In this document: positions 1-43,172 of the stretch, one piece after another
Layout of the letters: each line of letters begins with the position of its first letter
Numbering within the stretch: position 1 is the first letter of the stretch
Virus record (IMG/VR): IMGVR_UViG_2675903609_000006
Source: a virus
Lineage: Duplodnaviria > Heunggongvirae > Uroviricota > Caudoviricetes
Direction: 5' to 3' (one strand)
Length of the DNA stretch: 43,172 bases
The notes under the pieces: generated by a model
Database searches by the model: none
The model's input: only the letters and a program-made list of their open reading frames with translations
Told to the model about the DNA's origin: nothing
Position numbers and translations under genes: made by a program

Positions 1-9261: not shown

Positions 9262-10373
9262 CAGAACGGGTCCTCCTGTACTCTGGCTTTTTTCTTTTTC
9301 CGCGCGCCGGGGGCTTCGGGTTCAGGCAGATAAGCATCAGGCGGGCCGACACGGATTTCCGTCAGGGTGCCGTTCTGGTCCTGAGTAAACGTGACTTCCG
9401 AAACAAGCAGTTCGGTATTGTCGAAACCACAGACCGGATCAAAGACAATCACCCGCTGGTTGGGCTGCCACAGCGTACCGTTACCCTGTCGCCAGCCCTG
9501 CACCACATAGGTGGTTTCATCCGTCCGCGCCGCCCGTTGCCGGGCTTCAAAGTCAGCACGCGCAATACAGCCTGCCCCCGTAGCCTGCCCTGTCTGCCTG
9601 ATATACATCGGACGGTAACGGGCAATAAATGCGTCCTCTGTGCGGGCCCGCAGCGCGGTGGTGGTGGCCTCACCGAAATCATCGTCGTTTCCGGCACGCT
9701 GCCCCGCCACCTGGTAAACAGAAAATCGCTCCCGGATACTCTTCTCCGTATCGCAGGAAAGGATGTTTTCCCCGAGTACCAGCGCAGTATGTGCCCGCGT
9801 TGAGCCAATACCGCCAATCACCAGCCTGCCGTGCGGGTCGTCGTAAGCCAGTGCCTGCTGCTGACCGAGTATTTTGTTGATTACCTCAATCACCGTTTCA
9901 CCGTGATCAGGCTGAACATCAGGAATAACACCCGACGGCGCACCGCTGTTCACCACCTCAATGCCGAAAGGCGCAGCAAGCGCCTGCGCAATCTGTACCA
10001 GCGATCGTCCGTTAAACTGTGTCGGTTCGGCTGCACAGTCAATCAGGTCAGCGGTCAGACTGCGTCCGGCAATACCGGTGCTGACCGAACGGGCATCGTA
10101 ACGAACGGGCGTCGCCTCCACCCAGCCGGTGATCACCAGCTCATCACCAATCAGCACCTCCACTTTTGAACCGTTTTTAANNNNNNNNNNNNNNNNNNNN
10201 NNNNNNNNNNNNNNNNNNNNNNNNNNNNNNNNNNNNNNNNNNNNNNNNNNNNNNNNNNNNNNNNNNNNNNNNNNNNNNNNNNNNNNNNNNNNNNNNNNNN
10301 NNNNNNNNNNNNNNNNNNNNNNNNNNNNNNNNNNNNNNNCGCACCGATGTCCAGCCATTCCACTCCCGGCCAT
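9261..10373 (-). CDS. Baseplate hub (phage late control D / Mu P-like); 5' part interrupted by an N-run
   Basis: Position between the spike and DNA-circularisation genes; N-run 10181-10339 lies inside, so the start is uncertain. Confidence 0.55.
   Translation of the reverse strand: MAGSGMAGHRCXXXXXXXXXXXXXXXXXXXXXXXXXXXXXXXXXXXXXXXXXXXXXXXXXXXXXXKNGSKVEVLIGDELVITGWVEATPVRYDARSVSTGIAGRSLTADLIDCAAEPTQFNGRSLVQIAQALAAPFGIEVVNSGAPSGVIPDVQPDHGETVIEVINKILGQQQALAYDDPHGRLVIGGIGSTRAHTALVLGENILSCDTEKSIRERFSVYQVAGQRAGNDDDFGEATTTALRARTEDAFIARYRPMYIRQTGQATGAGCIARADFEARQRAARTDETTYVVQGWRQGNGTLWQPNQRVIVFDPVCGFDNTELLVSEVTFTQDQNGTLTEIRVGPPDAYLPEPEAPGARKKKKARVQEDPF
10181..10339. other. Run of N (159 nt) - gap or masked sequence
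   Basis: Literal n characters. Confidence 1.
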
Positions 10374-10397
10374 TTACCCGTAGCGTGACATTGTCGT

Positions 10398-11774
10398 TCA
10401 TTGCACTGGCACCTTCAGAGGGATCACCGGCACAAAGCCGGGATGCGTAATGGCATTACGCCGGATAATGTCCGCGTCACGCGCCGCGTTATCAAACCAG
10501 GTCGCCGCCAGCACCAGCGCGGGTAAAACCTCATCCGGTGTGCGCTGAATGATCCGTGCAGACTGTTCAAGGCGCGTGTTGATATCCGCATTCAGATCTG
10601 CTTTCACCCGGCGCAGCGCCAGAAACAGCGCATCGCTGGTTGTACGGGACAACTCCTTATCAATTGCCGTATTCAGTGTGTCGCGAATGTCAGTCAGTTC
10701 TTCCCACGTCGGCAGGTCAACCGTGTTTTTCACCGCCGGTGCATTGTTCAGTGCCGGATGCGTGACGGAAGGCCAGCAAGTGCTCTGCGCGGGTGTTGTT
10801 GCCTGCCCCACTGCGGCATTCTGCATCACCGCGGAAGTTGTTGGCGCAGGCAATCGGGTGACGGCATACGCCGCTTCGCTGATTGCGGTCGTACGAAGGG
10901 TGCTGGCAACCACGTTACGCTGCTGCGTCGCCGTGGCGGTGGTTTTACTGTCCGTTTTCCAGACGCCGCGGGGTTGCAGATCGCTGCCGAGGCTGACACC
11001 GGAAAGCGTTTTGATCATGGTGACCAGGTCGCTGGCGTTACCATAAAGGCGTTTCCCGGTACGCCACATTTTCTGCACCTGCTCAACGAAATTTTTGCCT
11101 GACGATGGCGGCGGCAGAAGTACCGAGATATCCCCCTGCAACAGCCTGGCGGCATCCGATACGGCAGAATCCACCACTTTCATCGCATCAGAAACATACC
11201 CCAGCATTATGCTGGCATTACCGATAACGTCGTTCTGCACGAAATCCGCCACACCATCGATACTGAAACCGCTGAAGCTGTCACTGATGCAGTCATCCAG
11301 TGCAGAACAGGATGACATCAGCGTCTGCGCCGTCGCCGCACCTGATGTGGGGTAAGAGAGTTCTCCCGCTTCGACAAACTTCAGGTCAAAGCGGACAATA
11401 CGCCCTTCACTCTTCGATGTGCTGACCCGAACTTCTCCGTCAACACAGACTTTCAGCTCACCGTATGTCGGATGGACAAGCGTGCCGGGACCGGGTTTAT
11501 TCAGCGCGTCAATCAGGCGATCGCGCTGGTCAAAGCAGTCATCTCCCACCACATAAGCCGTGATGGACGGGCGAAAAGTGATTTTCCCCAGGTCTTCGGT
11601 ATAGGGTTTGTCGCGGTTCGGGTATTCATGTGTTTCCACACGGCGACCGGTTCCCGCACTTTCTTCTTCAACCTTAAACGGCACGCCGCGAAATGACGCG
11701 TCCTGAAGTCTGTCACGCCAGCCTGAAGACGACGAAAGTAATGAAGGTCGGGTGGGAAATGAGGATAAATCCAT
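10398..11774 (-). CDS. DNA circularisation protein N-like tail protein
   Basis: 458 aa; N-terminal motif FRGVPF...GRRVETHEYPNRDKPYTEDLG typical of the Mu N family. Confidence 0.7.
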   Translation of the reverse strand: MDLSSFPTRPSLLSSSSGWRDRLQDASFRGVPFKVEEESAGTGRRVETHEYPNRDKPYTEDLGKITFRPSITAYVVGDDCFDQRDRLIDALNKPGPGTLVHPTYGELKVCVDGEVRVSTSKSEGRIVRFDLKFVEAGELSYPTSGAATAQTLMSSCSALDDCISDSFSGFSIDGVADFVQNDVIGNASIMLGYVSDAMKVVDSAVSDAARLLQGDISVLLPPPSSGKNFVEQVQKMWRTGKRLYGNASDLVTMIKTLSGVSLGSDLQPRGVWKTDSKTTATATQQRNVVASTLRTTAISEAAYAVTRLPAPTTSAVMQNAAVGQATTPAQSTCWPSVTHPALNNAPAVKNTVDLPTWEELTDIRDTLNTAIDKELSRTTSDALFLALRRVKADLNADINTRLEQSARIIQRTPDEVLPALVLAATWFDNAARDADIIRRNAITHPGFVPVIPLKVPVQ

Positions 11775-11798
11775 AGACTGACCTCAAAAAGGACTGCG

Positions 11799-13706
11799 TT
11801 ATCGTGGAAAACGAAAAGGGGAATACCCCACATCGTGCGTGATTTTCATCAGGGGATCGGCTTTGCCCGGTACATCAATTATCTTCATACCTGGCGGAGC
11901 ATTCTCGAACGTGACTTTCAGCTCGCTGTGCTGTGTCATGGAAGAAGATGGATTCAACAGCGGAACATTGGGTTTGTACTGGCTCAGGCTGGCCTGATAC
12001 TGCTCGTACTCTTTACGATCAAAAAAAGGCGTCCAGTCTGAAGCCAGAAACAGCCCTTTATTATCCAGCCAGTTAACCGTATCTTCAGGAACAACACTTT
12101 CCAGAGTATCTTTAACCGGCTCATACATCAGGGTTCCCAAAAAACCATATACCCCGGCCTTCCCGATAAAGCCGCGGCCTTTCCCCATCAATCCCGTTTC
12201 TGCCGATACCTTCCCCAGCGTACGCATCTCTCTGGTCACTGCGGTAATGGATTTGGTAACGTCAGCAACCCATTTGGTTGCCATAAACAGGGCAATCGCT
12301 TTCAGAACAGTTTCCCATCCCCCCATCACCTGCGCCGTTTCATCCACCACGTGCCAGACTTTTTTTATGACAGGGCCTACGGTTTCCCAATTATCAATAA
12401 TGAGGTAAGCGCCACCAACCAGAAGAGCAATCAGCCCCTTAGCAGGCGTCATATTCATCACACCGCCGAGAACTTTCATGATTCTGGACAAAGAGCCTGC
12501 AGCGGCCCCCACTGTCAGTAAAGCCAGACCGATTTTAGCAATGGTCTTAACGAGCTCCGGGTTTTCACGGACAAACGTTCTCACTTCCTCAAGGAGCGGT
12601 TTTACCGCTTCAAGACCATCATTAACCTCAGGAAGAAACGTTTCCCCCAGCGTGGAAGAAATGGCATCAAGTTGATTTTGCAGAAGTAAAAGCTGGTTTT
12701 CCGTCGTCGCTGCCCTCGAAGCATATTCCTTCTGCATCGAACTGCCATACTGCTGGGAATCCGCAACCCGCCTGAAGTTGGTACGCAACAAATCAAGGTT
12801 AGTCAGCAGAGGTGCTATCGCGCCCAGAGACTCTTTCCCGAACAGGGCATTCAGCACAGCTGCCTGTTTTTCTTTAGGCACTTTAGCCATCGCATCCAGT
12901 ACAGACAGCATGGTGCCCCGGGCATCTTTCTGCATATCAGCAGCTAATTTCTTCGGATTGATCCGCAGAAAACGCAATGCCTGTGTCTGCGATTTTGTCG
13001 CAGAATTTCCCGCGGTCAGGGAAAGCATGAAGTTCTTGACCCCTGTGGCGGCAATTTCTGACTCCACGCCCATCCCGGCAATGGTTGCCCCCATTGCCGC
13101 GATTTCGCCGGAAGCCACACCTGCAACACCACCTAAAGGACCAATACGCGTAACAATATCGGAGATTTTCTTCGCGTTCGCTGGGCCGGTATTACCAAGG
13201 TAGTTGATTTTGTCAGCCAGCCCGGCCACTTCATCCTGCGTCATATTAAACGCAGTACGCCACTGGGCCATCATCTGCCCGGACTCTTCAGCCGTGGTAT
13301 CAAAGGCCACGCCCATCTTCACCGCATCAGTGGCAAACTGCATCAGTTCATCACGTGCAATCCCGGCCTGACCGCCAGCCGCCACAATTTCCGCGATCCC
13401 GTCTGCAGACATGGGAAGCTCAGTAGACAAAGCGCGTACCTGCTCCGTCATGGCCTTAAACGCATCCGGCGTATCCAGACCGTCCACCACTTTGCGGACA
13501 TCAGCCATCTTCGATTCAAGGGTGATGGCTGATTTTACAGGGAGTGCCAGTGCCCCCATTATTGCAGTACCCGCCCCGGCAGCGCCCAGAGCAAGGCTGG
13601 AGACTTCTTTCTGAAATCCCTTAAGCTGACGCTGCATACCTTTAAGCGGGCCGGACAGCCTGTCAACAGCGGTGATGATGGCTTTCAGCTGAAAATTATC
13701 AGCCAT
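11799..13706 (-). CDS. Tail tape measure protein
   Basis: 635 aa, Ala/Gly-rich helical protein at the tape-measure position. Confidence 0.8.
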   Translation of the reverse strand: MADNFQLKAIITAVDRLSGPLKGMQRQLKGFQKEVSSLALGAAGAGTAIMGALALPVKSAITLESKMADVRKVVDGLDTPDAFKAMTEQVRALSTELPMSADGIAEIVAAGGQAGIARDELMQFATDAVKMGVAFDTTAEESGQMMAQWRTAFNMTQDEVAGLADKINYLGNTGPANAKKISDIVTRIGPLGGVAGVASGEIAAMGATIAGMGVESEIAATGVKNFMLSLTAGNSATKSQTQALRFLRINPKKLAADMQKDARGTMLSVLDAMAKVPKEKQAAVLNALFGKESLGAIAPLLTNLDLLRTNFRRVADSQQYGSSMQKEYASRAATTENQLLLLQNQLDAISSTLGETFLPEVNDGLEAVKPLLEEVRTFVRENPELVKTIAKIGLALLTVGAAAGSLSRIMKVLGGVMNMTPAKGLIALLVGGAYLIIDNWETVGPVIKKVWHVVDETAQVMGGWETVLKAIALFMATKWVADVTKSITAVTREMRTLGKVSAETGLMGKGRGFIGKAGVYGFLGTLMYEPVKDTLESVVPEDTVNWLDNKGLFLASDWTPFFDRKEYEQYQASLSQYKPNVPLLNPSSSMTQHSELKVTFENAPPGMKIIDVPGKADPLMKITHDVGYSPFRFPR

Positions 13707-13790
13707 GCTTCATCTCCTCATTTATACGGACAGCCTCTGCCTCCAGATCAGCAAAGTGGGAAATAGCCGTCCGGCGAAGTTCAAGGGGGT

Positions 13791-14114
13791 TTAATTTCCA
13801 GAACCACGCGACATTGTAGAATCGCTTCCGGAGCTCTCTTCCGTCTCCAAGCCGGTAAAAAAACGCATTACAATCATGCCTGCCTTGAAAATATCCAGCT
13901 TCGTCATCTGCGCTGCAGACGAGCGCGGGATCCCGGCCAGAAGCGGGATATATTTCAGCGCCACCTGACTGTCCATTTTCATACCACCATCAGGCGAAAC
14001 AGAGAAAGGGAACCCCAGCGCCTCAATCTCGTCATACGTAGGCTCACGTATTTCCAGCACATGCAGTGTTTCTTTGTGGGCGATGATCGGTTTTTTAAGT
14101 ACAAGCTCAATCAC
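13791..14114 (-). CDS. Tail assembly chaperone (putative)
   Basis: 107 aa between the tube and tape-measure genes. Confidence 0.4.
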   Translation of the reverse strand: MIELVLKKPIIAHKETLHVLEIREPTYDEIEALGFPFSVSPDGGMKMDSQVALKYIPLLAGIPRSSAAQMTKLDIFKAGMIVMRFFTGLETEESSGSDSTMSRGSGN

Positions 14115-14467
14115 TGGTAATCCCCTTCTTCACCGTGGAACTCAAGATCAACCGTGCCTTCTTCGGCATTATGGTTCGCTTCGCCGTGCAGCCAGGCAGA
14201 CGACAATACATAGACCTGACCGTTCGCCAGCTCGGCAGTGATGGTCATCTCATCAGACGAGGTGATTTTGCTCACCGGAAAATTCTTCGGCACCTTGAAG
14301 GTCCCTTTGACATAAGGCGCACGGTGAGTTTCCTTGCGGTCCACTGAACCGTCCAGGCCGATGATGTCATCATTGACCGTCCTGTTCATGGGCACCTCAA
14401 TGCCGCCGGTCAGCGATAGCTGCTGACCGTCAATTTTGAAATAACAGGTTCCCCCGATACGGGCCAT
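14111..14467 (-). CDS. Tail tube protein
   Basis: 118 aa immediately downstream of the sheath gene. Confidence 0.7.
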   Translation of the reverse strand: MARIGGTCYFKIDGQQLSLTGGIEVPMNRTVNDDIIGLDGSVDRKETHRAPYVKGTFKVPKNFPVSKITSSDEMTITAELANGQVYVLSSAWLHGEANHNAEEGTVDLEFHGEEGDYQ

Positions 14468-15963
14468 TATGCAGACTCCTCTGAATACTGAAGACGGAAC
14501 TGGTTAACCACGGCAAAGACACGCAACTGGTTAACATAGTCAGGCGGGAACAGCGTGTTCAGGCGGTTCGGATCGCTGGCATCACGCTCCAAAACCAGGT
14601 ACTGCTTAAACAGTTCGTAGTTTTCCACGATCCCCGCTCGCTCAAGCTGACGGTAGGTTGCCAGCAGTTCCCCTTTGATCACCGCCGGGGTGACAATCGC
14701 CTGACCGGGACCAAAGCGGGTACCGTCACTGGCAAGCTTGTGACGCCCGTACTTACTGGTAATGACGGATTTCAGTTTGCGCAGTACATACGCGCTGGTA
14801 TGCAGCGTCTCGCTGTCGAGGTAGCTGTTATCCGCAACCCCGTAAGCGTTTTTCCTGTACGTGGTGACATCACGCTGAATGCGCAGTACCCCGCTTTCGA
14901 CATACGCCGTTGCCACGCCATGAGACAGCAGGGTCTGTTGTTCGGTCATCGTGAACCGTTTCCCCTTCGGCGCAGGCAGCATACCCACCAGCTCACCGGT
15001 CTGCGTGGGACGTGCCGGATCGTTGCGAATAAACACCGCTGCGCGGGCGGTACGGCTTGCCGCCAGCTCATCGGCAGGCGTCTGGGTGTCTTTTTCGTAC
15101 CCCGCCAGGGTAATGTGCTGCTGGTTAAACTGGTCACCTGCGGTCACCAGTTCTGACAGCGTGCCGATCTTTGCCGTATACACATGACCATACAGCTGAC
15201 GCGCATAGCTCCAGCGACCGCTGGTATCGTTCATCTCGGTCACCAGCGTGTTAACGGAGGCCGTGTCGTTGAACGGCAGGCCGATATAATCAAACGGCTC
15301 ATCCGCCATTGCAGCCACCGCGCCGGTGAGAACCGGAGCACCCGTTCCGGCGGTACCCGTCGCCACGGCAATCTGTACGCCCGCTGGCAGCACTTCGCCC
15401 CCACCAAAGCCGTAGTAATTGAGGCTGACAGGAATTTCATTCCCGCAAAGCCCCTTATGACGCGCGGTCAGTGTGACCACGCCTGCCGAAGATGAAGCCG
15501 TAAACGGCAGGGCCGGAACGGCATTGATGGCATCTTTGATACTGCTGGCAATCGTCGTGACGTTATCGCCGTTGGTCACCGGAGCCTGCACGCGGGTACG
15601 TCCCACATAGACATTCACCGTGCCGCTTTCGGTTGCTTCCCCGGTCACCGTCAGCGTAACCGTTGCCGCCGCGCCTGTGGCTTCCGGAACGGCAATCACA
15701 TACAGCTCACCAAACGGGTCGGTCTGGCGATAAGCCTCGACCATACGCGCCAGCTGACTTCCCGTACCACAAATCTGGCGTGCATAGTCTGCCGACGGCA
15801 TCAGCACCAGACTGTTGGCAACAATCTCTGCACCGTTATTGGCATGACCAATCAGCAGCGATGCTCCGCTGTCCTGTGCAGTATTCGCAGCCTGGTTATC
15901 CATTTCCGCATAAAACAGCGGAACCAGCGTATTCGACGGAATGGTGTTAAAGCTTATCGTCAT
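14467..15963 (-). CDS. Contractile tail sheath protein
   Basis: 498 aa; sheath family resemblance and position. Confidence 0.85.
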   Translation of the reverse strand: MTISFNTIPSNTLVPLFYAEMDNQAANTAQDSGASLLIGHANNGAEIVANSLVLMPSADYARQICGTGSQLARMVEAYRQTDPFGELYVIAVPEATGAAATVTLTVTGEATESGTVNVYVGRTRVQAPVTNGDNVTTIASSIKDAINAVPALPFTASSSAGVVTLTARHKGLCGNEIPVSLNYYGFGGGEVLPAGVQIAVATGTAGTGAPVLTGAVAAMADEPFDYIGLPFNDTASVNTLVTEMNDTSGRWSYARQLYGHVYTAKIGTLSELVTAGDQFNQQHITLAGYEKDTQTPADELAASRTARAAVFIRNDPARPTQTGELVGMLPAPKGKRFTMTEQQTLLSHGVATAYVESGVLRIQRDVTTYRKNAYGVADNSYLDSETLHTSAYVLRKLKSVITSKYGRHKLASDGTRFGPGQAIVTPAVIKGELLATYRQLERAGIVENYELFKQYLVLERDASDPNRLNTLFPPDYVNQLRVFAVVNQFRLQYSEESA

Positions 15964-16117
15964 CGGTGTTCACCTTTTTATTCACGCGCCGGATATCACC
16001 CGCTGCTTCACGGCGCAGCCAGTAGTTGTTCTCGTCAACATTTCGCCCTTCGGCGGGCAAAAGGTCGCCGCGGGCAGGGTCAGGAACTGACCGCCCTTTA
16101 ACAGGTTTGACAAACAT
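15947..16117 (-). CDS. Small hypothetical protein (56 aa)
   Basis: ORF found by manual translation; fills the gap between the virion gene and the sheath, overlapping the sheath start. Confidence 0.25.
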   Translation of the reverse strand: MFVKPVKGRSVPDPARGDLLPAEGRNVDENNYWLRREAAGDIRRVNKKVNTDDDKL

Positions 16118-16125
16118 GATGATCC

Positions 16126-16686
16126 TCAGGAAGGAAGGGGTATTTCGGTGTGATGTTCGATATCGCCGTCAGGCCCGTTACCGGGATCGAGATAATCAAC
16201 ATCAATCGCCAGCGTTCGCAGTTCATCCAGACTGTTCAGGTCATCCTGCTGGCGGGTATCGTCTTCGGTCAGCTCGCTGATGACCGAAAAATCGAACTGA
16301 TAAATCAGCTCATGACGATTCAGATCCAGCAGCGTGCCGCCGTCATAGGTAATCGGGTTACCGCACGCTTCCGGGTTCCAGCCCAGCAGAGCCTTAAAGA
16401 GCATCTGCCGGACATCGTCCACCACATCATACGAGGCAAACTGACCGCGCTCATCACGCCCGTTACTCAGTATGACAACCACGGAGAAGCCCTCTTTCAG
16501 CTCCTGCCAGTAGTCGGTCTGACTTTTGTTTTCTCCCGGAGAGTCATCACCCGGTACCACATATGCCGCCGGGAGTTTCAACTTTCCGACCTCCGGCAGA
16601 TTTTTGAACTGGGCCGCGCCTGCCACCCGGTTTTCAAAATACAGACAGCGGGCACGCAGCGCAGCAATAACAGGAGTCAGTTTCAT
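16126..16686 (-). CDS. Virion structural protein (tail terminator/completion-like, putative)
   Basis: 186 aa, acidic, between head-tail joining genes and the sheath. Confidence 0.4.
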   Translation of the reverse strand: MKLTPVIAALRARCLYFENRVAGAAQFKNLPEVGKLKLPAAYVVPGDDSPGENKSQTDYWQELKEGFSVVVILSNGRDERGQFASYDVVDDVRQMLFKALLGWNPEACGNPITYDGGTLLDLNRHELIYQFDFSVISELTEDDTRQQDDLNSLDELRTLAIDVDYLDPGNGPDGDIEHHTEIPLPS

Positions 16687-17234
16687 GTTTTTTTCCTTCT
16701 TACAGGACGTAATGACCGCTGTAACTCACGGGACAGTAACTTTTGTGTCCAGTAACGACGCTGGTCGATGACATCAGCCATAAAGTTATTACGTGGTGCC
16801 AGCCGCCAGCGGGATGAATGCTGCTTTTTCTGGCGCTTATCCTTTTTGCTCATCCCGTATGCGGCATGACGCACACCGTAATACAGAAACGCCGGATAAT
16901 ACGCAGAACCTTCAGGAAAACGCCGGTTACCCTGCCCGTTTTTCTGGTTAGGGGAAATCCTGACCATCAGGCCAGAACGACGGGAGCTTTTACGGGGGAC
17001 GTAATAACCTATAGAACGCGCAAGTCGTCCGGTCTGATAGCCGGGGTTTTCACCTGGAGCAGACCGACCACGTCGCATCACCAGCCGCCGGGCATCACGC
17101 ATATAGACACGCCCGATTTGAACAAATGCCCTTCGGAGCCTGGCACGGTTAAACTCCATCTCCTCCGGTTGTTTGAAATCAACGTGTAAAAATGCTGTCT
17201 GATCCACTGCGTCCTCCCATTTGTTCTTCGGCAC
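16683..17234 (-). CDS. Virion morphogenesis protein (putative)
   Basis: 183 aa, strongly basic, in the head-tail joining module. Confidence 0.4.
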   Translation of the reverse strand: MPKNKWEDAVDQTAFLHVDFKQPEEMEFNRARLRRAFVQIGRVYMRDARRLVMRRGRSAPGENPGYQTGRLARSIGYYVPRKSSRRSGLMVRISPNQKNGQGNRRFPEGSAYYPAFLYYGVRHAAYGMSKKDKRQKKQHSSRWRLAPRNNFMADVIDQRRYWTQKLLSRELQRSLRPVRRKKT

Positions 17235-17589
17235 CCAGTTCCGTACACTCCAGCAGCAGAAAGCGCCGCGCCCCGTTCAGATCACGCTGACGTTTCACCC
17301 GGTACACACGGTCATCACAGACCACCTCATAATCAGCAGTGATCCCCCGGCGGTAGCGAATGGTGATGTAATGGGTGATGGCGTCCCCGGTCTGCGCGGT
17401 TTCCTGCCAGGTGGTGGCACTGGTCTGGATAACCTTCGCCCATGTCCGGAACGTAACCGGGTATTGAGGCTCCACGCCAAAGTTATCCGCGGGCATATCC
17501 ACCCGCTGGCGGATCAGGACGCGTTTATTCAGTTCACCGGGGTCCGGCAGAATGTAGGTTGCGCTGGTCTGCGCCTGACGAATTTTCAT
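17179..17589 (-). CDS. Head closure / head-tail adaptor protein (putative)
   Basis: 136 aa downstream of the gp6-like connector. Confidence 0.45.
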   Translation of the reverse strand: MKIRQAQTSATYILPDPGELNKRVLIRQRVDMPADNFGVEPQYPVTFRTWAKVIQTSATTWQETAQTGDAITHYITIRYRRGITADYEVVCDDRVYRVKRQRDLNGARRFLLLECTELGAEEQMGGRSGSDSIFTR

Positions 17590-17909
17590 TGCGGAAAGTA
17601 CCTGTACGGGCCGACAAGCCAGCCAAAACTCTGCGGCATGTCGAGTTTCTCCACTTCCGTAACCGACGAGCGGTTTTCGTAAAAATGGCTGATAAGCATC
17701 AGCATCCCCAGACGAATATCATCCGGCAGGTGCAGCCCGTCCGGATCGCTGTCCGGAATGGTTTCATCCGGTGCATAGAGCTTCCGGTTCAGATACGTTT
17801 CCGTCCGCTTTTGTGCCGCACAGGCCAGCAGTTGCAGATGGCGGTCATCAACATCGAAATCCTCATCCAGCCGGAGTTGGGCTTTAATCTCTTCCATTGT
17901 CAGAAGCAT
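17586..17909 (-). CDS. Head-tail connector protein (gp6-like)
   Basis: 107 aa, acidic, immediately downstream of the capsid gene. Confidence 0.55.
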   Translation of the reverse strand: MLLTMEEIKAQLRLDEDFDVDDRHLQLLACAAQKRTETYLNRKLYAPDETIPDSDPDGLHLPDDIRLGMLMLISHFYENRSSVTEVEKLDMPQSFGWLVGPYRYFPQ

Positions 17910-17911
17910 AC

Positions 17912-18112
17912 TCAGCCCTCTTTACTGGTCGTGGCTTTTTTCTCTTTTGTCGCTTTACTGCTTTTTGCACTGGTTCCGCGCTCTGCTAACCCGGCCTGAA
18001 GTGCAATCTCCTGCACCCGGGCAGGAAGCGCCCCGTCGTCATACTCACCGGCCCGAATGACCTCAACACGCATACCGTCCGGTGACCATTTCAGATCTTG
18101 TTTCAGGATCAT
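17912..18112 (-). CDS. Hypothetical small protein
   Basis: 66-aa ORF between the capsid and connector genes. Confidence 0.3.
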   Translation of the reverse strand: MILKQDLKWSPDGMRVEVIRAGEYDDGALPARVQEIALQAGLAERGTSAKSSKATKEKKATTSKEG

Positions 18113-18160
18113 GATTCTTCACCCGTCAGAACAGGGGCGCGGTTCCGCGCCCCTGAGTGA

Positions 18161-19369
18161 TTACGCCACTGCAATCTTCAGCAGTTTGATGGCCTGCGAA
18201 TCGACCAGCATGCCGCCGGTGCGTTTGGTGGTATAAAAACCGACAAACGGTTTATTGGTGTACGGGTCACGCAGAATGCGGGTGCCGATACGGTCAACGA
18301 TGGTGTAACCCCGTTTGAAGTTACCAAATGCAATGGCTTTCGCATCAGCGGCGATATCCGGCATCTGTTCGTTTTCAGCGATACCGTAACCCGCCAGAGA
18401 GGACGGCTGCCCCAGCTCCAGCCCCGGACGCCACAGATAGTTACCCTCGCTGTCTTTCAGCAGACGGATGGCAAACAGGCTATTGTTGTTCATCATGAAC
18501 TTCGCGCCTGTGCGGTGTGCCTTACGCAGCGTGTAAATCAGTTTGATAATGGCGTCTGCGGTCACCGCCGTCGCGTCGCCGGATACAATATGCTGAAGTT
18601 TGCCGAACGCCCGGACCTTATCGGTTTCATCCGTGGATTCATACGCCAGGAACCCTTTCGGCTTCTTGGTACCATCGCCGGTGGTAAAGGCAATTTCTTC
18701 CTGTTCGGCAAATTCGGTTGCCAGCTCGCTGTTGATCCATGCTTCCACGTTGAAAAAGGCATCATCCAGCATTTTCTGGGTGGCCTGCGGGTTACCGTAG
18801 ATTTCCCCCATGAAAGGTTCAATCAGGCCCAGTTTTGAGGTGGCAGTCTGGGAGCGCGCGTCAGTCTCGCCAACCCATCCGGAAGCCGTGCCGCCCAGAT
18901 TCACCAGTTTTTTGTAGTCGGAACCACCAACGGTGATCACCGTGGCTTCCTGGCGCATCACCACTTCATCTTTCAGCAGGGTGAGAATGTTGCGATCCAG
19001 TGCTTCCGGCACGGCATAGCCGCCGTCTTCATCGGTGCCCACCTGTAATGCCTTGCGCTCCAGATCGCGCAGACCATCTTCACGGCCTTTACGCAGGAAG
19101 CCCACAAACGCTTCTTTATGCTCGGTGGCCAGTTTATTTTGCGCACCACCTGCCGGACGTTTCAGCTCAAGCAGCTCTTTTTCAAGATCGCTTTTGAGGT
19201 TTTCCAGCTCGCTGAGTTTCCCGTTCAGGGTTTCCACCTGCCCGGCAAGCTTGCCTTTTTCCTGCTCAATCGCATCCACGCGCTTGTCGTTCTTTGCTTT
19301 GAAGTCGTCAAACTTCTGCTGCAGCTCCTGCGCGACCTGTTCGACATCTTTAATATCAACCGCCATCAT
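18161..19369 (-). CDS. Major capsid protein (HK97 fold) with N-terminal delta domain
   Basis: 402 aa; N-terminal coiled-coil scaffold-like domain then HK97-type capsid domain. Confidence 0.9.
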   Translation of the reverse strand: MMAVDIKDVEQVAQELQQKFDDFKAKNDKRVDAIEQEKGKLAGQVETLNGKLSELENLKSDLEKELLELKRPAGGAQNKLATEHKEAFVGFLRKGREDGLRDLERKALQVGTDEDGGYAVPEALDRNILTLLKDEVVMRQEATVITVGGSDYKKLVNLGGTASGWVGETDARSQTATSKLGLIEPFMGEIYGNPQATQKMLDDAFFNVEAWINSELATEFAEQEEIAFTTGDGTKKPKGFLAYESTDETDKVRAFGKLQHIVSGDATAVTADAIIKLIYTLRKAHRTGAKFMMNNNSLFAIRLLKDSEGNYLWRPGLELGQPSSLAGYGIAENEQMPDIAADAKAIAFGNFKRGYTIVDRIGTRILRDPYTNKPFVGFYTTKRTGGMLVDSQAIKLLKIAVA

Positions 19370-19380
19370 ATTTCTCCTGA

Positions 19381-20067
19381 TTAGAAGTTCAGATTTTTCA
19401 GTGCATTCAGTGCAGAGCCCACATCCTCAGCGTCGCGCAGGGACAGTGCGCCATAGCCCCCGGCCATGAATGCTTTGGCCTGGGTACGGGAGAGTCCGAC
19501 ATCACGCAGGACTCTTTCGATTTTTTTCTGTTCGGGGATTTCCCCGCGGGCCAGTGCGTTCTTGACGTCGCTGATCCGCGCCTCGTCGTTAGACGGGAAC
19601 GTCACCAGGCTGACTTCCCAGAGGTCGATTTCTTTCAGCAGAAAGGCTTCTTTGCTCCGGTCGTATTCCCAGTCTTTCAGGACGTACCCAATAGAAAGGC
19701 CGGTTAACGAACCGGCCTTCATGTGTGCATGTGCGCGTTTTGCGAGGGGATCATCATCAATAAGCAACCGTCCCCTGACGTAAAGCCCGACATCGTCTTC
19801 CTTCATTTCGGTGTAAACACCGATGGGTTCATCCATGCGGTGCTGCCAGAGCAGCGCAGGTAACGCTTTTCTGTCACTCCACGCCCGCAGGGAAGCAGCA
19901 AATGCCCCGGACATCACCACATCATCGTGGCTGTCCTTTACACCAAAGACGGAGCCATACCCTTCAAACTCACCGGAGTCACTGACAGATTTCAGACTCA
20001 GCGGTACATCAAGACGTTGTTTCGTCTGCATTGGCGTTATCCTTCTGCTTACCGGCTTTACTGCCAT
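19381..20067 (-). CDS. Prohead maturation protease (HK97 family)
   Basis: 228 aa between the portal and capsid genes. Confidence 0.85.
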   Translation of the reverse strand: MAVKPVSRRITPMQTKQRLDVPLSLKSVSDSGEFEGYGSVFGVKDSHDDVVMSGAFAASLRAWSDRKALPALLWQHRMDEPIGVYTEMKEDDVGLYVRGRLLIDDDPLAKRAHAHMKAGSLTGLSIGYVLKDWEYDRSKEAFLLKEIDLWEVSLVTFPSNDEARISDVKNALARGEIPEQKKIERVLRDVGLSRTQAKAFMAGGYGALSLRDAEDVGSALNALKNLNF

Positions 20068-21250
20068 CGGAGGGTTTCGTGGTCATGTTCATCGGTGTGA
20101 GATAGACATCACCACCGGGACGCGGATTCATATCTTCCAGGTCGCGGCAGTCATTGGGAGAGTAAATTCCCCAGTTGATCCCGGTGGCGTAGGCTTCAAA
20201 ACGGGACTTCATATCCCCGCGCAGTAACGCCCCGGCGTTAAATTTGGCGTAATAAACGCCCTGCTTACTTTTTCGTACCAGTCCGGTGTTGATCCGCTGT
20301 TCGATGCGGGTCAGATACGGCACCAGTGAATAGTTGATAAATCCCAGCCCCAGCTCTTCGATATTGTTGAAGGTGGCGCGATCGGTGTTCTGCACCATGT
20401 GCAACGGCACCCGGAACAGACGACAGATTTCTTCAAGCTGAAACTTGCGGGTTTCCAGGAACTGGCTGTCCTCGGCGTTCAGCGCCATCGACTTCCAGTC
20501 CAGCCCCATCTCAAGGATCATCGGGCGGTGAGCATTGCCAAGCCCGGTGTGACGCTCCTCAAAATCTTTCTTCAGGCGCTCATAAGCCTGATCTGACAGC
20601 GTCTGCTCTGTACGCAACACACCCGACGTCACCGCGCCATTGCTGAACAGTCTGGCCCCGTGCTCTTCGGTCGCTGCCGCCAGCGATATTGCCTCGCGGG
20701 CATAGGCGATGGGATTCAGCCCCACCAGTCCGTCCAGCGTCAGCGTGCGCACATGCCAGATATCCTCCTGGCTCAGTACATCCGTGGAGCCATCCGGGAA
20801 TGTGACCTGATAGACCGGCTCCCAGCTACTGTTAAGCTTCGGTACCACACAGCCGGGATCGACGGGCAGCAGTTCAGCCACTTCGCCAAATGCTTTCACT
20901 TTGTAGGCGTAAAAGTTTCCCCGCAGGCACAGACAGGTGACCACCAGCTCCCAGAACTCCTGCGGCGTCATATAGCCATTGGGATGCGTGGAGATCAGCT
21001 TATGCAGACGTTCGCCAGCGGCTCTCTGCTTCAGACTGCCGTTCAGGTGATACAGGTTGCAGGGCAACATCCCGACCGACTCCGCCAGCACCCTGACACA
21101 GGAAAAAACCGCCGTCAGTCGCATGGCCCGCGGGCTGCTGATCTGCTTTCCGGTATAGGTGTCGTAGGACAACCCGATAGCATCCGCCAGCTCTGCTGGC
21201 GTGGTCACCGGTGCGTCACTTTTTCGTTGAAATAATCCCGAAAAGAACAC
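20009..21250 (-). CDS. Portal protein (HK97 family)
   Basis: 413 aa downstream of the large terminase. Confidence 0.85.
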   Translation of the reverse strand: MFFSGLFQRKSDAPVTTPAELADAIGLSYDTYTGKQISSPRAMRLTAVFSCVRVLAESVGMLPCNLYHLNGSLKQRAAGERLHKLISTHPNGYMTPQEFWELVVTCLCLRGNFYAYKVKAFGEVAELLPVDPGCVVPKLNSSWEPVYQVTFPDGSTDVLSQEDIWHVRTLTLDGLVGLNPIAYAREAISLAAATEEHGARLFSNGAVTSGVLRTEQTLSDQAYERLKKDFEERHTGLGNAHRPMILEMGLDWKSMALNAEDSQFLETRKFQLEEICRLFRVPLHMVQNTDRATFNNIEELGLGFINYSLVPYLTRIEQRINTGLVRKSKQGVYYAKFNAGALLRGDMKSRFEAYATGINWGIYSPNDCRDLEDMNPRPGGDVYLTPMNMTTKPSDGSKAGKQKDNANADETTS

Positions 21251-21432
21251 TATTTACCTCCGCCGACAGACGACTGTGTACGGTCGAGATATCGCGCCAC
21301 CAGCCACGACCAGAACAGACACAACGCCCCGGCAACAACAAACCCCGCCGGGGGATAAATCAGCCAGGCACCATACGCCAGCAAAAGCGCCCCCAGCACG
21401 CCCACCAGAGGCGCGAGAATCAGCATGATCAT
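21250..21432 (-). CDS. Small membrane protein (hypothetical)
   Basis: 60 aa, two hydrophobic helices, between terminase and portal. Confidence 0.3.
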
Positions 21433-21443
21433 AATTACCTCAG

Positions 21444-23177
21444 TTAAAGCGAGCGGATCCCATAGGACTCAATGTGGTCAGACAGCGTGTCTTCTTTCTC
21501 GTACAGCATGGCTCTGCCAACCGCCATAATCAGCGCAACTGCACCATCGATTTTGTTTTCCGCCTGCTCTTTGACGGGCTTCACTAAATCATCGTTACCT
21601 GGCATGTTTTTGCCGACCACATTGCCGATACACCAGGTCATGATGGGATTGCCGTCATGATGAAAGCGTCCCGATTCAATCGCTGCCTCCAGCTCTTTCA
21701 TCGGGTCGGACATATTGGCGAAGTTCTGGACGATAGTAACGGGATTCAGGTCTTCATCAGCAAGGTCATGTGACAGCCCGGTCGCTCCGAAAGGGTCGAT
21801 GGGTGACTCACTGACCGGGCTGATTTTGTTCGCCGCTTTGGCCTCTTCGAGGATGTAGCGATAATCCACCTCTGCACCATCGGTAACGGTCAGAACGCCC
21901 ATTTCCACCCATTTCTGAAAGCGTTCGGCTGTCCGGCGATCTTCATTTTTCTCGACGCTATACACCGTGTCATACGGTACCCAGAAACGCGGGGCCACAC
22001 TGTAGTAATGCGTTTTACCGTCAATCTCGCGGGTATAAAGTCGCGCCATGCTGTTCATATCCAGCTTACGCGCCAGGTCAAAGGCCAGAATGCACGGCTG
22101 CCCCTCGAACTGCTCAAGAGTCAGTGATTTATCCTCGCAGCTCTGCCAGCTCACCAGGTTGAAATACGCCGAACGCGCCGACACCCAGATATTGAGGTGT
22201 TTTGTTTTAAAGACGTTTGCCAGACGGGCGTTATTTTTCGCACGCTGCTGCTGACTTAACAAAAATTCGCGATAAACCGACACGCCAATATTTGGATTGG
22301 CTTTTTCCAGCACCTGCGGGTCGGTCCAGTCGTCACCTTCATCAACGGTATAGATGATCCCGAACAGTTCATCGTTAGGCACCGAGCCGTTGAGCATCTC
22401 GATGACTTCCCGCCGTTTGTCGTAGCACGGCCCCTCAATGTTGTACCCGGCGGTGGTGATGGCCCACATCAGTGGCTGACGTCGCGCCCCCATCCCGGTA
22501 AGCATTGTGGTATAAAGCGCATCGGTGGCATGCTCGTGATATTCATCAACCACGGCACAGTGGGGTGATGAACCATCACCTGGGTTGCCGATCAGCGGTT
22601 CAAACCGCGCGCCATCCTCCGGACGGTTCATGTTTGAGGCGTTAACCTCAATCCCGAACGCTTCCGTCAGCATGGGTGTGCGTTTACACATCAGTCGCGC
22701 CGGGCGAAAGACTTCCCACGCCTGTTTCTCTGTCGTGGCACCGGAATACACTTCCGCGCCAAACTCGTTATCACAGGCAAAACAATACAGGGCAACACCG
22801 GCAGAGATTGCTGATTTGCCGTTCTTACGGGGGATTTCGGTGTACACCTCCCGGAAGCGGCGCAACCGGGTGCCTTTATTGACCCAGCCAAACGCACAGC
22901 AGATCACAAATAGCTGCCACGGCTCCAGCGTGATGGGCATCCGTTTGAATGCCCACTCCCCCTTGGTGTGCGGCAACAGCTGAATAAATTTCGCGGCCCG
23001 TTCAGCCAGGTCCTTGTCGAAGCGGTAACGAAACGACTTACTTTTTTCCGCCATCAGGTCATCAAGATGGCGCTGGCAGGCCTGAATCACAAACTGGCAG
23101 GCAACAATCTTTCCGCGCACGACATCCCGGGCATACTGATTTGCAGCATTTACGTTGGGGTAAGATTTCCGGCTCAT
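21444..23177 (-). CDS. Terminase large subunit
   Basis: 577 aa, ATPase plus nuclease architecture. Confidence 0.9.
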
Positions 23178-23677
23178 GATTCGATAATTTTCAGAAACGG
23201 GTTAGTGGCTTTCTTCTGCCCCGCCAGGCCAATCAGACGCTGGCGGCTGCTGGGGTCGAGTCCGAGCATTGCCCCCGTACTGCTCATCTCGGACTCCTGT
23301 TCTTTTTTGGCGGTCAGCTCCGGATTTTTGACCATGCCGCCCATTGCACCGGTGATGGTGTTGCCCTGTCTGGCAATATTTTTCACGGCACGTCGCCAGA
23401 ACTCATAGGCCACGCACCACCGCTCAAGCACTGCGAGGTCAGTCACGCACAGCAGGCCCTGACCGCAGAGTTCTTTGGTTGTCAGTTGCCACATGATCGT
23501 GGCGAGAGGGAGCTCTTCTTCAGCGAACCACTCCGGTGGCTCAACACCTTTGATGGGCGTAAAAACGGGTTCATCTTTGTTCAGGGCTCGCTTGCCGGGG
23601 TTTCCGGCCAGCGCCTTGCGCGCCGTTGGCTTGGGGCGACGCCCGGAACGCCCCGCCGTTCCAGCCATATGCGGCAC
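23174..23677 (-). CDS. Terminase small subunit (P27 family)
   Basis: 167 aa directly upstream of the large terminase with a 4-nt overlap. Confidence 0.75.
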
Positions 23678-23793
23678 TCCTGGTTAAATTTCATTTTTCG
23701 CGGGTATAAAAAAACGATGGGGCGGGCAGTCCGGAAGACGTCAGGTCACAGGGATTTGACCCGCCCCTCCCCTCTGGCAGTGGGAACTGGTTC
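23678..23793. other. Candidate cos / packaging initiation region
   Basis: Non-coding gap between HNH and the small terminase with a GC-rich inverted repeat GGGGCGGGC ... GCCCGCCCC; placement by analogy with HK97-like phages. Confidence 0.25.
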
Positions 23794-24144
23794 TTACTTC
23801 AGCCATTCACGGGCCGTCTTCGCCTTATGACACGGCCAACACAGGCTCTGTAGATTACTGTCGGCATCAGTGCCGCCACGCGCTTTAGGGATGATGTGGT
23901 CAACGGTTTTCGCCTCACGCACCACACCAGCACGCAGACATAACTGACACAGGCCTTTGTCACGCTTCAGGACACGCGCGCGGATACAGTCCCACTTCGA
24001 ACCGTAGCCGCGCTGATGACGGGACTGGCCTGGCTTGTATTGCTTCCAGCCTTCGCTTTTGTGGCTTTCGCAATAGCCTGACGAGTCAGTGGTGGTATGG
24101 GAGCAGCCGCGAACACGGCAGGCTTTTGGGGTTCGTGGGGGCAT
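23794..24144 (-). CDS. HNH endonuclease (terminase-associated)
   Basis: 116 aa with Cys-rich zinc finger and HNH motif (DHIIP...N...LCWPCH). Confidence 0.85.
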   Translation of the reverse strand: MPPRTPKACRVRGCSHTTTDSSGYCESHKSEGWKQYKPGQSRHQRGYGSKWDCIRARVLKRDKGLCQLCLRAGVVREAKTVDHIIPKARGGTDADSNLQSLCWPCHKAKTAREWLK

Positions 24145-24238
24145 ATGTACTCCAATGAAGAAACCAGCGAAATAGCTGCCTTCATTCGTAGTAAACCTTT
24201 TTCATCAACGCAGTAATGGATTCTTTGAAGAGTCGCAA

Positions 24239-24318
24239 TCAATACGACTCACTAATGGGGAGGCATGTCCAACGCGTTGGACGAGTTGCCTACTTGATTT
24301 AGGTGACACTTTAGAAGG
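24239..24318 (+). promoter_or_regulatory. T7-promoter-like (24239-24263) and SP6-promoter-like (24297-24318) motifs flanking a CCAACGCGTTGG palindrome; function unproven
   Basis: AATACGACTCACTA (24241-24254) is an exact 14-mer of the T7 promoter core. ATTTAGGTGACACTTTAGAAG matches the SP6 promoter 18-mer at 17 of 18 positions. Confidence 0.5.
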
Positions 24319-24365
24319 ACAGAATGCCTTCCTCACTCAAATAACATCAATTAAGGAGGTTCAAC

Positions 24366-24488
24366 ATGCTTCGTTCCAAAAGTCAGTTGACTGTAATTAT
24401 TACTACGTCACCTTATGCCGAAGACCTTTTCCGCTTCACTTTGAGCCTGATTCACTTCTACCTGACCGGCTCGCCTCTATCCTTCTGA
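24366..24488 (+). CDS. Small ORF (40 aa) behind a consensus Shine-Dalgarno, antisense to the late operon
   Basis: TAAGGAGGT (24352-24360) sits 5 nt before the ATG; the ORF overlaps the 3' end of the o-spanin gene on the other strand. Confidence 0.25.
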   Translation: MLRSKSQLTVIITTSPYAEDLFRFTLSLIHFYLTGSPLSF

Positions 24489-24711
24489 TCCCCGCTTTAT
24501 CCAGATTGCACTGCCCTAGCGCCGACAACAGACTGACATTCAAATCTAGGCTACCCGCATAAGTCAGCGGTTCAGAAATGGCTGGTTGCGGGGTTTCAGC
24601 GGTCAGACTCGCCGGTAACGGTATAGCCGGAACTGGCACGTAAACTGTCCGCGAACTTTCGCAACCGGTCAGCAGCGGCAGCAGGCACAGGGCGTACAGC
24701 ACAATCATCAT
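24436..24711 (-). CDS. o-spanin (Rz1-like outer-membrane lipoprotein)
   Basis: Alternate frame overlapping the Rz 3' end; lipobox LLTGC followed by a Pro-rich segment. Confidence 0.5.
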   Translation of the reverse strand: MMIVLYALCLLPLLTGCESSRTVYVPVPAIPLPASLTAETPQPAISEPLTYAGSLDLNVSLLSALGQCNLDKAGIRRIEASRSGRSESGSK

Positions 24712-24988
24712 CCGCAACAGCCACTTTGATATCAGCCTGGGTTCTCTGTGACTCCAGTGCGATCTGTTGTTTTGCATGCTGGTTAGCCTCCAGAACTGTA
24801 TTGACGATTTGTAGTGATTGCAGGACGTTATTGGTAATGGCTGTTGCTGATTCAGCATTTCGTACAGCCTCATCAGCACGTTTCTTTTCGTGCTGATATT
24901 TGCTGTAGTAGTGGTTAGCAGACCAGATGAAAGAACCGATGACAGTAAAGAAGAATGCAGAGATAGCCAGCTTATAGCTCAACTTCAT
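24596..24988 (-). CDS. i-spanin (Rz-like)
   Basis: 130 aa with N-terminal TM helix and coiled-coil periplasmic domain, immediately after the endolysin. Confidence 0.7.
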   Translation of the reverse strand: MKLSYKLAISAFFFTVIGSFIWSANHYYSKYQHEKKRADEAVRNAESATAITNNVLQSLQIVNTVLEANQHAKQQIALESQRTQADIKVAVADDDCAVRPVPAAAADRLRKFADSLRASSGYTVTGESDR

Positions 24989-25448
24989 TTACCACCCCAC
25001 CAGCCTCTTTAAACCGGGAAATCAGGTCACCGATTTTATGTTCATACTGACCGTAACCTGCACCAGGTAACGACGCCCAGATATTGCTGCAACGATCGAT
25101 AGCCTGACGAATATCGCCGCGATCAATCATCGGTAAAGCGCCACGCTCTTTAATCTGCTGCAATGCCACAGCGTCCTGGCTTTTCGGAGAGAAGTCTTTC
25201 AGGCCAAGCTGCTTGCGATAGGCATCCCACCAACGGGAAAGAAGCTGGTAACGTCCGGCGGCTGTTGATTTGAGTTTTGGGTTTAGCGTGACAAGTTTGC
25301 GAGGGTGATCAGAGTAATCAGTAAACAGTTCGCCGCCAACAATAACATCATAACCGTGGTTACGTGTCGGTTGTCGCCCGTTATCCGTTCCTTCTGACCA
25401 TGCCACCATATCGAGGAAAGCTATACGCTGGGAATTTAGTACCTGCAT
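24972..25448 (-). CDS. R: Endolysin (lambda R-type lytic transglycosylase)
   Basis: 158 aa matching recalled lambda R over most of its length (FLDM.AWSEGTDNGRQ.TRNHGYDVIVGGELFTDYSDHPRKLVTLNPKLKST...). Confidence 0.9.
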   Translation of the reverse strand: MQVLNSQRIAFLDMVAWSEGTDNGRQPTRNHGYDVIVGGELFTDYSDHPRKLVTLNPKLKSTAAGRYQLLSRWWDAYRKQLGLKDFSPKSQDAVALQQIKERGALPMIDRGDIRQAIDRCSNIWASLPGAGYGQYEHKIGDLISRFKEAGGVVNEVEL

Positions 25449-25451
25449 AAA

Positions 25452-25778
25452 TTACTCCTTAGAGCCACCAAACTTATTACCGATTACTCGCATTGCAGCC
25501 CCACGAATAGCATCAACACCGATCAGCCCCACACCACCACCAATGGCAACAGATAGTGATTTAGGCCATCCGACATACTCAAGAGCGGATGCAAAAGTCA
25601 GCGTCAGAGCGCCACAGAGTAGAATTTCGAGTGTTTTTCGCTTCCAGCCGCCACCACCGCCAAAATAGGCAATACGTAAACCAACCATAACAATCGACAT
25701 AATCACTGCGCCCAGCGGTGTGTCTCCACGCCACCAGCTCTGGAACAACTCCAGCCAAGTATTTGGGTTATGAGGCAT
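25452..25778 (-). CDS. Holin (putative, three TM segments)
   Basis: 108 aa, three hydrophobic helices, immediately upstream of the endolysin. Confidence 0.6.
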   Translation of the reverse strand: MPHNPNTWLELFQSWWRGDTPLGAVIMSIVMVGLRIAYFGGGGGWKRKTLEILLCGALTLTFASALEYVGWPKSLSVAIGGGVGLIGVDAIRGAAMRVIGNKFGGSKE

Positions 25779-25921
25779 TTGTAGTTATCTCTCACCTCGC
25801 CAATACAGGAGGTGCCAATTGAGGGAATACCACGTACCGCACATCAGAAGCGGAAACGTCAAAGAAGCCGAGTCAATGGATAAATGTGGGATAGACCAGG
25901 ACCAACGAATCCCCAGCCCAA

Positions 25922-25952
25922 GAAACGACAAAACCCGCTCGACGGCGGGTTT
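25922..25952 (-). terminator. tR'-like terminator upstream of the lysis cassette
   Basis: Hairpin AAACCCGC-TCGACG-GCGGGTTT followed on the minus strand by a T-rich tract. Confidence 0.45.
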
Positions 25953-26042
25953 AAGCTGTGTGGCGAAGTAACCACTCTTAACACAGTAATCTAGAAAATG
26001 CGGACCGCGTTAGTGATTTTTTCAACTTTTTGATTTATCTTA

Positions 26043-26070
26043 TTGAACACAAGAAACCACTGCCTATAAA
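26043..26070 (+). promoter_or_regulatory. Sigma70-like promoter for the Q-lysis cargo module
   Basis: TTGAAC (26043-26048), 16-nt spacer, TATAAA (26065-26070); an AAGGA ribosome-binding site precedes the ATG at 26140. Confidence 0.4.
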
Positions 26071-26139
26071 TCATATCAACCCAAACCATAAAAACCAAAA
26101 AATCAAATGATTACATTAACTAGATAAGGAACAAAGTTA

Positions 26140-27225
26140 ATGAAAGAAAGCCGCAGCAAGGTCATTCAATATAAACGTGCAGTCATCCCTAATTGCACAG
26201 CAACGCTTCAACAGATCATAGAATCTATAATTTCTGAAAATGGCGCAGCCTATAAAGTTAGCGCAAGAAGAGAACAGATTAACCCCTCCGATAGCAATAG
26301 TGGATTTAGAGTGGTTAACCGCAGCAGCACTTTCAAGACAGTGTTATTCGGGCAACTTATTTTGTTTGAACAAGGTAAAAGCCAAACACTTATGACAATC
26401 GCTGATGATGTCAATTATTATGACATCAATGCTATAACATCGAAGCAAATTAAATTAGCCGAAGACGAAAAAATAAGTGAAGCTGAAAAACAAAAAATAA
26501 CACGAGAATTTATTGATTCAATACTTTACTTTGGGATTCGTGATAATCATGTGATGATCGTCCAATCACCGGCTCTAAGGACTAAAGACATAGAAAGCCA
26601 TCTTAATTGGTTAATCCATTCATTTAGCACTATTTTTAATGGTGACGACTTCCTTGTACTTCAAGATAAACCAACTGAAGACACCATAAAAAAAATGCAT
26701 GAAAGTCCAGTCAAGAAAATAAATTTCGGCAGTATCCCAATCAAAAATTCTGATTCTGAAGATGTAGTTAAAATAAATAATATAAGTAACACAAACGACC
26801 TCCCCACAACAATAAAAGAACAGGTCGAAAAAGTTAAGAAAATAAAATTCATGCCAACTGGTAAAGGTGGCGATATTATAAAAGCTGCTTTTGGCGAAGC
26901 ATGGTTTAATAATTTACAACTGGAAGATTCTCTTGATGAATCCAATTTACAAGTTAATCTAGAAATAACCTATTTCCGCAAGACAAACAAAGATGGTCAA
27001 CGTGTACTCGATACTTTAGCAACTTCACTCAGAAATATAGACGATGAAGATATTAGTATAAACCTTCAAGGTGGTGGCATAATTAAAGGCAGTGATTTAA
27101 AACTATCCGGTAAAGTAAACGTCCAATATAACAATGGACTTATTGATGAAAATGATTTATATTTACAAATGCACAAATGGCTGACTTCAAAGGTTCAAAC
27201 TGGAGAAGTAAAAGTTAAAAACTAG
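26140..27225 (+). CDS. Hypothetical soluble protein (361 aa), first gene of the Q-lysis cargo module
   Basis: Long AT-rich ORF on the strand opposite to flanking phage genes; Lys/Asn/Asp/Glu-rich; no family recognised. Confidence 0.7.
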   Translation: MKESRSKVIQYKRAVIPNCTATLQQIIESIISENGAAYKVSARREQINPSDSNSGFRVVNRSSTFKTVLFGQLILFEQGKSQTLMTIADDVNYYDINAITSKQIKLAEDEKISEAEKQKITREFIDSILYFGIRDNHVMIVQSPALRTKDIESHLNWLIHSFSTIFNGDDFLVLQDKPTEDTIKKMHESPVKKINFGSIPIKNSDSEDVVKINNISNTNDLPTTIKEQVEKVKKIKFMPTGKGGDIIKAAFGEAWFNNLQLEDSLDESNLQVNLEITYFRKTNKDGQRVLDTLATSLRNIDDEDISINLQGGGIIKGSDLKLSGKVNVQYNNGLIDENDLYLQMHKWLTSKVQTGEVKVKN

Positions 27226-27563
27226 AACCAACAGGAGGCGGAAATGAGCTTCTTTAAATTTATTATAAGATTCTTATCCGCCTTCGCTTTTGGGTTTGCA
27301 ATATTTTACTTTGCATCTAGAAAAATTGACTTAAGTGGCATATCTACTCCATGGTCATTAATAACCTTATTAGCATTCCCTTTCAGTTATTGTATCGCAG
27401 CCTTTTTTAAAGTTTCTGAAGCCGACGAAAACACATCACTATCAGATAATGAACTAAGAAGATTACGACCGATAATTGATGCAAAAAAAAGACATCTTGG
27501 ATTTCTTATCTTTTTTTATCTTATTGCTGCTTTTTCAGGAGCAATTGGGGTAATGACTCCAAC

Positions 27564-28067
27564 TTATTGATAGTGTTTTATGTTCAGATAATGCCCGATG
27601 ACTTTGTCATGCAGCTCCACCGATTTTGAGAACGACAGCGACTTCCGTCCCAGCCGTGCCAGGTGCTGCCTCAGATTTAGGTTATGCCGCTCAATTCGCT
27701 GCGTATATCGCTTGCTGATTACGTGCAGCTTTCCCTTCAGGCGGGATTCATACAGCGGCCAGCCATCCGTCATCCATATCACCACGTCAAAGGGTGACAG
27801 CAGGCTCATAAGACGCCCCAGCGTCGCCATAGTGCGTTCACCGAATACGTGCGCAACAACCGTCTTCCGGAGACTGTCATACGCGTAAAACAGCCAGCGC
27901 TGGCGCGATTTAGCCCCGACATAGCCCCACTGTTCGTCCATTTCCGCGCAGACGATGACGTCACTGCCCGGCTGTATGCGCGAGGTTACCGACTGCGGCC
28001 TGAGTTTTTTAAGTGACGTAAAATCGTGTTGAGGCCAACGCCCATAATGCGGGCTGTTGCCCGGCAT
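27564..28067 (-). CDS. insB: IS1 transposase InsB
   Basis: 167-aa product recognised as IS1 InsB. Confidence 0.9.
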
Positions 28068-28261
28068 CCAACGCCATTCATGGCCATATCAATGATTTTC
28101 TGGTGCGTACCGGGTTGAGAAGCGGTGTAAGTGAACTGCAGTTGCCATGTTTTACGGCAGTGAGAGCAGAGATAGCGCTGATGTCCGGCGGTGCTTTTGC
28201 CGTTACGCACCACCCCGTCAGTAGCTGAACAGGAGGGACAGCTGATAGAAACAGAAGCCAC
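27986..28261 (-). CDS. insA: IS1 InsA
   Basis: 91-aa product recognised as IS1 InsA ([32 protein letters not shown]...). Confidence 0.9.
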
Positions 28262-28516
28262 TGGAGCACCTCAAAAACACCATCATACACTAAATCAGTA
28301 AGTTGGCAGCATCACCAGCAATTGGTATGTTCGCTATTTCCAGAGAGTCGATAGTTTATCTATATTTTATATCTGCTTGTGGAGGAGGCATTGCTGCTGC
28401 AATGTATTCTTTTTTCTTTATCAGCTCAATAAACAGCGAAATACAGAGATTTAAAAGCATCTTATTACACAGAGCTGAAGCGAATAAAAAAACGAAAGAA
28501 TTTATAGACTCATTAA

Positions 28517-28548
28517 ACAAAAAGGCGGATTGAAATCCGCCTTTTTGT
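28517..28548. terminator. Bidirectional rho-independent terminator shared by Q and the cargo module
   Basis: Hairpin AAAAGGCGGAT-TGAA-ATCCGCCTTTT flanked by A-runs and T-runs, between convergent stops at 28533 and 28554. Confidence 0.6.
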
Positions 28549-28553
28549 TTTCT

Positions 28554-28931
28554 TCAATCCATTTCTAATCTAATATCCAACATTGAAAGACAACCTTCGA
28601 TAAATCCTTCAGCCATTTTAATCTCAATGCGTATAAGTTTCTCGTCCTTTTTCTTTTCTTTAGCAATTTTTCTCTTAGAAAGACCATACAAATAATGTGC
28701 TACTAGTAACGAATGCTCATAAGGTTTTTTCTTCTTCAGCCGAGCAAGGCACCCCTCAATGATTAATCCGTCGGCATCAGTACATGAGAGTCTGTTTTTA
28801 CCTGTTTGTGGTAAAAGCCCTTTAAATCCTGCTGCGATTGGAGAATAGTCAACGCCTGAATTATCACTAGCAGCCCATCCCCCCCAACGCTCAAGAACCA
28901 TCTGAATATCACGCATCAAATTTCTCCACAA
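28554..28931 (-). CDS. Late-gene antiterminator Q (QuuD-like)
   Basis: 125 aa resembling recalled E. coli DLP12 QuuD (MRDIQMVLERWG.WAA...IAAGFKGL...ARLKK...ALDIRLEMD). Confidence 0.75.
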   Translation of the reverse strand: MWRNLMRDIQMVLERWGGWAASDNSGVDYSPIAAGFKGLLPQTGKNRLSCTDADGLIIEGCLARLKKKKPYEHSLLVAHYLYGLSKRKIAKEKKKDEKLIRIEIKMAEGFIEGCLSMLDIRLEMD

Positions 28932-28933
28932 AA

Positions 28934-29929
28934 TCAGGCCAGCACGCCAGTTGCCAGCGCACGATCGATAAAACGAAATATCAGCTCCAGCTGAGAGCCA
29001 TACTTCTCTTCAAATGCCACGGTATCCGCATGCAGCTCGTCGTGATGCTTTCTGCACAAAGGCAACACAAAGAGGTCATGCGCTTTTGTACCCATTCCCC
29101 CCTGACCGTGGCCTATCAGGTGGTGGGGATCATCAGCAGGTTTTCCACAACATGCGCACGGCTGCGTCTTAACCCAACGCGTGTACTTTTCGTTAACCCA
29201 GCGGCGACGTTTTGGGCGTAACATAAAAGAGTCCGGCGACTCCGGATCCACTTTCAGCGCCAGCACCTTTTTTGCCTTATCCTGGATGATGCTGGTGGCA
29301 GGAACCGAAGGCACAAGGTCACTTTCCCGGGTGACAGACGGCACAACAGGCTTTGGTAATCTCAGTGCCTTACGGGCTGCACTTTCCGGTAAGGCATCCG
29401 CCAGGTCATTACGAACCAGCCACCAGCACAGTTCCGGCATTGTCACAACGTGACTATCATCAAAACCGAGATCCCGACGCACAACAGACAACACCCAGCG
29501 GGCACAGTTATCCGTTGCCATTGATTCCAGCCGTTCCGTGAACTGATCGCGCAGCTGGTTATCGCAGTGCCAGCACAGACGGATTGCGCCCGGAGCGTGT
29601 CGCATTGTGGTCATGTTCTCGCTGTGCCAGTCGGAATGAGGCCACTGGCAGCCTTTTTCACGAAGTAACCAGCTTTCAAGACATTCCACGCCACCAGCAC
29701 GACGGATCACTGCCTCATTGCGGAACACGGCCCGAACGGCAGGATCATCCGCCAGCGGTTGTGATGCCGCCGGAACGGCACCGCTGGCGAAAGATGAATA
29801 ACGTTCCGGCTCAGGCTCCAGCAGGACACGCCCCTGCATAAACAGGGGCATCAGCTCTGAACCAGGTCTGAACAATACGATCACCATACGCGGGGCAATT
29901 TCAGGGGTCAGTAGTGCTCTCACAGTCAC
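28934..29929 (-). CDS. DUF968-family phage protein
   Basis: 331 aa with C-terminal Cys/His-rich motif (CACCGKPADDPHHL...LPLCRKHHDELH). Confidence 0.55.
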   Translation of the reverse strand: MTVRALLTPEIAPRMVIVLFRPGSELMPLFMQGRVLLEPEPERYSSFASGAVPAASQPLADDPAVRAVFRNEAVIRRAGGVECLESWLLREKGCQWPHSDWHSENMTTMRHAPGAIRLCWHCDNQLRDQFTERLESMATDNCARWVLSVVRRDLGFDDSHVVTMPELCWWLVRNDLADALPESAARKALRLPKPVVPSVTRESDLVPSVPATSIIQDKAKKVLALKVDPESPDSFMLRPKRRRWVNEKYTRWVKTQPCACCGKPADDPHHLIGHGQGGMGTKAHDLFVLPLCRKHHDELHADTVAFEEKYGSQLELIFRFIDRALATGVLA

Positions 29930-29930
29930 C

Positions 29931-30758
29931 TCAATGAACGGTATCGAGCAGCTTTAACAGCTCAGGGAATCGGGATTCGAAGAAATGCGGCTGCGTCTCG
30001 CGCGGATTTGCGGGACTGGTGATGTTCTTGCCGAACATGCAGCCTTTCGCTGTCAGCGACCAGAATTTTTTGATGTTGTTAATCGAGGTACGGCTGTATC
30101 GTTCGCGCTGCTCGACGATCCCCAGCTTCACCATCTGGTGATATGCCTGATTAGCCGTCAGGCGGATACCATACTGCTTCAGCAGTGCACTCAGCGACAG
30201 CGTAGGGCGGCTTGAACCATCTGGCGCATCAGCAGGTGCATCAATGGCATAGATCGGCATAAGTTCAGGAAGACCAGCTACCTTTGATAATTTCTGGTAT
30301 GCACCAAGTTTCGAGGAGTTTGACAGATTTAGAGTCTTTGCTGCTGATTCAAGCAGAATGACCCCGGATTTAATTTTGTCGGATGTGGTTTCTTCTGGTG
30401 ATGAATTATGAAGCGCATCAAAAGTACGTATCACTTTTAAGCTGAATGCCGGGCTGATCCACATTGCATATGCATAGACCAGCTCTTTACAGACATACGT
30501 CCCACCATTGCGCCCCTGAATGGTGATGACAGGAATACTACGGGAATCTCCCGTAGTTTCTTCTTCCAATAATTCCACAAGAGCCTTCGTTTCAGGACGA
30601 CGCATAAACTCGTGAACTTCCAGCGAACGGGAGGAGCGATTCTCACCAGCGGCAAGAAGAGCAGCTTTCTGAAGGTCGTTAAGACAGTAGTTAGATTCGA
30701 AGTACTGGCGCACAGAAACGCCATCAATTACAAGCAACTGATTCATTGGTTTCTCCAC
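29931..30758 (-). CDS. KilA-N domain protein
   Basis: N-terminal KilA-N signature (GGTYVCKELVYAYAMWISPAF). Confidence 0.65.
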   Translation of the reverse strand: MEKPMNQLLVIDGVSVRQYFESNYCLNDLQKAALLAAGENRSSRSLEVHEFMRRPETKALVELLEEETTGDSRSIPVITIQGRNGGTYVCKELVYAYAMWISPAFSLKVIRTFDALHNSSPEETTSDKIKSGVILLESAAKTLNLSNSSKLGAYQKLSKVAGLPELMPIYAIDAPADAPDGSSRPTLSLSALLKQYGIRLTANQAYHQMVKLGIVEQRERYSRTSINNIKKFWSLTAKGCMFGKNITSPANPRETQPHFFESRFPELLKLLDTVH

Positions 30759-30908
30759 AAATTTTTATCCACGAGCGGGACTGCACTCCCTTTTCGTTGA
30801 TGCAGGATGAACTTACTGCGATTTTTAATAGTTATCAAGGATATACTGTTCATAAATACAGTATCTTTAACGAGGTAATACCCAAATTTAGGGTGTTGCT
30901 CAATTCCG

Positions 30909-31304
30909 TTACCGAGTTGCTAATTTGCAACTCGCTTTTTCGTACTTACTGATAGTGATCTCGACCTTCCCCTCCGGGATAACCGGTCCCCACTCCACCA
31001 GCATTCTTTTCACCTGACTGTCGTCTTCCCACACACCCGCGTGGGTCAGGGCGTCAAACAGCGCCTTGTTATAGTTGTCCAGATCGCGGATCCGGTTATC
31101 CGGAGGAAACAAAACGATCTCCACTGAAGCAGGTGCCGACGTTGGTTTCGGCAGACGACGTAACTGCTCAACTATTGCTGCGCACGCCGCGCTCTGGAAT
31201 TTTCACCCCGCCGCGCTTATCAGGCTCTTACCAGCAAACGCCCCTTTGTTGGGGTGTCGCCAGTACGTGTTCACGCTGGGCGGAAAAGGAAGGATCGGCT
31301 TCAT
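30909..31304 (-). pseudogene. rusA: RusA-like Holliday junction resolvase with in-frame TGA
   Basis: ATG at 31304 encodes MKPILPFPPSVNTYWRHPNKG..., then a TGA at 31203-31205; the same frame continues into the ORF-track ORF 30909-31124 (RDLDN...FDALT...WEDDSQV). Confidence 0.55.
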
Positions 31305-31627
31305 ACTTTCAGGCCCCTCTCATGTAACCAGTGGGCTGCACGCAGCCTGGCGTTTTCCTCACCGGCAAGCAGTGAGCGGATAATCCCGACCGCCTCGCTG
31401 TCGTCGTCCTTCACCACGGTATGAAGCGTGATCCCCCGGGCCACACCACGCTTTATCGTGATGACGCCTTTTTTCTCCAGTGCGCGAAGATGCTCCACCG
31501 CTGCATTCACCGAACGGTATCCCAGCATGGTTGCCACCTCCTGATTGGTTGGCGGGAAGCCACGTTCTTTCTGATAAGAAATCAGCATATCCAGCACCTG
31601 CTGCTGGCATTGAGTTAACGTCGTCAT
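31301..31627 (-). CDS. LexA-type winged-helix DNA-binding protein without a peptidase domain
   Basis: GFPPTNQEVATMLGYRSVNAAVEHLRALEKKGVITIKRGVARGI resembles the LexA N-terminal domain; start taken at the internal Met overlapping the upstream stop. Confidence 0.5.
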   Translation of the reverse strand: MTTLTQCQQQVLDMLISYQKERGFPPTNQEVATMLGYRSVNAAVEHLRALEKKGVITIKRGVARGITLHTVVKDDDSEAVGIIRSLLAGEENARLRAAHWLHERGLKV

Positions 31628-32121
31628 TACGCCCCCACGTAATTCCCTGACAGATACCACTCATCACTCGATACAGCGCGCTTGCTGCTTTTCCGTAAAC
31701 ACTGCTCACGACGCGCCAGAAAATTGTTTCGTTCTGGCTGGGAGTGGCTTTCACGGAATGCCGCCATCCACACCGTTGCAGCACGACGGTATAAGCCCCT
31801 GGACTCCAGTTCTTCAGCCTGGCGGGTCAGGCACAAAATCTCCCGCGGGTCGTTAGTGCCGACATAGAAATTGCGCACAGGTCTGGTTTCACGAACTGGT
31901 TGCGGTTCCGCCTCCTGCGCTCTCTCAGTCAGGCGCGGGAAATGTCTGCGTGTATCCCCTTCACAACGGTGAGCCACACGCCCACTCTGACGTAACTTGC
32001 TTGCTGACTGCAGAACGCGCTGCCGTGAGTAACCTGCAAAAGCATCCGCAATGTCTCCGGAAGTACACCCCGGATGGGCTTCAATGTATTTCTGAACTTC
32101 ATTCAAAAGACTCATGATCAC
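31627..32121 (-). CDS. PerC-like regulator (putative)
   Basis: C-terminal motif LESRGLYRRAATVWMAAF resembles the recalled PerC-family signature. Confidence 0.4.
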   Translation of the reverse strand: MIMSLLNEVQKYIEAHPGCTSGDIADAFAGYSRQRVLQSASKLRQSGRVAHRCEGDTRRHFPRLTERAQEAEPQPVRETRPVRNFYVGTNDPREILCLTRQAEELESRGLYRRAATVWMAAFRESHSQPERNNFLARREQCLRKSSKRAVSSDEWYLSGNYVGA

Positions 32122-33059
32122 CCCCTGAATCCTGCCGGGATCTGGCTGTAGTCCACGTTGTCGTAACTGGCTTTGAAGTACGGGTCTTCGCGTTTTTCTG
32201 TGTACGTGCTGACGGACGGCGATAAGCGCAGGGAAAGCTCATCCCATTTTTCCCGCAGCTTCGACGGGCTGAGCACGTTACGGCACCAGAACGGATCGCG
32301 GCTGACGCGGCTGTACATCTCGCAGATTTGTTTGTGAGTACGACCATCCTGCACACACATCAGGCGAATTTCGTTTGCCCAGGCTGTCCAGTTCGGTTCT
32401 TTGGGACGAACCACCTCGCCGTCACATTCGGCGGCCTGCTCGTACAGGGCGATGATTTTTTTCCAGAGCCACTGTGCGCAGGTCAAATCATCCTGCGTTC
32501 CCCACTGGCGCTTTTTAGGGCTGAATACAACCGCATCAGGATGGCGAGTTAAAAACTCCTGTTCAGCCGTCTGCGTGTCCGGTTGCGAAGCGTCCGGACG
32601 AGAAGTTTTTTTATCTGACGGATCATGTTTTGATTTTACTGACGGATCCCCGCCAGATTCTGACGGGTGAAAACCCGCTTTTTTGCCAGATTTCGACGCA
32701 TCAAATTTTGACGGGTCAGATTTTGATGCGTCAGATTTTGACGGGTCAGAATCTGACAGTTGAGAAAATGCCGCTGCCTGAAGCTTCGCAACGTTAAGCT
32801 GATAAACATTCGACGCATTGCGGTTACCCTGGCGACGCGCCTTACGCGTTAACCAGCCTTCTGCTTCCAGCCGTGCGATAGCCGTTCTGACGGTACTCAT
32901 CCCCGCGCCAATCTGACGGGCAATGGTTTCAATTGATGGCCAGCACACACCTTCGTCATTACTGAAATCAGCCAGGCGGGCCATAATTGCCACGCTGGAT
33001 AATTTCATGCCTGACGCTGCGCAACCATCCCATACATAGCCGGTTAATTTAGTGCTCAT
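32118..33059 (-). CDS. Replication initiator (O-like) with internal origin iterons
   Basis: N-terminal HTH, a central repetitive linker (SDSDPSKSDASKSDPSKFDASKSG) encoded by the iteron array, and a C-terminal domain. Confidence 0.6.
   Translation of the reverse strand: MSTKLTGYVWDGCAASGMKLSSVAIMARLADFSNDEGVCWPSIETIARQIGAGMSTVRTAIARLEAEGWLTRKARRQGNRNASNVYQLNVAKLQAAAFSQLSDSDPSKSDASKSDPSKFDASKSGKKAGFHPSESGGDPSVKSKHDPSDKKTSRPDASQPDTQTAEQEFLTRHPDAVVFSPKKRQWGTQDDLTCAQWLWKKIIALYEQAAECDGEVVRPKEPNWTAWANEIRLMCVQDGRTHKQICEMYSRVSRDPFWCRNVLSPSKLREKWDELSLRLSPSVSTYTEKREDPYFKASYDNVDYSQIPAGFRG
32611..32762. repeat. Iteron array (about eight ~15-bp direct repeats, consensus AGATTTTGACGGGTC) - candidate replication origin
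   Basis: Four contiguous 15-bp units at 32703-32762 plus degenerate copies upstream, all inside the initiator gene. Confidence 0.6.
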
Positions 33060-33407
33060 GACCGACCTCTATTTCCCTGAATTTACGACGAAACTGTTCG
33101 AGCGGGCTGAAGCACTCATGCTCATAGCCTTCACGGAGGTAGATAACCCGTTGTGTTTCCGGCTCCCAACGAATGACTCTGACGGGCACTCCGTAGTGAT
33201 CTTTGAACCAGCGATTAACTTGTCGCAAAGGACTGTCTCCTTCTGCCGGTTGAAATCCCCCACAGCCCACTCTGCAAAGCTGTGGGTTACAATTTCCCTG
33301 TCACCTGGTACATTCACTGCATAGCAATACTCCACCTTCGCTTTTCCACCCGGTACAGGAAGCGCAATCAGTTGCGAGCGACGGTAGTGTGTTGTTAAAC
33401 TGTTCAT
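33049..33407 (-). CDS. Hypothetical protein, reading frame ambiguous
   Basis: Two overlapping ORFs (33069-33407 and 33049-33270) in different frames each look plausible; the longer fits the gene array positionally. Confidence 0.3.
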
Positions 33408-33967
33408 GCGTTAGTTTCTCCACAGTCACGACACGCCACGGCGCCCGGAGCTGCACACTCGCGGGCGTCATTACTTTCTGAAATGCAAAAAATTTTGTAG
33501 ACCAGTGCTGCATGCTCCTGCAGCTTCGAAATTGAGAGGTACAGCTCGTCGTTAATTGCTGTCTTCTCATGCGGTTCCACTACACCGTCTTCGATTGCTG
33601 AACGAATCTGTTTTGAATAACTGCCGATCTGTTCAATGACTTCCAGCAGACGCTGGTTAATATCGGCGTTGTCCACATCCTCGACGTCAGGAAGAGACAC
33701 AAAGACGCCATTTGCAGACTGCGCCACAGCGTCAGCAATGAAGTGAGTTCCACCAGCACGTTGCAAAATCATTGCCCATCCCAGCGGGAAAATCTGATCG
33801 CCATCGGCACGAAGGCGGTTAAATAATGCGTTCTCTGTTACATCCAGCCAGTCAGCTGCTTCAGCGTAACCACCCGGCAACTTTGCGATAGTTTTTCTGA
33901 CAGCTTTCACGTACCACTCAGGCTGTTTTTCTACTTTCCAGTGATGCTTACCCACGGTTAGCCTCAT
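33404..33967 (-). CDS. CII-like regulatory protein (putative)
   Basis: 187 aa immediately downstream of cro; tentative family resemblance only. Confidence 0.4.
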
Positions 33968-33998
33968 CGTTCTGTGGTTAAAAATTGAAAGTGTTCTG

Positions 33999-34199
33999 CT
34001 AATCTTTCGGATAGATATCCGGTCTTAAGTCAGATTTCGTAATTGCACCTGACGTGCATTGCTCAAGTTTTTTAGCCAGCACAAAACTGGCTTTTTTATA
34101 GCCATTGAAAACCAGCCGTAAGTAGCCAGGTGTTGAGCCAACTTTTCCGGCCAACTCGCCCTGCTGTTCTTTGGTTAAAGAGTCCCAATACGCTTTCAT
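33999..34199 (-). CDS. cro: Cro-like repressor (Cro/YdaS-type HTH)
   Basis: Divergent from the repressor gene; start taken at MKAYWDS because the ORF-track start overlaps an operator. Confidence 0.7.
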   Translation of the reverse strand: MKAYWDSLTKEQQGELAGKVGSTPGYLRLVFNGYKKASFVLAKKLEQCTSGAITKSDLRPDIYPKD

Positions 34200-34204
34200 A
34201 CAAT

Positions 34205-34274
34205 ATGTACCTCCGGTGTACATATTACATGATTAAAATGAACCTTCAAGATACTTGTACCTTAACGGTACAAG
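34205..34274. promoter_or_regulatory. Divergent immunity promoter region with two palindromic operators
   Basis: ATGTAC-CTCCGGT-GTACAT (34205-34223) and CTTGTACC-TTAA-CGGTACAAG (34254-34274) between cro and the repressor gene. Confidence 0.55.
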
Positions 34275-34289
34275 GGTTTTAATTTCGTT

Positions 34290-34964
34290 ATGAAAACAAT
34301 CCATGACATCCGGCGGTCTAACGCCAGAAAACTGAGAGATGGTGTTGGCGGGAATTCTTCCTTTGCCACTATGATTGATCGCGAGCCAACCCAGACCAGC
34401 AGGTTTATGGGAGATGGTGCTACTAAAAATATCGGTGACAGCATGGCACGACACATCGAAAAATGTTTCGACCTGCCTGTTGGATGGCTCGATCAAGAAC
34501 ACCAGACAACGAACATCACAAAAAAACCTGATGTTTCAATCACTAATAAACAAATCACATTAGTCCCTGTCATATCATGGGTACAGGCCGGAGCATGGAA
34601 AGAAGTTGGATATTCTGAGGTTGATTTGAGCACAGCAGAAACGTATCCCTGCCCTGTACCCTGTGGGGAAATGACTTATATCTTGCGGGTGATAGGTGAT
34701 TCAATGATTGATGAGTACCGCCCGGGAGACATGATTTTTGTCGATCCTGAAGTACCAGCCTGCCACGGTGACGACGTTATTGCATTGATGCACGATACAG
34801 GTGAAACCACCTTCAAAAGGTTGATAGAAGATGGGACACAGCGTTATCTCAAAGCGTTAAACCCAAACTGGCCTGAGCCTTACATTAAGATCAACGGTAA
34901 TTGCTCTATAATTGGAACTGTGATTTTCTCAGGAAAACCAAGAAGATACAAAATCAAAGCCTAA
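34290..34964 (+). CDS. cI: CI-type repressor with S24 (LexA-like) autopeptidase domain
   Basis: C-terminal domain with VIGDSM nucleophile and downstream Lys (FKRL), similar to recalled P22 C2. Confidence 0.85.
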   Translation: MKTIHDIRRSNARKLRDGVGGNSSFATMIDREPTQTSRFMGDGATKNIGDSMARHIEKCFDLPVGWLDQEHQTTNITKKPDVSITNKQITLVPVISWVQAGAWKEVGYSEVDLSTAETYPCPVPCGEMTYILRVIGDSMIDEYRPGDMIFVDPEVPACHGDDVIALMHDTGETTFKRLIEDGTQRYLKALNPNWPEPYIKINGNCSIIGTVIFSGKPRRYKIKA

Positions 34965-34975
34965 TCAATGTTTAT

Positions 34976-35000
34976 GAACCTGCTTCGGCAGGTTTTTTTA
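34976..35000 (+). terminator. Rho-independent terminator after the repressor gene
   Basis: AACCTGC-TTCG-GCAGGTT hairpin followed by TTTTTTT. Confidence 0.65.
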
Positions 35001-35003
35001 TAC

Positions 35004-35031
35004 TTGACAATGTACCCATGAGATACATAAT
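35004..35031 (+). promoter_or_regulatory. Near-consensus sigma70 promoter (pL-like candidate)
   Basis: TTGACA (35004-35009), 16-nt spacer, CATAAT (35026-35031); two ATGTACCC direct repeats overlap the spacer and the start region. Confidence 0.5.
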
Positions 35032-35120
35032 GTACCCAAGAGAAACAACGAACAGGCAGGACGCCCACGAAGTAGCCGCCTGGGGCATATAAAGTCTAGG
35101 GTGATTCGTTAGCAACAAAA

Positions 35121-35153
35121 AAGCGCCCTACAGGACGCTTAGCTCTTTAACAA
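35121..35153 (+). promoter_or_regulatory. Hairpin plus boxA-like motif (candidate antitermination element)
   Basis: AAGCGCC-CTACA-GGACGCTT hairpin, then GCTCTTTAACAA (35142-35153), which matches the recalled rrn boxA. Confidence 0.4.
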
Positions 35154-35198
35154 TCTGGTCCCCATCAACAAGTAACTGATAACTTGAGGAGGTGTGAA

Positions 35199-35405
35199 AT
35201 GCACAAAACAGAACCCAAAATCGTCGCGCCCGGATACACAAATGAGGAAATTTACGAGTGGATGGCAAAGAAGCTGGCAGCTATAAACCAGCTTCGTGAA
35301 GTGCTGTCTTATCGACAGGAAACAATAGACTCCTTAAAAAAACTGGATCAGGAAATCACGGTTTTATCACAGGATGTTACTTTAGATATTGTGCAGACAA
35401 ATTAG
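35199..35405 (+). CDS. Hypothetical protein (68 aa)
   Basis: ATG preceded by GAGGAGG; helical, coiled-coil-like product; not Arg-rich. Confidence 0.4.
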   Translation: MHKTEPKIVAPGYTNEEIYEWMAKKLAAINQLREVLSYRQETIDSLKKLDQEITVLSQDVTLDIVQTN

Positions 35406-35811
35406 GATCCCATTCATTTTCGTCAAAATCATCAAAGTGATGAATTTGTGATCTCCAGTCTCGATAATCTAAAAATTTCTGGGCGGTTACGCTTATTTTA
35501 TCAAGTGTGAGTTCATCCTGAATTGAAAGAAGAAGTTCATCAAATTTCATCTCATTAATCTGTTTTGGCATCCAGTGATGCTTCATCAGAATAAGGTGAA
35601 CCAGAGCCTTTTTCCCATTCAACTGATTATAGGGAGTGCCGAATTTCTTCCGGTGCTCATGTAAGACAAGGTCCAGAAGAGTAAGTAATGTTGCCCTTGA
35701 TTCCACTTTGCTTATTTCGACTGATGACACTACCCCACTGATTTCAATGCCCCGATACTTTCCAACATTTTCACAGTGGGATTTGTACAGCGTGTAGATA
35801 TTACCGGACAT
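35377..35811 (-). CDS. Hypothetical protein (144 aa), AT-rich cargo gene
   Basis: Convergent with and overlapping the 68-aa ORF by 29 nt; markedly lower GC than flanks; no family recognised. Confidence 0.5.
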   Translation of the reverse strand: MSGNIYTLYKSHCENVGKYRGIEISGVVSSVEISKVESRATLLTLLDLVLHEHRKKFGTPYNQLNGKKALVHLILMKHHWMPKQINEMKFDELLLSIQDELTLDKISVTAQKFLDYRDWRSQIHHFDDFDENEWDPNLSAQYLK

Positions 35812-36140
35812 TTCTTTTCCTTTTGCGTTGTTGGGGATAACCAGATTAACCGAATCCTTGTTGTTGGGGAATAACCAGGTCCACCTCGCCTGATGTGGCT
35901 AAAAGCAGGCACATAACAGCTAAGTATTTTTAACCAGAGAGAATCCTTAGCGTTGTGGTGAATGCGGCTCAGCGCACGCGGGTTAAGGTTGAGGCTGACA
36001 GTCGACCTTCTGTGGATACCCACCCGTCTGGTGTGCAACCTTCGCCAGGCACCGGGAGGCACCCGGCACCACAACTTTATGCTGTGTGTAGTCCTGGAGG
36101 TACCAGTTTGTACCCTTGCTTCCGGCTGGTACCGTCCTTT

Positions 36141-36240
36141 TTACAAAACAGAGAAGAGCATCACCGGACGACGGGCTCATAACCCAATCCATCCGGGCGG
36201 CTGCCACCGCAGGTGTTCTTCTCTGTTTTGTGGAGAAACT
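36141..36240 (+). other. Long inverted repeat (~17-bp arms, ~60-nt spacer) in a non-coding gap
   Basis: ACAAAACAGAGAAGAGCA (36143-36160) pairs with TGTTCTTCTCTGTTTTGT (36223-36240), one mismatch. Confidence 0.5.
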
Positions 36241-36279
36241 AATCGGCCTTGCAGGGTCGATATGATGAGGAGCAGCAAA

Positions 36280-36642
36280 ATGGCTAGCGAACGCAGTACT
36301 GATGTGCAGGCATTTATCGGGGAGCTGGACGGCGGCGTATTTGAAACCAAAATCGGCGCAGTTCTCAGTGAAGTCGCTTCCGGTGTGATGAACACGAAAA
36401 CCAAAGGTAAGGTCTCACTCAACCTGGAAATCGAACCATTTGATGAGAACCGTGTGAAAATCAAACACAAACTCTCATATGTTCGCCCGACTAACCGCGG
36501 GAAAATTTCCGAAGAAGACACCACCGAAACGCCGATGTATGTCAATCGCGGTGGTCGCCTGACTATTCTGCAGGAAGACCAGGGACAGTTACTGACTCTT
36601 GCCGGTGAACCTGACGGAAAACTCCGCGCAGCAGGTCGTTAA
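36280..36642 (+). CDS. Hypothetical early protein (YfdP-like)
   Basis: Start taken at MASERSTD with upstream GAGGAG; the ORF-track ORF extends further upstream through non-coding-looking sequence. Confidence 0.5.
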   Translation: MASERSTDVQAFIGELDGGVFETKIGAVLSEVASGVMNTKTKGKVSLNLEIEPFDENRVKIKHKLSYVRPTNRGKISEEDTTETPMYVNRGGRLTILQEDQGQLLTLAGEPDGKLRAAGR

Positions 36643-36707
36643 TATCGTTTTTAATTAACTGATTATTTATCTCATCACTGAATATCTTTATATAGTGAGG
36701 ACTTATT

Positions 36708-37532
36708 ATGTCTCAGAACTTAGACGCAACCGCAATTAATCAAATCCATGCCCTTATTTCTGCTCAGGGTGTTAATGAAATTATCAGTAAGATTGGTGCC
36801 GATGCTGTGGCATTGCCTGAGAATTTCCGCATTCATGATCTGGAAAAATTTAATTTAAATCGCTTCCGTTTCCGTGGTGCGCTTTCCACTGCCAGCATCG
36901 ATGACTTTACCCGTTATTCTAAAGATCTTGCAGATGAAGGCACCCGCTGCTTTATCGATGCTGATAATATGCGTGCCGTCAGTGTGCTTAACCTGGGTAC
37001 TATTGATGAACCAGGTCACGCAGATAACACCGCCACACTCAAACTGAAAAAGACAGCACCGTTCTCTGCTCTGTTGTCTGTTAACGGCGAGCGTAACTCC
37101 CAGAAGTCACTGGCAGAATGGATTGAAGACTGGGCCGACTATCTTGTGGGCTTTGATGCTAATGGTGACGCTATTCAGGCAACAAAAGCGGCTGCGGCTG
37201 TCCGTAAAATCACGATTGAAGCAAACCAGACCGCTGATTTTGAAGATAATGACTTCAGCGGCAAACGCTCCCTGATGGAGTCTGTCGAAGCGAAGACCAA
37301 AGACATTATGCCAGTGGCATTTGAATTTAAATGCGTTCCGTTTGAAGGTCTGAAAGAACGTCCGTTTAAATTACGCCTCAGTATTATCACTGGCGATCGT
37401 CCTGTACTGGTTCTGCGCATTATTCAGCTGGAGGCGGTGCAGGAAGAAATGGCTAACGAATTTCGTGATCTGCTTGTTGAGAAATTCAAGGACAGCAAAG
37501 TAGAAACCTTTATTGGTACTTTCACCGCCTGA
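36708..37532 (+). CDS. DUF2303-family protein (YfdQ-like)
   Basis: 274 aa; resembles recalled CPS-53 YfdQ. Confidence 0.65.
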
Positions 37533-37659
37533 TTTCATTACTGCAAATGCCCCTGCGGGGGCATTTATGGAAACGTAATTTACTCAATAATCGCCGGATG
37601 GTGAGGGATTCTTTTTACCAGAATTCAGCGCGGTGCAGCGCATATACGTGGAGAACAAA

Positions 37660-38196
37660 ATGTCATTTATTAAAACTTTTTCCGGGAAGCATTTTTATTA
37701 TGACAGGATAAATAAAGACGACATCGATATTAACGATATCGCGGTTTCCCTTTCAAATATCTGTCGCTTTGCCGGTCATCTTTCGCACTTCTACAGCGTC
37801 GCCCAACATGCGGTTCTTTGCAGCCAGTTGGTGCCGCAGGAATTTGCTTTTGAAGCGTTAATGCATGATGCAACAGAAGCGTATTGCCAGGACATTCCCG
37901 CACCACTGAAACGCCTTCTTCCTGACTATAAACAAATGGAAGAAAAAATAGACGCCGTAATCCGTGAGAAATACGGGTTACCCCCAGTTATGAGTACGCC
38001 CGTGAAATATGCCGATCTCATCATGCTGGCAACCGAACGCCGCGATCTCGGGCTTGATGATGGCTCTTTCTGGCCTGTACTGGAAGGTATCCCGGCAACA
38101 GAGATGTTCAACGTGATTCCACTGGCACCGGGCCATGCCTACGGGATGTTTATGGAACGCTTTAACGAGTTATCGGAGTTACGCAAATGCGCATGA
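37660..38196 (+). CDS. HD-domain phosphohydrolase (YfdR-like)
   Basis: H...HD motif (LMHDATEAY); start taken at MSFIKTF with an upstream GGAG. Confidence 0.6.
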   Translation: MSFIKTFSGKHFYYDRINKDDIDINDIAVSLSNICRFAGHLSHFYSVAQHAVLCSQLVPQEFAFEALMHDATEAYCQDIPAPLKRLLPDYKQMEEKIDAVIREKYGLPPVMSTPVKYADLIMLATERRDLGLDDGSFWPVLEGIPATEMFNVIPLAPGHAYGMFMERFNELSELRKCA

Positions 38197-38549
38197 ATGT
38201 TTTCGAAATGGAAGGGTTTCTTCGTGGGAGATGTGTACCGCGAGATCTGAAAGTAAATGAAACAGATGCTGAATACCTGGTGCGTAAATTCGATGCGCTT
38301 GAAGCTAAATGTGCAGCACAGGAAAACAAAGTAATACCAGTGTCAACTGAACTGCCACCAGCAAATGAAAGTGTTTTGTTATTCGATGCTAACGGAGAAG
38401 GCTGGCTAATTGGCTGGCGTTCTCTCTGGTACACCTGGGGACAAAAAGAAACCGGAGAATGGCAGTGGACATTTCAGGTCGGGGACCTTGAAAACGTCAA
38501 TATCACTCACTGGGCAGTAATGCCAAAAGCACCGGAGGCTGGAGCATAA
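38187..38549 (+). CDS. DUF551-like protein (YfdS-like)
   Basis: 120 aa, Trp-rich C-terminal domain; position in the early operon. Confidence 0.45.
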   Translation: MRMNVFEMEGFLRGRCVPRDLKVNETDAEYLVRKFDALEAKCAAQENKVIPVSTELPPANESVLLFDANGEGWLIGWRSLWYTWGQKETGEWQWTFQVGDLENVNITHWAVMPKAPEAGA

Positions 38550-38854
38550 TGACCACTTTTACCGACAAAGAACTGATTAAAGAAATTAAAGAGCGTATCA
38601 GCAGCCTTGACGTGCGAGACGATATTGAGCGCCGTGCTTATGAAATCGCACTCCTATCTCTGGAAGTAGAACCAGATGAACGCGAAGCTTATGAATTATT
38701 CATGGAAAAGCGTTTCGGTGACTTAGTAGATCGTCGGAGAGCAAAAAACGGCGATAACGAATACATGGCATGGGATATGACTCTCGGTTGGATCGTCTGG
38801 CAGCAACGAGCTGGTATCCATTTTTCAACAATGTCACAGCAAGAGGTGAAATAA
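38549..38854 (+). CDS. Hypothetical early protein (YfdT-like)
   Basis: 101-aa ORF with ATGA-type coupling to the upstream gene. Confidence 0.45.
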   Translation: MTTFTDKELIKEIKERISSLDVRDDIERRAYEIALLSLEVEPDEREAYELFMEKRFGDLVDRRRAKNGDNEYMAWDMTLGWIVWQQRAGIHFSTMSQQEVK

Positions 38855-39204
38855 TGGAGCCATACAGCCTCACACTCGATGAGGCCTGTCATTTTCTCAA
38901 GATATCCAGACCGACTGCCATTAACTGGATACGCACAGGGCGTCTTCAGGCAACACGCAAAGATCCCACTAAGAATAAATCTCCTTACCTCACAACACGA
39001 CAAGCCTGCATTGCGGCTCTTCAGTCTCCGCTGCATACTGTCCAGGTGAGCGCGGGTGATGGCATAACAGAGGAAAGAAAATGTCACTCTTCCGCAGAGG
39101 TGAAATATGGTACGCCAGTTTCACATTGCCGAACGGTAAAAGATTTAAACAGTCTCTTGGAACAAAGGACAAAAGGCAGGCGACAGAACTCCATGACAAG
39201 CTAA
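38854..39204 (+). CDS. Excisionase-like HTH protein (3' end uncertain)
   Basis: ATG at 38854 preceded by AAGAGG; N-terminal HTH-like segment; frame overlaps the int start by ~120 nt. Confidence 0.4.
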
Positions 39205-40244
39205 AGGCTGAAGCATGGCGGGTCAGCAAACTTGGTGAAATACCTGATATAACGTTCGAGGAAGCGTGTGTCAGGTGGCTTGAAGAGAAAGCACATAAAA
39301 AATCACTGGACGATGACAAAAGCCGGATCGGATTCTGGCTTCAACATTTCGCAGGAATACAACTAAGAGACATTACTGAATCAAAAATTTATTCAGCAAT
39401 GCAGAAAATGACGAACCGGCGTCATGAGGAAAACTGGAAACTCAGGGCAGAATCATGCAGAAAAAAAGGGAAACCTGTTCCAGAATACACGCCAAAACCA
39501 GCGTCCGTTGCAACGAAGGCTACGCATCTTTCATTTATAAAGGCCCTACTAAGAGCCGCAGAGCGTGAATGGAAAATGCTGGATAAGGCACCAATTATTA
39601 AAGTGCCTCAACCAAAGAATAAACGGATCCGCTGGCTGGAGCCCCATGAAGCACAAAGGCTGATTGATGAATGTCCGGAGCCATTAAAGTCTGTTGTTGA
39701 ATTTGCACTGGCAACAGGCTTAAGACGCTCGAACATCATCAACCTTGAATGGCAACAAATAGATATGCAGCGCCGGGTGGCATGGATAAACCCGGAAGAG
39801 AGTAAATCAAACCGCGCAATTGGCGTTGCGCTGAATGATACTGCATGTCGCGTATTGAAAAAACAAATCGGGAATCATCACCGTTGGGTATTTGTGTACA
39901 AGGAAAGCTGTACCAAACCAGACGGAACGAAAGCGCCAACAGTAAGGAAGATGCGGTATGACGCAAACACAGCCTGGAAAGCGGCGCTGAGACGGGCTGG
40001 TATTGATGATTTCAGATTTCACGACTTGAGACACACCTGGGCAAGTTGGCTGGTTCAAGCCGGAGTCCCGTTGTCAGTTTTACAGGAAATGGGAGGCTGG
40101 GAGTCTATCGAAATGGTTCGTCGATATGCTCACCTTGCACCTAATCACCTTACCGAACACGCACGGCAAATAGACTCGATCCTGAACCCATCGGTCCCAA
40201 ATTTGTCCCAGTCAAAAAATAAGGAAGGTACTAATGATGTGTAA
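39081..40244 (+). CDS. int: Tyrosine integrase (site-specific recombinase)
   Basis: 387 aa with catalytic motifs ([24 protein letters not shown]...RYAH); ends 15 nt before the tRNA. Confidence 0.9.
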
Positions 40245-40258
40245 CTTATTGATTTTAA

Positions 40259-40304
40259 TGGTGCCGATAATAGGAGTCGAACCTACGACCTTCGCATTAC
40301 GAAT
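40259..40304. repeat. Proximal attachment-site core (3' 46 nt of the tRNA)
   Basis: Identical to 433-478. Confidence 0.8.
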
Positions 40305-40334
40305 GCGCTGCTCTACCAACTGAGCTATATCGGC
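40259..40334 (-). tRNA. thrW: tRNA-Thr (anticodon CGT) - integration target
   Basis: Reverse complement reads GCCGATATAGCTCAGTTGGTAGAGCAGCGCATTCGTAATGCGAAGGTCGTAGGTTCGACTCCTATTATCGGCACCA (76 nt, CCA end at 40259). Confidence 0.9.
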
Positions 40335-40448
40335 CCTGAAAGGACATGTTCACGAACGTGAATCACGGTGGACAAGGTTAAAACTAACCGGGCGATGCGT
40401 CAATGGCCTTGTGAATCAAATGGCTACTTTTGCATCACCCGGTTTTAT

Positions 40449-41765
40449 TTACGCACGAATGGTGTAATCACCAATGCCGATCCACTTGTAAGTGGTCAGT
40501 GCTTCCAGCCCCATTGGGCCACGCGCGTGGAGTTTTTGTGTGCTTACCGCCACTTCCGCACCCAGACCAAACTGGCCGCCGTCGGTAAAACGCGTAGAGG
40601 CGTTAACGTAAACAGCGGACGAATCCACTTCGTTAACAAAACGCTGGGCGTTGCGCATATCGCGGGTCAGGATCGCATCGGAGTGTTGTGTGCCGTGTTC
40701 ACGAATATGGGCGATGGCATCGTCAAGATCGCTGACGATTTTGACGTTCAAATCTAATGACAGAAACTCATCGTCATACTCTTCGGCTTTAACCGCCACC
40801 ACCTTCGCAGGGCCTGCCTGCAACTGTGTCAGCGCAGCTGCATCTGCGTGTAATGTCACGCCGCTTTCCGCCATTTGTTTGCTTAATGCGGGCAGGAAGC
40901 TATCGGCGATGTTTTTATTCACCAGCAACGTTTCAACCGTATTACATGTGCTCGGACGCTGAGTTTTCGCGTTGACGATCACTTTTAATGCTTCAGCGAT
41001 CTCTGCACTTTCATCAACGTAAATATGGCATACGCCTATACCACCTGTGATCACCGGGATTGTCGACTGTTCACGGCACAGTTTATGCAAACCAGCGCCA
41101 CCACGCGGGATCAGCATGTCGATGTATTTATCCATACGCAGCATTTCACTGACCAGCGCACGGTCAGGATTATCAATCGCCTGCACGGCACCCGCCGGTA
41201 AGCCACAGGATTTCAGGGCGTCCTGAATCACCGCCACCGTTGCCGCGTTAGTGCGACAGGTTTCTTTACCACCACGCAGGATCACCGCATTACCGGTTTT
41301 CAGGCACAGCGAAGCGACATCAACCGTCACGTTCGGGCGCGCTTCATAAATCACGCCAATAACCCCCAGCGGTACGCGACGACGCTCAAGACGCAGGCCG
41401 CTGTCCAGTACGCCGCCATCGANNNNNNNNNNNNNNNNNNNNNNNNNNNNNNNNNNNNNNNNNNNNNNNNNNNNNNNNNNNNNNNNNNNNNNNNNNNNNN
41501 NNNNNNNNNNNNNNNNNNNNNNNNNNNNNNNNNNNNNNNNNNNNNNNNNNNNNNNNNNNNNNNNNNNNNNNNNNNNNNNNNNNNNNNNNNNNNNNNNNNN
41601 NNNNNNNNNNNNNNNNNNNNNNNNNNNNNNNNNNNNNNNNNNNNNNNNNNNNNNNNNNNNNNNNNNNNNNNNNNNNNNNNNNNNNNNNNNNNNNNNNNNN
41701 NNNNNNNAGAGTTGCGCTAATTTATACGAGGCTTGCTTCGCGGCAATGCCCATTTGTTCCAGCAT
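40449..41765 (-). CDS. proA: Gamma-glutamyl phosphate reductase (interrupted by an N-run)
   Basis: N-terminus [19 protein letters not shown] and C-terminal conserved region; N-run 41423-41707 inside. Confidence 0.9.
41423..41707. other. Run of N (285 nt) - gap or masked sequence
   Basis: Literal n characters. Confidence 1.
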
Positions 41766-41776
41766 CGGCCAGCTCC

Positions 41777-42943
41777 TTAACGGGTAATCATGTCATCACG
41801 GTGAACGGCAACCGGGCCGTATTCATATCCCAGTATTGCATCAATTTCTTGCGAGTGGTGTCCGGCAATACGGCGTAATGCATCGCTGTTGTAACGACTG
41901 ACACCGTGGGCGATATCGCGACCTTCGAGGTTGCAAATGCGGATGACTTCACCACGCGAGAAATTGCCAGTAACGCTTTTAATGCCTTTCGGCAACAGGG
42001 AGCTGCCGCGTTCCAGAATGGCGGCCGTNNNNNNNNNNNNNNNNNNNNNNNNNNNNNNNNNNNNNNNNNNNNNNNNNNNNNNNNNNNNNNNNNNNNNNNN
42101 NNNNNNNNNNNNNNNNNNNNNNNNNNNNNNNNNNNNNNNNNNNNNNNNNNNNNNNNNNNNNNNNNNNNCCTGGGCATGGAACAGCGTACCGACGGAAATG
42201 CCTTCCATCACATCACCAATAACGCCCGGCTTGCTGCCCGCGGCAATAATGGTGTCGATACCCGCACGGCAAGCCACGTCAGCGGCCTGCAATTTAGTAC
42301 TCATGCCGCCAGTTCCGAGGCCTGAAACGCTGTCACCGGCAATCGCGCGCAGTGCGTCATCAATGCCGTAAACATCTTTAATCAGTTCTGCCTGCGGATT
42401 TCTGCGCGGATCAGCGGTATACAAACCTTTTTGATCGGTCAGCAGCAACAGTTTATCGGCACCCGCCAGAATCGCCGCCAGCGCAGAAAGGTTATCGTTA
42501 TCGCCGACCTTAATCTCTGCCGTAGCGACAGCATCGTTCTCATTGATTACCGGAACGATATTGTTATCGAGCAACGCACGCAGGGTGTCGCGGGCGTTCA
42601 GGAAGCGTTCACGGTCTTCCATATCAGCACGGGTCAGCAGCATTTGCCCGACGTGAATGCCATAAATCGAAAACAGCTGTTCCCACAGTTGAATCAGTCG
42701 ACTCTGCCCTACCGCCGCCAGCAGTTGTTTCGAGGCGATAGTCGCTGGCAGTTCCGGGTAACCCAGGTGCTCACGTCCGGCGGCGATCGCGCCCGACGTC
42801 ACAATAACAATCCGATGCCCGGCGGCATGTAACTGCGCGCACTGGCGAACAAGTTCAACGATATGGGCACGGTTCAGACGGCGCGATCCGCCTGTTAGCA
42901 CACTGGTGCCGAGTTTTACCACCAGCGTCTGGCTGTCACTCAT
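41777..42943 (-). CDS. proB: Glutamate 5-kinase (interrupted by an N-run)
   Basis: Start at [19 protein letters not shown] (ATG at 42943), PUA-domain C-terminus ending DDMITR; N-run 42029-42168 inside. Confidence 0.9.
42029..42168. other. Run of N (140 nt) - gap or masked sequence
   Basis: Literal n characters. Confidence 1.
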
Positions 42944-43118
42944 GATTCTCTGCCATTCAATTTTAGGAAAAATGATATCAAACGAACGTTTTAGCAGGAC
43001 TGTCGTCGGTTGCCAACCATCTGCGAGCAAAGCATGGCGTTTTGTTGCGCGGGATCAGCAAGCGTAGCGGCAGTTGTTTACGCTTTTATTACAGATTTAA
43101 TAAATTACCACATTTTCA

Positions 43119-43172
43119 GGTAATGACTCCAACTTACTGATAGTGTTTTATGTTCAGATAATGCCCGATGAC
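43119..43172 (-). mobile_element. IS1 terminal 54 bp (second copy, continues beyond the window)
   Basis: GGTAATGACTCCAACTTACTGATAGTGTTTTATGTTCAGATAATGCCCGATGAC, the same end and orientation as the IS1 at 27549. Confidence 0.9.

Follow-up and report, generated by a model that had tools for sequence, protein, structure and literature searches.

Most known defence systems respond to phage proteins, to features of nucleic acids or to a shut-down of host functions, and satellites (P4 with P2 Ogr/delta; PICIs) exploit the transcription factors of their helpers. The closest working examples known to us in which a phage promoter serves as the trigger are synthetic; Djordjevic and Klaenhammer reportedly described a Lactococcus suicide cassette in which a promoter of phage phi31 drives a lethal gene. 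Tandem clusters of T7-group promoters in prophage-like islands of enteropathogens are said to have been found by Chen & Schneider, in 2006, using information-theory scans. Regions of that kind hold at least two tandem T7-group promoters within an enterobacterial prophage-like region, as does the locus analysed here, an accessory cassette of ~330 bp in the window (the whole 43,172-nt stretch of viral DNA under study), and the E. coli/Shigella cassette very probably belongs to that class. We read it as a natural, horizontally mobile moron cassette which senses superinfecting virulent podophages (Autographiviridae), and give this reading a probability of roughly 0.55.

The window is phage SfIV, obtained by induction from a wild-type strain of S. 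flexneri 4av; the stretch with the cassette is 100% identical to it and to E. coli CFSAN061762, so that the check for the same intergenic sequence in related prophages, suggested with the original prediction, had a positive outcome. Of 5,426 complete E. coli genomes, 630 (11.6%) have a copy of ~85% identity, and about 99 viral contigs of IMG/VR carry the cassette, in 54 haplotypes. The moron-like insert (24145..24470, + strand) extends from the start codon of an HNH endonuclease gene (23794..24144, − strand) to the 3′ end of the Rz1/LysC o-spanin gene of the SfIV annotation (24436..24777, − strand), whose frame was checked by translation. Beyond HNH lie cos, near 23736, and the gene of the small terminase subunit; the coordinates of the SfIV record likewise place the genome end at about 23736. 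The gap between HNH and the Rz1 stop (24436) measures 291 nt. The elements of the cassette are, in order, P1, a covarying hairpin, P2, a Shine-Dalgarno sequence of consensus type and an ORF of 40 aa (ORF40).

Related phages differ in the presence of this segment. An Edwardsiella prophage whose HNH is 86% identical has an HNH-Rz1 spacing of about 85 nt without the cassette, and its homology to the window picks up again near 24445-24490; in SfII and SfV the match is limited to the Rz1 part and the cassette is absent. The C-terminal tail of Rz1 is encoded by cassette DNA and reads RIEASRSGRSESGSK in the window, while the Edwardsiella tail, translated from the alignment, differs (about ...IEMRRNALLAAGK). 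The GC content of the cassette is about 0.47 as against 0.56-0.59 for HNH. A linkage to HNH was considered and rejected: none of the 61 HNH-anchored loci sampled from genomes of other species shows similarity to the cassette beside its HNH homologue, and the left neighbour in Klebsiella is a different one. The constant neighbour is the 3′ end of Rz1/LysC. The cassette is thus, in the manner of a moron, inserted between genes that are adjacent in related phages and polymorphic for presence and absence. On the other hand, no sign was seen of the host-type promoter and terminator that a moron should bring along: no sigma-70-like promoter or terminator-like site was found in 24145-24600, and the promoters present are of the phage-polymerase type. 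No gene for a single-subunit RNA polymerase was found in the window, and the prophage can be taken to lack such an enzyme because no window ORF exceeds 635 aa. Rfam covariance models gave no match to 23600-26200 up to E = 1.

The sequence 3′ of the cassette is variable and consists of iss, Rz1 directly, other genes or IS elements. What stays constant is the ribosome-binding site together with ORF40. On the same strand, iss lies downstream in 52 of 78 contexts, and it adjoins the cassette in most E. coli copies. In the window, the sizeable + strand genes 3′ of the cassette are located at 26140-27225, 27244-27570, 34290-34964 and 39081-40244. Two downstream AT-rich genes have PHROG matches solely to families of unknown function.

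The motifs of the original prediction were all found again on the + strand: the exact 14-mer of the T7 promoter core AATACGACTCACTA (24241-24254), which has no second match in the window even with a tolerance of 2 mismatches, the 12-bp palindrome CCAACGCGTTGG (24269-24280), the SP6-like motif (24297-24317), oriented in the same direction as the T7-like one, and the Shine-Dalgarno sequence TAAGGAGGT placed 5 nt before a 40-codon ORF (24366-24488). One figure has to be corrected, the SP6 match being 20/21 and not 17 of 18.

P1 (CAATACGACTCACTAATGGGGAG; 24240..24262, + strand, positions −17 to +6, predicted start G 24257) is best classed, by its sequence, as a T7-group promoter of the Berlinvirus class and not as a mutated T7 promoter. 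Its first 20 nt (CAATACGACTCACTAATGGG) are identical to the 285P promoter at 6076 (CAATACGACTCACTAATGGGAAA), and the most frequent variant in E. coli corresponds to the one at 12823; both forms of P1, CAATACGACTCACTAATGGG and CAATACAACTCACTAATGG(G), exist as genuine promoters of 285P. Scored with weight matrices built from each phage's own promoters, P1 reaches 33.4 bits against 285P (own promoters 23.1-37.7) and 26.2 bits against T7 (own promoters 26.0-39.2); the next best site in the 43-kb window has about 14 bits. What had been taken for point changes, the C at −17 and the AT at −2/−1 of the T7-like motif, is the normal Berlinvirus-class form, and P1 shares the C at −17 with T7 phi1.1A and with the 285P promoter that immediately precedes gene 1.1. 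Across the 54 haplotypes, no more than 4 of the 23 columns of P1 vary. A K1F-type promoter was rejected as an identity for P1, K1F promoters (CTAAACTATCACTATAGG) being unlike it.

P2 (24297..24319, + strand, −17 to +6, predicted start G 24314) is an SP6-class (Zindervirus) promoter whose first part, ATTTAGGTGACACTTTAGAAG (24297-24317), has one mismatch to the SP6 promoter 21-mer. No match to that promoter with ≤3 mismatches appeared in 100 shuffles, and against the SP6 matrix P2 scores 31.4 bits, inside the range of SP6's own promoters (22.2-35.9). The likeness extends beyond the consensus: from −26 to +9, 32 of 34 bases equal those of one promoter of the Salmonella Zindervirus UAB_Phi78. The most variable spot of the region is the −12 to −10 triplet of P2 (pi 0.277, compared with 0.007-0.05 for the rest of P2), which is GGT in the SP6-class form and CTG in a variant that is an exact K1-5 promoter (ATTTACTGGACACTATAGAAGG; 3 occurrences in phage K1-5, and 5 when read through +4). 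The variation of P2 is therefore concentrated in polymerase-specificity positions. The window copy has T at −3 (CTTTAG), a position that is A in all 11 SP6 and all 10 K1-5 promoters and also in the K1-5-type relatives of the cassette, and because of this T the activity of P2 with SP6 polymerase is uncertain. Scanning viral contigs for the −3T form of P2 returned mostly marine pelagiphage-like contigs, where the CACTTTAG form is a repeated motif of podophage sequences, and was set aside as irrelevant to enteric hosts. The CCTCACTC stretch 3′ of P2 was judged, by eye and without scoring, not to be credible as a T3- or K1F-type promoter.

P1 and P2 thus stand in tandem within a prophage, on one strand and with a distance of 57 nt between their start sites, and in all 54 haplotypes the scores of both remain within the ranges of the phages' own promoters. 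The promoter cores are less variable than their flanks (9 of 41 versus 84 of 186 columns; Fisher p = 0.008). Outside the promoter patches of roughly 34 nt no similarity to lytic phages was found. The two motifs are real and far beyond chance, and the cassette promoters match authentic phage promoters exactly or nearly so. The promoter logic of the cassette is strongly supported.

Between the promoters lies a hairpin with a 9-bp stem and a 4-nt loop (24264..24285, + strand) that contains the CCAACGCGTTGG palindrome. Its pairing is maintained in 93.9% of the cells of the alignment, compared with 18-40% when the partner columns are slid, and compensatory changes occur in 3 pairs. The intermediates are U-G pairs on the + strand, which on the − strand would be C-A mismatches. 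A U-rich stretch follows the P1-P2 hairpin on its 3′ side, and the hairpin could attenuate P1 transcripts. For the P2 transcript, a ViennaRNA fold from 24314 predicts a 5′-terminal stem-loop (GAAGG...CCUUC; 24314..24331, + strand); the whole fold of the P1 transcript has nothing unusual (z = −1.35). The Shine-Dalgarno sequence (24352..24360, + strand), read from the sequence 5 nt before the ATG at 24366, is almost invariant (pi 0.010), also in copies found via seeds that lie outside it, and the ATG is likewise nearly invariant. We also considered a riboswitch-like gating, in which the 5′ ends made from P1 and P2 would free a Shine-Dalgarno sequence hidden in read-through transcripts. The effect is marginal: the unpaired probabilities set against each other are 0.19-0.20 and 0.26 for the window and 0.42 and 0.50 for the commonest type, and gating is unsupported because this difference is too small.

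ORF40 (MLRSKSQLTVIITTSPYAEDLFRFTLSLIHFYLTGSPLSF; 24366..24488, + strand) overlaps the 3′ end of Rz1, on the opposite strand, with its last 17 codons. Of the 95 copies collected, all complete ones have 40 codons, and the sole exception is truncated by a contig end. Over these last 17 codons pN/pS lies at about 0-0.35 in the ORF40 frame and at ≥1 in the Rz1 frame, in 10 of 10 E. coli/Klebsiella pairs. Purifying selection acts on the frame of ORF40 and not on the overlapping frame of Rz1. The exact protein is called on 854 contigs, where it is labelled 'hypothetical', and the family is narrow (15 protein clusters, all those with a source name coming from E. coli). Profile HMM searches of Pfam, PADLOC, PHROGs and NCBIfam gave no match to ORF40; the Klebsiella payload peptides had none in Pfam, PADLOC and NCBIfam, and two marginal ones in PHROGs (E = 0.019 and 0.098). 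The best 19-residue hydropathy is 0.90 for the ORF40 of the window and 1.40 for the commonest E. coli form, but the Klebsiella homologue (1.83) and an alternative Klebsiella payload (2.31) are clearly hydrophobic; Hok and TisB sequences lie at about 2.5-2.9. A membrane-toxin call was consequently rejected for the ORF40 of the window, 0.90 being too low, and such a role is unsupported for this weakly hydrophobic copy. No antitoxin, antisense or otherwise, and no other safety device for ORF40 was found.

In Klebsiella prophages, homologous cassettes occupy the same site and have the same hairpin and a homologue of the ORF, but their promoters are different ones. These include K11-like promoters, the sequence TTAATAGTGGCGAGTATAGAAC, which is a promoter repeated at least 8 times in the Klebsiella Molineuxvirinae phage KPN7, and TAATGTTACACGAGTA, which shares 15 of 16 bases with the KP34 RNA polymerase promoter, experimentally defined in 2019 (PMC6834552). 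By these matches the homologous cassette of Klebsiella prophages has a host-matched promoter set. In another prophage lineage we observed an unrelated analogue in the same place, just past Rz/Rz1 on the opposite strand, where a perfect T7 phiOL-type promoter is followed by a 38-aa membrane-like ORF.

These data suggest the following scheme. In a lysogen the cassette, in which no host-type promoter is recognisable, should stay silent. An infecting T7-like (Berlinvirus/T7 class) or SP6-like phage would produce its own single-subunit RNA polymerase, which would recognise P1 (start 24257), P2 (start 24314) or both. Since only the polymerases of such phages are expected to read P1 and P2, the cassette is most likely on only during a T7- or SP6-like attack. 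The resulting transcripts, with their consensus ribosome-binding site, would give a high level of ORF40, and ORF40 would most likely poison the infected cell (abortive infection) or block the invader, thus protecting the lysogenic clone and hence the prophage. Promoter patches have apparently been exchanged or captured by recombination, which would equip each host genus with promoters for its own podophages. The firing of P1 and P2 by phage polymerases in vivo, a toxic or inhibitory ORF40 and a net defensive effect of the cassette are all steps that we infer. Several observations speak against the scheme: the weak hydrophobicity of the ORF40 of the window, the T at −3 of P2, a hairpin that could attenuate P1 transcripts, the negative search for an antitoxin or other safety device, the marginal effect on the ribosome-binding site and the narrowness of the ORF40 family. 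Generalised to the temperate phages of Enterobacteriaceae, the scheme becomes a tentative proposal for which we would claim somewhat less than even odds: a modular 'polymerase trap', in which an array of promoters copied from the virulent podophages of the host genus is read by the RNA polymerase of the invader and drives a suicide or inhibitor peptide of 37-40 aa. The promoter sets would then be Berlinvirus/T7 plus SP6/K1-5 in Escherichia/Shigella, and K11 plus KPN7-class plus KP34 in Klebsiella. Under the same tentative proposal, the trap would amount to immune sensing by promoter recognition, with patches swapped by recombination in an arms race with the specificity loops of podophage polymerases.

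The original prediction had left three alternatives, namely vector-derived or engineered DNA, an assembly chimera, and an unusual natural antisense element. A superficial likeness to pGEM- or pSP-type plasmids does exist, in that T7- and SP6-like promoters stand beside a palindrome containing an MluI site. A fragment of such a vector, however, should be verbatim vector sequence, have its T7 and SP6 promoters facing each other across a polylinker and not turn up in wild isolates, whereas P1 and P2 face one way, their supposed mutations are natural promoter forms, the differences among copies track natural promoter classes and not vectors, and the palindrome is part of a covarying hairpin. Moreover, the identical sequence is present in a phage induced from a wild strain, and diverged copies are found in hundreds of independent genomes and viral contigs. 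Contamination, engineering and chimerism are therefore refuted, on the very ground that had been named for dismissing them (SfIV identity, 630 E. coli genomes, 54 haplotypes), and retain a negligible probability; the cassette is natural, widely distributed and not cloning-vector DNA. The third alternative was the right one, though understated, given a conserved mobile promoter array with a protein-coding payload and host-matched counterparts in Klebsiella. A natural origin could also mean that bits of podophage DNA were pasted in during past co-infections and are functionless scars. Indeed, the likeness of P2 and its flanks to one Zindervirus promoter (32/34 bases) goes beyond the consensus and points to physical capture of phage DNA. 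Nevertheless, the patches come from two or three podophage subfamilies, each consists of a promoter only, in one orientation and upstream of a consensus ribosome-binding site, and in Klebsiella this architecture is found again with another, host-matched set of promoters. The promoter cores are also conserved relative to their flanks and the cassette is found in 11.6% of complete E. coli genomes, which makes neutral scars quite improbable.

Two functional alternatives deserve slightly more credit, and both are still unlikely. In one, the promoters form a hitch-hiking element or replication origin: podophage machinery would transcribe and possibly replicate the region, comparable to phi1.1A/phi1.1B at the primary origin of T7, and the island would spread with the podophage; Chen & Schneider (2006) reportedly discussed something close to this for 'tandem T7-like promoter' islands. 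The tandem arrangement of P1 and P2, 57 nt apart where T7 phi1.1A and phi1.1B are separated by 75 nt, would fit such a role, as would the C at −17 that P1 shares with phi1.1A and with the 285P promoter upstream of gene 1.1, and the position of the cassette less than 500 bp from the prophage cos site and terminase genes. Transcription, however, heads away from cos, HNH and terminase, a podophage packaging signal was not seen, and the similarity to lytic phages ends at the patches of roughly 34 nt. In T7 infection, in addition, host DNA is degraded early, and an origin would not need the strong ribosome-binding site and selected micro-ORF that are constant downstream. The other alternative, about as improbable, is that ORF40 is incidental and the processive polymerase of the invader reads through into lysogeny-sense genes of the + strand, boosting iss/bor in most E. 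coli copies and, with the same low probability, the AT-rich morons at 26140-27570, then the cI-like gene and the leftward operon in the present prophage. The frequent position of iss 3′ of the cassette on the same strand (52/78 contexts), the sense orientation of every sizeable downstream + strand gene of the window and the absence of a terminator close behind ORF40 agree with this. It does not account for a ribosome-binding site and ORF40 that stay constant next to a varying neighbour, nor for the purifying selection on ORF40, and here the next + strand gene is reached only after 1.4 kb of lysis genes in antisense orientation. A polymerase sensor with ORF40 as its payload remains the reading we prefer.

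If the cassette works as proposed, it would be a natural case of virus detection through the virus's own transcription enzyme. It would then help to explain the resistance of some E. coli, Shigella and Klebsiella lysogens to therapeutic podophages of the T7, SP6, K1-5 and KP34 types, lead one to expect escape mutations in the specificity loop of the polymerase or in the phage promoters, and offer ready-made orthogonal switches triggered by infection. Contamination screens also need caution, as perfect-looking T7/SP6 promoters are natural in about one in nine complete E. coli genomes.

With regard to earlier work, a review cites Chen & Schneider 2006 (Nucleic Acids Res 34:1133, PMC1380254) for a prophage-linked E. 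coli/Shigella island. The SfIV genome (2013), the Berlinvirus identity of P1, the KP34 promoter (2019) and the KPN7-class Klebsiella promoters are all later than that study, and so is the evidence for hairpin covariation and for selection on ORF40. The paper on the SfIV genome does not mention the promoters, and a full-text literature search returned no functional study of promoters of this kind; in the literature searched, sensing by promoter recognition has been engineered and no demonstration of it as a natural defence was found.

In its parts the cassette resembles the late-gene units of Autographiviridae (T7 phi10, 285P, SP6, K1-5, KP34), with which it shares the 23-bp promoter architecture, initiation at G, an initial transcript rich in purines, a 5′ stem-loop predicted by folding and a strong Shine-Dalgarno sequence. 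Unlike them, it is located in a temperate lambdoid prophage that lacks such a polymerase, and its array mixes promoters of different phage subfamilies, a combination needed by no single podophage. With type I toxins (Hok, TisB) and abortive infection it would share the logic of a lethal or inhibitory product that is silent until an invader-specific transcription signal arrives, and with these toxins also the small payload (37-40 aa), hydrophobic in the Klebsiella copies; it differs from them in that no antisense antitoxin was found and in that the ORF40 of the window is weakly hydrophobic, its toxicity being only proposed. As in P4 and PICI satellites, the genes of a resident element would be switched on by the transcription machinery of an infecting phage, but satellites answer to activators that work on the host polymerase and exploit the helper to spread themselves, whereas the cassette would be triggered by an entire foreign polymerase and has no packaging or mobilisation functions beside it. 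Finally, like the lambda bor and E. coli iss morons, the cassette is a small independent unit between conserved late genes, antisense to late transcription and polymorphic for presence and absence; classical morons are expressed in the lysogen from host sigma-70 promoters, while the cassette carries promoters for foreign polymerases only.

In the window, the late operon runs on the minus strand in the order holin, lysin, Rz/Rz1, gap, HNH, cos (about 23736) and terminase. The gap measures 291 nt, from the HNH gene (23794–24144, minus strand) to the Rz1 stop codon at 24436. The promoter-like motifs, palindrome, Shine-Dalgarno sequence and ORF claimed by the original prediction are all present here on the plus strand: P1, the T7-like site (CAATACGACTCACTAATGGGGAG, 24240–24262); the palindrome CCAACGCGTTGG (24269–24280); P2, the SP6-like site (ATTTAGGTGACACTTTAGAAGGA, 24297–24319); the Shine-Dalgarno sequence TAAGGAGGT (24352–24360); and ORF40, an ORF of 40 codons (24366–24488). 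The exact T7 14-mer occurs once in the window, and the SP6-like motif is a 21-mer with one mismatch to the SP6 promoter, matched in none of 100 shuffles. Weight matrices were built for T7, 285P and SP6, in each case from the promoters of the phage itself. They give the site at 24240 a score of 26.2 bits (T7) and 33.4 bits (285P) and the site at 24297 one of 31.4 bits (SP6); no other site in the 43 kb exceeds about 14 bits. Both sites thus score in line with authentic promoters. The window holds no single-subunit RNA polymerase gene, since it has no ORF longer than 635 aa.

Over 456 bases around the gap, identity is 100% both to Shigella phage SfIV, obtained by inducing a wild-type S. flexneri 4av strain (PMC3851460), and to E. 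coli CFSAN061762. A copy of the cassette, as we call this accessory insert, is carried by 630 of 5,426 complete E. coli genomes, mostly at 80–90% identity, and three independent seeds gathered about 99 copies from IMG/VR contigs, representing 54 haplotypes. The gap sequence is therefore natural DNA and not vector DNA: its presence in a wild-strain phage, many genomes and IMG/VR contigs fits the natural conserved element that the original prediction had allowed for, while the SfIV identity, the E. coli copies and the haplotypes contradict its proposals of cloning-vector or engineered DNA and of a chimera.

Comparison with relatives indicates that the gap is an insertion. In an Edwardsiella prophage whose HNH is 86% identical, the HNH-Rz1 spacing is about 85 nt without cassette-like sequence, and homology to the window picks up again around 24445–24490. 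The match to SfII and SfV is restricted to the Rz1 part, and none of 61 HNH-anchored loci from other species shows similarity to the cassette. The constant neighbour is the 3′ end of Rz1/LysC, whose tail is encoded by cassette DNA; in the window (24436–24480, minus strand) this accounts for the last ~12 residues of the spanin, which are unlike the tail of the cassette-free Edwardsiella homologue. The plus-strand neighbour 3′ of ORF40 varies among 78 contexts: it is iss, a serum-resistance gene homologous to bor, in 52, Rz1 follows directly in 14 (this window among them), and other genes or IS elements occupy the remainder. Decayed or shortened copies (L389, of Klebsiella type, with the payload start codon changed from ATG to ATA and a degraded KP34-like promoter; L145 near 6906, minus strand, where unrelated DNA takes over right after +4 of P2; L100, lacking P1) together show cassette turnover.

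Elsewhere in the window, two AT-rich plus-strand genes of 361 and 108 aa (26140–27570; GC 0.32–0.37 vs about 0.5 elsewhere), SfIV_49 and SfIV_48, have the lysis cassette on one side and an IS1 copy on the other; transcripts reading through from the promoter-bearing cassette would cross them in sense. They match no Pfam or PADLOC family and only function-unknown PHROG families, and are candidate accessory or defence genes expressed in lysogeny. A tRNA-Thr (CGT) gene (40259–40334, minus strand) directly after an integrase-like ORF (39081–40244) is probably the prophage attachment site, and the window therefore reaches past the prophage end.

P1 deviates from the T7 consensus by C at −17, A at −2 and T at −1. 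These deviations, the point changes of the original prediction, are each known from authentic T7 promoters (phi1.1A; phi1.5, 1.6 and 4.3; and phi2.5, respectively) and give the exact 285P form. A scan with TAATACNACTCACTAATGG recovered 39–40-kb T7-like contigs that bear the form repeatedly and group with Erwinia phage FE44 and Escherichia phage 285P, genus Berlinvirus. The 285P promoter at 6076 (CAATACGACTCACTAATGGGAAA) is identical to the window P1 over its first 20 nt, and that at 12823 (CAATACAACTCACTAATGGGACA) is identical over 19–21 nt to the commonest E. coli P1 variant. P1 thus appears to be an exact promoter of another T7-like group, Berlinvirus; promoters of the K1F type do not match it.

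Promoter cores are conserved among the 54 haplotypes, with the exception of P2 positions −12 to −10: pi is 0.039 for P1 and 0.007–0.09 for P2 outside this triplet, against 0.11–0.17 for the spacer, the hairpin and the N-terminal half of ORF40 (variable columns 9/41 in cores vs 84/186 in flanks; Fisher p = 0.008). The triplet itself varies more than any other spot (pi 0.277). GGT is SP6-class; CTG gives ATTTACTGGACACTATAGAAGG, present three times in phage K1-5, where the CTG-type promoter through +4 occurs five times; ATG and CTT are also found. Among relatives P2 thus switches specificity class, and both promoters score inside the authentic range in all 54 haplotypes. Taken with its flanks (−26 to +9), the window P2 agrees in 32 of 34 bases with a single promoter of UAB_Phi78, a Salmonella Zindervirus, and similarity ends on either side, suggesting recombinational capture of promoter patches from infecting phages. 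Separately, ATTTAGGTGACACTTTAGGAG, identical to the window P2 over 18 nt and differing from the SP6 promoter only at −3, is carried by many environmental podophage contigs (L279, L288, L290, L341 and about 40 other IMG/VR loci), one of which, when checked, was related to Pelagibacter phages of HTVC011P type; such near-identity of marine and enteric podophage promoters was unexpected.

Cassettes from Klebsiella prophages (Kp4864-1, Kp4856-1 and seven IMG/VR contigs) are likewise located at the 3′ end of Rz1 and retain the CTTGTCCAACACGTTGGACA hairpin, a strong Shine-Dalgarno sequence and ORFs of 37–40 aa ending in ...PLSF. Their promoter set is unlike that of E. coli. One site is T7/K11-like (variants include AATTAGGGCCCACTATAGAGAC) and matches promoters in 135 Klebsiella podophage records; TTAATAGTGGCGAGTATAGAAC is a promoter that recurs 8 or more times in KPN7, a Klebsiella phage of the Molineuxvirinae, and 8–11 times in about 20 related genomes; and TAATGTTACACGAGTA matches at 15 of 16 bases the KP34 RNA polymerase promoter, defined by 5′-RACE and in vitro transcription (PMC6834552). 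It is hard to explain why the promoter sets follow the podophages of each host genus unless recognition by the polymerases of these phages is the selected property. Most Klebsiella cassettes (L386–L394) also have a second hairpin (such as CTTGTCTCTTATAAGAGACAAG) about 60–90 nt upstream of the first promoter, resembling the inter-promoter hairpin in its E. coli variant (CTTGTCTCACACGTGAGACAAG).

The nine pairs of the inter-promoter hairpin are 93.9% paired, vs 18–40% with partner columns slid, and three show compensatory changes with U-G intermediates on the plus strand. This pattern is consistent with an attenuator or with a structured RNA close to the start of P1 transcripts, comparable to that of T7 phi10 mRNA.

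The Shine-Dalgarno sequence and ATG of ORF40 are almost invariant, even in copies recovered with seeds outside both, and all complete E. coli/Shigella copies have 40 codons. The N-terminal half is variable; the C-terminal half (…LFRFTLSLIHFYLTGSPLSF) is conserved, Klebsiella included, and overlaps the Rz1 tail on the opposite strand, in a register such that a substitution silent for one protein alters the other. As pN/pS is about 0–0.35 in the ORF40 frame and at least 1 in the Rz1 frame in 10 of 10 pairwise comparisons, ORF40 is the selected reading frame; the cassette-encoded Rz1/LysC tail evolves without constraint. No known family was found in Pfam, PADLOC, PHROG or NCBIfam, and the exact protein is called 'hypothetical' on 854 contigs. 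Hydropathy reaches 1.83 and 2.31 in Klebsiella payloads and is a modest 0.90 in the window copy; the family may plausibly encode membrane-active peptides, a role not supported for the window copy. In E. coli phage records ON470600, ON470607 and ON470621 the region is labelled 'protein of unknown function DUF4347', likely an annotation artefact because ORF40 matches no Pfam family.

We propose that the lysogen does not express the cassette, for which a search detected no sigma-70-like promoter. On superinfection by a phage of the Berlinvirus/T7 or SP6 type, the RNA polymerase of that phage would transcribe the cassette, the transcript would allow efficient translation of ORF40, and the product would harm the invader or the infected cell. 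The proposed transcription by such a polymerase has strong comparative support, and we infer a defensive outcome; a full-text literature search found no experimental work on cassette function. Two rivals are realistic, namely a hitch-hiking element or T7-type origin, and promoters serving read-through expression of iss or other plus-strand genes. Neutral recombination scars and vector contamination are not.

An unrelated prophage lineage (L168:9030–9200; also L169 near 8900 and L172 near 5338), closest in databases to Yersinia and Erwinia phages, carries a perfect T7 phiOL-type promoter (TAATACAACTCACTATAGG), a ribosome-binding site and a 38-aa membrane-like ORF (MINIKIDMNITAAIGIAFWFLGKNPKAIYHLIQYFFPL). 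Position (directly after Rz/Rz1, opposite strand) and design are the same as in the cassette, and by analogy this would support a general design. In 2006, Chen and Schneider reportedly described tandem T7-like promoters in enteropathogen islands that resemble prophages. The element in the window fits best into that class as another member, for which the present analysis specifies promoter classes, boundaries, a payload and Klebsiella counterparts.

Follow-up and report, generated by a model that had tools for sequence, protein, structure and literature searches.

A probable late regulatory switch between the cargo module and the holin gene of the Shigella flexneri prophage SfIV

The stretch of DNA analysed here is 43,172 nucleotides long and is referred to below as the window. 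It represents SfIV, a serotype-converting prophage of Shigella flexneri and an already published phage. Its region from Q to holin is 99.7% identical to KC814930 in a nucleotide comparison. The ends of the window are the usual surroundings of such a prophage: gtrA, gtrB and the type-specific gtr gene (gtrIV) are found at one end and the integrase, followed by host proA/proB, at the other (680-3268 and 39081-43030). Beside the IS1 copy described below, a second insertion sequence, of the IS3 type and with an rve integrase core, lies at 3934-5086 in the tail-fibre region, where it adjoins a tail-fibre assembly gene; it was named ISEhe3 in the SfIV genome paper (PMC3851460). SfIV was isolated as a viable, lysogenising phage with exactly the layout given here, IS1 included (PMC3851460). 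Since it is viable and lysogenises with cargo and IS1 in place, its late genes, which are carried on the minus strand, are expressed. Read along this strand, the genes and signals of the region follow each other in this order:

29929-28934, minus strand: DUF968 gene
28916-28554, minus strand: gene of the Q antiterminator, Q21/QuuD-type, here class A, 120 aa from the ATG (PF06530, E=3.8e-53; phrog_79)
28550-28515, both strands: two-way intrinsic terminator common to Q and the convergent cargo operon, 16-bp stem with an A run and a T run at its flanks
28317-28533, plus strand: 3' part of the small cargo gene, rexB-like membrane protein, severed by IS1 (a target-duplication copy occupies 28317-28325)
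27549-28316, minus strand: complete IS1, 768 bp, insA and insB (PF03811, PF12759, PF03400), with terminal inverted repeats
27244-27548, plus strand: 5' part of the small cargo gene, membrane protein (phrog_16807 over profile positions 18-105 of 179)
26140-27225, plus strand: large cargo gene, 361 aa, predicted RexA-like fold
26139-25779: gap of 361 bp, bounded precisely by the start codons (ATG) of the first cargo gene (26140) and the holin gene (25778)
25778-25452, minus strand: holin of the lambda family, first late gene (PF05106, E=5e-24; phrog_126)
25448-24972, minus strand: endolysin, 3' of the holin
beyond the endolysin, minus strand: spanins, HNH and terminase, from the order of the open reading frames

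The Q protein belongs to a recognised Q family by its profile matches. Its reading frame opens at 28931 in the program-made list of open reading frames and its ATG lies at 28916. Identity to Q of mEp390, cdtI and PPyecE is 72-85%, and the Q21 structures 6P18/6JNX are weakly matched (E=2e-3). At most 4 nt past the Q stop codon begins a hairpin with a 16-bp stem; the last cargo open reading frame of the plus strand has a stop codon (28533) that overlaps this hairpin. Folding energies of -22.8 kcal/mol on the minus strand (z = -7.0) and -22.3 kcal/mol on the plus strand (z = -8.3) were obtained for this element, and none of 200 shuffled sequences equalled it; a search of Rfam (E up to 1) returned sub-threshold matches only. 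A preliminary description of this DNA had stated that Q ends at a terminator abutting a convergent cargo module, and these coordinates agree with it.

The cargo module (26140-28533) is encoded on the plus strand, opposite to Q and the late genes, and its GC content is 32-38%, as against 50-58% for the phage on both sides. The preliminary description lacked the IS1 that lies within the module. This element has all the features of a complete copy (768 bp, InsA and InsB, terminal inverted repeats and a 9-bp target duplication, AGCAATTGG, at 27540-27548 and 28317-28325), shares 99.5% identity with IS1 of phage P1 and other copies, and interrupts the smaller of the two cargo genes at codon 102. When 27244-27548 and 28326-28533 are joined, an open reading frame of 170 aa with four hydrophobic segments is restored. 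The match of the 5' part to phrog_16807 is confined to part of the profile, as expected for a truncated gene, and its product is 26% identical to gene 23 of Stx2a_1447. An IS1-free pair of 361 and 170 aa, the latter an intact orthologue, occupies the same slot in E. coli CFSAN061762 (L139). The SfIV genome paper interpreted orf47-49, which lie between Q and the lysis cassette, as a moron and suggested that orf48 and orf49 had been brought in by the IS1 transposase (PMC3851460). Judging by the target duplication and the IS1-free orthologous prophage, which show the element to be the later arrival, IS1 appears to have inserted second, into a module already in place, contrary to the published view.

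Neither SfIV cargo protein is matched in Pfam or PADLOC, and no PADLOC RexAB match was found in the cargo. Homologues of the 361-aa protein occur in Enterobacterales, Aeromonas and Vibrio and are all annotated as hypothetical; a profile built from 43 of them found no sequence in the PDB, and it was the fold search alone that pointed to RexA. A small polytopic membrane partner of the RexB kind is adjacent, present as the restored open reading frame and interrupted by IS1 in the window. From fold and architecture, we read the SfIV cargo as a putative Rex-like two-gene exclusion module, the membrane component of which would have been inactivated by IS1.

The gap between the cargo and the holin is the sole non-coding space upstream of the holin. 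The preliminary description had singled it out as the only room for a late promoter and had noted a tR'-like hairpin in it; both observations hold, the hairpin being placed at 25952-25931 with a tail to ~25921 by our scan. The following features were found in the gap:

26043-26070, plus strand: candidate promoter of the cargo operon, TTGAAC-16-TATAAA, read from the sequence and divergent from the late promoter
26031-25999, minus strand: upstream half of the predicted late promoter, with an A-rich tract (26031-26015) and the palindrome ACGCGGTCCGCA (26010-25999)
25993-25988, minus strand: alternative -10 hexamer TAGATT, overlapping the next
25988-25983, minus strand: best -10 candidate, TACTGT, from its conservation in 45 distinct upstream variants
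25983-25960, minus strand: 24-bp core TGTTAAGAGTGGTTACTTCGCCAC, comprising the last -10 base, the predicted start site, the initial transcribed region and a small 5-bp hairpin (25975-25960)
25952-25921, minus strand: tR'-like intrinsic terminator, 8-bp GC-rich stem, 6-nt loop and T-rich tail

The candidate cargo promoter was missing from the consensus promoter scan. If it counts, the 361-bp gap would hold two divergent, back-to-back promoters ~70 bp apart.

A comparison with relatives that have a closely related Q and no cargo is informative about how this arrangement came about. Such relatives are PPyecE_EH1910 and the Stx2a phages Stx2_14040 and Stx2_EH2201. In all three, the homologue of 26031-25930 starts 9 nt before the Q stop codon, and the unmatched stretch between the end of the Q homology (28558) and the start of this homologue is only ~13 nt. 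The segment thus abuts Q in the cargo-less relatives, and 28557-26032 (2.5 kb) is therefore a clean insertion. The Q stop codon lies 38 nt from the core in these relatives and 2.5 kb from it in SfIV. The last ~6 codons of SfIV Q are replaced relative to the cargo-less relatives and, by this comparison, the insertion clipped the last few Q codons and moved the downstream regulatory segment to its far side. Cargo-bearing Q genes finish in ...LEMD/LEME and cargo-less ones are 6 codons longer (DWLLKK), entering the A-rich upstream tract of the promoter (compared at 28554-28575 and at 2943-2965 of locus L001). Since the cargo-less Q runs on into the A-rich tract, the insertion point lies within the ancestral Q reading frame. 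Immediately downstream of SfIV Q, a scan and a pattern search revealed no late promoter and nothing promoter-like, and neither the core nor the palindrome has a second copy beside Q or elsewhere in the window.

The predicted promoter was examined in an alignment of 15 named phages and 120 viral contigs, which contained 45 distinct upstream variants. At the -10 hexamer, the first position is T in 42 of 45 variants, the second A in all 45 and the last T in all 45, while the middle three bases vary freely. This TAnnnT pattern is the signature expected of a sigma-70 -10 element. The A-rich tract is found ~40 nt upstream of the core in the aligned phages. Hexamers resembling a -35 element (TTGCGG, TTGTGG, TTGTGT, TTTACG) lie 16-17 bp upstream of the -10 in the phiP27-type and TTGTGTTATAACAA-type palindrome classes and, less well, in class C (DLP12/434B/PA-2). 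Classes A (SfIV) and B show no such hexamer at this distance, the -35 region of class A (TAACGC/AACGCG) being a poor match to sigma-70, and the consensus scan called no promoter at this segment of SfIV. The core is unique in the window, where none is expected by chance, and it is common to phages of all Q classes. It did not vary in the loci compared first and is nearly invariant among loci found without it as a search pattern; the 120 contigs were picked by means of the core, and core conservation among them is not independent evidence. A mosaic boundary coincides with its first base: sequence upstream of 25984 is class-specific and that from 25983 onward is common to all classes, as would follow from a generic leader and a promoter that carries the Q specificity.

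With two overlapping -10 candidates, the predicted start of transcription is about 25976, within a range of ~8 nt (25982-25975). The lambda pause element is AACGAT, and the sequence AAGAGT/TAAGAG at 25980-25974 can be likened to it; it also resembles TAAGCT of phage 21 and would be within the transcript only under the alternative -10, TAGATT. The combination of TAGATT as -10 and TAAGAG as pause element, drawn from the analogy with phage 21, was demoted to an alternative, as the conservation in the 45 variants favours TACTGT and class C is devoid of a -10-like hexamer at that position. The first ~16 nt of the predicted leader (25975-25960) form a small hairpin, GUGG-UUACUUCG-CCAC, that is highly conserved across Q classes; changes in it are few and keep the pairing, the DLP12 type having a G-U wobble. 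Pausing, RNA stability or an sRNA function are conceivable roles of this hairpin.

The terminator, AAACCCGC-CGTCGA-GCGGGTTT at 25952-25931 with a T-rich tail to ~25921, was found on the minus strand by the consensus scan. Its hairpin folds with -12 kcal/mol, a value equalled by 3 of 200 shuffled sequences. In a set of 51 distinct leader variants, other sequence takes the place of the loop and at times of the entire hairpin, and a GC hairpin followed by a T run is retained in nearly all. The predicted leader would extend from ~25976 to ~25925, about 50 nt (48-60); its small 5' hairpin and the terminator together give -19.6 kcal/mol (z = -3.0). Rfam (E up to 1) returned nothing for the leader, and a search for the core sequence in the texts of papers gave nothing relevant. 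The intrinsic terminator shortly past the predicted start is followed on the same strand by holin, endolysin, spanins and terminase.

The palindrome upstream of the -10 is found once in the window and differs between groups of phages: GCGGTCCGC in SfIV (class A), GCGTACGC in SfII and some Stx phages (class B) and TTTACGTACGTAAA in DLP12, 434B and PA-2 (class C). The Q proteins of 11 named phages fall into three groups, with 72-100% identity within and 45-58% between them, and in all 11 phages the Q group and the palindrome class correspond without exception. The same agreement was found in those viral contigs in which Q was detected upstream of the core (20/20, 20/20 and 45/45, in sum 85/85 with 0 discordant), a set that is redundant (45 contigs are DLP12-like) and in which physical linkage alone could inflate the co-variation. 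The agreement holds at a Q-core spacing of 3-38 nt as well as across up to 2.9 kb of unrelated cargo, and rarer palindrome variants accompany correspondingly divergent Q proteins. A separate short inverted repeat accompanies each Q subclass upstream of the -10, also TGGAATTCCA and TTGTTATAACAA being found beside the three named above (26010-25999 and its equivalents in L001-L138). The co-variation is the strongest, if indirect, indication that the palindrome may be the site of Q action, and we propose 26010-25999 as the Q-binding element. Recognition of short inverted repeats that overlap the -35 region may be a property of the Q proteins in this lineage, unlike Q21 with its direct repeats. 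Inverted repeats are unexpected if these proteins bind direct repeats as Q21 does.

Taken together, the junction, the geometry of phage 21 (see below), the -10 signature, the co-variation with Q class, the mosaic boundary, the retained terminator and the single copy of the segment place the late switch in the gap and not beside Q. We consider it highly probable that the late genes of SfIV are controlled by a minus-strand regulatory switch within 26139-25779 and that the cargo was inserted between Q and this switch. The preliminary description had assigned late promoter, Q-utilisation site and tR' to the gap, with the cargo between Q and its site of action, and comparison bears this proposal out as a prediction through the junction, the -10 with its terminator, the palindrome co-variation and the phage 21 geometry. 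In the absence of Q, the polymerase would start near 25976, produce a ~50-nt leader and end at tR' (25952-25921). Q, a diffusible protein made 2.6 kb away, would load onto the polymerase at the palindrome/promoter site, and the Q-loaded polymerase would pass tR' into the holin, lysis and morphogenesis genes. As to the origin of the layout, a self-contained, low-GC module of two genes on the opposite strand, with an apparent promoter of its own and a two-way terminator common with Q, was inserted exactly between the last Q codons and the upstream edge of the promoter, and IS1 entered its second gene later. Such a slot would lie outside the Q-modified late transcript and be shielded by the terminator from the Q transcript, which may explain why it is favoured for lysogen-expressed cargo.

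Other locations of the switch can be envisaged. In the textbook arrangement pR' directly adjoins Q, and the late promoter and Q-loading site might accordingly be sought right after Q (28553-28300), with polymerase reading antisense through IS1 and the cargo as far as tR' and the holin and the cargo lying between qut and tR'. The scan does give a minus-strand promoter-like site in this interval (28309-28282). However, it was rejected as late promoter because it is inside IS1, within the IS1 end upstream of insA, and the orthologous prophage is free of IS1. Moreover, Q is directly followed by a strong terminator and then by the cargo open reading frame in antisense, and the segment that abuts Q in the cargo-less relatives is present only at 26031-25930, which makes this explanation extremely improbable. 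Nor does a position downstream of the hairpin appear to be more than a very slim chance. In that case, the hairpin at 25952-25931 would merely be an insulating terminator and the true late promoter would reside at 25920-25790, a stretch of 140 bp that is conserved with SfII (92%) and PA-2-type phages (75%) and includes TTGACT- and TTGACG-like hexamers. Yet these hexamers have no -10 at proper spacing, the scan gave no match in 25920-25790, and the conserved -10 signature and the Q-class co-variation upstream of the hairpin, as well as the match to phage 21 geometry, would be left unexplained.

A different objection concerns the mode of action. The -35 is poor in classes A and B, the palindrome would be at about -32 to -24 under the preferred -10, and an inverted repeat is typical of dimeric activators; the Q of this lineage might then be a conventional activator of initiation that binds the palindrome over the -35, the promoter being Q-dependent rather than constitutive and terminated. 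The Q of DLP12 has reportedly been described as a 'Q-like transcription factor', which would fit. But SfIV Q is a clear PF06530 protein similar to Q21, and a terminator that is conserved 25-45 nt past the start in nearly all variants would be purposeless without antitermination; we regard this explanation, too, as very unlikely. The preferred reading, a switch located in the gap and not beside Q, is unaffected by the weak -35, the ~8-nt range of the start, the choice of pause element or the inverted-repeat form of the site.

How common is the separation of Q from its predicted target? In a survey of 120 viral contigs, 96 contained both Q and the core. Q adjoins the core in 6 of the 96, and 620-2920 nt intervene in the other 90, with the main open reading frame on the opposite strand in 85 of them. 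For this Q lineage, cargo between Q and the pR' core is therefore the norm, common and not exceptional. The rarity implied by the preliminary description did not survive this count, as the 90 of 96 contigs with the separated layout are joined by DLP12, 434B and O157 Stx1a and Stx2a phages. The preliminary description had also set SfIV against lambdoid phages with cargo downstream of tR' (as stx); this is a different slot rather than a rule broken by SfIV. The same layout is seen in phages cdtI, mEp390, mEp460 and SfII. A 111-bp query that covers core and terminator (25925-26035) matches 2572 of 5426 complete E. coli genomes (~47%).

The occupants of the slot are diverse, with at least 32 protein clusters in the 120 contigs (loci including L028, L133, L100, L009, L002 and L134). 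They comprise Kiwa (KwaB, E=2e-150, plus a membrane partner), TIR-TM, porins, Rex-like pairs, a DUF6731 pair, the candidate systems PDC-M53, PDC-S20 (KAP-NTPase) and PDC-S42, and a DNA methyltransferase-like open reading frame beside one of 596 aa with nucleotide-binding motifs, both read from the sequence only. We tentatively put forward, as a suggestion with somewhat less than even chances, that the Q-pR' junction in the QuuD/SfIV-type lineage is a dedicated and heavily used slot for lysogen-expressed cargo, much of it for anti-phage defence, and that Q there may also recognise inverted repeats. In a limited search of the literature, no paper was found that treats this junction as a site for cargo, and the late promoter was not located in the SfIV genome paper (PMC3851460).

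For SfIV itself little changes, since Q is a diffusible protein and the separation of its gene from its target needs no new mechanism. The analysis provides a defined model of late promoter and terminator for a Q lineage without a mapped pR', including DLP12 of K-12 and some Stx1a/Stx2a phages, in which pR' drives toxin expression. It also corrects the published view of IS1 as the carrier in the SfIV moron. The Q-pR' junction emerges as a slot recurrently filled with cargo on the opposite strand, and its two conserved flanks, Q and the pR' core, could be used as anchors when prophages are mined for defence genes.

Among the known systems, phage 21 offers the closest view of the regulatory segment. 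In its annotated record, the -35 starts 7 nt after the Q stop codon and the start site lies 42 nt after it; the pause element is at +2 to +8 and the terminator ends ~50 nt past the mapped start. A Q-binding element is located between the -35 and -10, where Q21 binds direct repeats, two TGAGCA (PMC6606751). Phage 21 and SfIV have in common a Q of the same Pfam family, a Q-specific element in the promoter spacer region (proposed for SfIV), a very short leader (~50 nt, predicted for SfIV) closed by an intrinsic terminator and lysis genes downstream, so that order and scale of the segment are the same. They differ in the position of the promoter, 7 nt past the Q stop codon in phage 21 and 2.5 kb away in SfIV, in the form of the Q-binding element, two direct TGAGCA repeats as opposed to a proposed short inverted repeat, and in the -35, which is weak in SfIV, unlike in phage 21; the two Q proteins are only ~26% identical.

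DLP12 of E. coli K-12 and phage 434B resemble SfIV in having Q upstream of convergent cargo, followed by the 24-bp core with terminator and then the holin. The order in DLP12 is quuD, IS5 with nmpC, core and essD, and 434B has the same order. PA-2 matches SfIV in the half with porin (lc), core and lysis genes only, its short record holding no Q gene. Unlike SfIV, these three carry the class C palindrome and a porin in place of the Rex-like pair, and in DLP12 of K-12 it is an IS5 in nmpC, not an IS1, that interrupts the cargo. A reference start (PMC7918800) was considered as DLP12 pR' and rejected: when mapped on K-12, the reporter primers of that paper put this start ~350 nt upstream of the core, and it was taken, from the cited title, as an RpoE-dependent promoter. 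The mapped start of StxS, the pR' leader RNA of Sakai, was not transferable either, as it belongs to a Q933W-type promoter with a 258-nt leader, a different class.

The O157 Stx1a phage Stx1_14040, Stx2a_1447 and SfII are like SfIV in their order of Q, two or three genes on the opposite strand, the same core and then stx or lysis genes; they differ in having a Q and a palindrome of class B. The cargo of Stx2a_1447 is homologous to that of SfIV (33% and 26% identity), whereas that of SfII is the PADLOC candidate system PDC-M53. The architecture of the SfIV cargo, a protein of predicted RexA-like fold with a four-helix membrane partner, recalls lambda RexA-RexB. Sequence similarity is lacking between the two, RexA has 279 aa as compared to 361 aa, RexA-RexB lies beside cI and the SfIV cargo between Q and pR', and the SfIV membrane gene is broken by IS1. 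Finally, the cargo resembles a moron in the sense of Hendrix and Juhala: it has apparent promoter and terminator signals of its own (the promoter being a candidate) and an atypical GC content, and it sits between sequences that are adjacent in related phages (PPyecE, Stx2a).

Follow-up and report, generated by a model that had tools for sequence, protein, structure and literature searches.

A two-gene cargo module between Q and the holin

Here we analyse a 43,172-nucleotide stretch of viral DNA (hereafter the window; IMG/VR record IMGVR_UViG_2675903609_000006) that matches Shigella phage SfIV and carries, on the + strand at approximately 26017–28548, the two-gene, low-GC cargo of an SfIV-type prophage. 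The cargo lies between the stop codon of the Q antiterminator gene and a conserved block of the late region. Q (28554–28931, − strand) was placed by the RefSeq annotation of an identical gene; in the SfIV annotation, an anti-termination protein Q-like coding sequence (34586–34948, 363 bp) begins at a later start codon. The other flank holds a lambda-family holin gene (25452–25778, − strand). The left boundary of the cargo was set by aligning holin-upstream regions from prophages with different cargo, and the right boundary by the hairpin just past the Q stop codon. The cargo measures 1,755 bp when IS1 and one of the two target-site repeats are left out of the count. The GC content is 33.6% in the module and 50.4% in the rest of the window. 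The original prediction, made from the letters of the window, of a self-contained + strand module of lower GC content between Q and the holin, with the flanking genes on the − strand, is borne out by the open reading frames, their strands and these values.

A conserved backbone block on the holin side of the cargo (25931–26016, − strand; terminator-like hairpin at 25952–25931) lies outside the module. It is common to prophages with different cargo, directly follows Q in a cargo-less relative, and probably represents the region of the late promoter and tR′, so that late transcripts would not cross the module. Since the alignment of cargo junctions puts this block between cargo and holin, we rejected the idea that late transcription from PR′ runs antisense through the module.

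Gene A (26140–27225, + strand; coordinates and strand as predicted) is intact and encodes a 361-residue soluble protein, the proposed sensor. Gene B, the membrane partner, follows it, and Shine–Dalgarno sequences precede both genes (AAGGAA before A and AGGAGG before B). A plausible candidate sigma-70 promoter (TTGAAC-16 nt-TATAAA; 26043–26070, + strand) can be read upstream of A. The predicted promoter motif is thus present, but a consensus scan passed it over because its −10 element lacks the final T, and this element is not kept in relatives of 83–89% identity. The predicted terminator at the module end was found as a strong symmetrical hairpin of the intrinsic type (28515–28550), with a perfect 16-bp stem preceded by an A-run and followed by a T-run. 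Its fold has an energy of −22.3 kcal/mol (z = −7.3; 0 of 200 shuffles equally stable), and it is not among the entries of a consensus terminator scan. The B stop codon sits in the hairpin loop, and the hairpin is 4 nt from the stop codon of Q on the opposite strand.

An IS1 insertion in gene B

Gene B is split in the window. Its 5′ part (27244–27548, + strand) runs from codon 1 to the second base of codon 102, and encodes TM1, TM2, a central charged loop (E70, R72 and R73) and most of TM3. The 3′ part (28326–28533, + strand), from which a product is not expected, encodes the end of TM3, TM4 and a lysine/arginine-rich C-terminal helix. The intervening element (27549–28316) is an IS1, as judged by its terminal repeats and its length of exactly 768 bp. 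Its ends are canonical (GGTAATGACTCC / GGTGATGCTGCC), insA and insB lie on the − strand (InsA 27986–28261; InsB 27564–28067), and it is flanked by the 9-bp target-site duplication AGCAATTGG (left copy 27540–27548; right copy 28317–28325). IS1A has thousands of matches among E. coli genomes. An IS1 with a 9-bp duplication inside the membrane-protein gene, leaving the soluble gene intact, had been anticipated correctly. The proposed repair, which resumed at 28325, was one base off; the correct join is 27244–27548 with 28326–28533. B repaired in this way keeps the four helices that had been predicted for it, but its length is 170 residues instead of about 177.

E. coli CFSAN061762 has an uninterrupted allele with 100% nucleotide identity to the repaired gene, and its protein, WP_049592588.1, equals the repaired B. 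The intact pair of that strain is found in CP042901 (3786181–3787797); IMG/VR L058 has another intact pair, with an A protein identical to that of the window. Over the 1,784-nt module the two alleles differ at a single, synonymous position (26658, V173), so the IS1-free allele for which a search had been suggested is present in a relative. The window module is a recent loss-of-function allele in which IS1 cuts B inside TM3: the interrupted reading frame runs into IS1 and stops at 27570, leaving at most a 108-residue stump. Because the insertion is recent, an intact A calls for no selection. Nor does the insertion point to selection against a costly effector, as had been suggested, since a single insertion, inherited in a Shigella background rich in IS1, would account for it just as well. 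The SfIV authors, who named orf47–49 a "moron" (PMC3851460), proposed that orf48–49 arrived together with IS1. This is ruled out by IS1-free alleles differing in one synonymous base, and is also contradicted by the element having its own 9-bp duplication inside orf48.

Fold, pairing and exchange with rexAB

In a fold comparison the model of A matched, among others, CHL4, CENP-N, RdgC and IML3; the structural neighbours of RexA given in the RexA structure paper (PDB 8TWQ) include RdgC, IML3 and CHL4. The A model consists of a split globular β-sheet domain with an inserted putative dimerisation domain and a C-terminal helix that returns to the first domain, as in the RexA fold, with about 75 residues (199–273) modelled at low confidence. 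As modelled, A is a soluble protein with a RexA/RdgC-type split fold, a structural argument limited by the occurrence of the RexA fold in non-defence DNA-binding proteins such as RdgC. Lambda RexA was absent from the Foldseek matches of A in BFVD. A has no match in Pfam or PADLOC (both E ≤ 1) or in NCBIfam, none of 149 family members matches Pfam RexA, and a PDB sequence-profile search gave no route to Rex.

B has four hydrophobic helices by hydropathy and four long helices in its AlphaFold (AF2) model, and is thus a small four-TM membrane partner of the kind found in RexAB-class systems. Lysines and arginines cluster at the N terminus of B, in the central loop and in the C-terminal tail; going by the positive-inside rule, all three would face the cytoplasm. 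Its homologues have the four hydrophobic segments in common, with E70, R72, R73, P46, F144 and R151 conserved. No match to B was found in Pfam, in NCBIfam or, at E ≤ 1, in PADLOC; the PADLOC version searched (PADLOC-DB v2.0.0, 2023) is older than the Sucellos system discussed below. Foldseek of the B model against BFVD did not return RexB. The best non-self neighbour was a 165-residue protein of phage Sbash (probability 0.99, TM 0.54/0.56, E 0.14, in a fold class, four-helix bundles, that matches easily). This is very probably gp31, judging by length: Sbash has 89 features, and in the 77 covered here gp31 is the only coding sequence of 165 residues.

The A profile matches 821 clusters at 50% identity (E ≤ 1e-3). 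Wherever a locus or contig had room downstream, a B-family reading frame lay directly 3′ of A (28/28 GTDB loci and 78/78 IMG/VR contigs; 106/106 in total). L003, L004, L008, L009 and L050 show this arrangement as well. Called from the first start codon, these frames are about 160–207 residues long, mostly 160–184, and the gap between A and B is mostly 0–26 nt. The genes are adjacent and co-oriented, with the proposed sensor gene first, as in the RexAB class. The neighbourhoods of the 28 genome loci contain phage genes, with no enrichment of known defence systems, and PADLOC matched only methyltransferases there; the suggested co-occurrence in defence islands did not hold around these copies, and the family sits in prophages. 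Further copies lie at the end of P4-like satellites and at the end of a corticovirus-like prophage. The pair is exchangeable cargo of temperate phages and satellites.

Two E. coli prophages, L003 with an A/B homologue and L057 with Pfam-positive RexA and RexB, have 98.2% identity through repO-ydaT-ydaS-cI and 97.0% from kilR onward; the cassette that separates cI from kilR is their sole difference. The A/B cassette thus replaces rexA-rexB exactly between cI and kilR in near-identical prophage backbones. The original prediction had likened the layout to RexA/RexB; this exchange within a 97–98% identical prophage makes the analogy stronger than had been claimed. More broadly, 26 of 78 viral contigs, and 5 of the 10 genome loci that were tested, have a co-oriented CI-type repressor gene as the next gene upstream; 24 of the 78 contigs have a Q-adjacent arrangement like that of the window. 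The window copy, between Q and the holin, does not have the position just downstream of CI, which some relatives do have; as the Rex-like pairs of Sbash and Butters illustrate, such a system need not be located there. In sister prophages the same Q–holin slot holds, on the same opposite strand, either a KAP NTPase (PADLOC PDC-S20, 9e-177; PifA, 1e-17) or an OLD/AriA-like nuclease (HEC-04, 3e-47), in agreement with the expectation that the slot hosts defence cargo. In a further variant of the slot (NA37 family), the first protein of the cargo has no relation to A.

These observations bear on two other readings. A could act mainly on the prophage switch or in DNA metabolism, B being an accessory, and the two would then play no part against other phages; lambda RexA can stabilise the lytic state without RexB, and RdgC modulates RecA. 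We regard this as unlikely given that B is kept next to A at every locus with room, that the pair also travels on elements without a lambda-type switch (the satellites and the corticovirus-like prophage), and that it occupies a slot otherwise filled by defence genes; the intact A of the window calls for no selective explanation, as the single synonymous difference in 1,784 nt marks the insertion as recent. The second reading follows the SfIV paper in taking the pair for a moron that serves virulence or host fitness and has nothing to do with phages; a variant of it is that the two proteins exclude superinfection by stopping DNA from entering at the membrane. We consider both highly improbable. 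B is indeed a membrane protein, and the pair is moron-like, low in GC and without annotated function in a serotype-converting phage of a pathogen (PMC3851460). The family, however, extends across environmental Gammaproteobacteria (Methylomonas, Marinobacter, Chromohalobacter, Pseudomonas and Oceanospirillum among them), which ill fits a role in Shigella virulence, and the RexA-like fold and the exchange with rexAB point to a Rex-type function.

Proposed function and comparison with Rex-type systems

Taken together, the fold, the invariable pairing, the exchange with rexAB, the CI and Q positions, the defence genes in the slot, the regulatory signals and the precedents described below make it likely that A and B are a phage-exclusion (abortive-infection) module of the RexAB type, made up of two genes that the lysogen expresses. 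If they work as lambda RexAB, Sbash gp30/31, RexABpp and Sucellos do, A would dimerise and, on infection, bind DNA or a phage-made complex. It would then activate B through the conserved cytoplasmic loop (E70, R72 and R73), and B may oligomerise into a channel or pore, whereupon membrane potential and ATP would collapse and the infecting phage would fail to grow. As B is broken by IS1, exclusion is predicted to be lost in this lysogen.

The roles could in principle be reversed, with A the toxic antiviral effector and B merely sequestering it until infection. This is the logic described for mycobacteriophage Butters gp30/gp31 in the discussion of PMC12894663, and the two-gene layout is the same. 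A toxic A that a truncated B no longer sequesters should, however, be harmful to the lysogen. The disrupted allele nevertheless persists, with A intact, in SfIV, a temperate phage that was isolated and has a sequenced genome, and the truncated B product also forms a cluster of 18 sequences (P0104). Since the 108-residue stump keeps TM1, TM2 and the loop, it may still bind A to some degree; even so, we think the reversed arrangement very unlikely and retain A as the sensor and B as the membrane effector.

RexAB is the oldest known abortive-infection system, and its mechanism is still not understood. By the count of a 2026 paper, only five Rex-like systems have been described. What is new here is the constant A–B pairing, the exact replacement of rexAB, the placement of about a third of viral copies just downstream of CI and of another third next to Q, and the presence of defence genes in the Q–holin slot. 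The family comprises hundreds of clusters, all annotated "hypothetical protein", and would add much comparative material on Rex, including conserved residues in A and the ExRR loop of B as a candidate sensor–effector interface. The cassette swaps in isogenic prophage backbones amount to natural, ready-made experiments on specificity, and the Q–holin slot of this prophage group is a place to seek more defence genes. The SfIV "moron", once proposed as a possible virulence factor, gains a predicted function, and SfIV lysogens are predicted to lack exclusion, lost through IS1.

The original prediction claimed no homology to Rex or to a known defence family, in keeping with the null results in Pfam, NCBIfam, PADLOC and profile–profile searches. 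Lambda RexA and RexB (PF15969 and PF15968) show no similarity to A and B by HMM or profile–profile comparison. None of the hhalign comparisons, which covered RexA, the RexA alignment, gp30, gp31 and RexB, was significant (E 0.087–0.62 overall): A family profiles gave E 0.11 and 0.61 against a 29-sequence RexA alignment, the B alignment gave E 0.17 against lambda RexB, and the comparisons with Sbash gave E 0.087 for gp30 and 0.62 for gp31. RexA has 279 residues and A 361, including the poorly predicted segment; RexB has 144 residues and B 170, the latter ending in an additional charged helix. The motif conserved in the loop is ExRR in B and YGYM in RexB. An "RRL" loop motif common to lambda RexB (R70-R71-L72) and B (R72-R73-L74) was rejected, being not conserved in two further RexB homologues. 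Finally, lambda rex lies by cI, whereas the window copy of A/B lies by Q.

Among the actinobacteriophage systems (Sbash gp30/gp31, CarolAnn gp44/gp43 and Butters gp30/gp31), all from Actinobacteria hosts, the Sbash pair is close to A and B in size (gp30, 372 residues; gp31, 165 residues) and likewise has no Pfam RexA or RexB match, but shows no significant sequence or profile similarity to them. gp31 resembles B in its four TM helices and in its charged central loop, which in gp31 is critical for function. Four TM helices are predicted for both gp31 and RexB, the termini and central loop of gp31 are stated to be cytoplasmic, and the loop is essential for defence, which R70A and D73A abolish (PMC6426596). 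In Pseudomonas putida, PP_5643 (of RexABpp, with PP_5644) is linked to RexA by HHpred at 98% probability (PMC12894663), whereas profile comparison does not link the A family to RexA; going by their descriptions, the two are probably separate branches.

Both the Sbash pair and Sucellos defend without a Pfam RexA match. Sucellos (SclA/SclB; by our inference VCA0367-0368) is a V. cholerae superintegron cassette with a RexAB-like structure and no Pfam domain match. Both of its genes are needed, it has its own promoter, SclB is modelled as a pore, and outside integrons it occurs mostly in enterobacterial prophages; its authors describe it as frequent in Salmonella (bioRxiv 10.1101/2024.07.02.601686). 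Compared by description, all of these traits (two genes, own promoter, prophage location, lack of a Pfam match and a pore-like partner) fit A/B, and the two families may be the same; no V. cholerae member occurs among the named A/B relatives examined, and Salmonella was not seen among the named matches. It is conceivable, although we hold this tentatively and think it somewhat doubtful, that A/B constitute a large Rex-type branch missed by all annotation resources and distinct from lambda RexAB, the actinophage systems, RexABpp and Sucellos, one that has diverged beyond sequence recognition, is still traded as a rexAB allele at cI and has moved among at least four kinds of mobile element. If so, "rex" would be no peculiarity of lambda but an immunity locus of temperate phages that is conserved in structure and hypervariable in sequence.

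The module and its IS1 insertion

Between the Q antiterminator (28554-28931) and the lambda-family holin (25452-25778), both on the − strand, lie two ORFs on the + strand. ORF A (26140-27225) encodes a soluble protein of 361 aa and is separated by 18 nt from the start of ORF B at 27244, and good Shine-Dalgarno sequences precede both. The module has a GC content of 33.6%, versus 50.4% for the remainder of the window, and ends in a perfect 16-bp hairpin (28515-28550; −22.3 kcal/mol, z = −7.3), the loop of which holds the stop codon of B. The opposite orientation, low GC content and shared terminator of the original prediction are thus all recovered. The sigma70-like promoter that it placed at 26043-26070 can be read in the sequence as TTGAAC-16-TATAAA, but does not pass the −10 rule of the consensus scan, and its −10 is not kept among relatives of 83-89% identity; as the promoter of the module it is plausible only.

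B is split by a complete IS1 (27549-28316, insA/insB on the − strand) of exactly 768 bp with canonical ends, flanked as predicted by a 9-bp target duplication (AGCAATTGG, 27540-27548 and 28317-28325). Removal of IS1 and one repeat copy, by joining 27244-27548 to 28326-28533, regains a reading frame of 170 aa, shorter than the proposed ~177 aa; the join previously placed at 28325 was one base off. IS1-free alleles, which the original prediction had suggested looking for in relatives, are present in Escherichia coli CFSAN061762 and RM9088, and the unbroken gene of both is nucleotide-identical to the repaired B. Over all 1784 nt, the module differs from that of CFSAN061762 by a single synonymous base, indicating that the insertion is recent. 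Because IS1 cuts B within TM3, the A/B system in the window should be inactive.

The insertion had been read as inactivation of a costly membrane effector. Both in the searched E. coli genomes and in Shigella, IS1 is highly abundant, and chance insertion therefore appears as likely as selection; as the module departs from the unbroken allele by a single synonymous base, the intact state of A would need no selective explanation. That intact A persists without B in a temperate phage that has been isolated counts against an arrangement of the type seen in the Rex-like Butters system, in which the soluble protein would be the toxin and the membrane protein its restraint. In parallel to the IS1 described here, the RexAB-like Sucellos cassette of Vibrio cholerae has been reported with an IS that immobilises it (bioRxiv 10.64898/2026.03.17.712381).

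The two ends of the window fit an SfIV-like prophage that is integrated and flanked by short stretches of chromosome. Within 39081-40334, a tRNA-Thr (CGT; 40259-40334) adjoins a 387-aa ORF at the expected integrase position, and ORFs of 304 and 437 aa occupy the opposite end (1039-3268), where phages of the SfIV type would have their gtr genes for serotype conversion. The module itself matches Shigella phage SfIV at 99.4%. In the SfIV genome paper, orf47-49 were described as a moron of low GC content that has start and stop signals of its own; the split of orf48 by IS1 went unrecognised, and orf48 and orf49 were guessed to have come with the IS1 transposase and perhaps to contribute to pathogenesis (PMC3851460). 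Both the IS1-free alleles and the position of the target duplication within the gene contradict joint arrival with IS1, and our reading of A/B corrects the published view of this moron.

An exchangeable slot and an obligate pair

Cargo boundaries were taken from an alignment of holin-upstream regions of related E. coli prophages. A backbone block on the − strand (25931-26016), containing a terminator-like hairpin (25952-25931) and then a T-run, is common to all cargo variants and directly follows Q in a cargo-less relative (L040), which places the cargo between the Q stop codon and the block. The block probably represents the late promoter, Q-utilisation site and tR'/terminator region, in which case the cargo would lie upstream of the late promoter and outside the late transcript. 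In five related prophages (L041-L045), the slot equivalent to window 26017-28548 carries varied cargo, placed as in the window on the strand opposite the phage genes. Two of the variants are recognised by defence models: a PifA-like KAP NTPase (PADLOC PDC-S20, 9e-177; PifA, 1e-17) and an OLD/AriA-like ATP-dependent nuclease (HEC-04, 3e-47). Three others have no PADLOC match and are candidates for unknown defence systems: one combines a TIGR04255 protein and two hypothetical proteins, another an NA37 nucleoid-associated protein and a 404-aa protein, and the third a 363-aa protein, a STAS-like protein and a 153-aa protein. Since different genes occupy the same place and strand in sister prophages, the slot is an exchangeable cargo site, often with defence genes, and the KAP NTPase and nuclease bear out the earlier expectation that this position hosts defence cargo.

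A B-family ORF directly follows A in 28/28 GTDB loci with downstream sequence and in 78/78 IMG/VR contigs with room, mostly at gaps of 0-26 nt. In 26 of the 78 viral contigs, the gene immediately upstream encodes a CI-type repressor in the same orientation, which is the cI-rexA-rexB arrangement of lambda; in 24, Q is the gene directly downstream, on the other strand, as in the window. Repressors with both HTH_3 and Peptidase_S24 domains were found directly upstream in half of the genome loci tested with Pfam (5/10). Of 5426 complete E. coli genomes, 43 carry the cI-linked variant and 2 the Q-linked one; every copy is annotated as hypothetical. A 43-kb E. coli record classed as a plasmid (NZ_CP174001.1, hit H83) carries a partial cI-linked cassette (45% of the query) and is perhaps a phage-plasmid, or a prophage assigned to the wrong class.

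In Aeromonas veronii (L004-L006) and Oceanospirillum sanctuarii (L009/L020), the pair occupies the distal end of integrative elements that are P4-like or carry a primase, the position described for defence hotspots in P4-like satellites. Genes of these elements include integrase, DUF6387, AlpA-type HTH, Ogr/Delta, GPO, P2-type capsid and primase. In Vibrio alginolyticus, a corticovirus-like prophage (P2_N/P2_C capsid, GPA replication protein) has a copy at its end, and locus L051 puts the module on a non-tailed phage. In L051, from one strain, tandem 354-aa ORFs (2473-3537 and 3809-4873) precede the B-like gene and may represent a duplicated sensor gene.

The context of A/B is shown most tellingly by two E. 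coli prophages. L003, with an A/B homologue (53% identity), and L057, with Pfam-positive RexA/RexB, are 98.2% identical over repO-ydaT-ydaS-cI and 97.0% identical from kilR-gam-recT onward. Their sole difference is the cI-to-kilR cassette, A/B in L003 (7878-9570, 1693 bp) versus canonical rexAB in L057 (2421-3812, 1392 bp). With both flanks near-identical and the cassette alone differing, the alignment indicates allelic replacement at the rex locus, a natural cassette swap.

Sequence and predicted structure of A and B

Neither protein matches Pfam, NCBIfam or PADLOC, and in PHROGs they fall into families of unknown function (phrog_3482 and phrog_16807). A word-indexed search gave 90 clusters of the A family at 90% identity, and an exhaustive profile search gave 821 clusters at 50% identity (E<=1e-3; 315 at E<=1e-30), with members from Enterobacterales, Vibrio, Aeromonas, Pseudomonas, Marinobacter, Methylococcales, Chromohalobacter and Oceanospirillum. 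Pfam RexA matches 0 of 149 members, and profile-profile comparison with a 29-sequence RexA alignment gave E 0.11.

The model of B (pLDDT 79) has four long helices (3-27, 35-61, 68-105 and 111-169). Lysine and arginine are concentrated in the N terminus, central loop and C-terminal tail, which by the positive-inside rule suggests that these are cytoplasmic. In 34 homologues with identities as low as about 20%, conservation falls on E70, R72 and R73 in the central loop, on P46 in TM2, and on F144 and R151 in the tail. The top structural neighbour of B in BFVD, its own truncated SfIV product aside, is a mycobacteriophage Sbash protein of 165 aa (probability 0.99, TM 0.54/0.56, E 0.14), a match that is suggestive, not decisive. 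In the 77 Sbash features covered, out of 89, gp31 is the sole CDS of 165 aa, and R70 and D73 of its sequence agree with the published mutants; it is an experimentally validated RexB-like effector whose central loop is essential (PMC6426596).

Relation to Rex-type systems

Fold, architecture, obligate pairing and position point the same way, to a RexAB-type module in which a RexA-like sensor that binds DNA would act with a small effector in the membrane. By analogy with lambda, Sbash, CarolAnn, Pseudomonas putida RexABpp and V. cholerae Sucellos, A would sense infection and activate B via its cytoplasmic loop, and activated B would depolarise the membrane, aborting infection. The RexA/RexB-like layout first proposed is supported and sharpened by the fold, the obligate pairing and the exchange of rexAB for A/B at cI-kilR; such natural swaps make Rex-type specificity testable. 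What a widespread, unannotated gene pair gains here is a well-supported putative function, not a new principle.

By sequence, the A/B family lies outside Pfam RexA and RexB, whereas by fold, layout and locus it would work like Rex. The validated Rex-like pair Sbash gp30/31 likewise has no Pfam match, and Sucellos is unmatched by Pfam according to its authors. The critical comparison is with Sucellos, a RexAB-like pair that has its own promoter and occurs chiefly in prophages of enterobacteria; judging from primer names and a deletion mentioned by the authors, it is probably VCA0367-0368. Likened through this description, the A/B family may be Sucellos, and would then be already known; if it is not, it would form a substantial new branch of Rex-type immunity.

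Follow-up and report, generated by a model that had tools for sequence, protein, structure and literature searches.

The two IS1 elements that flank the phage early region, the integrase gene, thrW and proBA in the analysed window very probably go back to unrelated insertion events and represent isoforms that are about 9% divergent. The window, i.e. the whole stretch of DNA under study, corresponds to the entire draft contig AZPE01000222.1 (43,172 bp) and covers the surroundings of thrW and proBA in Shigella flexneri that is lysogenic for SfIV, a serotype-converting phage. The left IS1 belongs to the phage and the right one to the chromosome. Taken together, the pair is an ordinary arrangement that was essentially already known. 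The features are listed in Table 1.

Table 1. Features of the window relevant to the two IS1 copies
Feature	Position	Strand	Remarks
attR, partial 3' copy of thrW	415-478	-	64-nt att repeat paired with attL core
Left copy of 9-bp target duplication AGCAATTGG	27540-27548	.	perfect; exact empty site in relatives
Complete IS1 (IS1A-type), 768 bp, in prophage SfIV	27549-28316	-	terminal inverted repeats and intact insA/insB'
Right copy of 9-bp target duplication AGCAATTGG	28317-28325	.	perfect; exact empty site in relatives
SfIV early region between the IS1 copies	28554-39204	.	KC814930 annotation mapped onto window; Pfam families
Iterons of replication gene	32687-32761		
cI	34290-34964		
SfIV integrase, tyrosine recombinase, 387 aa	39081-40244	+	exact protein also encoded in CP026792.1
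attL core	40241-40304	-	overlaps thrW; 64-nt att repeat paired with attR
tRNA-Thr(CGT), thrW	40259-40334	-	ARAGORN
proA	40449-41765	-	N run 41423-41707; intact 417-aa gene in CP026792.1
proB	41777-42943	-	ATG 42943; N run 42029-42168; intact 367-aa gene in CP026792.1
Remaining proB upstream region, 175 bp	42944-43118	-	between proB ATG and right IS1
IRR-end first 54 nt of chromosomal IS1 in phoE-proB spacer	43119-43172	-	53/54 bases match left copy

The SfIV prophage and its IS1 copy

SfIV is a phage obtained by induction of a wild-type strain, and it converts the serotype of its host (KC814930 / NC_022749; Jakhetia et al. 2013, PMC3851460). Positions 415-40304 of the window were 99.9% identical to KC814930 over the whole 39.76-kb phage genome, including ISEhe3 and the IS1 that is annotated there as orf47, 'IS1 transposase B'. 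Moreover, the window shares with SfIV the genes gtrA-gtrB-gtrIV beside att, int/xis and the integration at thrW, where the att site is duplicated. It differs from the phage record in showing the integrated prophage with its host flanks. Where the window and the closed S. flexneri genome CP026792.1 share sequence, their identity was 99.98-100%.

In the left IS1 the IRR end comes first, and insA and insB' lie on the minus strand with both frames open. Its terminal inverted repeats are imperfect and about 23 bp long (GGTGATGCTGCCAACTTACTGAT / GGTAATGACTCCAACTTATTGAT). The called product of 232 aa matched the Pfam families Zn_ribbon_InsA, HTH_Tnp_IS1 and DDE_Tnp_IS1; the IS1 transposase is made by a -1 frameshift across the overlapping insA and insB' frames. 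The element therefore showed every feature by which IS1 membership was judged, namely the length with its inverted repeats, the insA/insB' frames, and 8-9 bp of duplicated target together with an empty site in relatives. It was 100% identical to the IS1 in KC814930, to that in CP026792.1 and to E. coli IS1A copies. The initial annotation had described a direct IS1 pair with the left copy at 27549-28315; the geometry was right, but this copy ends at 28316 and had been drawn one base short.

The ORF that the left IS1 interrupts encodes 170 aa, is of the accessory ('moron') type and lies between Q and the lysis genes. Eight related prophages contained the exact empty site, each with an intact 170-aa ORF. 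In the SfIV paper it was proposed that orf48 and orf49 had come with IS1 (PMC3851460). However, the duplicated target and the eight relatives that lack the IS1 show that it landed in a pre-existing 170-aa gene and did not bring the moron genes. This is a small correction to the literature: the insertion disrupted one of the SfIV 'moron' genes. For the two moron proteins (of the disrupted gene and its neighbour), no matches were found in Pfam or PADLOC, and PHROGs returned families of unknown function only.

The left IS1 is already present in the published infectious and inducible SfIV genome. An IS1A-type element would have transposed into the accessory gene, and it is now packaged and transmitted with the phage genome. 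SfIV brings an intact IS1 into every host that it lysogenises, a portable homology beside proBA and thrW.

The chromosomal IS1 and its relation to the phage copy

The right IS1 fragment has the same orientation as the left copy, and the two form the only such repeat family within the window. The window comprises a draft contig in its entirety, and the fragment is cut at its edge, where the assembly stopped. Since only 54 nt are present, exactly at the contig end, and the contig also opens with an IS end, that of an IS600-like element (1-59), both being typical repeat-induced break points, the fragment might be regarded as an assembly artefact or as a solo or truncated IS end with no true second copy behind it. 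We consider this extremely improbable. Two closed S. flexneri chromosomes, CP026792.1 (L018, 13913-14680) and SFBU1023 (L034), contain a divergent isoform of the full 768 bp whose first bases match the fragment at 100%. In both of them the junction is identical, the reading frames of the element are intact and it has its own 8-bp target duplication, CATTTTCA. In each, the complete element lies in direct orientation and is followed by phoE. Besides, other drafts break at the same position. For these close relatives the artefact is thus refuted already, and the condition under which the initial annotation would have been abandoned, a truncated or inverted right copy, did not apply in CP026792.1. 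In the strain under study the right copy is visible for 54 nt only, and we infer its full length and divergence from the near-identical closed genomes. For annotators, an IS fragment such as this at the tip of a draft contig marks an assembly break point.

The flank on the phoE side of the right IS1 contains CATTTTCAGAATATC and CATTTTCAGAATATCATTAATCTG, and the empty-site sequence is ACCACATTTTCAGAATATC. SFBU1023 has an identical right IS1 and flank (1004/1004 bases), whereas the int/xis remnant beside it is only 99.5-99.6% identical to that of the window and is disrupted by other insertion sequences. An identical IS1 and flank beside a differing, disrupted remnant argue that the right IS1 is independent of SfIV.

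Comparison of the left copy with the right copy of CP026792.1 revealed 90.8% identity (71 mismatches in 768 bp), and the longest perfect runs between them measured 51, 44, 35, 35, 35 and 34 bp. Each isoform matches a common IS1 type of E. coli, but not the same one. A resemblance over the first 54 nt can hence conceal a divergence of 9% between IS isoforms, which alters what is predicted for recombination.

Tn9 and the argF element Tn2901 are likewise built of passenger genes between two intact direct IS1 copies. Therefore, both copies and the intervening 14.7 kb might also have arrived as one unit, as a composite transposon of this kind. It is almost certain that they did not. The copies have separate target duplications (AGCAATTGG vs CATTTTCA) with differing outer flanks, there is a separate empty site for each IS1, and the copies are different isoforms. 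Moreover, the passenger genes are at their native locus: the order int-attL-thrW-proA-proB-(phoE) and the thrW-proBA-phoE synteny are the same as in E. coli without any IS1. The separate duplications and separate empty sites have already refuted a composite transposon as the origin of the arrangement, although the unit might still be mobilised as a whole in the future.

For the independent insertions we infer the following order of events. Apart from the insertion into the phage, the isoform divergent by about 9% would have transposed into the AT-rich phoE-proB spacer of S. flexneri, so that 175 bp separate its IRR end from the proB ATG. SfIV would then have integrated at thrW by Int-mediated site-specific recombination, which has a fixed orientation. 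In a host with the IS1 near proB, lysogeny at thrW would thus automatically have made the two elements direct repeats at a distance of 15.4 kb. Measured from start to start, the copies in CP026792.1 are 15,444 bp apart. The window gives 15,570 bp, which is inflated since each of the N runs in proA and proB exceeds the true sequence by 63 nt. The stretches of proA, proB and a tail gene that failed to align are N runs and not 21-codon insertions.

The initial annotation had further suggested that an IS1 about 175 bp upstream of proB may affect its promoter. The distance of 175 bp is exact. The start site found at -151 of proB in E. coli K-12, with an extended -10, TGGTAATTT, falls on position 43094 (mapped from the supplement of PMC3415461); in that genome-wide start-site supplement the distal site is weakly supported. 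The right IS1 lies 24 bp upstream of this start site, and the -35 of the distal promoter is therefore displaced. The insertion spares the extended -10 as well as the proximal start site, and proBA is intact. A consensus scan of the 175-bp leader passed no promoter or terminator; the scan was uninformative, as the candidate -10s lack the required T at position 6. Through the replaced distal -35 the suggestion of the initial annotation has some foundation. An effect on expression may or may not follow, and we regard it as improbable that the chromosomal IS1 rewires proBA expression in S. flexneri in this manner. Possible routes would be a hybrid or an extended -10-only promoter, or an uncoupling from the PhoB-regulated phoE side.

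All five independent IS1 insertions in the spacer that we examined (S. flexneri and four E. coli strains) had the same orientation and lay 173-327 bp from the ATG. The shared orientation could reflect selection rather than target preference, which would favour an effect on proBA. Against it stand the number of insertions and the chance probability of such a 5-of-5 match, which is only about 1 in 16. By a rough estimate, 6-7 IS1 are expected in the spacer of about 560 bp over 5,426 genomes, and the insertions are about as many as a random IS1 density predicts. An insertion hotspot upstream of proB was rejected as unsupported: 11 of the 5,426 E. coli genomes had an IS1 within phoE or the spacer or close by, roughly the number predicted from IS1 density.

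Recombination between the two IS1 copies

The early region between the copies comprises the Q antiterminator gene, a DUF968/HNH gene, a KilA-N gene, the replication gene, a cII-like gene, cro, cI, hypothetical genes and xis. Through IS1 x IS1 recombination the strain would lose Q together with the immunity and replication regions, xis/int, attL/thrW and proBA. The attR site would stay behind with the late and gtr genes. The product would be a proline auxotroph with a locked-in prophage that lacks int and keeps gtrIV and the late genes. If such a deletion occurred, the serotype-4 conversion genes would be held in a prophage that can no longer move, and the strain would pay for this with proline auxotrophy.

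The initial annotation had predicted that recombination between the copies deletes about 15 kb. The event is geometrically possible, but the copies are a poor substrate and the product was seen nowhere among the sequences checked. Recombination becomes exponentially rarer as sequences diverge, homeologous events are aborted by MutS and MutL, and strict identity is needed over a block of up to about 30 bp (PMC8918686). Exchange by RecA between the two copies should hence be strongly depressed. Of the features of an efficient RecA substrate, the pair has the same orientation and strict-identity blocks above about 30 bp; near-identity over hundreds of bp is absent (90.8%). As the perfect blocks do not exceed 51 bp within this overall identity, the pair makes a poor RecA substrate, and homologous deletion should be possible but inefficient. 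The blocks of 51, 44 and 35 bp lie above the bacterial minimal identity segment, so recombination stays conceivable; in a mutS- or mutL-defective background it could proceed through them, possibly at an appreciable rate.

In related strains, where the initial annotation had proposed to look for the deletion junction, none was found, and the segment was kept in CP026792.1 and several drafts. No deletion product appeared around the left-junction ORF or around int, a search of limited power as drafts break at IS1. Likewise, no contig of 50 kb-1 Mb joined the left junction to phoE. The left junction itself occurs in many assemblies (276 index blocks), and the only closed genome that has it is intact. 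The inter-IS1 segment was retained in two closed-genome views and several drafts; the draft contigs L020 and L021 (14,673 and 14,672 bp) end within a few bases of both IS1 boundaries. Among 5,426 complete E. coli genomes the left junction was found in none, and this collection could therefore show no deletion product. Since short-read drafts break at IS1, isolates with the deletion could lie unseen among the left-junction assemblies.

It might nevertheless be assumed that the IS1 pair is an efficient and important deletion hotspot, at which the early region, int, thrW and proBA are regularly lost, so that gtrIV becomes fixed and Pro- strains arise. Both copies are direct and complete, recombination between direct repeats gives deletions, and Shigella genomes have been shaped by insertion sequences (PMC8072062). 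In SFBU1023 the decay of the thrW prophage was indeed linked to insertion sequences, but these were IS600 and another IS and not the present pair. The low identity with its short perfect blocks, the intact state of the sole closed left-junction genome, the missing deletion junction and the inter-IS1 contigs of 14.67 kb kept in several drafts render such a hotspot quite unlikely. Inefficient recombination between independently inserted copies remains our preferred reading. Nothing suggests that the deletion has happened, and the practical value of the pair is modest.

Comparison with known IS1 arrangements

Hybrid promoters created by IS1 ends were reportedly described by Prentki et al. in 1986. 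Upstream of proB an IS1 end similarly abuts a -10, here TGGTAATTT, and replaces the native -35. However, the spacing between TTGGAG of the IS1 and this -10 in the putative hybrid promoter is 19 nt, which is suboptimal.

A direct IS1 pair around chromosomal genes is likewise found in Tn9 and in Tn2901/argF, deletions such as the argF-lac deletion U169 are bounded by IS1, and the IS1 structures of the E. coli pro-lac region lie in the same chromosomal neighbourhood as the window's copies. Unequal or intramolecular exchange between direct IS1 copies leads to deletion or amplification. In contrast to the pro-lac and Tn9 pairs, the copies in the window are 9% divergent, were independently inserted and lie with one of them inside a prophage; unlike the pro-lac deletions, no rearrangement product is documented for them. 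We know of no IS1-mediated integration or transducing derivative of SfIV. Phage P1 resembles SfIV as a temperate phage with an intact IS1 able to pair with a chromosomal IS1, and its IS1 serves IS1-mediated integration and the formation of P1argF. SfIV differs from P1 in that it has its own site-specific integration system.

The prophage contig and its ends

The window is one entire draft contig whose two ends are repeat ends, an IS600-like terminus (1-59) and an IS1 end (43119-43172). In an alignment, the complete SfIV genome (KC814930, 39,758 bp) matched window 415-40304 in prophage order with 99.9% identity. The closed S. flexneri chromosome CP026792.1 encodes exactly the SfIV integrase protein. 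Over the shared sequence it departs from the window at 2 of 12,342 positions, and its proB-IS1 junction is identical. The contig that makes up the window, with the 108-aa ORF running into the left IS1, is NCBI record AZPE01000222.1 (assembly GCA_000565985.1). The initial annotation described two IS1 copies in the same orientation that bracket the early region, int, thrW and proBA, and both the orientation and the gene list were confirmed.

Features of the window and of the compared E. coli loci
Feature	Sequence	Position	Strand	Remarks
attR	window	415-478		gtrA-gtrB-gtrIV adjoin
ISEhe3 (IS3 family)	window	3876-5105		34-nt terminal inverted repeats; inserted in tail-fibre region
N run	window	10181-10339		tail gene
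Low-GC moron	window	26140-28533		between Q and lysis genes; 361-aa ORF and 170-aa ORF (IS1 target)
Left IS1	window	27549-28316		768 bp; insA and insB' on minus strand, both open
int	window	39081-40244		adjoins attL
thrW, tRNA-Thr(CGT)	window	40259-40334	minus	intact
proA, proB	window	beyond thrW	minus	proB ATG at 42943, read from N-terminus
N run	window	41423-41707		proA
N run	window	42029-42168		proB
Right IS1	window	43119-43172		54 nt; IRR end first, orientation as left copy
IS1	E. coli CUWW10 (L001)	20468-21235		173 bp from proB ATG; 2 bp off Shigella site
IS1	E. coli locus L035	1739-2506		324 bp from proB ATG
IS1	E. coli locus L036	1742-2509		327 bp from proB ATG
IS1	E. coli locus L037	1608-2375		193 bp from proB ATG

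Compared with SfIV, E. coli and CP026792.1, each N run exceeds the true sequence by 61-63 nt. The runs lengthen ORFs, and the gene calls stored for the contig are split at those in proA and proB. Because of these two oversized runs the IS1 start-to-start distance of 15,570 bp in the window is inflated by 126 bp; in CP026792.1 it is 15,444 bp.

ISEhe3 is already part of the published SfIV genome. Just past attR (window 44-418) lies a second tyrosine-integrase gene (Pfam Phage_integrase) with about 72% nucleotide identity to the 3' end of SfIV int, which is truncated by the IS600-like terminus. It seems to be the remnant of an earlier thrW-integrated element in tandem arrangement. Within the IS1-bracketed segment, a tandem array of five iteron-like units of 15 bp (CAGATTTTGACGGGT and variants; 32687-32761) lies inside the replication-protein gene and presumably represents the phage origin.

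Two separate IS1 insertions

The left IS1 is real, although its end had been placed one base short, at 28315. Its first bases are the IRR end (GGTAATGACTCCAACTTATTGAT) and its last ones the IRL end in complement, and a perfect 9-bp target duplication, AGCAATTGG, flanks it on both sides. The IS1 in the published SfIV genome (orf47, annotated 'IS1 transposase B') is this same copy with zero mismatches. SfIV is serotype-converting and was obtained by induction of a wild-type strain (PMC3851460); the element is therefore carried in virions. The exact empty site occurs in eight related prophages of E. coli and Shigella assemblies, together with an unbroken 170-aa ORF identical to the one rebuilt by excising the left IS1; the element is thus a simple insertion in an accessory gene. 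Among 5,426 complete E. coli genomes, not one has the left-IS1 junction.

The moron region has a GC content of 34% vs 50%. Its 361-aa and 170-aa proteins showed no Pfam or PADLOC match, and in PHROGs both matched only families of unknown function. It was suggested that orf48 and orf49 arrived together with the transposase (PMC3851460). This is contradicted, since IS1 landed in a gene that belongs to the low-GC region and is intact in IS1-free relatives. Besides, a strong terminator-like hairpin just upstream of the holin gene (25931-25952, minus strand) is a candidate for the late-operon tR', and pR' would then lie downstream of the moron. A promoter-like hybrid (28303-28331, plus strand) combines TTGGCA in the IRL end of IS1 with TATGTT in the flank, spaced by 17 nt, and reads outward from IS1 into the 3' part of the interrupted ORF.

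The initial annotation would have been refuted by a truncated or inverted right IS1, and CP026792.1 shows neither. There the copy has a full 768 bp with insA and insB' open and lies direct relative to the left copy. An 8-bp duplication, CATTTTCA, borders it on both sides, and phoE, crl, frsA and gpt come next. This chromosome holds the left IS1 as well, without mismatches and with the same duplication. The stub at the window end shares 53 of its 54 bases with the left copy and looked near-identical because the first differences occur at IS1 positions 19 and 55. Over their full length, however, the two copies differ at 71 of 768 positions (90.8% identity, right copy as in CP026792.1), and the longest unbroken identical runs are 51, 44, 35, 35, 35 and 34 bp. 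The left IS1 is 100% identical to E. coli copies annotated IS1A, whereas the right IS1 is 99.7-99.9% identical to another widespread isoform that carries only the annotation 'IS1 family'.

An exact-pattern scan detected the identical proB-IS1 junction in S. flexneri SFBU1023 (CP182556.1). There, int and xis are only 99.5-99.6% identical to the window while the right IS1 and its flank agree at 1004 of 1004 bases. This strain carries a different, decayed thrW prophage, and the chromosomal IS1 is therefore independent of SfIV. In SFBU1023 a 1,259-bp IS600-like element, whose end matches window 1-59, splits int, and another IS3-family element cuts off the prophage at the equivalent of window 38246; the strain is an example of IS-driven prophage decay at the thrW locus.

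A composite transposon was rejected, as target duplication and empty site differ between the two IS1 elements and the passenger genes follow the native int-thrW-proA-proB-phoE synteny of IS1-free E. coli.

Recombination between the copies

Recombination between the two copies was predicted to delete the intervening segment. The direct-repeat geometry holds, but the product was not found among the contexts of the left-junction ORF. All distinct contexts retrieved run into the Q/early region or end at IS1, the sole chromosome-sized record shows the intact arrangement, and none of the left-junction contigs between 50 kb and 1 Mb in size reaches across to phoE; in short-read drafts, rare deletion variants could go unseen. 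Two draft contigs of other isolates (L020, 14,673 bp; L021, 14,672 bp) start at most 2 bp from the right end of the left IS1 and stop 1-8 bp short of the right IS1, with about ten further similar places among the matches. Because these contigs span from one IS1 boundary to the other, these isolates retain the segment.

S. flexneri has many further IS1 copies, and therefore this pair is no privileged substrate. Bacterial recombination requires a strictly identical stretch, up to about 30 bp long, drops exponentially with divergence and is aborted by mismatch repair when exchanges meet mismatches (PMC8918686). Given these rules and the 90.8% identity, deletion between the two copies would be possible but should be far rarer than between identical ones. 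Loss of the 15.4-kb interval stays a legitimate possibility, though an inefficient and unobserved one.

The proB promoter and the phoE-proB spacer

A genome-wide start-site map of E. coli K-12 contains two weakly supported proB starts, at -151 (2 reads) and -10 (4 reads) (PMC3415461 supplement). The -151 start maps to window 43094. The first base of IS1 is 25 nt upstream of this start, with 24 bp between (43095-43118), and the insertion therefore replaces the -35 region of this promoter; the -10 element and the TG before it (TGGTAATTT) are retained, as is all proximal sequence. The earlier suggestion that the right copy may affect the proB promoter has some basis, and an effect on expression is possible. 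Both proA and proB are intact in CP026792.1.

The four E. coli insertions in this spacer are independent, with differing isoforms and duplications. In all four, as in the Shigella copy (175 bp from proB), the IRR end faces proB. By a rough estimate, IS1 density would predict at least this many insertions, and the shared orientation (5/5) is only suggestive.

Taken together, the feature is real and was correctly described, but it is ordinary: a published IS1-bearing prophage beside a chromosomal IS1 that is lineage-wide and belongs to another isoform.

Follow-up and report, generated by a model that had tools for sequence, protein, structure and literature searches.

A probable lambda-type replication origin within the initiator gene of Shigella phage SfIV and a DnaT-like tail on its initiator

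The repeat array at 32607-32757 of the window, by which we mean the whole stretch of 43,172 nucleotides analysed here, is best explained as a whole as the replication origin of SfIV-type phages, a reading that we consider likely on the basis of comparative sequence analysis and of analogy with known systems. The window is that of Shigella phage SfIV, and the array lies within its gene 41. It is very probably an origin of the lambda type, in an initiator family that is new. An earlier note on this DNA had proposed that the layout mirrors that of lambda, where ori iterons sit inside the O gene, and this proposal is supported by the O-like nature of the initiator, by the position of the repeats in its linker and by selection acting at the DNA level. 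The route of helicase recruitment probably differs from that of lambda, as judged from the gene content of the phage and from the C-terminal sequence of the initiator.

Results

The protein encoded by gene 41

The product of gene 41, gp41, is a member of the HTH_36/PHROG 391 family by profile match, and its similarity to PHROG 391 'replication initiation O-like' extends over the full length of the protein (phrog_391 profile, E 1.6e-135). In the AlphaFold2 model the N-terminal domain consists of helices and a wing (pLDDT 67-87), and Foldseek related this domain, and no other part of the model, to dimeric MarR/ArsR winged-helix proteins. The C-terminal domain was modelled with a pLDDT of 86-97 over most of its length and of 70-71 in two 10-residue blocks. 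Its match to lambda O by BLASTP (1e-25) is clear from approximately aa 171-277 of gp41 against approximately aa 176-270 of O, and tblastn gave an identity of 34.9% (E 4e-18); searches of Pfam and NCBIfam with this domain gave no match, and phmmer against the PDB returned weak winged-helix matches and nothing else. In the Pfam search gp41 did not match Phage_rep_O (PF04492), which is the only family matched by lambda O. The sole long disordered segment of the AlphaFold2 model comprises aa 102-161, corresponding to 32577-32756 of the window. A scan of gene 41 for promoters and terminators gave nothing meaningful, the only item being a weak antisense hairpin at 32664-32677 that is not conserved, while a Pfam domain search agreed with the previous assignment of the downstream genes as PerC-like and LexA-DBD-like.

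Table 1. Positions in the window of gene 41, the domains of its product and the elements of the repeat array
Feature	Position	Strand	Details
Gene SfIV_41 (313-aa O-like replication initiator)	32118..33059	-	ORF; 100% identical to KC814930 SfIV_41 'replication protein'
N-terminal winged-helix DNA-binding domain, aa 1-101	32757..33059	-	Pfam HTH_36 (PF13730) at aa 23-70, E 4.2e-11
Five tandem iterons RTCAGAWTYTGAY, 15-bp period	32685..32757	.	Units 32745-57, 32730-42, 32715-27, 32700-12, 32685-97
Sixth full iteron GCCAGATTCTGAC, apart from the tandem block	32652..32664	.	Inside the family's most conserved DNA segment
Conserved core segment, coding strand TTTCACCCGTCAGAATCTGGCGGGGATCCGTCAGTAAAA	32634..32672	.	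Major-codon fraction 0.88 across 72-75 genes
Two distal half-sites, 24 bp apart	32607..32643	.	TCTGACGGATC at 32614-32624, CTGACGGATC at 32639-32648
Candidate DNA-unwinding element	32600..32639	.	Gene's least stable 40-bp window, 70% A+T; A-rich strand is the coding strand
C-terminal domain, aa 162-280, homologue of the lambda O C-terminal domain	32220..32576	-	BLASTP 1e-25
C-terminal tail DYSQIPAGFRG	32121..32153	-	Matches host DnaT C-terminus PDSQIPPGFRG

Layout of the repeat array

An array of approximately 15-bp repeats within the initiator gene had been described in the earlier note, and both its place and its repeat character stand, while details of strand, contiguous block and distal units had to be corrected. 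The gene carrying the repeats is on the minus strand, the contiguous block consists of five units at 32685-32757 and not of four at 32703-32762, and the two most distal of the proposed repeats (32607-32619 and 32631-32643) are half-sites instead of full units. Tandem Repeats Finder called 32687-32750 with a period of 15, 4.3 copies and 81% matches, in addition to a period of 30, and a repeat search recovered the tandem family again together with more distant copies at 32613-32668. A more apt description of the unit is an imperfect palindrome of 13 bp, RTCAGAWTYTGAY, with a variable spacer of 2 bp; the palindrome is perfect in the copy at 32745-32757, GTCAGAATCTGAC, which was found as an inverted repeat by the repeat search, and the position matrix of the family, built from 364 units in 75 genes, reads RTCARAWTCTGAY. 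The consensus of the sixth iteron, TTTSACCCGTCAGAATCTGG, is 97-100% conserved, synonymous sites included. The half-sites have the form TCTGAC or CTGAC then GGATC, and their GATCCGTCAG / GATCCATCAG are kept in homologues.

The degenerate core TYTGAYGSRTC occurs six times in the 43-kb window as against 0.35 expected, always within 32614-32747, and none of 100 shuffles reached six. When one mismatch was allowed, TCARAWTCTGA gave 13 matches in the window against 3.05 expected, and 10 of these fall in 32653-32756; no second cluster of the repeat motif was found elsewhere in the 43-kb window. The iteron dyads encode exactly the disordered linker between the HTH_36 N-domain and the lambda-O-type C-domain. 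Thus, the array does lie in the inter-domain linker, coinciding with the segment that AlphaFold2 leaves disordered, and does encode a Ser/Asp/Lys-rich peptide (SDSDPSKSDASKSDPSKFDASKS...), both as previously claimed.

The candidate unwinding element occupies the promoter-distal edge of the array, which is also where the AT-rich region is found in lambda. Its nearest-neighbour stability of -1.187 kcal/step places it in the least stable 3.3% of the window, a modest value compared with the more extreme lambda equivalent (-1.11). No DnaA box was found within 3 kb of the array, TTWTNCACA occurring in the window only at 1527 and 29141.

Selection on the repeat DNA

Codon usage was analysed in 364 repeat units from 75 non-identical homologous genes of different Enterobacterales species, the N-domains of which are 62-100% identical. 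The sequence diversity in this sample came from a homologue scan of genome contigs, whereas a scan of IMG/VR yielded only genes with 100% identical N-domains, usable for copy-number polymorphism only. Within the repeats, lysine is encoded by AAA 226 times and by AAG twice, compared to 603 and 368 times, respectively, elsewhere in the same genes, and serine is encoded by TCA or TCT in 90% of cases within repeats as opposed to 25% in the remainder of these genes. Among columns in which the amino acid is conserved, the major-codon fraction reaches 0.88 within the core segment as against 0.53 in the N-domain (53 columns), and the core-segment codons TTT for F, GAA for E, GAT for D and GTA for V are all used at 100%. 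Initiator genes totalling 69.6 kb contain 174 and 64 copies of TCA[AG]A[AT]TCTGA on the two strands, without exception within codons 99-149, and the 467 kb of DNA that flank them contain four. The same 18-nt motif occurs in two reading frames in KH16 and L163, encoding DPSDSG and TLQNLT; the out-of-frame copy occurs in this one lineage only. The variable positions are those of the 2-3 nt spacer between dyads, and length variants of 308, 313, 318 and 323 aa among genes with identical N-domains show that copy number moves in 15-bp steps.

Among the homologues examined, those whose N-domains are unrelated have other repeats in the same place. SfV orf39, with an N-domain that is 31% identical, has repeats of the GGTGCAGGAGATTCAC type, Edno5 has three copies of ATCCCAAAATTGGGAT at the equivalent position, and the lambda O gene has its own four iterons at the equivalent linker position. 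The GenBank record of SfV has no annotated origin, although the repeats of orf39 could still be mentioned in the SfV genome paper. Since synonymous sites are nearly frozen, the motif does not occur outside the linker and in one lineage recurs in a second frame, and initiators whose N-domains are unrelated have different repeats, selection acts on the DNA, as iterons would lead one to expect; on these comparative grounds, codon usage shows that the repeats are a DNA element under nucleotide-level purifying selection and not merely a repetitive peptide. Slippage and gene conversion could add to codon uniformity inside one gene, but such homogenisation does not explain uniformity across the species of the 75 genes or the conservation of the non-tandem core.

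Helicase supply and the C-terminal tail of gp41

A tblastn search of the window (E<0.01) found no homologue of P, DnaC or DnaB, and the annotation of SfIV contains none either; the earlier remark that a helicase-loader gene is not adjacent therefore extends to the whole phage. In the absence of any loader or helicase gene from the phage, the accompanying suggestion that helicase recruitment may differ from lambda was justified, and it can now be made specific by means of a DnaT-like tail. Of the last nine residues of gp41, SQIPAGFRG, eight are identical to those at the C-terminus of E. coli DnaT, gp41 ending in VDYSQIPAGFRG and DnaT in EPDSQIPPGFRG. All of 49 homologues of gp41 have G310, F311 and R312, and the PxGFR motif is likewise invariant while the preceding approximately 20 residues vary. 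In DnaT itself, the tail PDxxIPxGFRG(AK) is present in nearly all of approximately 115 intact orthologues.

A homologue of DnaB, DnaC or P is encoded downstream of none of the 42 initiators with a GFRx tail, compared with seven of the eight with other tails. SfV and KH16 provide a direct comparison, as their C-domains are 80% identical and they are distinguished by the tail and by whether DnaC-like and DnaB-like genes are present. A GFR[GST] ending was not found in any of the 2368 other ORFs of these loci. A further class of 24 initiators with a different C-terminus is also without a loader gene, and hence absence of the loader does not require a DnaT-like tail. The tail often co-occurs with a downstream PerC-like gene, and it might bind the PerC-like protein instead.

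When the profiles of gp41 and DnaT were compared by hhalign, 15 columns aligned, at the end only (E 7.6e-4, probability 25%), and the DnaT DNA-binding domain (PF17948) had no match in gp41 at E<=0.01. We considered and rejected gp41 as a homologue of DnaT, as the profile-profile similarity is limited to the tail. A literature search on the tail peptide found nothing relevant, and recent cryo-EM work favours the N-terminal domain of DnaT for recruitment of DnaB/DnaC (PMC13377028).

Discussion

By analogy with lambda O/ori and with gene 18 of P22 and of phage L, the origins of which are lambda-like systems (PMC8022706), N-terminal winged-helix dimers of gp41 would bind the dyads and form a nucleoprotein complex, melting would take place in the A-rich 40 bp at 32600-32639 or in the AT-rich site centres, and the host DnaB helicase would then be loaded. 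It should be noted that a packing of 15 bp gives each site scant space for a winged-helix dimer, which counts against this scheme. As SfIV has no homologue of P, DnaC or DnaB, delivery of the helicase would depend on the extreme C-terminal tail, and comparative genomics suggests that ...SQIPAGFRG, by copying the invariant C-terminus of DnaT, would join the initiator at the origin to the primosome machinery of the host, either DnaB-DnaC or PriA. The DnaT-like tail may thus be how gp41 obtains the host helicase, this being the least certain step. More generally, we tentatively suggest, as a possibility that we hold to be somewhat short of even, that the C-terminal tails of O-like initiators could be exchangeable 'address labels' that set helicase delivery, the lambda-type tail going with a P loader and other tails with DnaC- or DnaB-like genes, and the IPxGFRG tail plugging the origin complex into host DnaB-DnaC (or PriA) without a loader.

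The sites could be genuine protein-binding sites with a regulatory role while the origin lies elsewhere, for example because gp41 acts on them as a roadblock autoregulating early-right transcription or because they are bound by the winged-helix/PerC-like or LexA-DBD-like proteins encoded downstream. Conservation at the DNA level shows function but not which one, iterons of plasmids also serve in autoregulation and copy control, and the AT-rich element is weak. We nevertheless regard a purely regulatory role as unlikely, given that the array reproduces the arrangement of lambda ori (initiator gene, linker, modestly AT-rich distal flank and lambda-O-homologous C-domain), that the motif cluster is unique in the 43-kb window and that many loci keep the repeats without the downstream regulators. 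Were the repeats instead a by-product of replication slippage in a low-complexity flexible linker, with DNA that has no function of its own, the disorder of the region, the polymorphic copy number and the Ser/Asp/Lys-rich peptide would all be expected; however, synonymous sites are near-invariant across the 75 genes and randomised in the adjacent structured domain (0.88 vs 0.53; AAA 226 : AAG 2), KH16 and L163 retain the DNA motif in another frame, the units are all dyad-symmetric and conservation extends to the non-tandem core segment, all of which makes this explanation very unlikely.

We give still less credence to the idea that the conserved DNA is a module-boundary sequence for homologous recombination between the N- and C-terminal modules of mosaic initiators. 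The segment does lie exactly at the junction at which N-domains of the family are joined to at least three unrelated types of C-domain (lambda-O-like, SfV-type and Phg_2220_C), but such a role leaves unexplained the dyad symmetry, the tandem multiplication and the different repeats that go with unrelated N-domains, and the real SfIV/SfV mosaic joint is found near the 3' end of the gene, outside the linker. Synonymous constraint imposed by an overlapping reading frame or by mRNA structure is, in our estimate, the least probable of all. Stop-free alternative frames are indeed present in SfIV at 32630-32797 (plus) and 32636-32818 (minus), and, of the antisense frames, one is fully open in 31 of the 75 genes; yet none of the five alternative frames is open in every gene and four of them are never fully open, the openness follows from the composition of the repeats, and variation in copy number would alter any overlapping product. 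An RNA structure finds no better footing, as the weak hairpin noted above is not conserved. Neither an overlapping product nor conserved covarying RNA pairs were found.

Read as an origin, the SfIV array resembles lambda ori/O in that dyad-symmetric iterons in the middle of the initiator gene encode the inter-domain linker, in the A-rich, less stable stretch on the promoter-distal side, here a candidate unwinding element, and in the homologous C-terminal domain (1e-25), while the variation in iteron number between SfIV relatives is reminiscent of Stx phages. In contrast to lambda, the N-domain of gp41 is HTH_36 and not Phage_rep_O, the sites measure 13 bp and recur every 15 bp as compared to sites of approximately 19-20 bp, the AT-rich element is weaker, no P gene or other loader or helicase gene is present, and gp41 has a DnaT-like end where lambda and Edno5 end in ...DLTNTDWIYGV(D/Q)L. 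Similarities also exist to the iteron origins of the plasmids F, R6K, pPS10 and pSC101, which likewise combine tandem repeats and a winged-helix initiator with the lack of a replicon-encoded loader, host DnaB-DnaC being recruited in iteron plasmids without one. In these plasmids, however, the iterons are outside the rep gene, whereas the SfIV array is inside gene 41; DnaA boxes are usually present, as opposed to none within 3 kb of the SfIV array; and the WH1-WH2 Rep proteins are unrelated to gp41 in sequence.

As for proteins with DnaT-like elements, gp41 is like E. coli DnaT (primosomal protein i) in carrying PDxxIPxGFRG at its very end, and relatives of the Phg_2220_C type have DnaT similarity over approximately 20-80 residues (BLASTP 6e-08). 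Unlike DnaT, gp41 has neither an N-terminal oligomerisation domain nor a match to the Pfam DnaT DNA-binding domain, and it is predicted to be a sequence-specific binder of double-stranded DNA. DopC and DopE are domesticated O-like and P-like genes of Cellvibrionales and Oceanospirillales (Brezellec et al., 2017, PMC5509034), and DopC has both an HTH_36 N-domain and a C-terminal DnaT element, found in that case by HHpred against PDB 2ru8 (PMC5509034). DopC is chromosomal, has no iterons, is not an origin and is always followed by a P-like gene (PMC5509034), whereas gp41 is a phage initiator with iterons and without a loader, and has only the last approximately 15 residues in common with DnaT. 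HTH_36 proteins of the same family are also encoded in the 'Eru' replication regions of Stx phages, at the same position downstream of cI/cro, but the regions were classified only and the replication proteins stated to be uncharacterised (PMC8951638). The papers on SfIV, Sf101 and 'Eru' describe no origin or iterons. Genes of the SfV type occur in Stx2c phages.

How DnaB-DnaC is recruited downstream of DnaT is a question posed in a 2026 paper on the preprimosome (PMC13377028), and the loader-less design with a DnaT-like tail could offer a concrete handle on it. If initiator tails do act as address labels, the invariant C-terminus of DnaT would be the contact at which the restart primosome passes the task on to DnaB-DnaC, and the ori-gp41 pair of SfIV would constitute a simple, sequence-targeted system for studying DnaB-DnaC hand-over. 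Knowledge of origin and initiator should also allow better prediction of the replication competence of prophages and of incompatibility or immunity between co-resident prophages, and the two elements from SfIV could serve as a small two-part replicon for vector building. The gene is annotated only as 'helix-turn-helix domain-containing protein', with no origin assigned, and 1576 of 5426 complete E. coli genomes contain it at full length. Related genes are found in serotype-converting Shigella phages and in Stx2c phages.

A repeat array within the initiator gene of SfIV

The 3-kb stretch searched (31300-34300) is 100% identical, in reversed orientation, to Shigella phage SfIV (KC814930 / NC_022749). 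Its gene 41, which is full-length in 29% of complete E. coli genomes, encodes gp41, listed in databases as 'replication protein', 'primosomal protein' or 'DNA replication protein O'. On the minus strand the gene is preceded by cI (divergent), cro, a CII/CP76-like gene and a small YmfM-like/DUF4222 gene, and is followed by PerC-like and LexA-DBD-like genes, the two regulators named in the earlier note, then by a truncated rusA, KilA-N, DUF968/HNH and Q. The RusA ORF covers only profile positions 77-123 of 124 and is therefore a 5'-truncated remnant; in SfV and PhiR49_1 this position is occupied by a full-length rusA together with a dam methylase gene, and the SfIV paper describes the methylase as missing, in agreement with the truncated region here.

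The proposal of an iteron-like array inside the initiator gene was borne out. A degenerate 11-mer, expected 0.35 times, has six occurrences, every one within 32614-32747; the repeats are real and far beyond chance. On the plus strand, each unit consists of the 13-bp imperfect palindrome RTCAGAWTYTGAY with two variable bases after it. Of the roughly eight repeats originally described, with four contiguous at 32703-32762, the contiguity stands, and the count is revised to five tandem units, one further full unit and two half-sites. The half-site TCTGACGG recurs at 32881-32893 and 32907-32919, in another reading frame of the helix-turn-helix-coding part; these two additional copies may be auxiliary sites or may have arisen by chance. 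A terminator-like hairpin also falls in the stretch that separates the tandem block from the distal units; conservation of its stem was looked for in homologues and not found.

Features of the gene 41 region and masked sequence
Feature	Position	Strand	Remarks
SfIV gene 41	32118-33059	minus	313 aa; houses the repeat array
Five tandem units	32685-32757		
Perfect palindrome copy GTCAGAATCTGAC	32745-32757		inverted-repeat pair
Terminator-like hairpin CGGGTGAAAACCCG, then T-run	32664-32677	plus	antisense to gene 41
Sixth unit	32652-32664		
Two half-sites	32607-32643		TCTGAC/CTGAC plus GGATC
Candidate unwinding element	32600-32639		A-rich on coding strand; least stable 40-bp segment of gene 41, 70% A+T
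PerC-like gene	31627-32121	minus	YfdN-like; winged-helix N-terminus and PerC domain; start 4 bp ahead of gene 41 stop, overlapping it
RusA ORF	30909-31124	minus	71 aa
Runs of N (masked sequence)	10181-10339, 41423-41707, 42029-42168		

The repeats are selected as DNA

Homologous loci were collected from bacterial assemblies at one genome per species (80 loci, N-domains 62-100% identical to gp41), and 75 of the 80 gave complete, non-identical genes. All 75 encode SD-x-SK-type repeats followed by ...F(H/D)P(S/P)ESGGDPSV...DPS. In 364 repeat units chosen by peptide pattern only, lysine is encoded by AAA 226 times and by AAG twice (603 : 368 in the rest of the same genes), and serine is TCA or TCT in 90%, versus 25% elsewhere in the genes. 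The position matrix of the units reads TCA-R-A-W-TCT-GA-Y and then three variable bases, and variation therefore sits in the spacer between dyads. Exact TCA[AG]A[AT]TCTGA is present in 174 coding-strand and 64 other-strand copies in 69.6 kb of initiator genes, all in codons 99-149, versus 4 copies in 467 kb of flanking DNA. Selection extends to a non-tandem segment, TTTSACCCGTCAGAATCTGGnGGnGATCCGTCAGTAAA, whose synonymous sites are conserved from Shigella to Proteus and Providencia: the commonest-codon share at amino-acid-conserved columns is 0.88, versus 0.53 in the N-domain (53 columns), and TTT, GAA, GAT and GTA each reach 100% at their conserved columns. In Stx2 phage KH16 and a Citrobacter locus (L163) a further copy of the 18-nt motif is read in a second frame, giving (L)TLQNLT in place of DPSDSG, and no alternative reading frame is open throughout the family. 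Codon bias, motif confinement, synonymous conservation, the second-frame copy and the lack of a shared alternative frame together show, as judged from these sequence comparisons, that the repeats are a DNA element overlapping coding sequence and under selection as DNA. Three of the loci (L098, L125, L129), all enterobacterial prophage initiator genes, come from contigs in assemblies assigned to Vagococcus, Chryseobacterium and Martelella, which probably reflects assembly contamination.

A probable lambda-type origin with a different initiator head

PHROG 391 ('replication initiation O-like') matches the whole of gp41 and Pfam HTH_36 its residues 23-70. An AlphaFold2 model built from 49 homologues predicts a winged-helix domain (aa 1-101) similar to dimeric MarR/ArsR-type proteins, a long disordered segment (aa 102-161; 32577-32756, i.e. 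the repeat array), a confident helical domain (aa 162-280) and a low-confidence tail. The C-domain matches that of lambda O (BLASTP 1e-25, clear at ~aa 171-277; 34.9% identity by tblastn), while the N-domain differs; by homology gene 41 is thus a true O relative through its C-terminal half, but its DNA-binding head is of another kind. The four iterons of lambda are found at the corresponding place, directly before the C-domain and ahead of an A-rich stretch, so that the suggested resemblance to the lambda ori inside O holds. The candidate unwinding element likewise lies at the promoter-distal array edge, as in lambda, although it is less extreme than lambda's, falling only within the least stable 3.3% of the window. 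DnaA boxes were looked for near the array and none was found.

Repeats covary with the head. In SfV orf39, whose N-domain is 31% identical, this position is taken by some five GGTGCAGGAGATTCAC-like repeats. Three 24-bp repeats in Edwardsiella phage Edno5 include the palindrome ATCCCAAAATTGGGAT and recall the lambda iterons; lambda has iterons of its own. The SfIV-type N-domain and repeats stay coupled while the C-terminal half is swapped among at least three types (lambda-O-like, SfV-type and Phg_2220_C), and genes with identical N-domains change copy number by whole 15-bp units (308, 313, 318 and 323 aa). Lambdoid phage origins have classically been assigned from covariation of this kind, as in the phage L paper for lambda O, P22 gene 18 and L gene 18 (PMC8022706). 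With DNA-level selection, linker position and covariation all supporting the origin-like reading, the array is quite likely to be a lambda-type origin of a different initiator head family, which we regard as the best explanation.

Iterons inside the initiator gene are textbook knowledge for lambda, P22, L and Stx phages. In the literature searched, to which the SfV genome paper does not belong, no origin or iterons are described for the SfII/SfIV/SfV group or other HTH_36 initiators. The chromosomal DopC of Brezellec et al. combines an HTH_36 head with a DnaT C-terminal element, but is iteron-less and paired with the P-like DopE (PMC5509034).

A DnaT-like tail as a possible substitute for a helicase loader

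The SfIV annotation contains no helicase, primase or loader (the protein delivering DnaB), and tblastn with E. coli DnaB, DnaC and DnaT and the P proteins of lambda and Edno5 gave no match in the window, confirming that no loader gene adjoins the initiator. The end of gp41, ...VDYSQIPAGFRG, matches that of E. coli DnaT, ...EPDSQIPPGFRG, which reads PDxxIPxGFRG, sometimes plus AK, in nearly all of ~115 intact orthologues. Across 49 homologues of gp41 the G, F and R of this tail never change and its P hardly does, while the ~20 residues ahead vary freely; the ending is found in 76 of 94 close homologues of normal length and in 0 of 2368 other ORFs of the loci. Domain homology with DnaT was rejected, as profile-profile comparison aligns 15 terminal columns and nothing else, and the likeness is a shared terminal motif. 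Phg_2220_C-type relatives have longer DnaT similarity (BLASTP 6e-08).

None of 42 GFRx-tailed initiators is followed within 3.5 kb by a homologue of DnaB, DnaC or P, versus seven of eight with other tails: two with P (lambda-like or other tails), one with a DnaC-like gene (DDDFI end) and four with DnaC-like plus DnaB-like genes. The variant end GFRCD (L145), classed outside the 42, has no downstream loader or helicase genes. SfV and KH16, with C-domains 80% identical, differ in tail and in presence of helicase genes, and SfIV contrasts with Edno5 and lambda in the same way; among these loci tail type tracks gene content within each C-domain type. The DnaT-like tail is not the sole loader-less solution, since 24 initiators (L107, L109, L110, L128, L130, L132, L138, L141, L146-L154, L156-L160, L168, L169; 297-374 aa, mostly 335-349) end in ...W-x-x-I-W-(K/Q)... 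and also lack downstream DnaB, DnaC or P; this class may use another host-recruitment tail.

From these sequence patterns we infer an adaptor role for the DnaT-like tail, which would recruit the host helicase. DnaT residues 154-179 contribute to cooperative single-stranded-DNA binding (PMC4132743). The literature searched holds no account linking such a tail to loader absence. It had been suggested that helicase recruitment may differ from lambda, and the missing loader gene and the tail agree with this; recruitment through the tail would be a new, testable variant, which we put forward tentatively.

Many relatives (~17 of 42 DnaT-tail loci) have a PerC-like homologue with the same -3/-6 offset, and many E. 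coli genomes carry the last 76 bp of gene 41 with the PerC junction beside other initiator genes; tail and downstream gene therefore travel as one module. In a Serratia MAG (L137), the last residues of the initiator, ...TDDDFI, recall the C-terminal tip of SSB, DDDIPF, and a DnaC-like gene follows directly.

Follow-up and report, generated by a model that had tools for sequence, protein, structure and literature searches.

The immunity region of phage lambda is built from divergent cI and cro genes, a tripartite right operator (OR) and a second operator cluster (OL) on the pL promoter; its repressor combines a helix-turn-helix (HTH) domain with an S24 domain, and the cI mRNA is leaderless. The centres of the three lambda OR sites are spaced 24 and 23 bp, and OR3 is the weakest site of the repressor. 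The 933W repressor binds 15-bp sites that are symmetric about a central base pair, non-cooperatively and with a helix beginning S41-K42 (PMC3317979). PMC9638917 describes the Rep protein of Salmonella phage SPC32H as one that an antirepressor, and not self-cleavage, inactivates. For the Shigella phage SfIV, the authors of its description reported no homologue of N, CII or cIII (PMC3851460).

The window considered here is the whole of a 43,172-nucleotide stretch of viral DNA (IMG/VR record IMGVR_UViG_2675903609_000006, Caudoviricetes). The immunity region that it carries is already known: an operator region is annotated in SfV, and CI- and Cro-like proteins are named in SfV, SfIV and e14, the cryptic prophage of E. 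coli K-12. What can be added to that annotation is a 19-bp operator consensus, a third OR site, an OL pair, an overlay of promoters, a footprint across genera and a link to SPC32H.

Identity of the immunity region

Positions 33900-35200 of the window are 99.9% identical to SfIV and 98% identical to SfV. In the comparison with K-12 MG1655, the cI protein matches YmfK, which is the e14 repressor, at 100% identity, and Cro agrees with YmfT at 65 of 66 residues. The gap between cro and cI is the same in e14 at 89 of 90 nucleotides, with the single difference outside the operator sites, while the pL region shows two base differences, both in the spacer of site OL1. All three differences of the e14 copy across the OR and pL core thus fall within spacers or gaps. 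Because the repressor is identical and Cro, the gap and the pL region are nearly so, this part of the window is the e14/SfV/SfIV immunity region, from which it shows essentially no difference. The same region is common to Stx2c-converting phages, phage cdtI, Ayreon, 2H10 and PhiR29/49, and 1324 of the 5426 complete genomes of E. coli carry the module, for which RefSeq uses the gene names ymfK and ymfT.

In the SfV GenBank record U82619.2, a regulatory feature called "putative operator region" corresponds to 34205-34273 of the window (69 bp), and it begins and ends exactly where the outer arms of the two palindromes described below do. The initial annotation had proposed a candidate immunity specificity. 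The sites do differ from the operators of lambda, P22 and 434; the proposal is not new, since the 69 bp are already marked in the SfV record. That SfV annotation reportedly goes back to 2002 and the SfV genome paper.

Proteins of the module

The gene order is cI, then, in the opposite direction, cro, a CII-like gene, a ymfM-like gene and a replication gene. The three regulatory genes are as follows.

34290-34964, plus strand: cI repressor gene (YmfK/CohE of e14), 224 aa, with a C-terminal Peptidase_S24 domain (E 1.5e-26)
33999-34199, minus strand: cro gene (YmfT/CroE-like), 66 aa from the short start, with weak Pfam matches to YdaS_toxin/HTH_3; phrog_35, transcriptional repressor
33404-33967, minus strand: gene for a CII-like regulator (YmfL-like), Pfam Phage_CP76 (E 1.3e-13); phrog_101, CII-like activator

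The repressor has the lambda-type architecture, with an N-terminal HTH domain, a C-terminal S24 domain, an Ala-Gly pair and a Ser/Lys dyad, from which cleavage is predicted. Its AlphaFold (AF2) model (pLDDT 79) shows a helical N-domain and a beta-rich C-domain, and the HTH is formed by residues 22-28 and 33-40, the latter being the recognition helix PTQTSRFM. The best PDB matches are the full-length lambda repressor (3BDN) and the lambda C-domain, at an rmsd of 1.5-1.7 A and 36-38% identity. VQAG (residues 98-101), Ser138 and Lys176 show little or no variation among 27 homologues and match the cleavage site and catalytic dyad of lambda, and the probable cleavage site is Ala100-Gly101. Where RefSeq protein names say "LexA family", the S24 domain alone is meant.

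By sequence, the C-domain aligns to that of the lambda repressor; the N-domain shows no detectable likeness to lambda. The closest solved counterpart of the N-domain is SPC32H Rep (PDB 5D50), found with Foldseek (E 7.6e-4, rmsd 1.8 A over 74 columns, 35% identity) and, for residues 1-75, with phmmer (E 5e-4), a match that is weak but consistent. The mEp043 repressor is 39% identical to this cI in the N-domain, and its own record calls it similar to 933W cI. Like 933W, the present phage has a lambdoid S24-type repressor; however, 933W was rejected as the closest characterised relative, since its 15-bp operator and its recognition helix differ, and no direct sequence link between the 933W repressor and this cI was found.

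The other two proteins also set the module apart from lambda, with a YdaS-like Cro and a CII of the CP76 family. The CII-like gene lies downstream of cro in the pR operon, as a cII-like gene does in lambda, and its CP76 assignment by profile searches runs contrary to what the SfIV authors reported.

Probable operator sites between cro and cI

The gap between the divergent genes had been given as 90 bp, and this is exact, from the short cro ATG at 34199 (minus strand) to the cI ATG at 34290 (plus strand); the sequence of 34200-34290 is acaatATGTACCtccggTGTACATattacatgattaaaATGAACCttcaaGATACTTGTACCttaacGGTACAAgggttttaatttcgttATG. Inspection of the sequence and a repeat search bore out the two palindromes with GTAC cores that had been placed between cro and the repressor gene. 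The first, ATGTACC-TCCGG-TGTACAT at 34205-34223, has arms that can be extended to AATATGTAC/GTACATATT; it had originally been written as ATGTAC-N7-GTACAT. The second, TTGTACC-TTAAC-GGTACAA at 34255-34273, has perfect 8-nt arms, CTTGTACC/GGTACAAG, that span 34254-34274. A distance of 11 bp between them, as first stated, is incorrect, since the two 19-mers have 31 bp between them and 50 bp from centre to centre. The gap also contains a third, degenerate site that the initial annotation had lacked, at 34238-34256 (ATGAACC-TTCAA-GATACTT), which abuts the second palindrome. Beyond these, the repeat search of the 90-bp gap returned no repeated motif. The three sites are numbered from the cro side, mismatches are counted against the consensus (A/T)TGTACC-N5-GGTACA(A/T), and bits are the scores of the weight matrix described below.

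34205-34223, no strand: OR1, ATGTACC-TCCGG-TGTACAT, 1 mismatch, 22.7 bits
34238-34256, no strand: OR2, ATGAACC-TTCAA-GATACTT, 3 mismatches, 13.9 bits
34255-34273, no strand: OR3, TTGTACC-TTAAC-GGTACAA, 0 mismatches, 23.0 bits

The centres are spaced 33 bp (OR1-OR2) and 17 bp (OR2-OR3), as opposed to 24 and 23 bp in lambda, and those of OR2 and OR3 lie 43 and 26 bp 5′ of the cI ATG. The locus has in common with lambda the divergent cI and cro genes, the short gap and the three OR sites. It differs in that OR3 is the site closest to the consensus and in that TGTACC-N5-GGTACA takes the place of the TATCACCGC-type half-sites of lambda. As the operator sequences are unrelated, the e14-type module and lambda are expected to be heteroimmune.

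Promoters and gene starts

A promoter scan called only pL, discussed below, and both pR and pRM stayed below its threshold. The following elements can nevertheless be proposed in the gap.

34222-34249, minus strand: putative pR for cro, with -35 TTGAAG (34249-34244), a 16-bp spacer and -10 TAATAT (34227-34222)
34210-34214, minus strand: cro Shine-Dalgarno GGAGG, embedded in OR1
34255-34283, plus strand: putative pRM for cI, with a weak -35 TTGTAC (34255-34260), a 17-bp spacer and -10 TTTAAT (34278-34283)

Homologues keep the TTG of the pR -35 and a CATAAT or TAATAT -10. With the promoters so placed, OR1 would overlap the end of the pR -10 as well as the pR start and the GGAGG of cro, OR2 would lie on the pR -35, and OR3 would overlap the -35 and spacer of pRM. 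This is the lambda order: pR -10 and start for the first site, pR -35 for the second and pRM for the third.

The shorter reading of cro, which the overlap of the first palindrome with the longer ORF had been taken to support, gains further ground. The ATG of the long ORF (34223) lies within the right arm of that palindrome, and the GGAGG of the short form lies inside it; all homologues start at the MK.YWD methionine, and the SfV, SfIV and K-12 annotations give 66 aa. The complementary CCTCC is invariant in the OR1 spacer of the homologues, and the high conservation of this spacer is explained by the presence of the cro Shine-Dalgarno in it.

The cI ATG has no Shine-Dalgarno, here or in any homologue, and an NNTAAT or TATACT box stands 6-8 nt 5′ of it in all homologues, distant ones included. 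The missing Shine-Dalgarno and the conserved -10-like box together suggest that the cI mRNA is leaderless, as in lambda, and the pRM start would then coincide, exactly or nearly, with the A of that ATG. Relative to that predicted start, the second site is about 42-43 bp upstream, again as in lambda.

A second probable operator pair on pL

Downstream of cI, the window carries the following elements.

34976-35002, plus strand: intrinsic terminator after cI, from the terminator scan; an annotated terminator in the SfV and Ayreon records
35004-35031, plus strand: pL-like promoter TTGACA-16-CATAAT, with 11 of 12 consensus matches; an annotated promoter in phage Ayreon
35010-35028, no strand: OL1, ATGTACC-CATGA-GATACAT, 1 mismatch, 26.0 bits, the best score in the window
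35030-35048, no strand: OL2, ATGTACC-CAAGA-GAAACAA, 2 mismatches, 19.2 bits

The pL-like promoter lies just past the cI terminator, which by narrower limits spans 34976-34995, and is directed away from cI. Within its region ATGTACCCA occurs twice, at 35010 and 35030 (20 bp apart), as part of two 19-bp direct repeats that both start with AATGTACCCA and that can also be read as inverted repeats. Repeats similar to those of the gap had been noted after the repressor terminator and were said to flank the promoter. They are present, although they do not flank it: OL1 fills the spacer between the -35 and the -10, and OL2, 20 bp from OL1, reaches over the last part of the -10 and over the start site. 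A second operator cluster on pL is again a lambda feature, with the difference that only two OL sites are evident here. An Rfam scan of 33900-36200, run with a nut- or put-like RNA in mind, gave no match in the operator or pL-leader region.

Clustering and conservation of the sites

The motif WTGTACC-N5-GGTACAW, with up to 2 mismatches, has four matches in the 43 kb against 0.38 expected, and all four fall at the two early-promoter spots, the cro/cI gap and pL. None of 100 shuffled sequences reached four matches. A weight matrix was built from the OR1, OR3 and OL1 sites of homologues alone, with the window's own sites left out, and its top five scores in the 43 kb are the five sites listed above (26.0, 23.0, 22.7, 19.2 and 13.9 bits). 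The next match in the window scores 9.6 bits, and the maxima of the shuffled sequences average 9.9 and peak at 16.9. OR2, the weakest of the five, is not significant when taken alone (13.9 bits against that 16.9). The clustering of the sites is far above chance, which speaks against the idea that they are chance palindromes on a GTAC or GGTACC motif of the restriction type.

The conservation of the sites was followed in 80 loci with relatives of the repressor and, more closely, in 15 further loci on genome contigs with 57-100% cI identity (12 non-redundant), which include E. coli, Kluyvera, Limnobaculum, Rahnella, Edwardsiella, Erwinia, Symbiopectobacterium, Proteus and Rosenbergiella. In these 15 loci the sites stand at fixed offsets from the cI ATG (-85, -52, -35 and about +720), and in cI homologues down to 57% identity the half-sites are kept while the spacers vary. 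For OR3, over 13 non-redundant loci, the half-sites hold 1.87 bits per position as against 0.37 for the five spacer positions. OR1 is found at -85 in all homologues. The OR2 position (-52) is kept in every locus, and in Rosenbergiella the site is a perfect palindrome, AAGTTCC-N5-GGAACTT; such a symmetric change favours a dimeric binding protein over mere conservation of a promoter. In all Enterobacterales homologues OL1 stands 43-75 bp past the end of cI, and its palindrome is often perfect; of the 12 other non-redundant loci, 7 have OL2 at 20 bp after OL1, with 2-3 mismatches. Closer to the window, SfV and Ayreon show some half-site changes, one of them in OR1 and, in Ayreon, several more in OL2.

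This pattern also bears on an alternative in which the palindromes would work as hairpins in RNA or DNA, with OR3 resembling a terminator. The terminator scan does list 34254-34274, followed by GGTTTTAATT. However, that tail is weak, no plus-strand gene reads into OR3, and, from the start sites proposed above, OR3 would be untranscribed and OR1 only half transcribed. The arms are moreover conserved as TGTACC, across five sites and many genera, without compensatory change, and the loop varies freely. OR3 was rejected as an intrinsic terminator on both context and conservation pattern, and it is hardly conceivable that hairpins or chance palindromes account for the sites.

The layout extends beyond the close homologues. 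In Pseudomonas phage vB_Pae_CF3a, whose repressor N-domain is 59% identical and carries the helix PTQVSR, TGTACC-N5-GGTACA recurs in the same three-site arrangement, and in Vibrio phage Va_PF430-3_p42 (N-domain 58% identical) the layout is kept with more degenerate half-sites. Where the recognition helix is PTQ(T/V/I)SR, the half-site is TGTACC. In mEp043 the helix REPSYVSRM goes with TTTACC-N4-GGTAAA at equivalent positions, and BP-4795 (SPSQLTQVS) and about 40 environmental gammaproteobacterial loci (NSSYLSQVR), which have the helix pattern S(Y/Q)L(S/T)QV in common, go with TTTATC-N5-GCTAAA and TTAGC-N5-GCTAA. A comparison of half-sites across homologous repressors had been put forward as a check on the operators, and no close homologue proved to be paired with unrelated ones. 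Helix and half-site change together, which favours the repressor as the protein that the operators serve.

The palindromes could in principle be bound by Cro (YmfT) or by another phage or host factor, with the cI-like repressor recognising something else. Cro homologues accompany the motif in all loci, those of the Pseudomonas and Vibrio phages included, and co-occurrence therefore cannot separate Cro from cI as the binder. By contrast, the half-sites track the cI helix across subfamilies that have other cro families, such as mEp043 and BP-4795 with their lambda-style cro and cII; the OL sites are on pL, where the lysogenic repressor is needed; and the gap offers no further repeated motif for cI to recognise. 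As to host factors, a LexA/SOS box was rejected by inspection, the sites being TGTACC-N5-GGTACA with no CTGT-N8-ACAG. A binder other than cI is, on this evidence, very improbable.

A model of the switch

The computational evidence is altogether in line with an immunity switch, and the region between cro and cI is very probably the right operator of an e14/SfV/SfIV-type lambdoid immunity module, with sites that the repressor would bind. In the proposed model, a cI dimer would contact inverted repeats of 17-19 bp with the consensus given above through its N-terminal HTH. In a lysogen, repressor on OR1/OR2 and OL1/OL2 would keep pL off as well as pR, and with the latter cro, the cII-like and ymfM-like genes and the replication genes, while occupancy of OR3 would limit the repressor's own synthesis. 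Upon DNA damage, RecA-stimulated self-cleavage at Ala100-Gly101, by Ser138/Lys176, would release the operators, and the YmfT-like Cro would presumably then bind the same sites and shut pRM.

The sites with their significance and conservation, the folds of the proteins and the match to e14 and SfV are direct results, whereas the promoter positions, the leaderless start, the identity and order of the binders at each site, cooperativity and the targets of Cro are inferred. The order of occupancy and any positive autoregulation are uncertain, because the site with the best consensus, OR3, overlaps pRM, the opposite of the situation in lambda. The geometry permits activation of pRM from OR2, whose centre is at -43, yet OR3 has the strongest consensus and abuts OR2. 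In the searchable literature, neither footprints nor gel shifts, ChIP or reporter assays with this repressor or its sites were found. Literature matches for TGTACC together with operator, repressor or phage were primers, and a search on the PDB codes of remote CI and Cro structures (7NKV, 8C3K and 8CO2) brought up nothing relevant. The Reg-Seq preprint has ymfT among its targets, and its text reports only intE and icdC.

Likeness to SPC32H Rep

The closest parallel to the abutting sites is found with SPC32H Rep, whose operators have the same (A/T)TACC-N5-GGTA core and the same arrangement of one separate site and two abutting ones 17 bp apart. The two systems differ in the C-domain of the repressor, in the half-site (TTACC for Rep, GTACC here) and in the distance of the sites from the repressor gene. 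This likeness raises the question of whether OR2 and OR3 form a single composite site beneath four N-domains of a Rep-like repressor tetramer. The two sites would then fill together, cI would be purely self-repressing, and activation of pRM of the OR2 type would not occur.

Several observations point in this direction. The N-domains of cI and Rep resemble each other in both the phmmer and the Foldseek comparison, and the TTACC-N5-GGTAA sites upstream of SPC32H rep are spaced 30 and 17 bp, close to the 33 and 17 bp found here. Abutting pairs are also present in mEp043 (25 and 15 bp) and BP-4795, at 15-17 bp. Rep itself is reported to be a tetramer in which the two N-domains on each palindrome come from different dimers, as PMC9638917 relates from Kim et al. 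2016. Other observations oppose such a composite site. The C-domain of the present cI is a lambda-type S24 peptidase and not that of Rep, nor is an antirepressor implied; the spacing of OL1 and OL2 is 20 bp and not 17; and the SPC32H sites lie 71-118 bp from the rep start, not at a pRM-like position. On balance, a composite OR2-OR3 site for the window's repressor seems unlikely.

The N-domain family as a whole, comprising the e14/SfV cI, its relatives in Pseudomonas and Vibrio phages, mEp043, BP-4795 and SPC32H Rep, has the layout of one separate site and two abutting ones (15-17 bp) in common. It is a tentative suggestion, with the odds against it, that this layout reflects four N-domains on OR2 and OR3. 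Should that be so, e14-type switches would, despite their lambda-type C-domain, have strong, obligatory self-repression of pRM and no activated state with OR2 alone occupied, which might have a bearing on the ease with which SOS induces e14, and the e14 prophage of K-12 would be a handy model for a widespread uncharacterised switch design.

Significance

The module is no new kind of system and fits the lambda paradigm; the abutting geometry of OR2 and OR3, shared with SPC32H Rep, is unusual. The operators described here would define the immunity specificity of a very common type of enterobacterial prophage, present in roughly one in four complete E. coli genomes, which spans e14 of K-12, the serotype-converting Shigella phages SfV and SfIV, and Stx2c- and Cdt-I-converting phages. 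The operator consensus and the map of the sites may be useful for predicting superinfection immunity groups, for the design of reporter or induction experiments and for reading the SOS-linked "YmfT" expression module of K-12.

Operator layout and structural relatives of the repressor

One separate operator together with two abutting operators lying 15-17 bp apart is a layout common to repressors that have the N-domain fold of cI. This is seen in the SPC32H locus (L090, 581-644), in mEp043 (L086) and BP-4795 (L085), and in L019-L082, these being loci of repressors with that fold. Within this group, recognition helix and half-site sequence vary together. The same loci also have in common a -10 box positioned 6-8 nt upstream of the repressor ATG, a spacing which suggests that the repressor mRNA may be leaderless. 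Among solved structures, weak sequence relatives of the cI N-domain are found in PDB 7NKV, 8C3K and 8C3L, titled 'phage repressor CI' (E 0.05), and of the window Cro in 8CO2 and 8C7K, titled 'antirepressor Cro' (E 0.01); both sets are apparently unpublished.

The early-left region

The pL transcript opens with a leader, followed by a short ORF and then by a convergent minus-strand gene.

35040-35811, interval containing the ~160-nt pL leader
35140-35121 (-), terminator-like hairpin of the 144-aa gene
35199-35402, 68-aa ORF, phrog_1744, function unknown
35377-35811 (-), 144-aa gene, phrog_5286
35922-36144 (+), STnc100-like match (sRNA family, Rfam RF02076)

In the region compared, K-12 e14 and the window are near-identical across the pL core and for ~60 bp past the cI stop but diverge beyond. 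Divergence from SfV begins after ~35110. A recombination joint therefore appears, from these alignments, to lie immediately beyond OL. Further downstream, the STnc100-like match overlaps annotated hypothetical ORFs and spans the full model length, its 38.4 bits (E 3e-6) falling short of the gathering score of 47. Elsewhere, the window holds 584 N characters, beginning at 10181; they mark masked or unassembled sequence whose content is unreadable.

The pR operon

32118-33059 (-), replication-protein gene
32687-32750, the 15-bp unit CAGATTTTGACGGGT repeated four times in tandem inside that gene
33069-33407 (-), YmfM-like ORF, 112 aa

The tandem repeat encodes the DPSKSDASKS repeat of the replication protein, and its four copies are candidate origin iterons, placed within the gene as are those of lambda gene O. 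The YmfM-like product is 96% identical to K-12 YmfM, which is the cell-division inhibitor of e14 and is SOS-inducible. Because this ORF is a member of the pR operon, its expression would be governed by the OR operators.

Follow-up and report, generated by a model that had tools for sequence, protein, structure and literature searches.

Within the leader of the early-left (PL) transcript of a temperate phage, comparison with related sequences marks out positions 35114–35880 as a self-contained exchangeable cassette. Its frame, as read from the same comparison, consists of an intrinsic terminator for minus-strand transcripts, an rrn-type boxA present in the sense of PL only, and a ~20-nt arm of a long-range inverted repeat that we call the bracket. 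Packaging of a backwards guest gene by terminator, boxA and bracket has apparently not been described before. On balance, and with no more than moderate conviction, we lean towards reading the arrangement as an insulated antisense moron, in which N-less transcription from PL would be able to cross the cassette by means of boxA and the bracket.

The window, by which we mean the whole 43,172-nucleotide stretch of DNA that was analysed, matches Shigella phage SfIV at 99.9% and is integrated at thrW; it represents a prophage of the SfIV/e14 type with e14/SfV immunity. At the Rfam gathering threshold, a tRNA is the sole match in the window. An earlier reading of this DNA, hereafter the original prediction, had described a promoter, operator-like repeats, a hairpin, a boxA-like motif and two convergent genes, and every one of its sequence features was found where it had been placed.

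Promoter, operators and leader of the early-left transcript

The region in which the cassette is seated comprises the following features:

34290–34964, plus strand: cI-type repressor of 224 aa with a Peptidase_S24 domain (Pfam PF00717, E=1.5e-26)
34976–35002, plus strand: intrinsic terminator of cI, an 8-bp stem (34976–34995) and a T-run
35004–35031, plus strand: PL-type early-left promoter, TTGACA-16-CATAAT, an 11/12 match, annotated as a promoter in Ayreon
35010–35048, no strand: OL, two 19-bp operators (35010–35028 and 35030–35048) covering spacer, -10 element and start site
35047–35113, plus strand: conserved PL leader, with a hairpin at 35079–35101 and a GATGATTCG-type motif (GGTGATTCG here, 35100–35108)

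The near-consensus promoter that had been proposed directly after the repressor terminator proved to be the top promoter-like site within 33900–36400 (score 11/12), with TTGACA at 35004–35009, a 16-nt spacer and CATAAT at 35026–35031. It lies 40 nt after the cI stop codon, directly after the cI terminator, which is annotated as such in SfV and Ayreon too, and reads away from cI. The resemblance of the overlapping repeats to operator half-sites was likewise borne out, as the two ATGTACCC repeats (35010–17 and 35030–37) are the left halves of 19-bp operators of the form WTGTACC-N5-GNWACAW, the same type as the two OR sites between cro and cI (34205–23 and 34255–73), where alone this motif recurs in the 43-kb window. 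In total, seven strand-matches were counted vs 0.32 expected, and none of 100 shuffles reached seven. Positions 35004–35048 are the early-left promoter and operator (PL/OL) of an e14/SfV-immunity prophage. PL would be kept off in the lysogen by the adjacent YmfK-type repressor and released upon repressor cleavage, with indirect support for both steps from e14. The SfIV repressor is identical to e14 YmfK/CohE (both WP_000848748.1, as assigned by PGAP in an E. coli locus of identical DNA and in e14 of the K-12 lineage), and the e14 PL region is 93% identical to that of SfIV. The first gene after this promoter in K-12 e14, ymfJ, is on only late in the SOS response, in which ymfJ and intE show a log2FC of 4–4.8 (PMC11002266).

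The PL leader (35047–35113) is common to phages with differing repressors (Kati and loci L011 and L016). Its hairpin at 35079–35101 shows compensatory changes across six sequences and is the sole leader structure with some covariation support; folding of the whole leader revealed no extra stability vs shuffles (z=+0.65). In 92 of 110 IMG/VR loci, the GATGATTCG-type motif lies at most 60 nt upstream of the terminator–boxA–arm element.

A terminator, a boxA and a bracket around exchangeable genes

The cassette, its contents and the transcribed element beyond it are laid out as follows:

35114–35880, no strand: exchangeable cassette of ~770 bp, with contents that differ in SfV, e14, PhiR29, Ayreon and cdtI
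35117–35140, minus strand: intrinsic terminator for minus-strand transcripts (hairpin 35121–35140), called on the minus strand only
35142–35154, plus strand: boxA GCTCTTTAACAAT, in PL-transcript sense, at ~+105 from the predicted start
35152–35171, plus strand: left bracket arm, 20 nt, paired by repeat search and beginning inside boxA
35199–35405, plus strand: ORF68, a small early protein of 68 aa with a strong GAGGAGG Shine-Dalgarno, unannotated in the SfIV GenBank record
35377–35811, minus strand: ORF144 (= SfIV_36), a 144-aa ECs1072-family protein (NCBIfam NF033230, phrog_5286) opposing PL
35828–35885, plus strand: right bracket arm in two direct copies (35828–35851 and 35857–35885), ~20–70 nt upstream of the ORF144 start
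35922–36144, plus strand: STnc100-like structured RNA, outside the cassette and in the same transcription unit (Rfam RF02076, 38.4 bits, E=2e-6)

The limits of the cassette are given by blastn breakpoints: SfV and e14, from which the SfIV-type cassette is missing, share sequence with SfIV up to 35110/35113 and rejoin it at 35881, and PhiR29 is shared to 35158 and rejoins at 35827. The element was found in at least 120 IMG/VR contigs, in ~40 sequence variants, behind cI-type repressors from at least four unrelated clusters. The SfIV payload, ORF144 facing PL and the small PL-sense ORF68, has counterparts in 57 loci (ECs1072-family gene on the minus strand, ORF68-like gene on the plus strand); a further 26 loci carry a 171-aa minus-strand gene, and 28 hold at least five other families, the longest ORF being on the minus strand in all 15 of these 28 that were inspected. 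All told, at least seven unrelated minus-strand genes are found within this frame, which no recombinase or transposase accompanies among the payload loci. Two marks of a moron are found here, namely presence that varies among close relatives and a cassette GC of 0.35–0.44 vs ~0.50 for the phage (PMC3851460). The nature of 35114–35880 as a cassette had been missing from the original prediction.

The hairpin reported before boxA is present at 35121–35140, and its energies and U-tail make it a minus-strand terminator, not a boxB-type partner of boxA. Its 8-bp stem reaches -11.5 kcal/mol and is followed by a U6 tail in the minus-strand RNA, vs -7.5 kcal/mol and no U tail in the plus-strand RNA, and one stem position that is a U.G wobble in the minus RNA is a C.A mismatch in the plus RNA. 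In PhiR29 and Kp4882-1, it lies ~20–40 nt past the stop codon of the minus-strand gene, and throughout the ~40 variants the stem is conserved while the loop varies freely. We rejected the hairpin as the boxB of a lambda-type nut site: it stands 5' of boxA, and what follows boxA on its 3' side is the bracket arm, which diverges among cassettes.

The boxA-like motif is a genuine member of its class, in sense orientation. Over 13 nt (GCUCUUUAACAAU) it is identical to the rrn boxA (PMC5725501). The 12-mer GCTCTTTAACAA at 35142–35153 is the unique exact copy in the window, where simple arithmetic gives an expectation of ~0.005. The consensus of functional gamma-proteobacterial boxAs, GYTCTTTAANA (PMC5725501), has its single match in the window at 35142–35152 (GCTCTTTAACA). 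Because this looser consensus is expected 0.16 times, the motif by itself is moderately surprising, and its weight derives from its conservation in other phages. In loci found through their proteins (L011, L016, L143, L152, L161 and L162), boxA is kept beside altered or replaced hairpins, persisting in L152 although the hairpin has been replaced, and Kp4882-1, L011 and L016 agree in its orientation and in its distance from the promoter (~95–130 nt). The variants conform to (A/C/T)GCTCTTTAA(C/A)AA, and their variable positions are those that also differ among the boxAs of rrn, lambda nutL and lambda nutR. A consensus search of the window detected no second, nutR-like boxA in the PR transcript.

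These comparisons indicate that boxA travels with the cassette, as boxA and hairpin are both absent from SfV, e14 and Ayreon. The suggestion that boxA points to N-independent antitermination stands in part. No arginine-rich N-like ORF was found in the early region, bar a spurious frame over the structured RNA, and neither N, cII nor cIII is reported in SfIV, nor N in SfV and SfII (PMC3851460). As a device of the whole group it does not stand, for SfV, e14, Ayreon and cdtI have the same PL, the same downstream genes and untranslated stretches as well, and carry neither boxA nor the bracket. BoxA is therefore not indispensable for early-left expression.

The bracket is a feature absent from the original prediction. 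In SfIV, the left arm (35152–35171) pairs with 35828–35847 or 35857–35880, 660–690 nt downstream, in a duplex of -27.3 kcal/mol vs -18.3 +/- 2.2 kcal/mol for the shuffled arm, with none of 100 shuffles as low. The right-arm block, which may be regulatory (35828–35885), precedes unrelated minus-strand genes in PhiR29, Kp4882-1, L016 and L012. Among IMG/VR loci, a complementary right arm occurs 350–830 nt downstream in 111 of 121, 88.8% of arm cells are paired, and 9 of 16 pairs have changed on both sides (29 compensatory cells), figures in which conservation and pairing are inflated, the locus pattern having fixed boxA and AATCT and the right arms having been picked by best complementarity. The covariation values observed were reached by none of 500 shuffles, and slid controls pair at 18–49%; one compensated variant turns GGATATCC/GGATATCC into GGATGACT/AGTCATCC. 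The wobbles, 36 G.U on the plus RNA vs 16 on the minus RNA, are suggestive; given the slightness of this asymmetry and its confounding by transition bias, they neither assign an RNA strand nor exclude a constraint at the DNA level.

The two genes of SfIV overlap at their 3' ends by 29 nt. Both had been described as unknown genes, and ORF144 as having no recognisable family, a view that profile searches overturned. ORF144 scores 157.8 bits against NF033230 (cut-off 70), to whose profile Sakai ECs1072 also aligns (96.8% probability), and ORF68 matches phrog_1744 (E=4.8e-34), with homologues of 28–41% identity that keep KEPxIIANGxxxEExxxWMxxKL. ORF68 was correctly described as neither Arg-rich nor N-like: it has no arginine-rich motif, and AlphaFold2 (pLDDT 88) predicts a single helix at residues 15–60. 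The AT-richness noted around ORF144 is also real, GC being 0.345–0.40 over 35300–35700 vs 0.48–0.57 to the right. The predicted ORF144 fold is confident, all-alpha and without structural match; a PDB sequence search with the ORF144 profile returned zero matches at E<=10, and the best Foldseek hit in BFVD had an E of 0.78. Pfam contains no domain found in ORF68, ORF144 or SfV orf33, and PADLOC gave zero matches at E<=1 for ORF68 and ORF144 and none for orf33.

In L012 (41%/53% identity), the ORF68-like gene converges on the ECs1072-like gene and overlaps it, and the same layout persists in the Xenorhabdus prophages L015 and L019 (28–31%/38%). Their pairing is not obligatory, because L016 has an ECs1072 homologue inside the bracket and lacks any ORF68-like ORF; PhiR29 and Kp4882-1 are also devoid of ORF68, and all three keep hairpin and boxA. 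The ECs1072 family occupies three distinct antisense slots: that at PL, one inside the PR operon of Sakai Sp4 (ECs1072 itself) and one between Q and holin (P0080). A 169-aa antisense ORF in Sp4 was considered as an ORF68-like partner and set aside as unconvincing, its N-terminal likeness being weak (hhalign probability 11%). Sakai ECs1072 is detectably transcribed, since it changes 2.13-fold at a growth transition in a study in which prophage induction was not used (PMC2241611). A search of the 250 nt upstream of ORF144 and of the other bracketed genes found no sigma-70-like promoter; its sole candidate was a plausible extended -10 promoter of e14 ymfI. ORF68, being downstream of PL, would be an early gene under repression in the lysogen, and ORF144, which looks foreign, is possibly an accessory gene expressed by the lysogen, so that the proposal of two lysogen-expressed accessory genes may survive for ORF144 and is contradicted for ORF68.

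Beyond the cassette, the element at 35922–36144 scores below the Rfam gathering score of 47 and is at best a divergent STnc100 relative; SfV (39.5 bits) and Kp4882-1 (35 bits) have it at the equivalent position. Its 3' end is a terminator-like hairpin at ~36096–36143 (-18.5 kcal/mol, U5 tail).

A proposed mechanism and its rivals

What we infer from this arrangement is how the cassette functions and what both proteins do. As an insulated antisense moron, the guest gene would be closed off by the terminator, which would keep ORF144 transcripts from running back into PL and cI. Once induced, PL polymerase would have to cross, without N, ~900 nt of untranslated RNA before yfdP, namely the ORF144 antisense and the STnc100-like RNA with the terminator-like hairpin that ends it. 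BoxA could recruit NusB/NusE (with NusA, NusG and SuhB) to yield a Rho-resistant polymerase, as in rrn operons and CRISPR arrays, and the arms might pair like the rrn leader–trailer helix and loop out the antisense payload, their helix perhaps creating an RNase III site. Complexes of the rrn type are known mainly to counter Rho rather than intrinsic terminators, and the hairpin at ~36096–36143, lying in the path of a boxA-modified polymerase, speaks against the mechanism. More speculatively, ORF144 would be an accessory protein that the prophage expresses, perhaps one acting in exclusion or host modification; ORF68, produced solely upon PL firing, could be its partner or antagonist; and the overlapping convergent transcripts might add mutual antisense control. 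A wider claim, possible although we rather doubt it, is that N-less enterobacterial temperate phages carry mini-rrn-leader cassettes as portable insulators, with host Nus factors sufficing for the antisense crossing, the hairpin terminating the guest gene and the antisense copy of that gene possibly being excised.

Several of these observations would also suit a frame that acts on DNA, with its inverted repeats and conserved block as recombination linkers or terminal repeats and boxA as a passenger. The frame marks the exact boundaries of payload exchange, a recombination site or a DNA-binding protein would likewise conserve inverted-repeat symmetry, the core GGATATCC is a palindrome in its own right, the strand asymmetry of the wobbles is weak and the boxA-less siblings carry the same early-left genes. 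We nonetheless consider this unlikely, as no recombinase or transposase comes with the cassette, variants of the GGATGACT/AGTCATCC type lose the palindrome and retain complementarity between the arms, and boxA has an identity of 13 nt with that of rrn that is improbable by chance, outlives the replaced hairpin in L152 and always stands in PL sense, ~100 nt from the promoter, behind at least four repressor types. If the minus strand were the functional one, a moron mRNA or 3'-derived sRNA ending in ...AUUGUUAAAGAGC-hairpin-U6 could act as an anti-boxA RNA that pairs with the boxA of rrn leaders, or with that in the nut sites of lambdoid phages that superinfect, and so hinders their antitermination. 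The terminator shows a clear preference for the minus strand, and minus RNAs should therefore end right after the boxA complement, giving a seed beside a terminator hairpin with a U-tail, a layout that resembles Hfq-type sRNAs. The element is, moreover, always found with a minus-strand gene, and both arms would be in the minus transcript if it started upstream of the right arm, in which case 5'/3' pairing would stabilise the moron mRNA. We hold such an RNA to be very improbable all the same: no minus-strand promoter was found in the 250 nt upstream, the arm wobbles favour the plus strand by 36 to 16, variation at just the positions tolerated in functional boxAs is what sense-strand function predicts and the host would pay a price for titration of its rrn boxA.

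Two further readings concern the genes more than the frame. The original prediction had set both ORFs at the position of lambda rexAB, as equivalents expressed in the lysogen from the strong promoter. The adjoining immunity gene, the AT-richness of ORF144 and its lack of a known function, and an ECs1072 transcript detectable in Sakai without prophage induction are in keeping with this; yet the position is a different one, because cI ends at its own terminator and PL/OL follows, so that both ORFs lie beyond PL, at the position of lambda N. The same terminator, preceding the promoter, means that there is no co-transcription of the cI-rex type. The two resident-repressor operators in the promoter contradict the ORF68 part of the proposal, the e14 counterpart promoter is on only late in SOS, ORF144 on the opposite strand cannot use PL and PADLOC matches neither protein; we regard it as highly improbable. 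The position of ORF68, directly after a leader boxA, raises the thought that boxA belongs to a lambda-type nutL and that ORF68 is an unconventional N-like antiterminator, with a weak AU-rich hairpin (CAAGU-N8-ACUUG, 35169–35186) following boxA. We give this scarcely any credence in view of the single long helix of ORF68 and its want of an arginine-rich motif, the retention of hairpin and boxA without ORF68 in PhiR29, Kp4882-1 and L016, the divergence of PhiR29 from 5 nt downstream of boxA and the lack of a nutR-type second boxA in the PR transcript.

Should the wider claim of portable insulators be correct, boxA antitermination in the style of rrn, independent of a phage protein and combined with RNA looping, would be seen in a phage for the first time, and the backwards insertion of morons into essential operons would have an explanation. 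Shigella and E. coli commonly carry phages of the SfV, SfIV, SfII and e14 types. For part of this group, a boxA travelling with a backwards guest gene offers a concrete and testable answer to how the early-left operon (yfdP-xis-int) is read through terminators and untranslated stretches, and it would add phage operons to the short list of N-free Nus-factor sites (rrn, suhB, CRISPR arrays). The frame also marks a prophage hotspot for at least seven unrelated small genes, including those for membrane and secreted proteins, and may help in the search for genes of lysogenic conversion or exclusion. Together, ORF144 and ORF68 are a conserved two-gene unit with a confident, unmatched fold, and are candidates for a phage-exclusion or host-modifying phenotype.

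Comparison with known systems

The lambda PL/OL-nutL-N region likewise has a strong repressor-controlled promoter beside cI, a leader boxA and early-left genes that run to xis and int. Unlike lambda, SfIV has two detected operators rather than three, no boxB 3' of boxA, no N and no rexAB-type genes, and its boxA is part of an optional cassette. HK022 put is similar in that early transcription passes terminators independently of N by means of a leader RNA. It was rejected as a relative, since blastn against the HK022 PL region gave no match and Rfam no shared one; put, moreover, does not act through Nus factors, which boxA implies.

With phage morons, the cassette shares low GC, variability among close relatives, a terminator of its own and an orientation that permits expression independent of the lytic programme. 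It departs from classical morons in that no promoter was found and in carrying signals, boxA and bracket, that would serve the interrupted operon. In the same slot, behind the same repressor and PL, lies the pair e14 ymfJ/ymfI, in which a small PL-sense gene also converges on and overlaps a minus-strand gene, and which is listed in RNA-seq data as a convergent excludon with overlapping transcription (PMC12288877). The e14 proteins are unrelated to those of SfIV, however, the terminator–boxA–bracket frame is lacking there and ymfI has a candidate promoter.

In rrn operons, boxA is necessary and sufficient for formation of the rrnTAC, the order of elements is boxB-boxA-boxC and leader–trailer helices flank the rRNAs (PMC10250234). 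The cassette repeats much of this, in the order of a hairpin, boxA and the first strand of a long-range helix that is completed on the far side of an untranslated payload, in the 13-nt identity of boxA and in a model that needs no phage protein. It differs in that its payload is the antisense of a protein gene, 350–830 nt long, rather than rRNA, that its hairpin doubles as an opposite-strand terminator and that its arm overlaps boxA, the rrn arm beginning ~15–20 nt after it. By analogy, the cassette may work like an rrn leader without being one, as it encloses no structural RNA. The CRISPR arrays of Salmonella, for which boxA-mediated antitermination is reported (PMC7665894), and the suhB 5' UTR (PMC5725501) provide cases in which a consensus boxA near the 5' end precedes a long untranslated stretch and Nus factors act without N. 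Unlike these, the SfIV element belongs to an early operon of a phage, comes with a terminator for the opposite strand and a bracket, and is mobile between phages.

Promoter, operators and prophage setting

The finding is real, and the main features of this region are best explained as a PL/OL control region with, in its leader, a probable insulated antisense moron cassette. The promoter of the original prediction (TTGACA-16-CATAAT) lies at 35004-35031 and is the top promoter-like site of its neighbourhood. Each of the ATGTACCC repeats noted with it forms the left half of a 19-bp operator (35010-35028 and 35030-35048), and together the two operators span the spacer, -10 element and start site. 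Elsewhere in the 43 kb the operator motif occurs at only two sites, between cro and cI; 0.32 matches would be expected by chance, and no shuffle reached the observed number. As a promoter overlain by operators of the kind found between cro and cI, 35004-35048 is therefore PL/OL, and this part of the arrangement is ordinary. The two convergent ORFs downstream consequently occupy the lambda N position, and not that of rexAB as had been proposed. The promoter region of prophage e14 is 93% identical to this PL, and in e14 late SOS induction is seen for ymfJ (the first gene after the promoter), for intE and, on the repressor's cro side, for ymfM, as expected with slow cleavage of a cI-type repressor (PMC11002266). 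Given its identity as PL/OL and this late-induced counterpart, the strong promoter should therefore be silent in the lysogen.

From 34200 to 36300 the window is 99.9% identical to Shigella phage SfIV. At the window end the integrase gene (39081-40244) precedes a tRNA-Thr(CGU) gene encoded on the other strand (40259-40334), so this is a prophage integrated at the thrW-type site; this prophage/host junction (39081-40334) places the last 3 kb of the window in host DNA. The repressor and YmfK (CohE) of the e14 prophage in K-12 are one and the same protein, WP_000848748.1 being its accession both in an E. coli locus whose DNA is 100% identical and in a K-12-lineage e14 locus.

Gene order in the prophage
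Before the OR region, minus strand: replication gene, cII-position gene, cro
Between cro and the repressor gene: OR region
34290-34964, plus strand: Peptidase_S24 repressor, 224 aa
After the cassette region, plus strand: homologues of yfdP, yfdQ, yfdR and yfdS, then xis and int

Above-threshold matches to C4 antisense RNA and isrK are found in SfV (L002) and Ayreon (L003) at 1660-1848 on the minus strand, within orf37, which is annotated 'immunity region'. They are a P1/P7-type second immunity module, and the SfIV-type window is without one. The leader segment 35047-35113, with a small hairpin bearing compensatory changes (35079-35101) and an invariant GATGATTCG-type motif, is conserved among phages with different repressors (Kati and the compared loci L011 and L016) and persists in phages that lack the cassette frame (SfV, e14).

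The cassette and its opposed genes

Stretches shared with the window in pairwise comparison
SfV, e14: common up to 35110/35113; rejoin at 35881
PhiR29_1: common up to 35158; rejoins at 35827
Ayreon, cdtI: common up to 35061; rejoin at 36095
Kati: common throughout 35047-36700; different repressor and promoter

On these sequence comparisons, 35114-35880 is an exchangeable cassette. The slot holds orf33 in SfV, ymfJ/ymfI in e14 and one minus-strand gene in PhiR29. Of the phages compared, those of the SfIV, Kati and PhiR29 types alone carry the predicted hairpin and boxA, and SfV, e14 and Ayreon lack both; boxA therefore belongs to the cassette, and this absence rules it out as a general early antitermination device of the phage group.

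Features of the cassette and the DNA beyond it
35199-35405, plus strand: ORF68, PL-sense
35377-35811, minus strand: ORF144 (SfIV_36)
35922-36144, plus strand: STnc100-like element (Rfam, sub-threshold, 38.4 bits vs 47, E=2e-6)
36145-36229, plus strand: long hairpin with almost perfect pairing (-41.9 kcal/mol, z=-4.5, more stable than every shuffle)

ORF144 matches NCBIfam NF033230 (ECs1072 family; 157.8 bits against a cut-off of 70) and phrog_5286. A full HMMER scan gave 65 representative clusters, mostly of 140-155 aa, and a 37-sequence alignment revealed the conserved motifs R..Q.F.LE..L..HR, PL.G..AL.H and EW.P; AlphaFold2 returned a confident all-alpha model (pLDDT 93.5, pTM 0.88). The family lies antisense in three operons: in PL (the window), in PR (ECs1072 itself, in prophage Sp4 of E. 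coli O157:H7 Sakai) and between Q and holin. A Sakai study without prophage induction recorded a 2.13-fold change in ECs1072 across a growth transition (PMC2241611), so the gene was detectably transcribed there. In Sp4 (L021, 9168-9816) it lies antisense between the cII-position and replication genes, mostly overlapped by an unannotated 169-aa plus-strand ORF whose N-terminus is only faintly ORF68-like (hhalign probability 11%).

ORF68, unannotated in the SfIV record, has a strong SD and matches phrog_1744; its model is one long helix (residues 15-60), and homologues of 28-41% identity retain the N-terminal motif KEPxIIANGxxxEExxxWMxxKL. Such homologues converge on and overlap an ECs1072-family gene in L012, of a different immunity group, and in the Xenorhabdus prophages L015 and L019. 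The pairing is frequent but not obligatory, since L016 has no ORF68-like ORF. Conserved linkage, opposite regulation and overlapping transcripts prompt our guess that ORF68, made early, may act as a partner or an antagonist of ORF144.

Terminator, boxA and inverted-repeat bracket

The terminator scan called the hairpin on the minus strand only. As minus-strand RNA it folds at -11.5 kcal/mol and is followed by UUUUUU, against -7.5 kcal/mol and no U-run on the plus strand; at one position of the stem the minus RNA forms a U.G wobble where the plus RNA has a C.A mismatch, an asymmetry kept among variants. In PhiR29 and Klebsiella phage Kp4882-1, where it has a UUCG loop in the latter, it stands about 20-40 nt past the stop codon of the minus-strand gene. 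This strand preference marks the hairpin as a predicted minus-strand terminator.

The predicted boxA, GCTCTTTAACAA(T) at 35142-35154, is the sole exact copy in the window, and GCTCTTTAACAA matches the consensus GYTCTTTAANA derived from functional boxAs (PMC5725501). Chance would yield 0.16 consensus matches per window, which is not rare alone, and about 0.005 of the exact 12-mer by arithmetic. Stronger support comes from loci found through protein homologues and not through the motif: CGCTCTTTAAAAATCTGG follows the same hairpin in L011 and L016, whose repressors differ from the window's and whose ECs1072-family proteins show 53% and 33% identity, and the PL-sense motif occurs in seven of the 22 loci that a distant-homologue profile brought up. 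Among the seven are L161 with TGCTCTTTAACAA, variants with mutated stems, and L152, in which the hairpin is replaced and CGCTCTTTAACAAT is still there. The early region contains no Arg-rich N-like ORF, and no N, cII or cIII is reported for SfIV (PMC3851460). The consensus found no boxA in the PR transcript; a two-mismatch boxA-like string within cro (ACTCTTTAACCA, 34172-34183, minus strand) deviates at two positions from the functional consensus, which it does not satisfy, and probably arose by chance.

Absent from the original prediction was an inverted-repeat bracket. Its 20-nt left arm (AATCTGGTCCCCATCAACAA, 35152-35171) starts within boxA and is complementary to 35828-35847 and, better still, to a second copy at 35857-35870. 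The best arm duplex reaches -27.3 kcal/mol, against -18.3 +/- 2.2 for shuffled arms (0/100 as low), and only 2 of the 89 other real 26-mers tried equalled it. Scanning IMG/VR with an exact pattern for the junction of hairpin and boxA gave at least 120 contigs, with about 40 sequence variants among the matches listed. Of 121 cases, made up of the 120 contigs among those matches plus the window, 111 have a complementary arm 350-830 nt further downstream. Across 30 distinct arm pairs 88.8% of cells are paired, 9 of 16 pairs show changes on both sides and 29 cells are compensatory, values reached by none of 500 shuffles; pairing falls to 18-49% when the partner is slid. These percentages are somewhat inflated because the pattern fixed boxA and the first five arm positions and the right arm was the best-matching AGATT-anchored site. 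Some variants turn GGATATCC/GGATATCC into GGATGACT/AGTCATCC, losing the internal palindrome and keeping inter-arm complementarity. With these caveats of scan and arm choice, the frame is conserved and covarying.

The right-arm block (35828-35885) carries, 34 bp apart, two direct copies of GGGGA(A)TAACCAG, which on the minus strand reads CTGGTTAT(T)CCCCAACAAC. Minus-strand genes unrelated to one another have this block conserved upstream of them in PhiR29, Kp4882-1, L016 and L012; besides serving as right arm, it may be where the missing promoter or regulatory sequence of the guest genes lies.

Among the matches listed, the bracket holds an ECs1072-family gene (minus strand) with an ORF68-family gene (plus strand) in 57 of 111 cases, the 171-aa minus-strand gene of PhiR29/Kp4882-1 in 26, and at least five further families in the other 28, the longest ORF being on the minus strand in all 15 inspected of these. 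The plus-strand gene just upstream encodes a cI-type repressor of at least four unrelated clusters, and in 92 of 110 loci, again among the matches listed, the leader motif GATGATTCG stands upstream of the element. Such varied minus-strand payloads and unrelated repressors make the frame a general socket, common to the PL leaders of several immunity groups, for guest genes that face backwards. The further families among the payloads include proteins of 150-172 aa with an MNRDD/MTRDD start and two predicted transmembrane helices (L024, L039, L040, L044, L092, L098), signal-peptide proteins of 170-175 aa (L041, L048, L059) and multi-pass membrane proteins of about 160 aa (L051, L118). All three are encoded opposite to PL and are candidates for lysogenic-conversion or exclusion functions.

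A possible mechanism and its known counterparts

We infer that the terminator would stop guest-gene transcripts from entering PL and cI, and that boxA would recruit NusB/NusE and partners to RNA polymerase arriving from PL. Polymerase could then traverse some 900 nt of RNA that is not translated (ORF144 antisense, followed by the STnc100-like element and the 36145-36229 hairpin) without Rho-dependent termination, the arms pairing in the manner of the rrn leader-trailer helix. Against this mechanism, sibling phages manage without boxA, the ORF144 promoter that was sought was not found, and rrn-type complexes are not known to overcome intrinsic terminators efficiently; the STnc100-like element ends in a terminator-like hairpin (about 36096-36143) with a U5 tail. 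The constraint on the inverted repeat could instead act on DNA, or, less probably, the functional RNA could be the minus-strand one, which would end in anti-boxA sequence beside the terminator. G.U-type wobble cells in the arms number 36 on the plus strand vs 16 on the minus, a bias that does not settle whether either RNA uses the helix, or which one.

The STnc100-like element occurs in the same relative place in SfV (39.5 bits) and Kp4882-1 (35 bits), and the long hairpin stands directly 3' of it, just upstream of the yfdP start. ORFs annotated over the element (SfIV_35, the N-terminal extension of SfIV_34, e14 ymfH and a PGAP 'frameshifted hypothetical') are probably spurious. STnc100 and PasD have been reported to be related prophage sRNAs (bioRxiv 10.64898/2026.05.13.724894).

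The order of hairpin, boxA and leader strand is the same in rrn operons, where the antitermination complex requires boxA, which also suffices for it, and an RNase III site overlaps boxC within the helix (PMC10250234), and where Nus factors have been proposed to help rRNA folding (PMC4807359). Antitermination through boxA is also reported for the long untranslated transcripts of CRISPR arrays (PMC7665894). No account of the terminator-boxA-bracket frame came up in the literature that could be searched; it is best rated as a moron combined with Nus/boxA antitermination, both of known kinds.

Follow-up and report, generated by a model that had tools for sequence, protein, structure and literature searches.

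The window analysed here, a stretch of 43,172 nucleotides, holds an SfIV/SfV-type lambdoid prophage, in which a non-coding gap (35812-36279) separates an AT-rich cargo gene on the minus strand (35377-35811, phrog_5286) from yfdP; the region of this gap is 99.8% identical to Shigella phage SfIV. On the upstream side, OR is flanked by cro (33999-34223, minus strand) and the repressor gene cI (34290-34964, plus strand), the latter being followed by a terminator, and a small conserved ORF is found at 35199-35405 (phrog_1744). On the downstream side, yfdP is followed by yfdQ, yfdR and further genes running to int (39081-40244), behind which a tRNA gene is located on the minus strand (40262-40334). 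For YfdP itself, Pfam gave no match, PHROG only families of unknown function and the PDB nothing meaningful. Searching the immunity region for the operator pattern TGTAC-N7-GTACA, a 17-bp palindrome, with at most two mismatches, we found matches at 34206, 34256, 35011 and 35031 only, which correspond to OR and OL. The OL operators (35011 and 35031) overlap the probable PL promoter (TTGACA-16-CATAAT, 35004-35031, plus strand; promoter scan score 11 of 12), which, judging by its sequence, is the likely source of the transcripts entering the gap. An exact rrn-type boxA is present near PL at 35142-35153, outside the gap.

The GC content of the gap is 0.53-0.57, as compared to 0.35-0.44 in the cargo gene, and the earlier note was right in describing a GC-rich stretch devoid of genes between the cargo gene and the first early gene, upstream of what is the early-left operon, as well as in taking the long frame of its ORF track for non-coding sequence; ORFs, base composition and homologous leaders all agree on this. 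Two ORFs do cross the gap (226 aa on the plus and 114 aa on the minus strand) and the only annotation given to the region by PGAP is a 'frameshifted' pseudogene, both of which might speak for a degraded protein-coding gene, represented either by the frame 35962-36642 or by the PGAP feature. We consider such a gene hardly credible: conservation follows base pairing and not codons, yfdP has its own Shine-Dalgarno sequence and start in all genera (ATG 36280 in the window, with the RefSeq start at the equivalent position), and homologous leaders differ by swaps of whole modules and by indels of many different lengths, because of which the ORF 35962-36642 is a spurious 5' extension of yfdP. A small ORF starting from GTG 36231 was discarded as well, as neither its frame nor its length is kept in homologues.

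The largest element of the gap had escaped the earlier note. It is an STnc100-like junction RNA with a pseudoknot, termed M1 in the following (35952-36075, about 125 nt, plus strand), which was recognised by an Rfam match and by covariation. Its closing stem P1 (35952-35960 with 36067-36075, GTTGTGGTG/CACCACAAC) encloses the helices P1a (35964-35966 with 35973-35975), P2 (35980-35983 with 36022-36025), P4 (36026-36031 with 36045-36050) and P5 (36052-36056 with 36062-36066), and the loop of P4 is engaged in the pseudoknot, in which AAGGTTG (35985-35991) pairs with CAACCTT (36036-36042). In an alignment of 17 distinct homologues, 94.7% of the cells are paired and 23 cells are changed on both sides, a level of pairing that none of 500 shuffles reached; P1 shows exchanges of T:A for C:G, P2 and P4 carry compensatory changes, and P1a and P5 are invariant among these homologues. 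The pseudoknot exists in at least eight different complementary sequence versions across relatives, among them AAGGCTG/CAGCCTT, TGGTTAT/ATAACCA, TGGTTAG/CTAACCA, TGGTTAA/TTAACCA, GGCAAA/TTTGCC, GGCCAG/CTGGCC and TTGCGG/CCGCAA; in the corresponding control, a run of at least seven Watson-Crick pairs arose in 2.7% of the shuffles. It should also be noted that the AAGGTTG strand could pair with either of two ACCTT segments, located at 36005-36009 and at 36038-36042. Homologues of the M1 core are found in ST64B, 118970_sal3, Cronobacter phiES15, the P1-like SJ46 and many IMG/VR prophages.

The only meaningful match in a permissive Rfam scan was STnc100 (RF02076), which covers 35922-36144 on the plus strand over the full length of the model (positions 1-206) with 38.4 bits (E=2e-6), a score below the gathering score of 47 bits set for this family; other detected relatives of the M1 subtype reach 35.1-41.9 bits against the same model. 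In the reverse direction, our M1-only model R1 recovered a bona fide STnc100 with 37.2 bits (E=4e-10), namely an RNA which itself scores 153.8 bits as STnc100 and lies 75 nt after stx2B in phage Stx2a_1447. M1 and STnc100 have in common the closing stem flanked by invariant TGGTGAAT...CACCGGGAGGCACCCGGCACCA (both motifs are exact in the window, at 35957-35963 and 36050-36071), internal hairpins, a loop-to-internal-strand pseudoknot (GGTGTC/GACACC in the STnc100 example, as read from the alignment), a 3' intrinsic terminator and their occurrence on prophages. Reciprocal model matches, covariation and the common pseudoknot make M1 a divergent subtype of the STnc100/PasD/EcOnc27 family. The two differ in the sequence of the 5' hairpin and the middle domain, and also in their surroundings: M1 belongs to the early-left leader, adjacent to the immunity region and with cI and yfdP on either side, whereas STnc100 is a late-region element which follows Q/stx and converges with an anti-sRNA. 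PasB was also considered as the identity of M1 and rejected, as it sits among structural genes. Both STnc100/EcOnc27 and PasD are experimentally Hfq-bound prophage sRNAs (PMC12711010, PMC4104026, bioRxiv 10.64898/2026.05.13.724894).

Directly upstream of M1, an inverted repeat forms the hairpin P0, or M0 (GCTAAGTATT...AATCCTTAGC, 35919-35951, plus strand), whose equivalents are of different yet complementary sequence in ST64B (GATAAGAGTT/AACTCTTATC), in L117 and L144 (GGTAAGAGCATT/AGTGCTCTTTCC) and in phiES15 (ATGAAGCGCATT/AATGCGCTTCAT). A boxA-like TGCTCTT upstream of M1 in relatives was rejected as an antitermination signal of the boxA kind, because it is the 3' strand of this covarying helix. 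Further upstream, a conserved segment termed PK0 (CCACCTCGCCTGATGTGGCTAAAAGCAGGCACATAAC, 35881-35917, plus strand) could form a pseudoknot composed of CCAC/GTGG and GCCTG/CAGGC; covariation was not seen in the corresponding segments of relatives. In prophages of Mangrovibacter, Cronobacter and Kosakonia the same segment stands before the corresponding elements, and the sequence common to other phages begins at 35881, where the similarity to SfV and SfII sets in (query position 70).

Downstream of M1 follow a single-stranded linker (TGCTGTGTGTAGTC, 36080-36093, plus strand) and an intrinsic terminator, T1 (36096-36142, plus strand), with the stem GGAGGTACCAG...CTGGTACCGTCC and TTTTT at 36138-36142. 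The linker is kept even where the upstream RNA module is of a different type: it is present after M1 of types A, B and D and after an unrelated phiNP-type module, and occurs in L143, L144, L157 and L159. It may serve as the seed of a small RNA or as the U-rich flank of an Hfq module, and no cis target above chance was detected for it in the window. As for T1, an inverted repeat search revealed the two GGTACC motifs of the gap (36099-36104 and 36128-36133) to be the arms of one hairpin (GGTACCAG/CTGGTACC), which has a folding energy of -18.5 kcal/mol, is followed by five U after the stem and aligns to the terminator part of the STnc100 model. A hairpin with a U-run is found about 45-85 nt downstream of M1 in every lambdoid context, and 38 of the 47 distinct contexts downstream of M1 obtained a terminator score. 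Hairpins of at least three unrelated sequences occupy the T1 position (the GGTACC type, GTCGGCGTC/GACGCCGAC in ST64B and CCCGC/GCGGG in phiES15), and unrelated stems combined with a retained U-run are the signature of a selected terminator; a GC-rich hairpin with an immediate U-run, kept in homologues, is what characterises an intrinsic terminator, and T1 has all of these properties.

The earlier note had likened GGTACC to operator half-sites, placing the second motif correctly and the first at 36098-36103 instead of 36099-36104, and had offered a left operator or another protein-binding site as one option and an attenuator or terminator as another. T1, with its hairpin, its TTTTT and its alignment to the STnc100 terminator, substantiates the latter option. 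The operator-like reading fails, as the motifs are the arms of this terminator and the pattern TGTAC-N7-GTACA has no match in 35812-36279 at up to two mismatches. Inverted repeats and GTAC-containing motifs are certainly present, and a gap working as double-stranded DNA, be it as left operator or as another protein-binding or recombination site, would account for them; we nevertheless hold it for very improbable, as operators occur at OR and OL only, compensatory changes keep the stems paired and G-U pairs occur in a single sense, and the GGTACC stem is swapped for unrelated stems in relatives that retain the U-run. Even taken together, explanations based on a DNA site or on coding sequence deserve very little weight.

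The inverted repeat on which the earlier note had centred is a further structured element, M2 (36138-36236, plus strand), which has a stem of 20-25 bp and a branched tip. Its core stem (36143-36162 with 36212-36231) may extend over the U-tract of T1 and GGAGA, and its tip is composed of CCGGA.../...TCCGG, GGG/CCC and GCGG/CCGC. The inverted repeat search returned arms of 25 nt at 36143-36167 and 36207-36231, 84% complementary and 39 nt apart. Folded as a 107-nt RNA, M2 reaches -51.2 kcal/mol (z = -7.06), and an equally good fold was obtained in none of 200 shuffles. The repeat is therefore real, beyond chance and stronger than had been described; the 3' arm was previously put at 36223-36240, about 9 nt away from the perfect core, and the additional pairing suspected inside the spacer exists in the form of two small hairpins on a 5-bp stem. 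The covariance analysis which the earlier note had called for confirms its suggestion of a structured RNA, in line with folds and conservation, as pairing is kept by compensatory changes in homologues of M1 as well as of M2. For M2, we aligned 13 leaders from different genera, taken from yfdP homologues with one genome per species: the consensus fold comprises 40 pairs, 96.5% of the cells are paired and 9 pairs are changed on both sides, a level not reached by any of 500 shuffles, and slid controls were paired to about 45-50%. G-U pairs occur in the plus sense only, from which it follows that M2 is an RNA made from the plus strand.

The leader from T1 to yfdP is kept in Mangrovibacter, Enterobacter, Atlantibacter, Leclercia, Kosakonia, Phytobacter, Scandinavium and Pseudocitrobacter. 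In Providencia it is simplified, with the long M2 stem retained and the branched tip absent, which suggests that it is the duplex as such that is under constraint. M2 has been found only together with yfdP (in Enterobacterales) and matches no Rfam family; it is an undescribed conserved leader stem upstream of this gene. A role of M2 as terminator, one of the options raised previously, was rejected, because its 3' arm precedes a conserved GTGGAGAAAC instead of a U-run; the window's U-run belongs to the stem itself and is absent in other genera. What M2 does offer is a near-perfect duplex of at least 20 bp in an untranslated leader (a core of 20 bp, up to 25 bp), as is expected of an RNase III stem. 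Between M2 and yfdP, the consensus fold predicts a small hairpin, M3 (CGGCC...GGGTCG, 36244-36259, plus strand), which adjoins the Shine-Dalgarno sequence of yfdP (GAGGAG, 36267-36272); its equivalent in other genera is CGGCGG...CCGCCG, and one of its pairs shows a compensatory change.

Comparison of these leaders among phages reveals a modular organisation. The slot bracketed by GTTGTGG...CCACAAC may contain M1, a related variant (mEp460, Stx2a_1447), shorter hairpins (Kosakonia) or an unrelated module (phiNP), and in Phytobacter prophages the slot upstream of T1/M2/yfdP (there GTTGTGG...CCGCAAC) is filled by a real tRNA-Ile(AAT). P1-like phage-plasmids carry copies of M1 in tRNA arrays, directly upstream of tciA and devoid of a terminator, and the M1 of Buttiauxella continues directly into the M3-yfdP leader, again with no terminator; as M1 runs straight into a gene in these cases, it is a 5' UTR element there and not a free-standing sRNA. 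Its orientation is always that of the downstream operon, which is headed by yfdP, kil or tciA.

The position of M1 relative to PL is most telling in the prophage L104, where the order is cI, a terminator, the operators with TTGACA-18-TACATT, M1, T1, M2, M3 and yfdP, and where M1 starts a few nt after the predicted transcription start. This layout makes M1 the first thing transcribed from PL, at least in some phages, and the whole early-left operon is separated from PL by a strong terminator. In the window, M1 follows PL at a distance of about 900 nt, with ORF68 and the antisense cargo gene in between. No sigma-70-like promoter was predicted beside M1 in the window, and the option of a promoter of the sigma-54 or sigma-70 type just ahead of M1 was rejected for want of a convincing or conserved candidate. 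Pfam and PHROG family matches included no N-like protein, nor is an N-like gene visible between PL and yfdP in L104, and the gap does not hold a lambda-type nut site, that is, boxA and a boxB hairpin in combination with an arginine-rich N. The early-left region of Sakai Sp5 is of the N type and lacks both yfdP and M1, so that it offers no homologous site at which an EcOnc sRNA could be compared.

Taking these data together, our preferred reading, to which we assign a probability of about 0.5, is that the gap encodes an untranslated leader RNA of about 400 nt with several domains, belonging to the early-left operon (yfdP-yfdQ-yfdR...xis-int) and doubling as a small-RNA gene. Transcripts initiated at PL would enter the leader on the plus strand and produce M1 first, and most polymerases would presumably stop at T1, right after M1 and the single-stranded linker. 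Stopping there would release an STnc100-type RNA ending in a hairpin and a U-tail, which might act in trans; a hairpin followed by a U-tail is the standard 3' module of Hfq-type small RNAs, and it is this module at the T1-terminated end that would make the leader a small-RNA gene at the same time. Polymerases reading through T1 would go on to transcribe M2 and M3 as the 5' UTR of yfdP, where these elements would most likely function, by analogy, as an RNase III-type processing site and/or as a control element of translation and stability.

In favour of this leader and sRNA model count the full-length STnc100 match including the terminator, the reciprocal match of R1, the covariation of M1 and M2, the fold of T1, the terminators of unrelated stem sequence behind M1 in all lambdoid contexts, the order of elements in L104, the lack of a promoter beside M1, the Hfq binding of STnc100/EcOnc27 and PasD, and a precedent in StxS. 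Against it count the score of M1 below the Rfam gathering threshold, the context in an early-left leader and not after Q/stx, a degree of structure and sequence invariance in M1 that far exceeds that of a typical base-pairing sRNA, the terminator-less copies of M1 in P1-like phages and Buttiauxella, and the fact that early-left expression past T1 is left unexplained.

Two known systems help to place these proposals. In the lambda pL leader, nutL and an RNase III-sensitive hairpin lie upstream of N. As in lambda, a long duplex separates the ribosome-binding site of the first gene from the control elements close to the early-left promoter, and an rrn-type boxA is located near PL in the window; unlike in lambda, there is no boxB and no recognisable N in the window, and M2 has a conserved branched tip. 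By analogy, M2 may be likened to that RNase III-sensitive hairpin. The other system is StxS, the terminated PR'-tR' leader of Stx phages, which is an Hfq-dependent sRNA (PMC7547250). It resembles the arrangement proposed here in being a phage operon leader with a terminator that requires antitermination and a short regulatory RNA as by-product, and differs in belonging to the late operon, in its sequence and in the known Q-dependence of read-through.

As a rival reading, M1 might be a cis-acting, RNA-only processive antiterminator like put of HK022, with the nascent RNA folding and binding its own polymerase so that T1 and later terminators are read through. HK022 offers indeed several parallels, namely a structured RNA which opens an early operon of a lambdoid phage devoid of a recognisable N and is directly followed by a terminator, and L104 adds to these by placing M1 just downstream of PL and ahead of a strong terminator and the whole operon, with no N-like gene visible between PL and yfdP. 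The invariable orientation of M1 with operons headed by yfdP, kil or tciA, the presence of family members in both the early-left and the late operon of one phage, the absence of M1 from the N-encoding early-left region of Sp5 and the strong constraint on fold and sequence, which suggests binding to a macromolecule, all fit as well. Nevertheless, we regard such a function as unlikely, if still worth serious consideration, and the antitermination site named among the options of the earlier note stays a minority view. No homology of sequence or structure to put was detectable: R1 gave no match up to E=1 in HK022 22000-33000, which holds putL and putR, and a short GCGGGTTCAGG-like string which putL and putR have in common with the STnc100 consensus was treated as chance. 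M1 is a pseudoknotted junction of about 125 nt and put consists of two stems of about 70 nt (PMC9378689); moreover, M1 is present in a single copy in the window, with none in the rightward operon, and at a distance of about 900 nt from PL. In ST64B-type leaders, a terminator-like hairpin lies upstream of M1 and hence beyond its suppression, and its relatives STnc100 and PasD behave as trans-acting Hfq sRNAs. Furthermore, the mEp collection is described as Nus-dependent (PMC11893012), a poor fit with factor-independent put if mEp460, the carrier of a related M1 variant, is included. A bolder claim would make the M1-type RNAs, and with them the whole STnc100/PasD family, a second and much more widespread class of RNA-only put-like elements; we advance it as a doubtful one.

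M1 and T1 might also be read as a riboswitch-like or protein-dependent attenuator, in which the bound state of M1 decides on the formation of T1. The layout is the classic one: within a 5' leader, an aptamer-like domain with a pseudoknot is conserved and precedes a terminator whose sequence varies, and the two possible partners of AAGGTTG hint at a conformational switch; inspection revealed no conserved pairing of M1 with the T1 stem that could serve as antiterminator, though, with candidates differing between the window and ST64B, a linker of about 20 nt is conserved between P1 and T1, M1 also exists with no terminator at all, and no Rfam riboswitch family matched, all of which makes an attenuator quite unlikely to our mind. 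To much the same degree we doubt that M1 is a tRNA-like, operon-embedded stable RNA, which would be cut from its precursor like a phage tRNA and whose role, such as that of a decoy or cofactor, would lie outside transcription control. Tempting as it is to see a kinship in the tRNA-Ile(AAT) that fills the same slot in Phytobacter, in the M1 copies within the tRNA arrays of P1-like phages and in P5 abutting the 3' strand of P1 as the T-arm abuts the acceptor stem, no tRNA or tmRNA model recognises M1, the signatures of D-, anticodon- and T-loop are absent from it and the resemblance is architectural only.

What is new here is a subtype of a known prophage RNA family and the context in which it occurs: M1 ties the STnc100/PasD family to a second setting, the early-left leader beside the immunity region, and a family-wide pseudoknot is added, which is unmarked in the printed Rfam consensus structure line. 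M2 represents a new conserved RNA motif with no Rfam counterpart. About half of the complete E. coli genomes (2,781 of 5,426) carry all or part of the gap region, yet it is annotated as nothing or as a frameshifted pseudogene. If the put-like interpretation were true, long phage operons (early-left, late and P1 ban/tci) would begin with M1-type RNAs that modify RNA polymerase, and the 'small RNAs' obtained in Hfq pull-downs would be terminated by-products of such elements. In SfV/ST64B-type prophages, which have no recognisable N, the arrangement of PL, M1, T1 and operon makes the expression of xis, int and the other early-left genes past a terminator directly testable.

The pseudoknotted, STnc100-like RNA M1, the predicted terminator T1 and the long hairpin M2, which lie in the early-left leader upstream of yfdP, coincide exactly with a pseudogene annotated by RefSeq/PGAP as a 'frameshifted hypothetical protein' (35955-36265; 1644-1954 in L163, L-numbers denoting fetched loci of related phages or prophages with their own coordinates), and the SfIV GenBank record places two overlapping hypothetical CDSs, SfIV_34 and SfIV_35, in the same region. 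Pseudogene and CDSs alike look like annotation artefacts atop structured RNA.

The slot bracketed by a stem, which M1 fills in the window, is occupied in Phytobacter prophages by a tRNA-Ile with the anticodon AAT (L146 2722-2800; L151 1186-1264), there likewise upstream of the T1/M2/yfdP leader. SJ46 and related P1-like phage-plasmids carry one or two M1 copies within tRNA arrays (L006 2551-3929; L093, L086, L077), lacking a terminator and followed about 33 nt downstream by tciA. Phage Stx2a_1447 contains family members in two operons (L129 3344-3493; L164 4684-4899): its early-left leader holds a variant of M1, and its late operon has a bona fide STnc100 (153.8 bits) 75 nt after stx2B. The window itself has a tRNA gene (40262-40334, minus strand, 71.8 bits) directly after the integrase gene, presumably the attachment site of the prophage.

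Other small RNAs were matched in the rightward operon of related phages, within or adjoining the antirepressor gene: mEp460, Stx2a_1447 and ST64B gave C4 antisense RNA and IsrK matches exceeding the Rfam gathering score, and 118970_sal3 the IsrK match alone (L128 823-1011, L129 763-951, L004 409-597, L007 48-124). The window has neither a C4 antisense RNA nor an IsrK match.

About 105 nt downstream of the promoter-like sequence PL, the probable early-left promoter, lies an exact rrn-type boxA (GCTCTTTAACAA, 35142-35153, plus strand). The hairpin just before it (35121-35140) looks, on the minus strand, like an intrinsic terminator. A 68-aa ORF conserved in phages (phrog_1744, 35199-35405, plus strand) follows, overlapping tail to tail by 29 nt with the 3' end of the AT-rich cargo gene (phrog_5286, 'ECs1072 family', 35377-35811, minus strand), which PL transcripts must cross in antisense to reach yfdP. 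The stretch from the start of the cargo gene to the conserved leader contains a tandem direct repeat, GTTGTTGGGGA(A)TAACCAG, with 34-nt spacing (35826-35885); it may be a leader hairpin that was duplicated, or the region holding the promoter of the cargo gene.

Throughout the leader (35827-36231), GU-rich strands of the 'GTTGTG' type alternate with AC-rich strands of the 'CACAAC' type (at 35827, 35860, 35910, 35952, 36070, 36081, 36143 and 36222), and by virtue of this alternation neighbouring modules could swap pairing partners; GTTGTG at 35952-35957, for example, could pair with CATAAC at 35912-35917 in competition with P1, the closing stem of M1. The boxA may serve this long untranslated early-left leader as a Nus-factor loading site.
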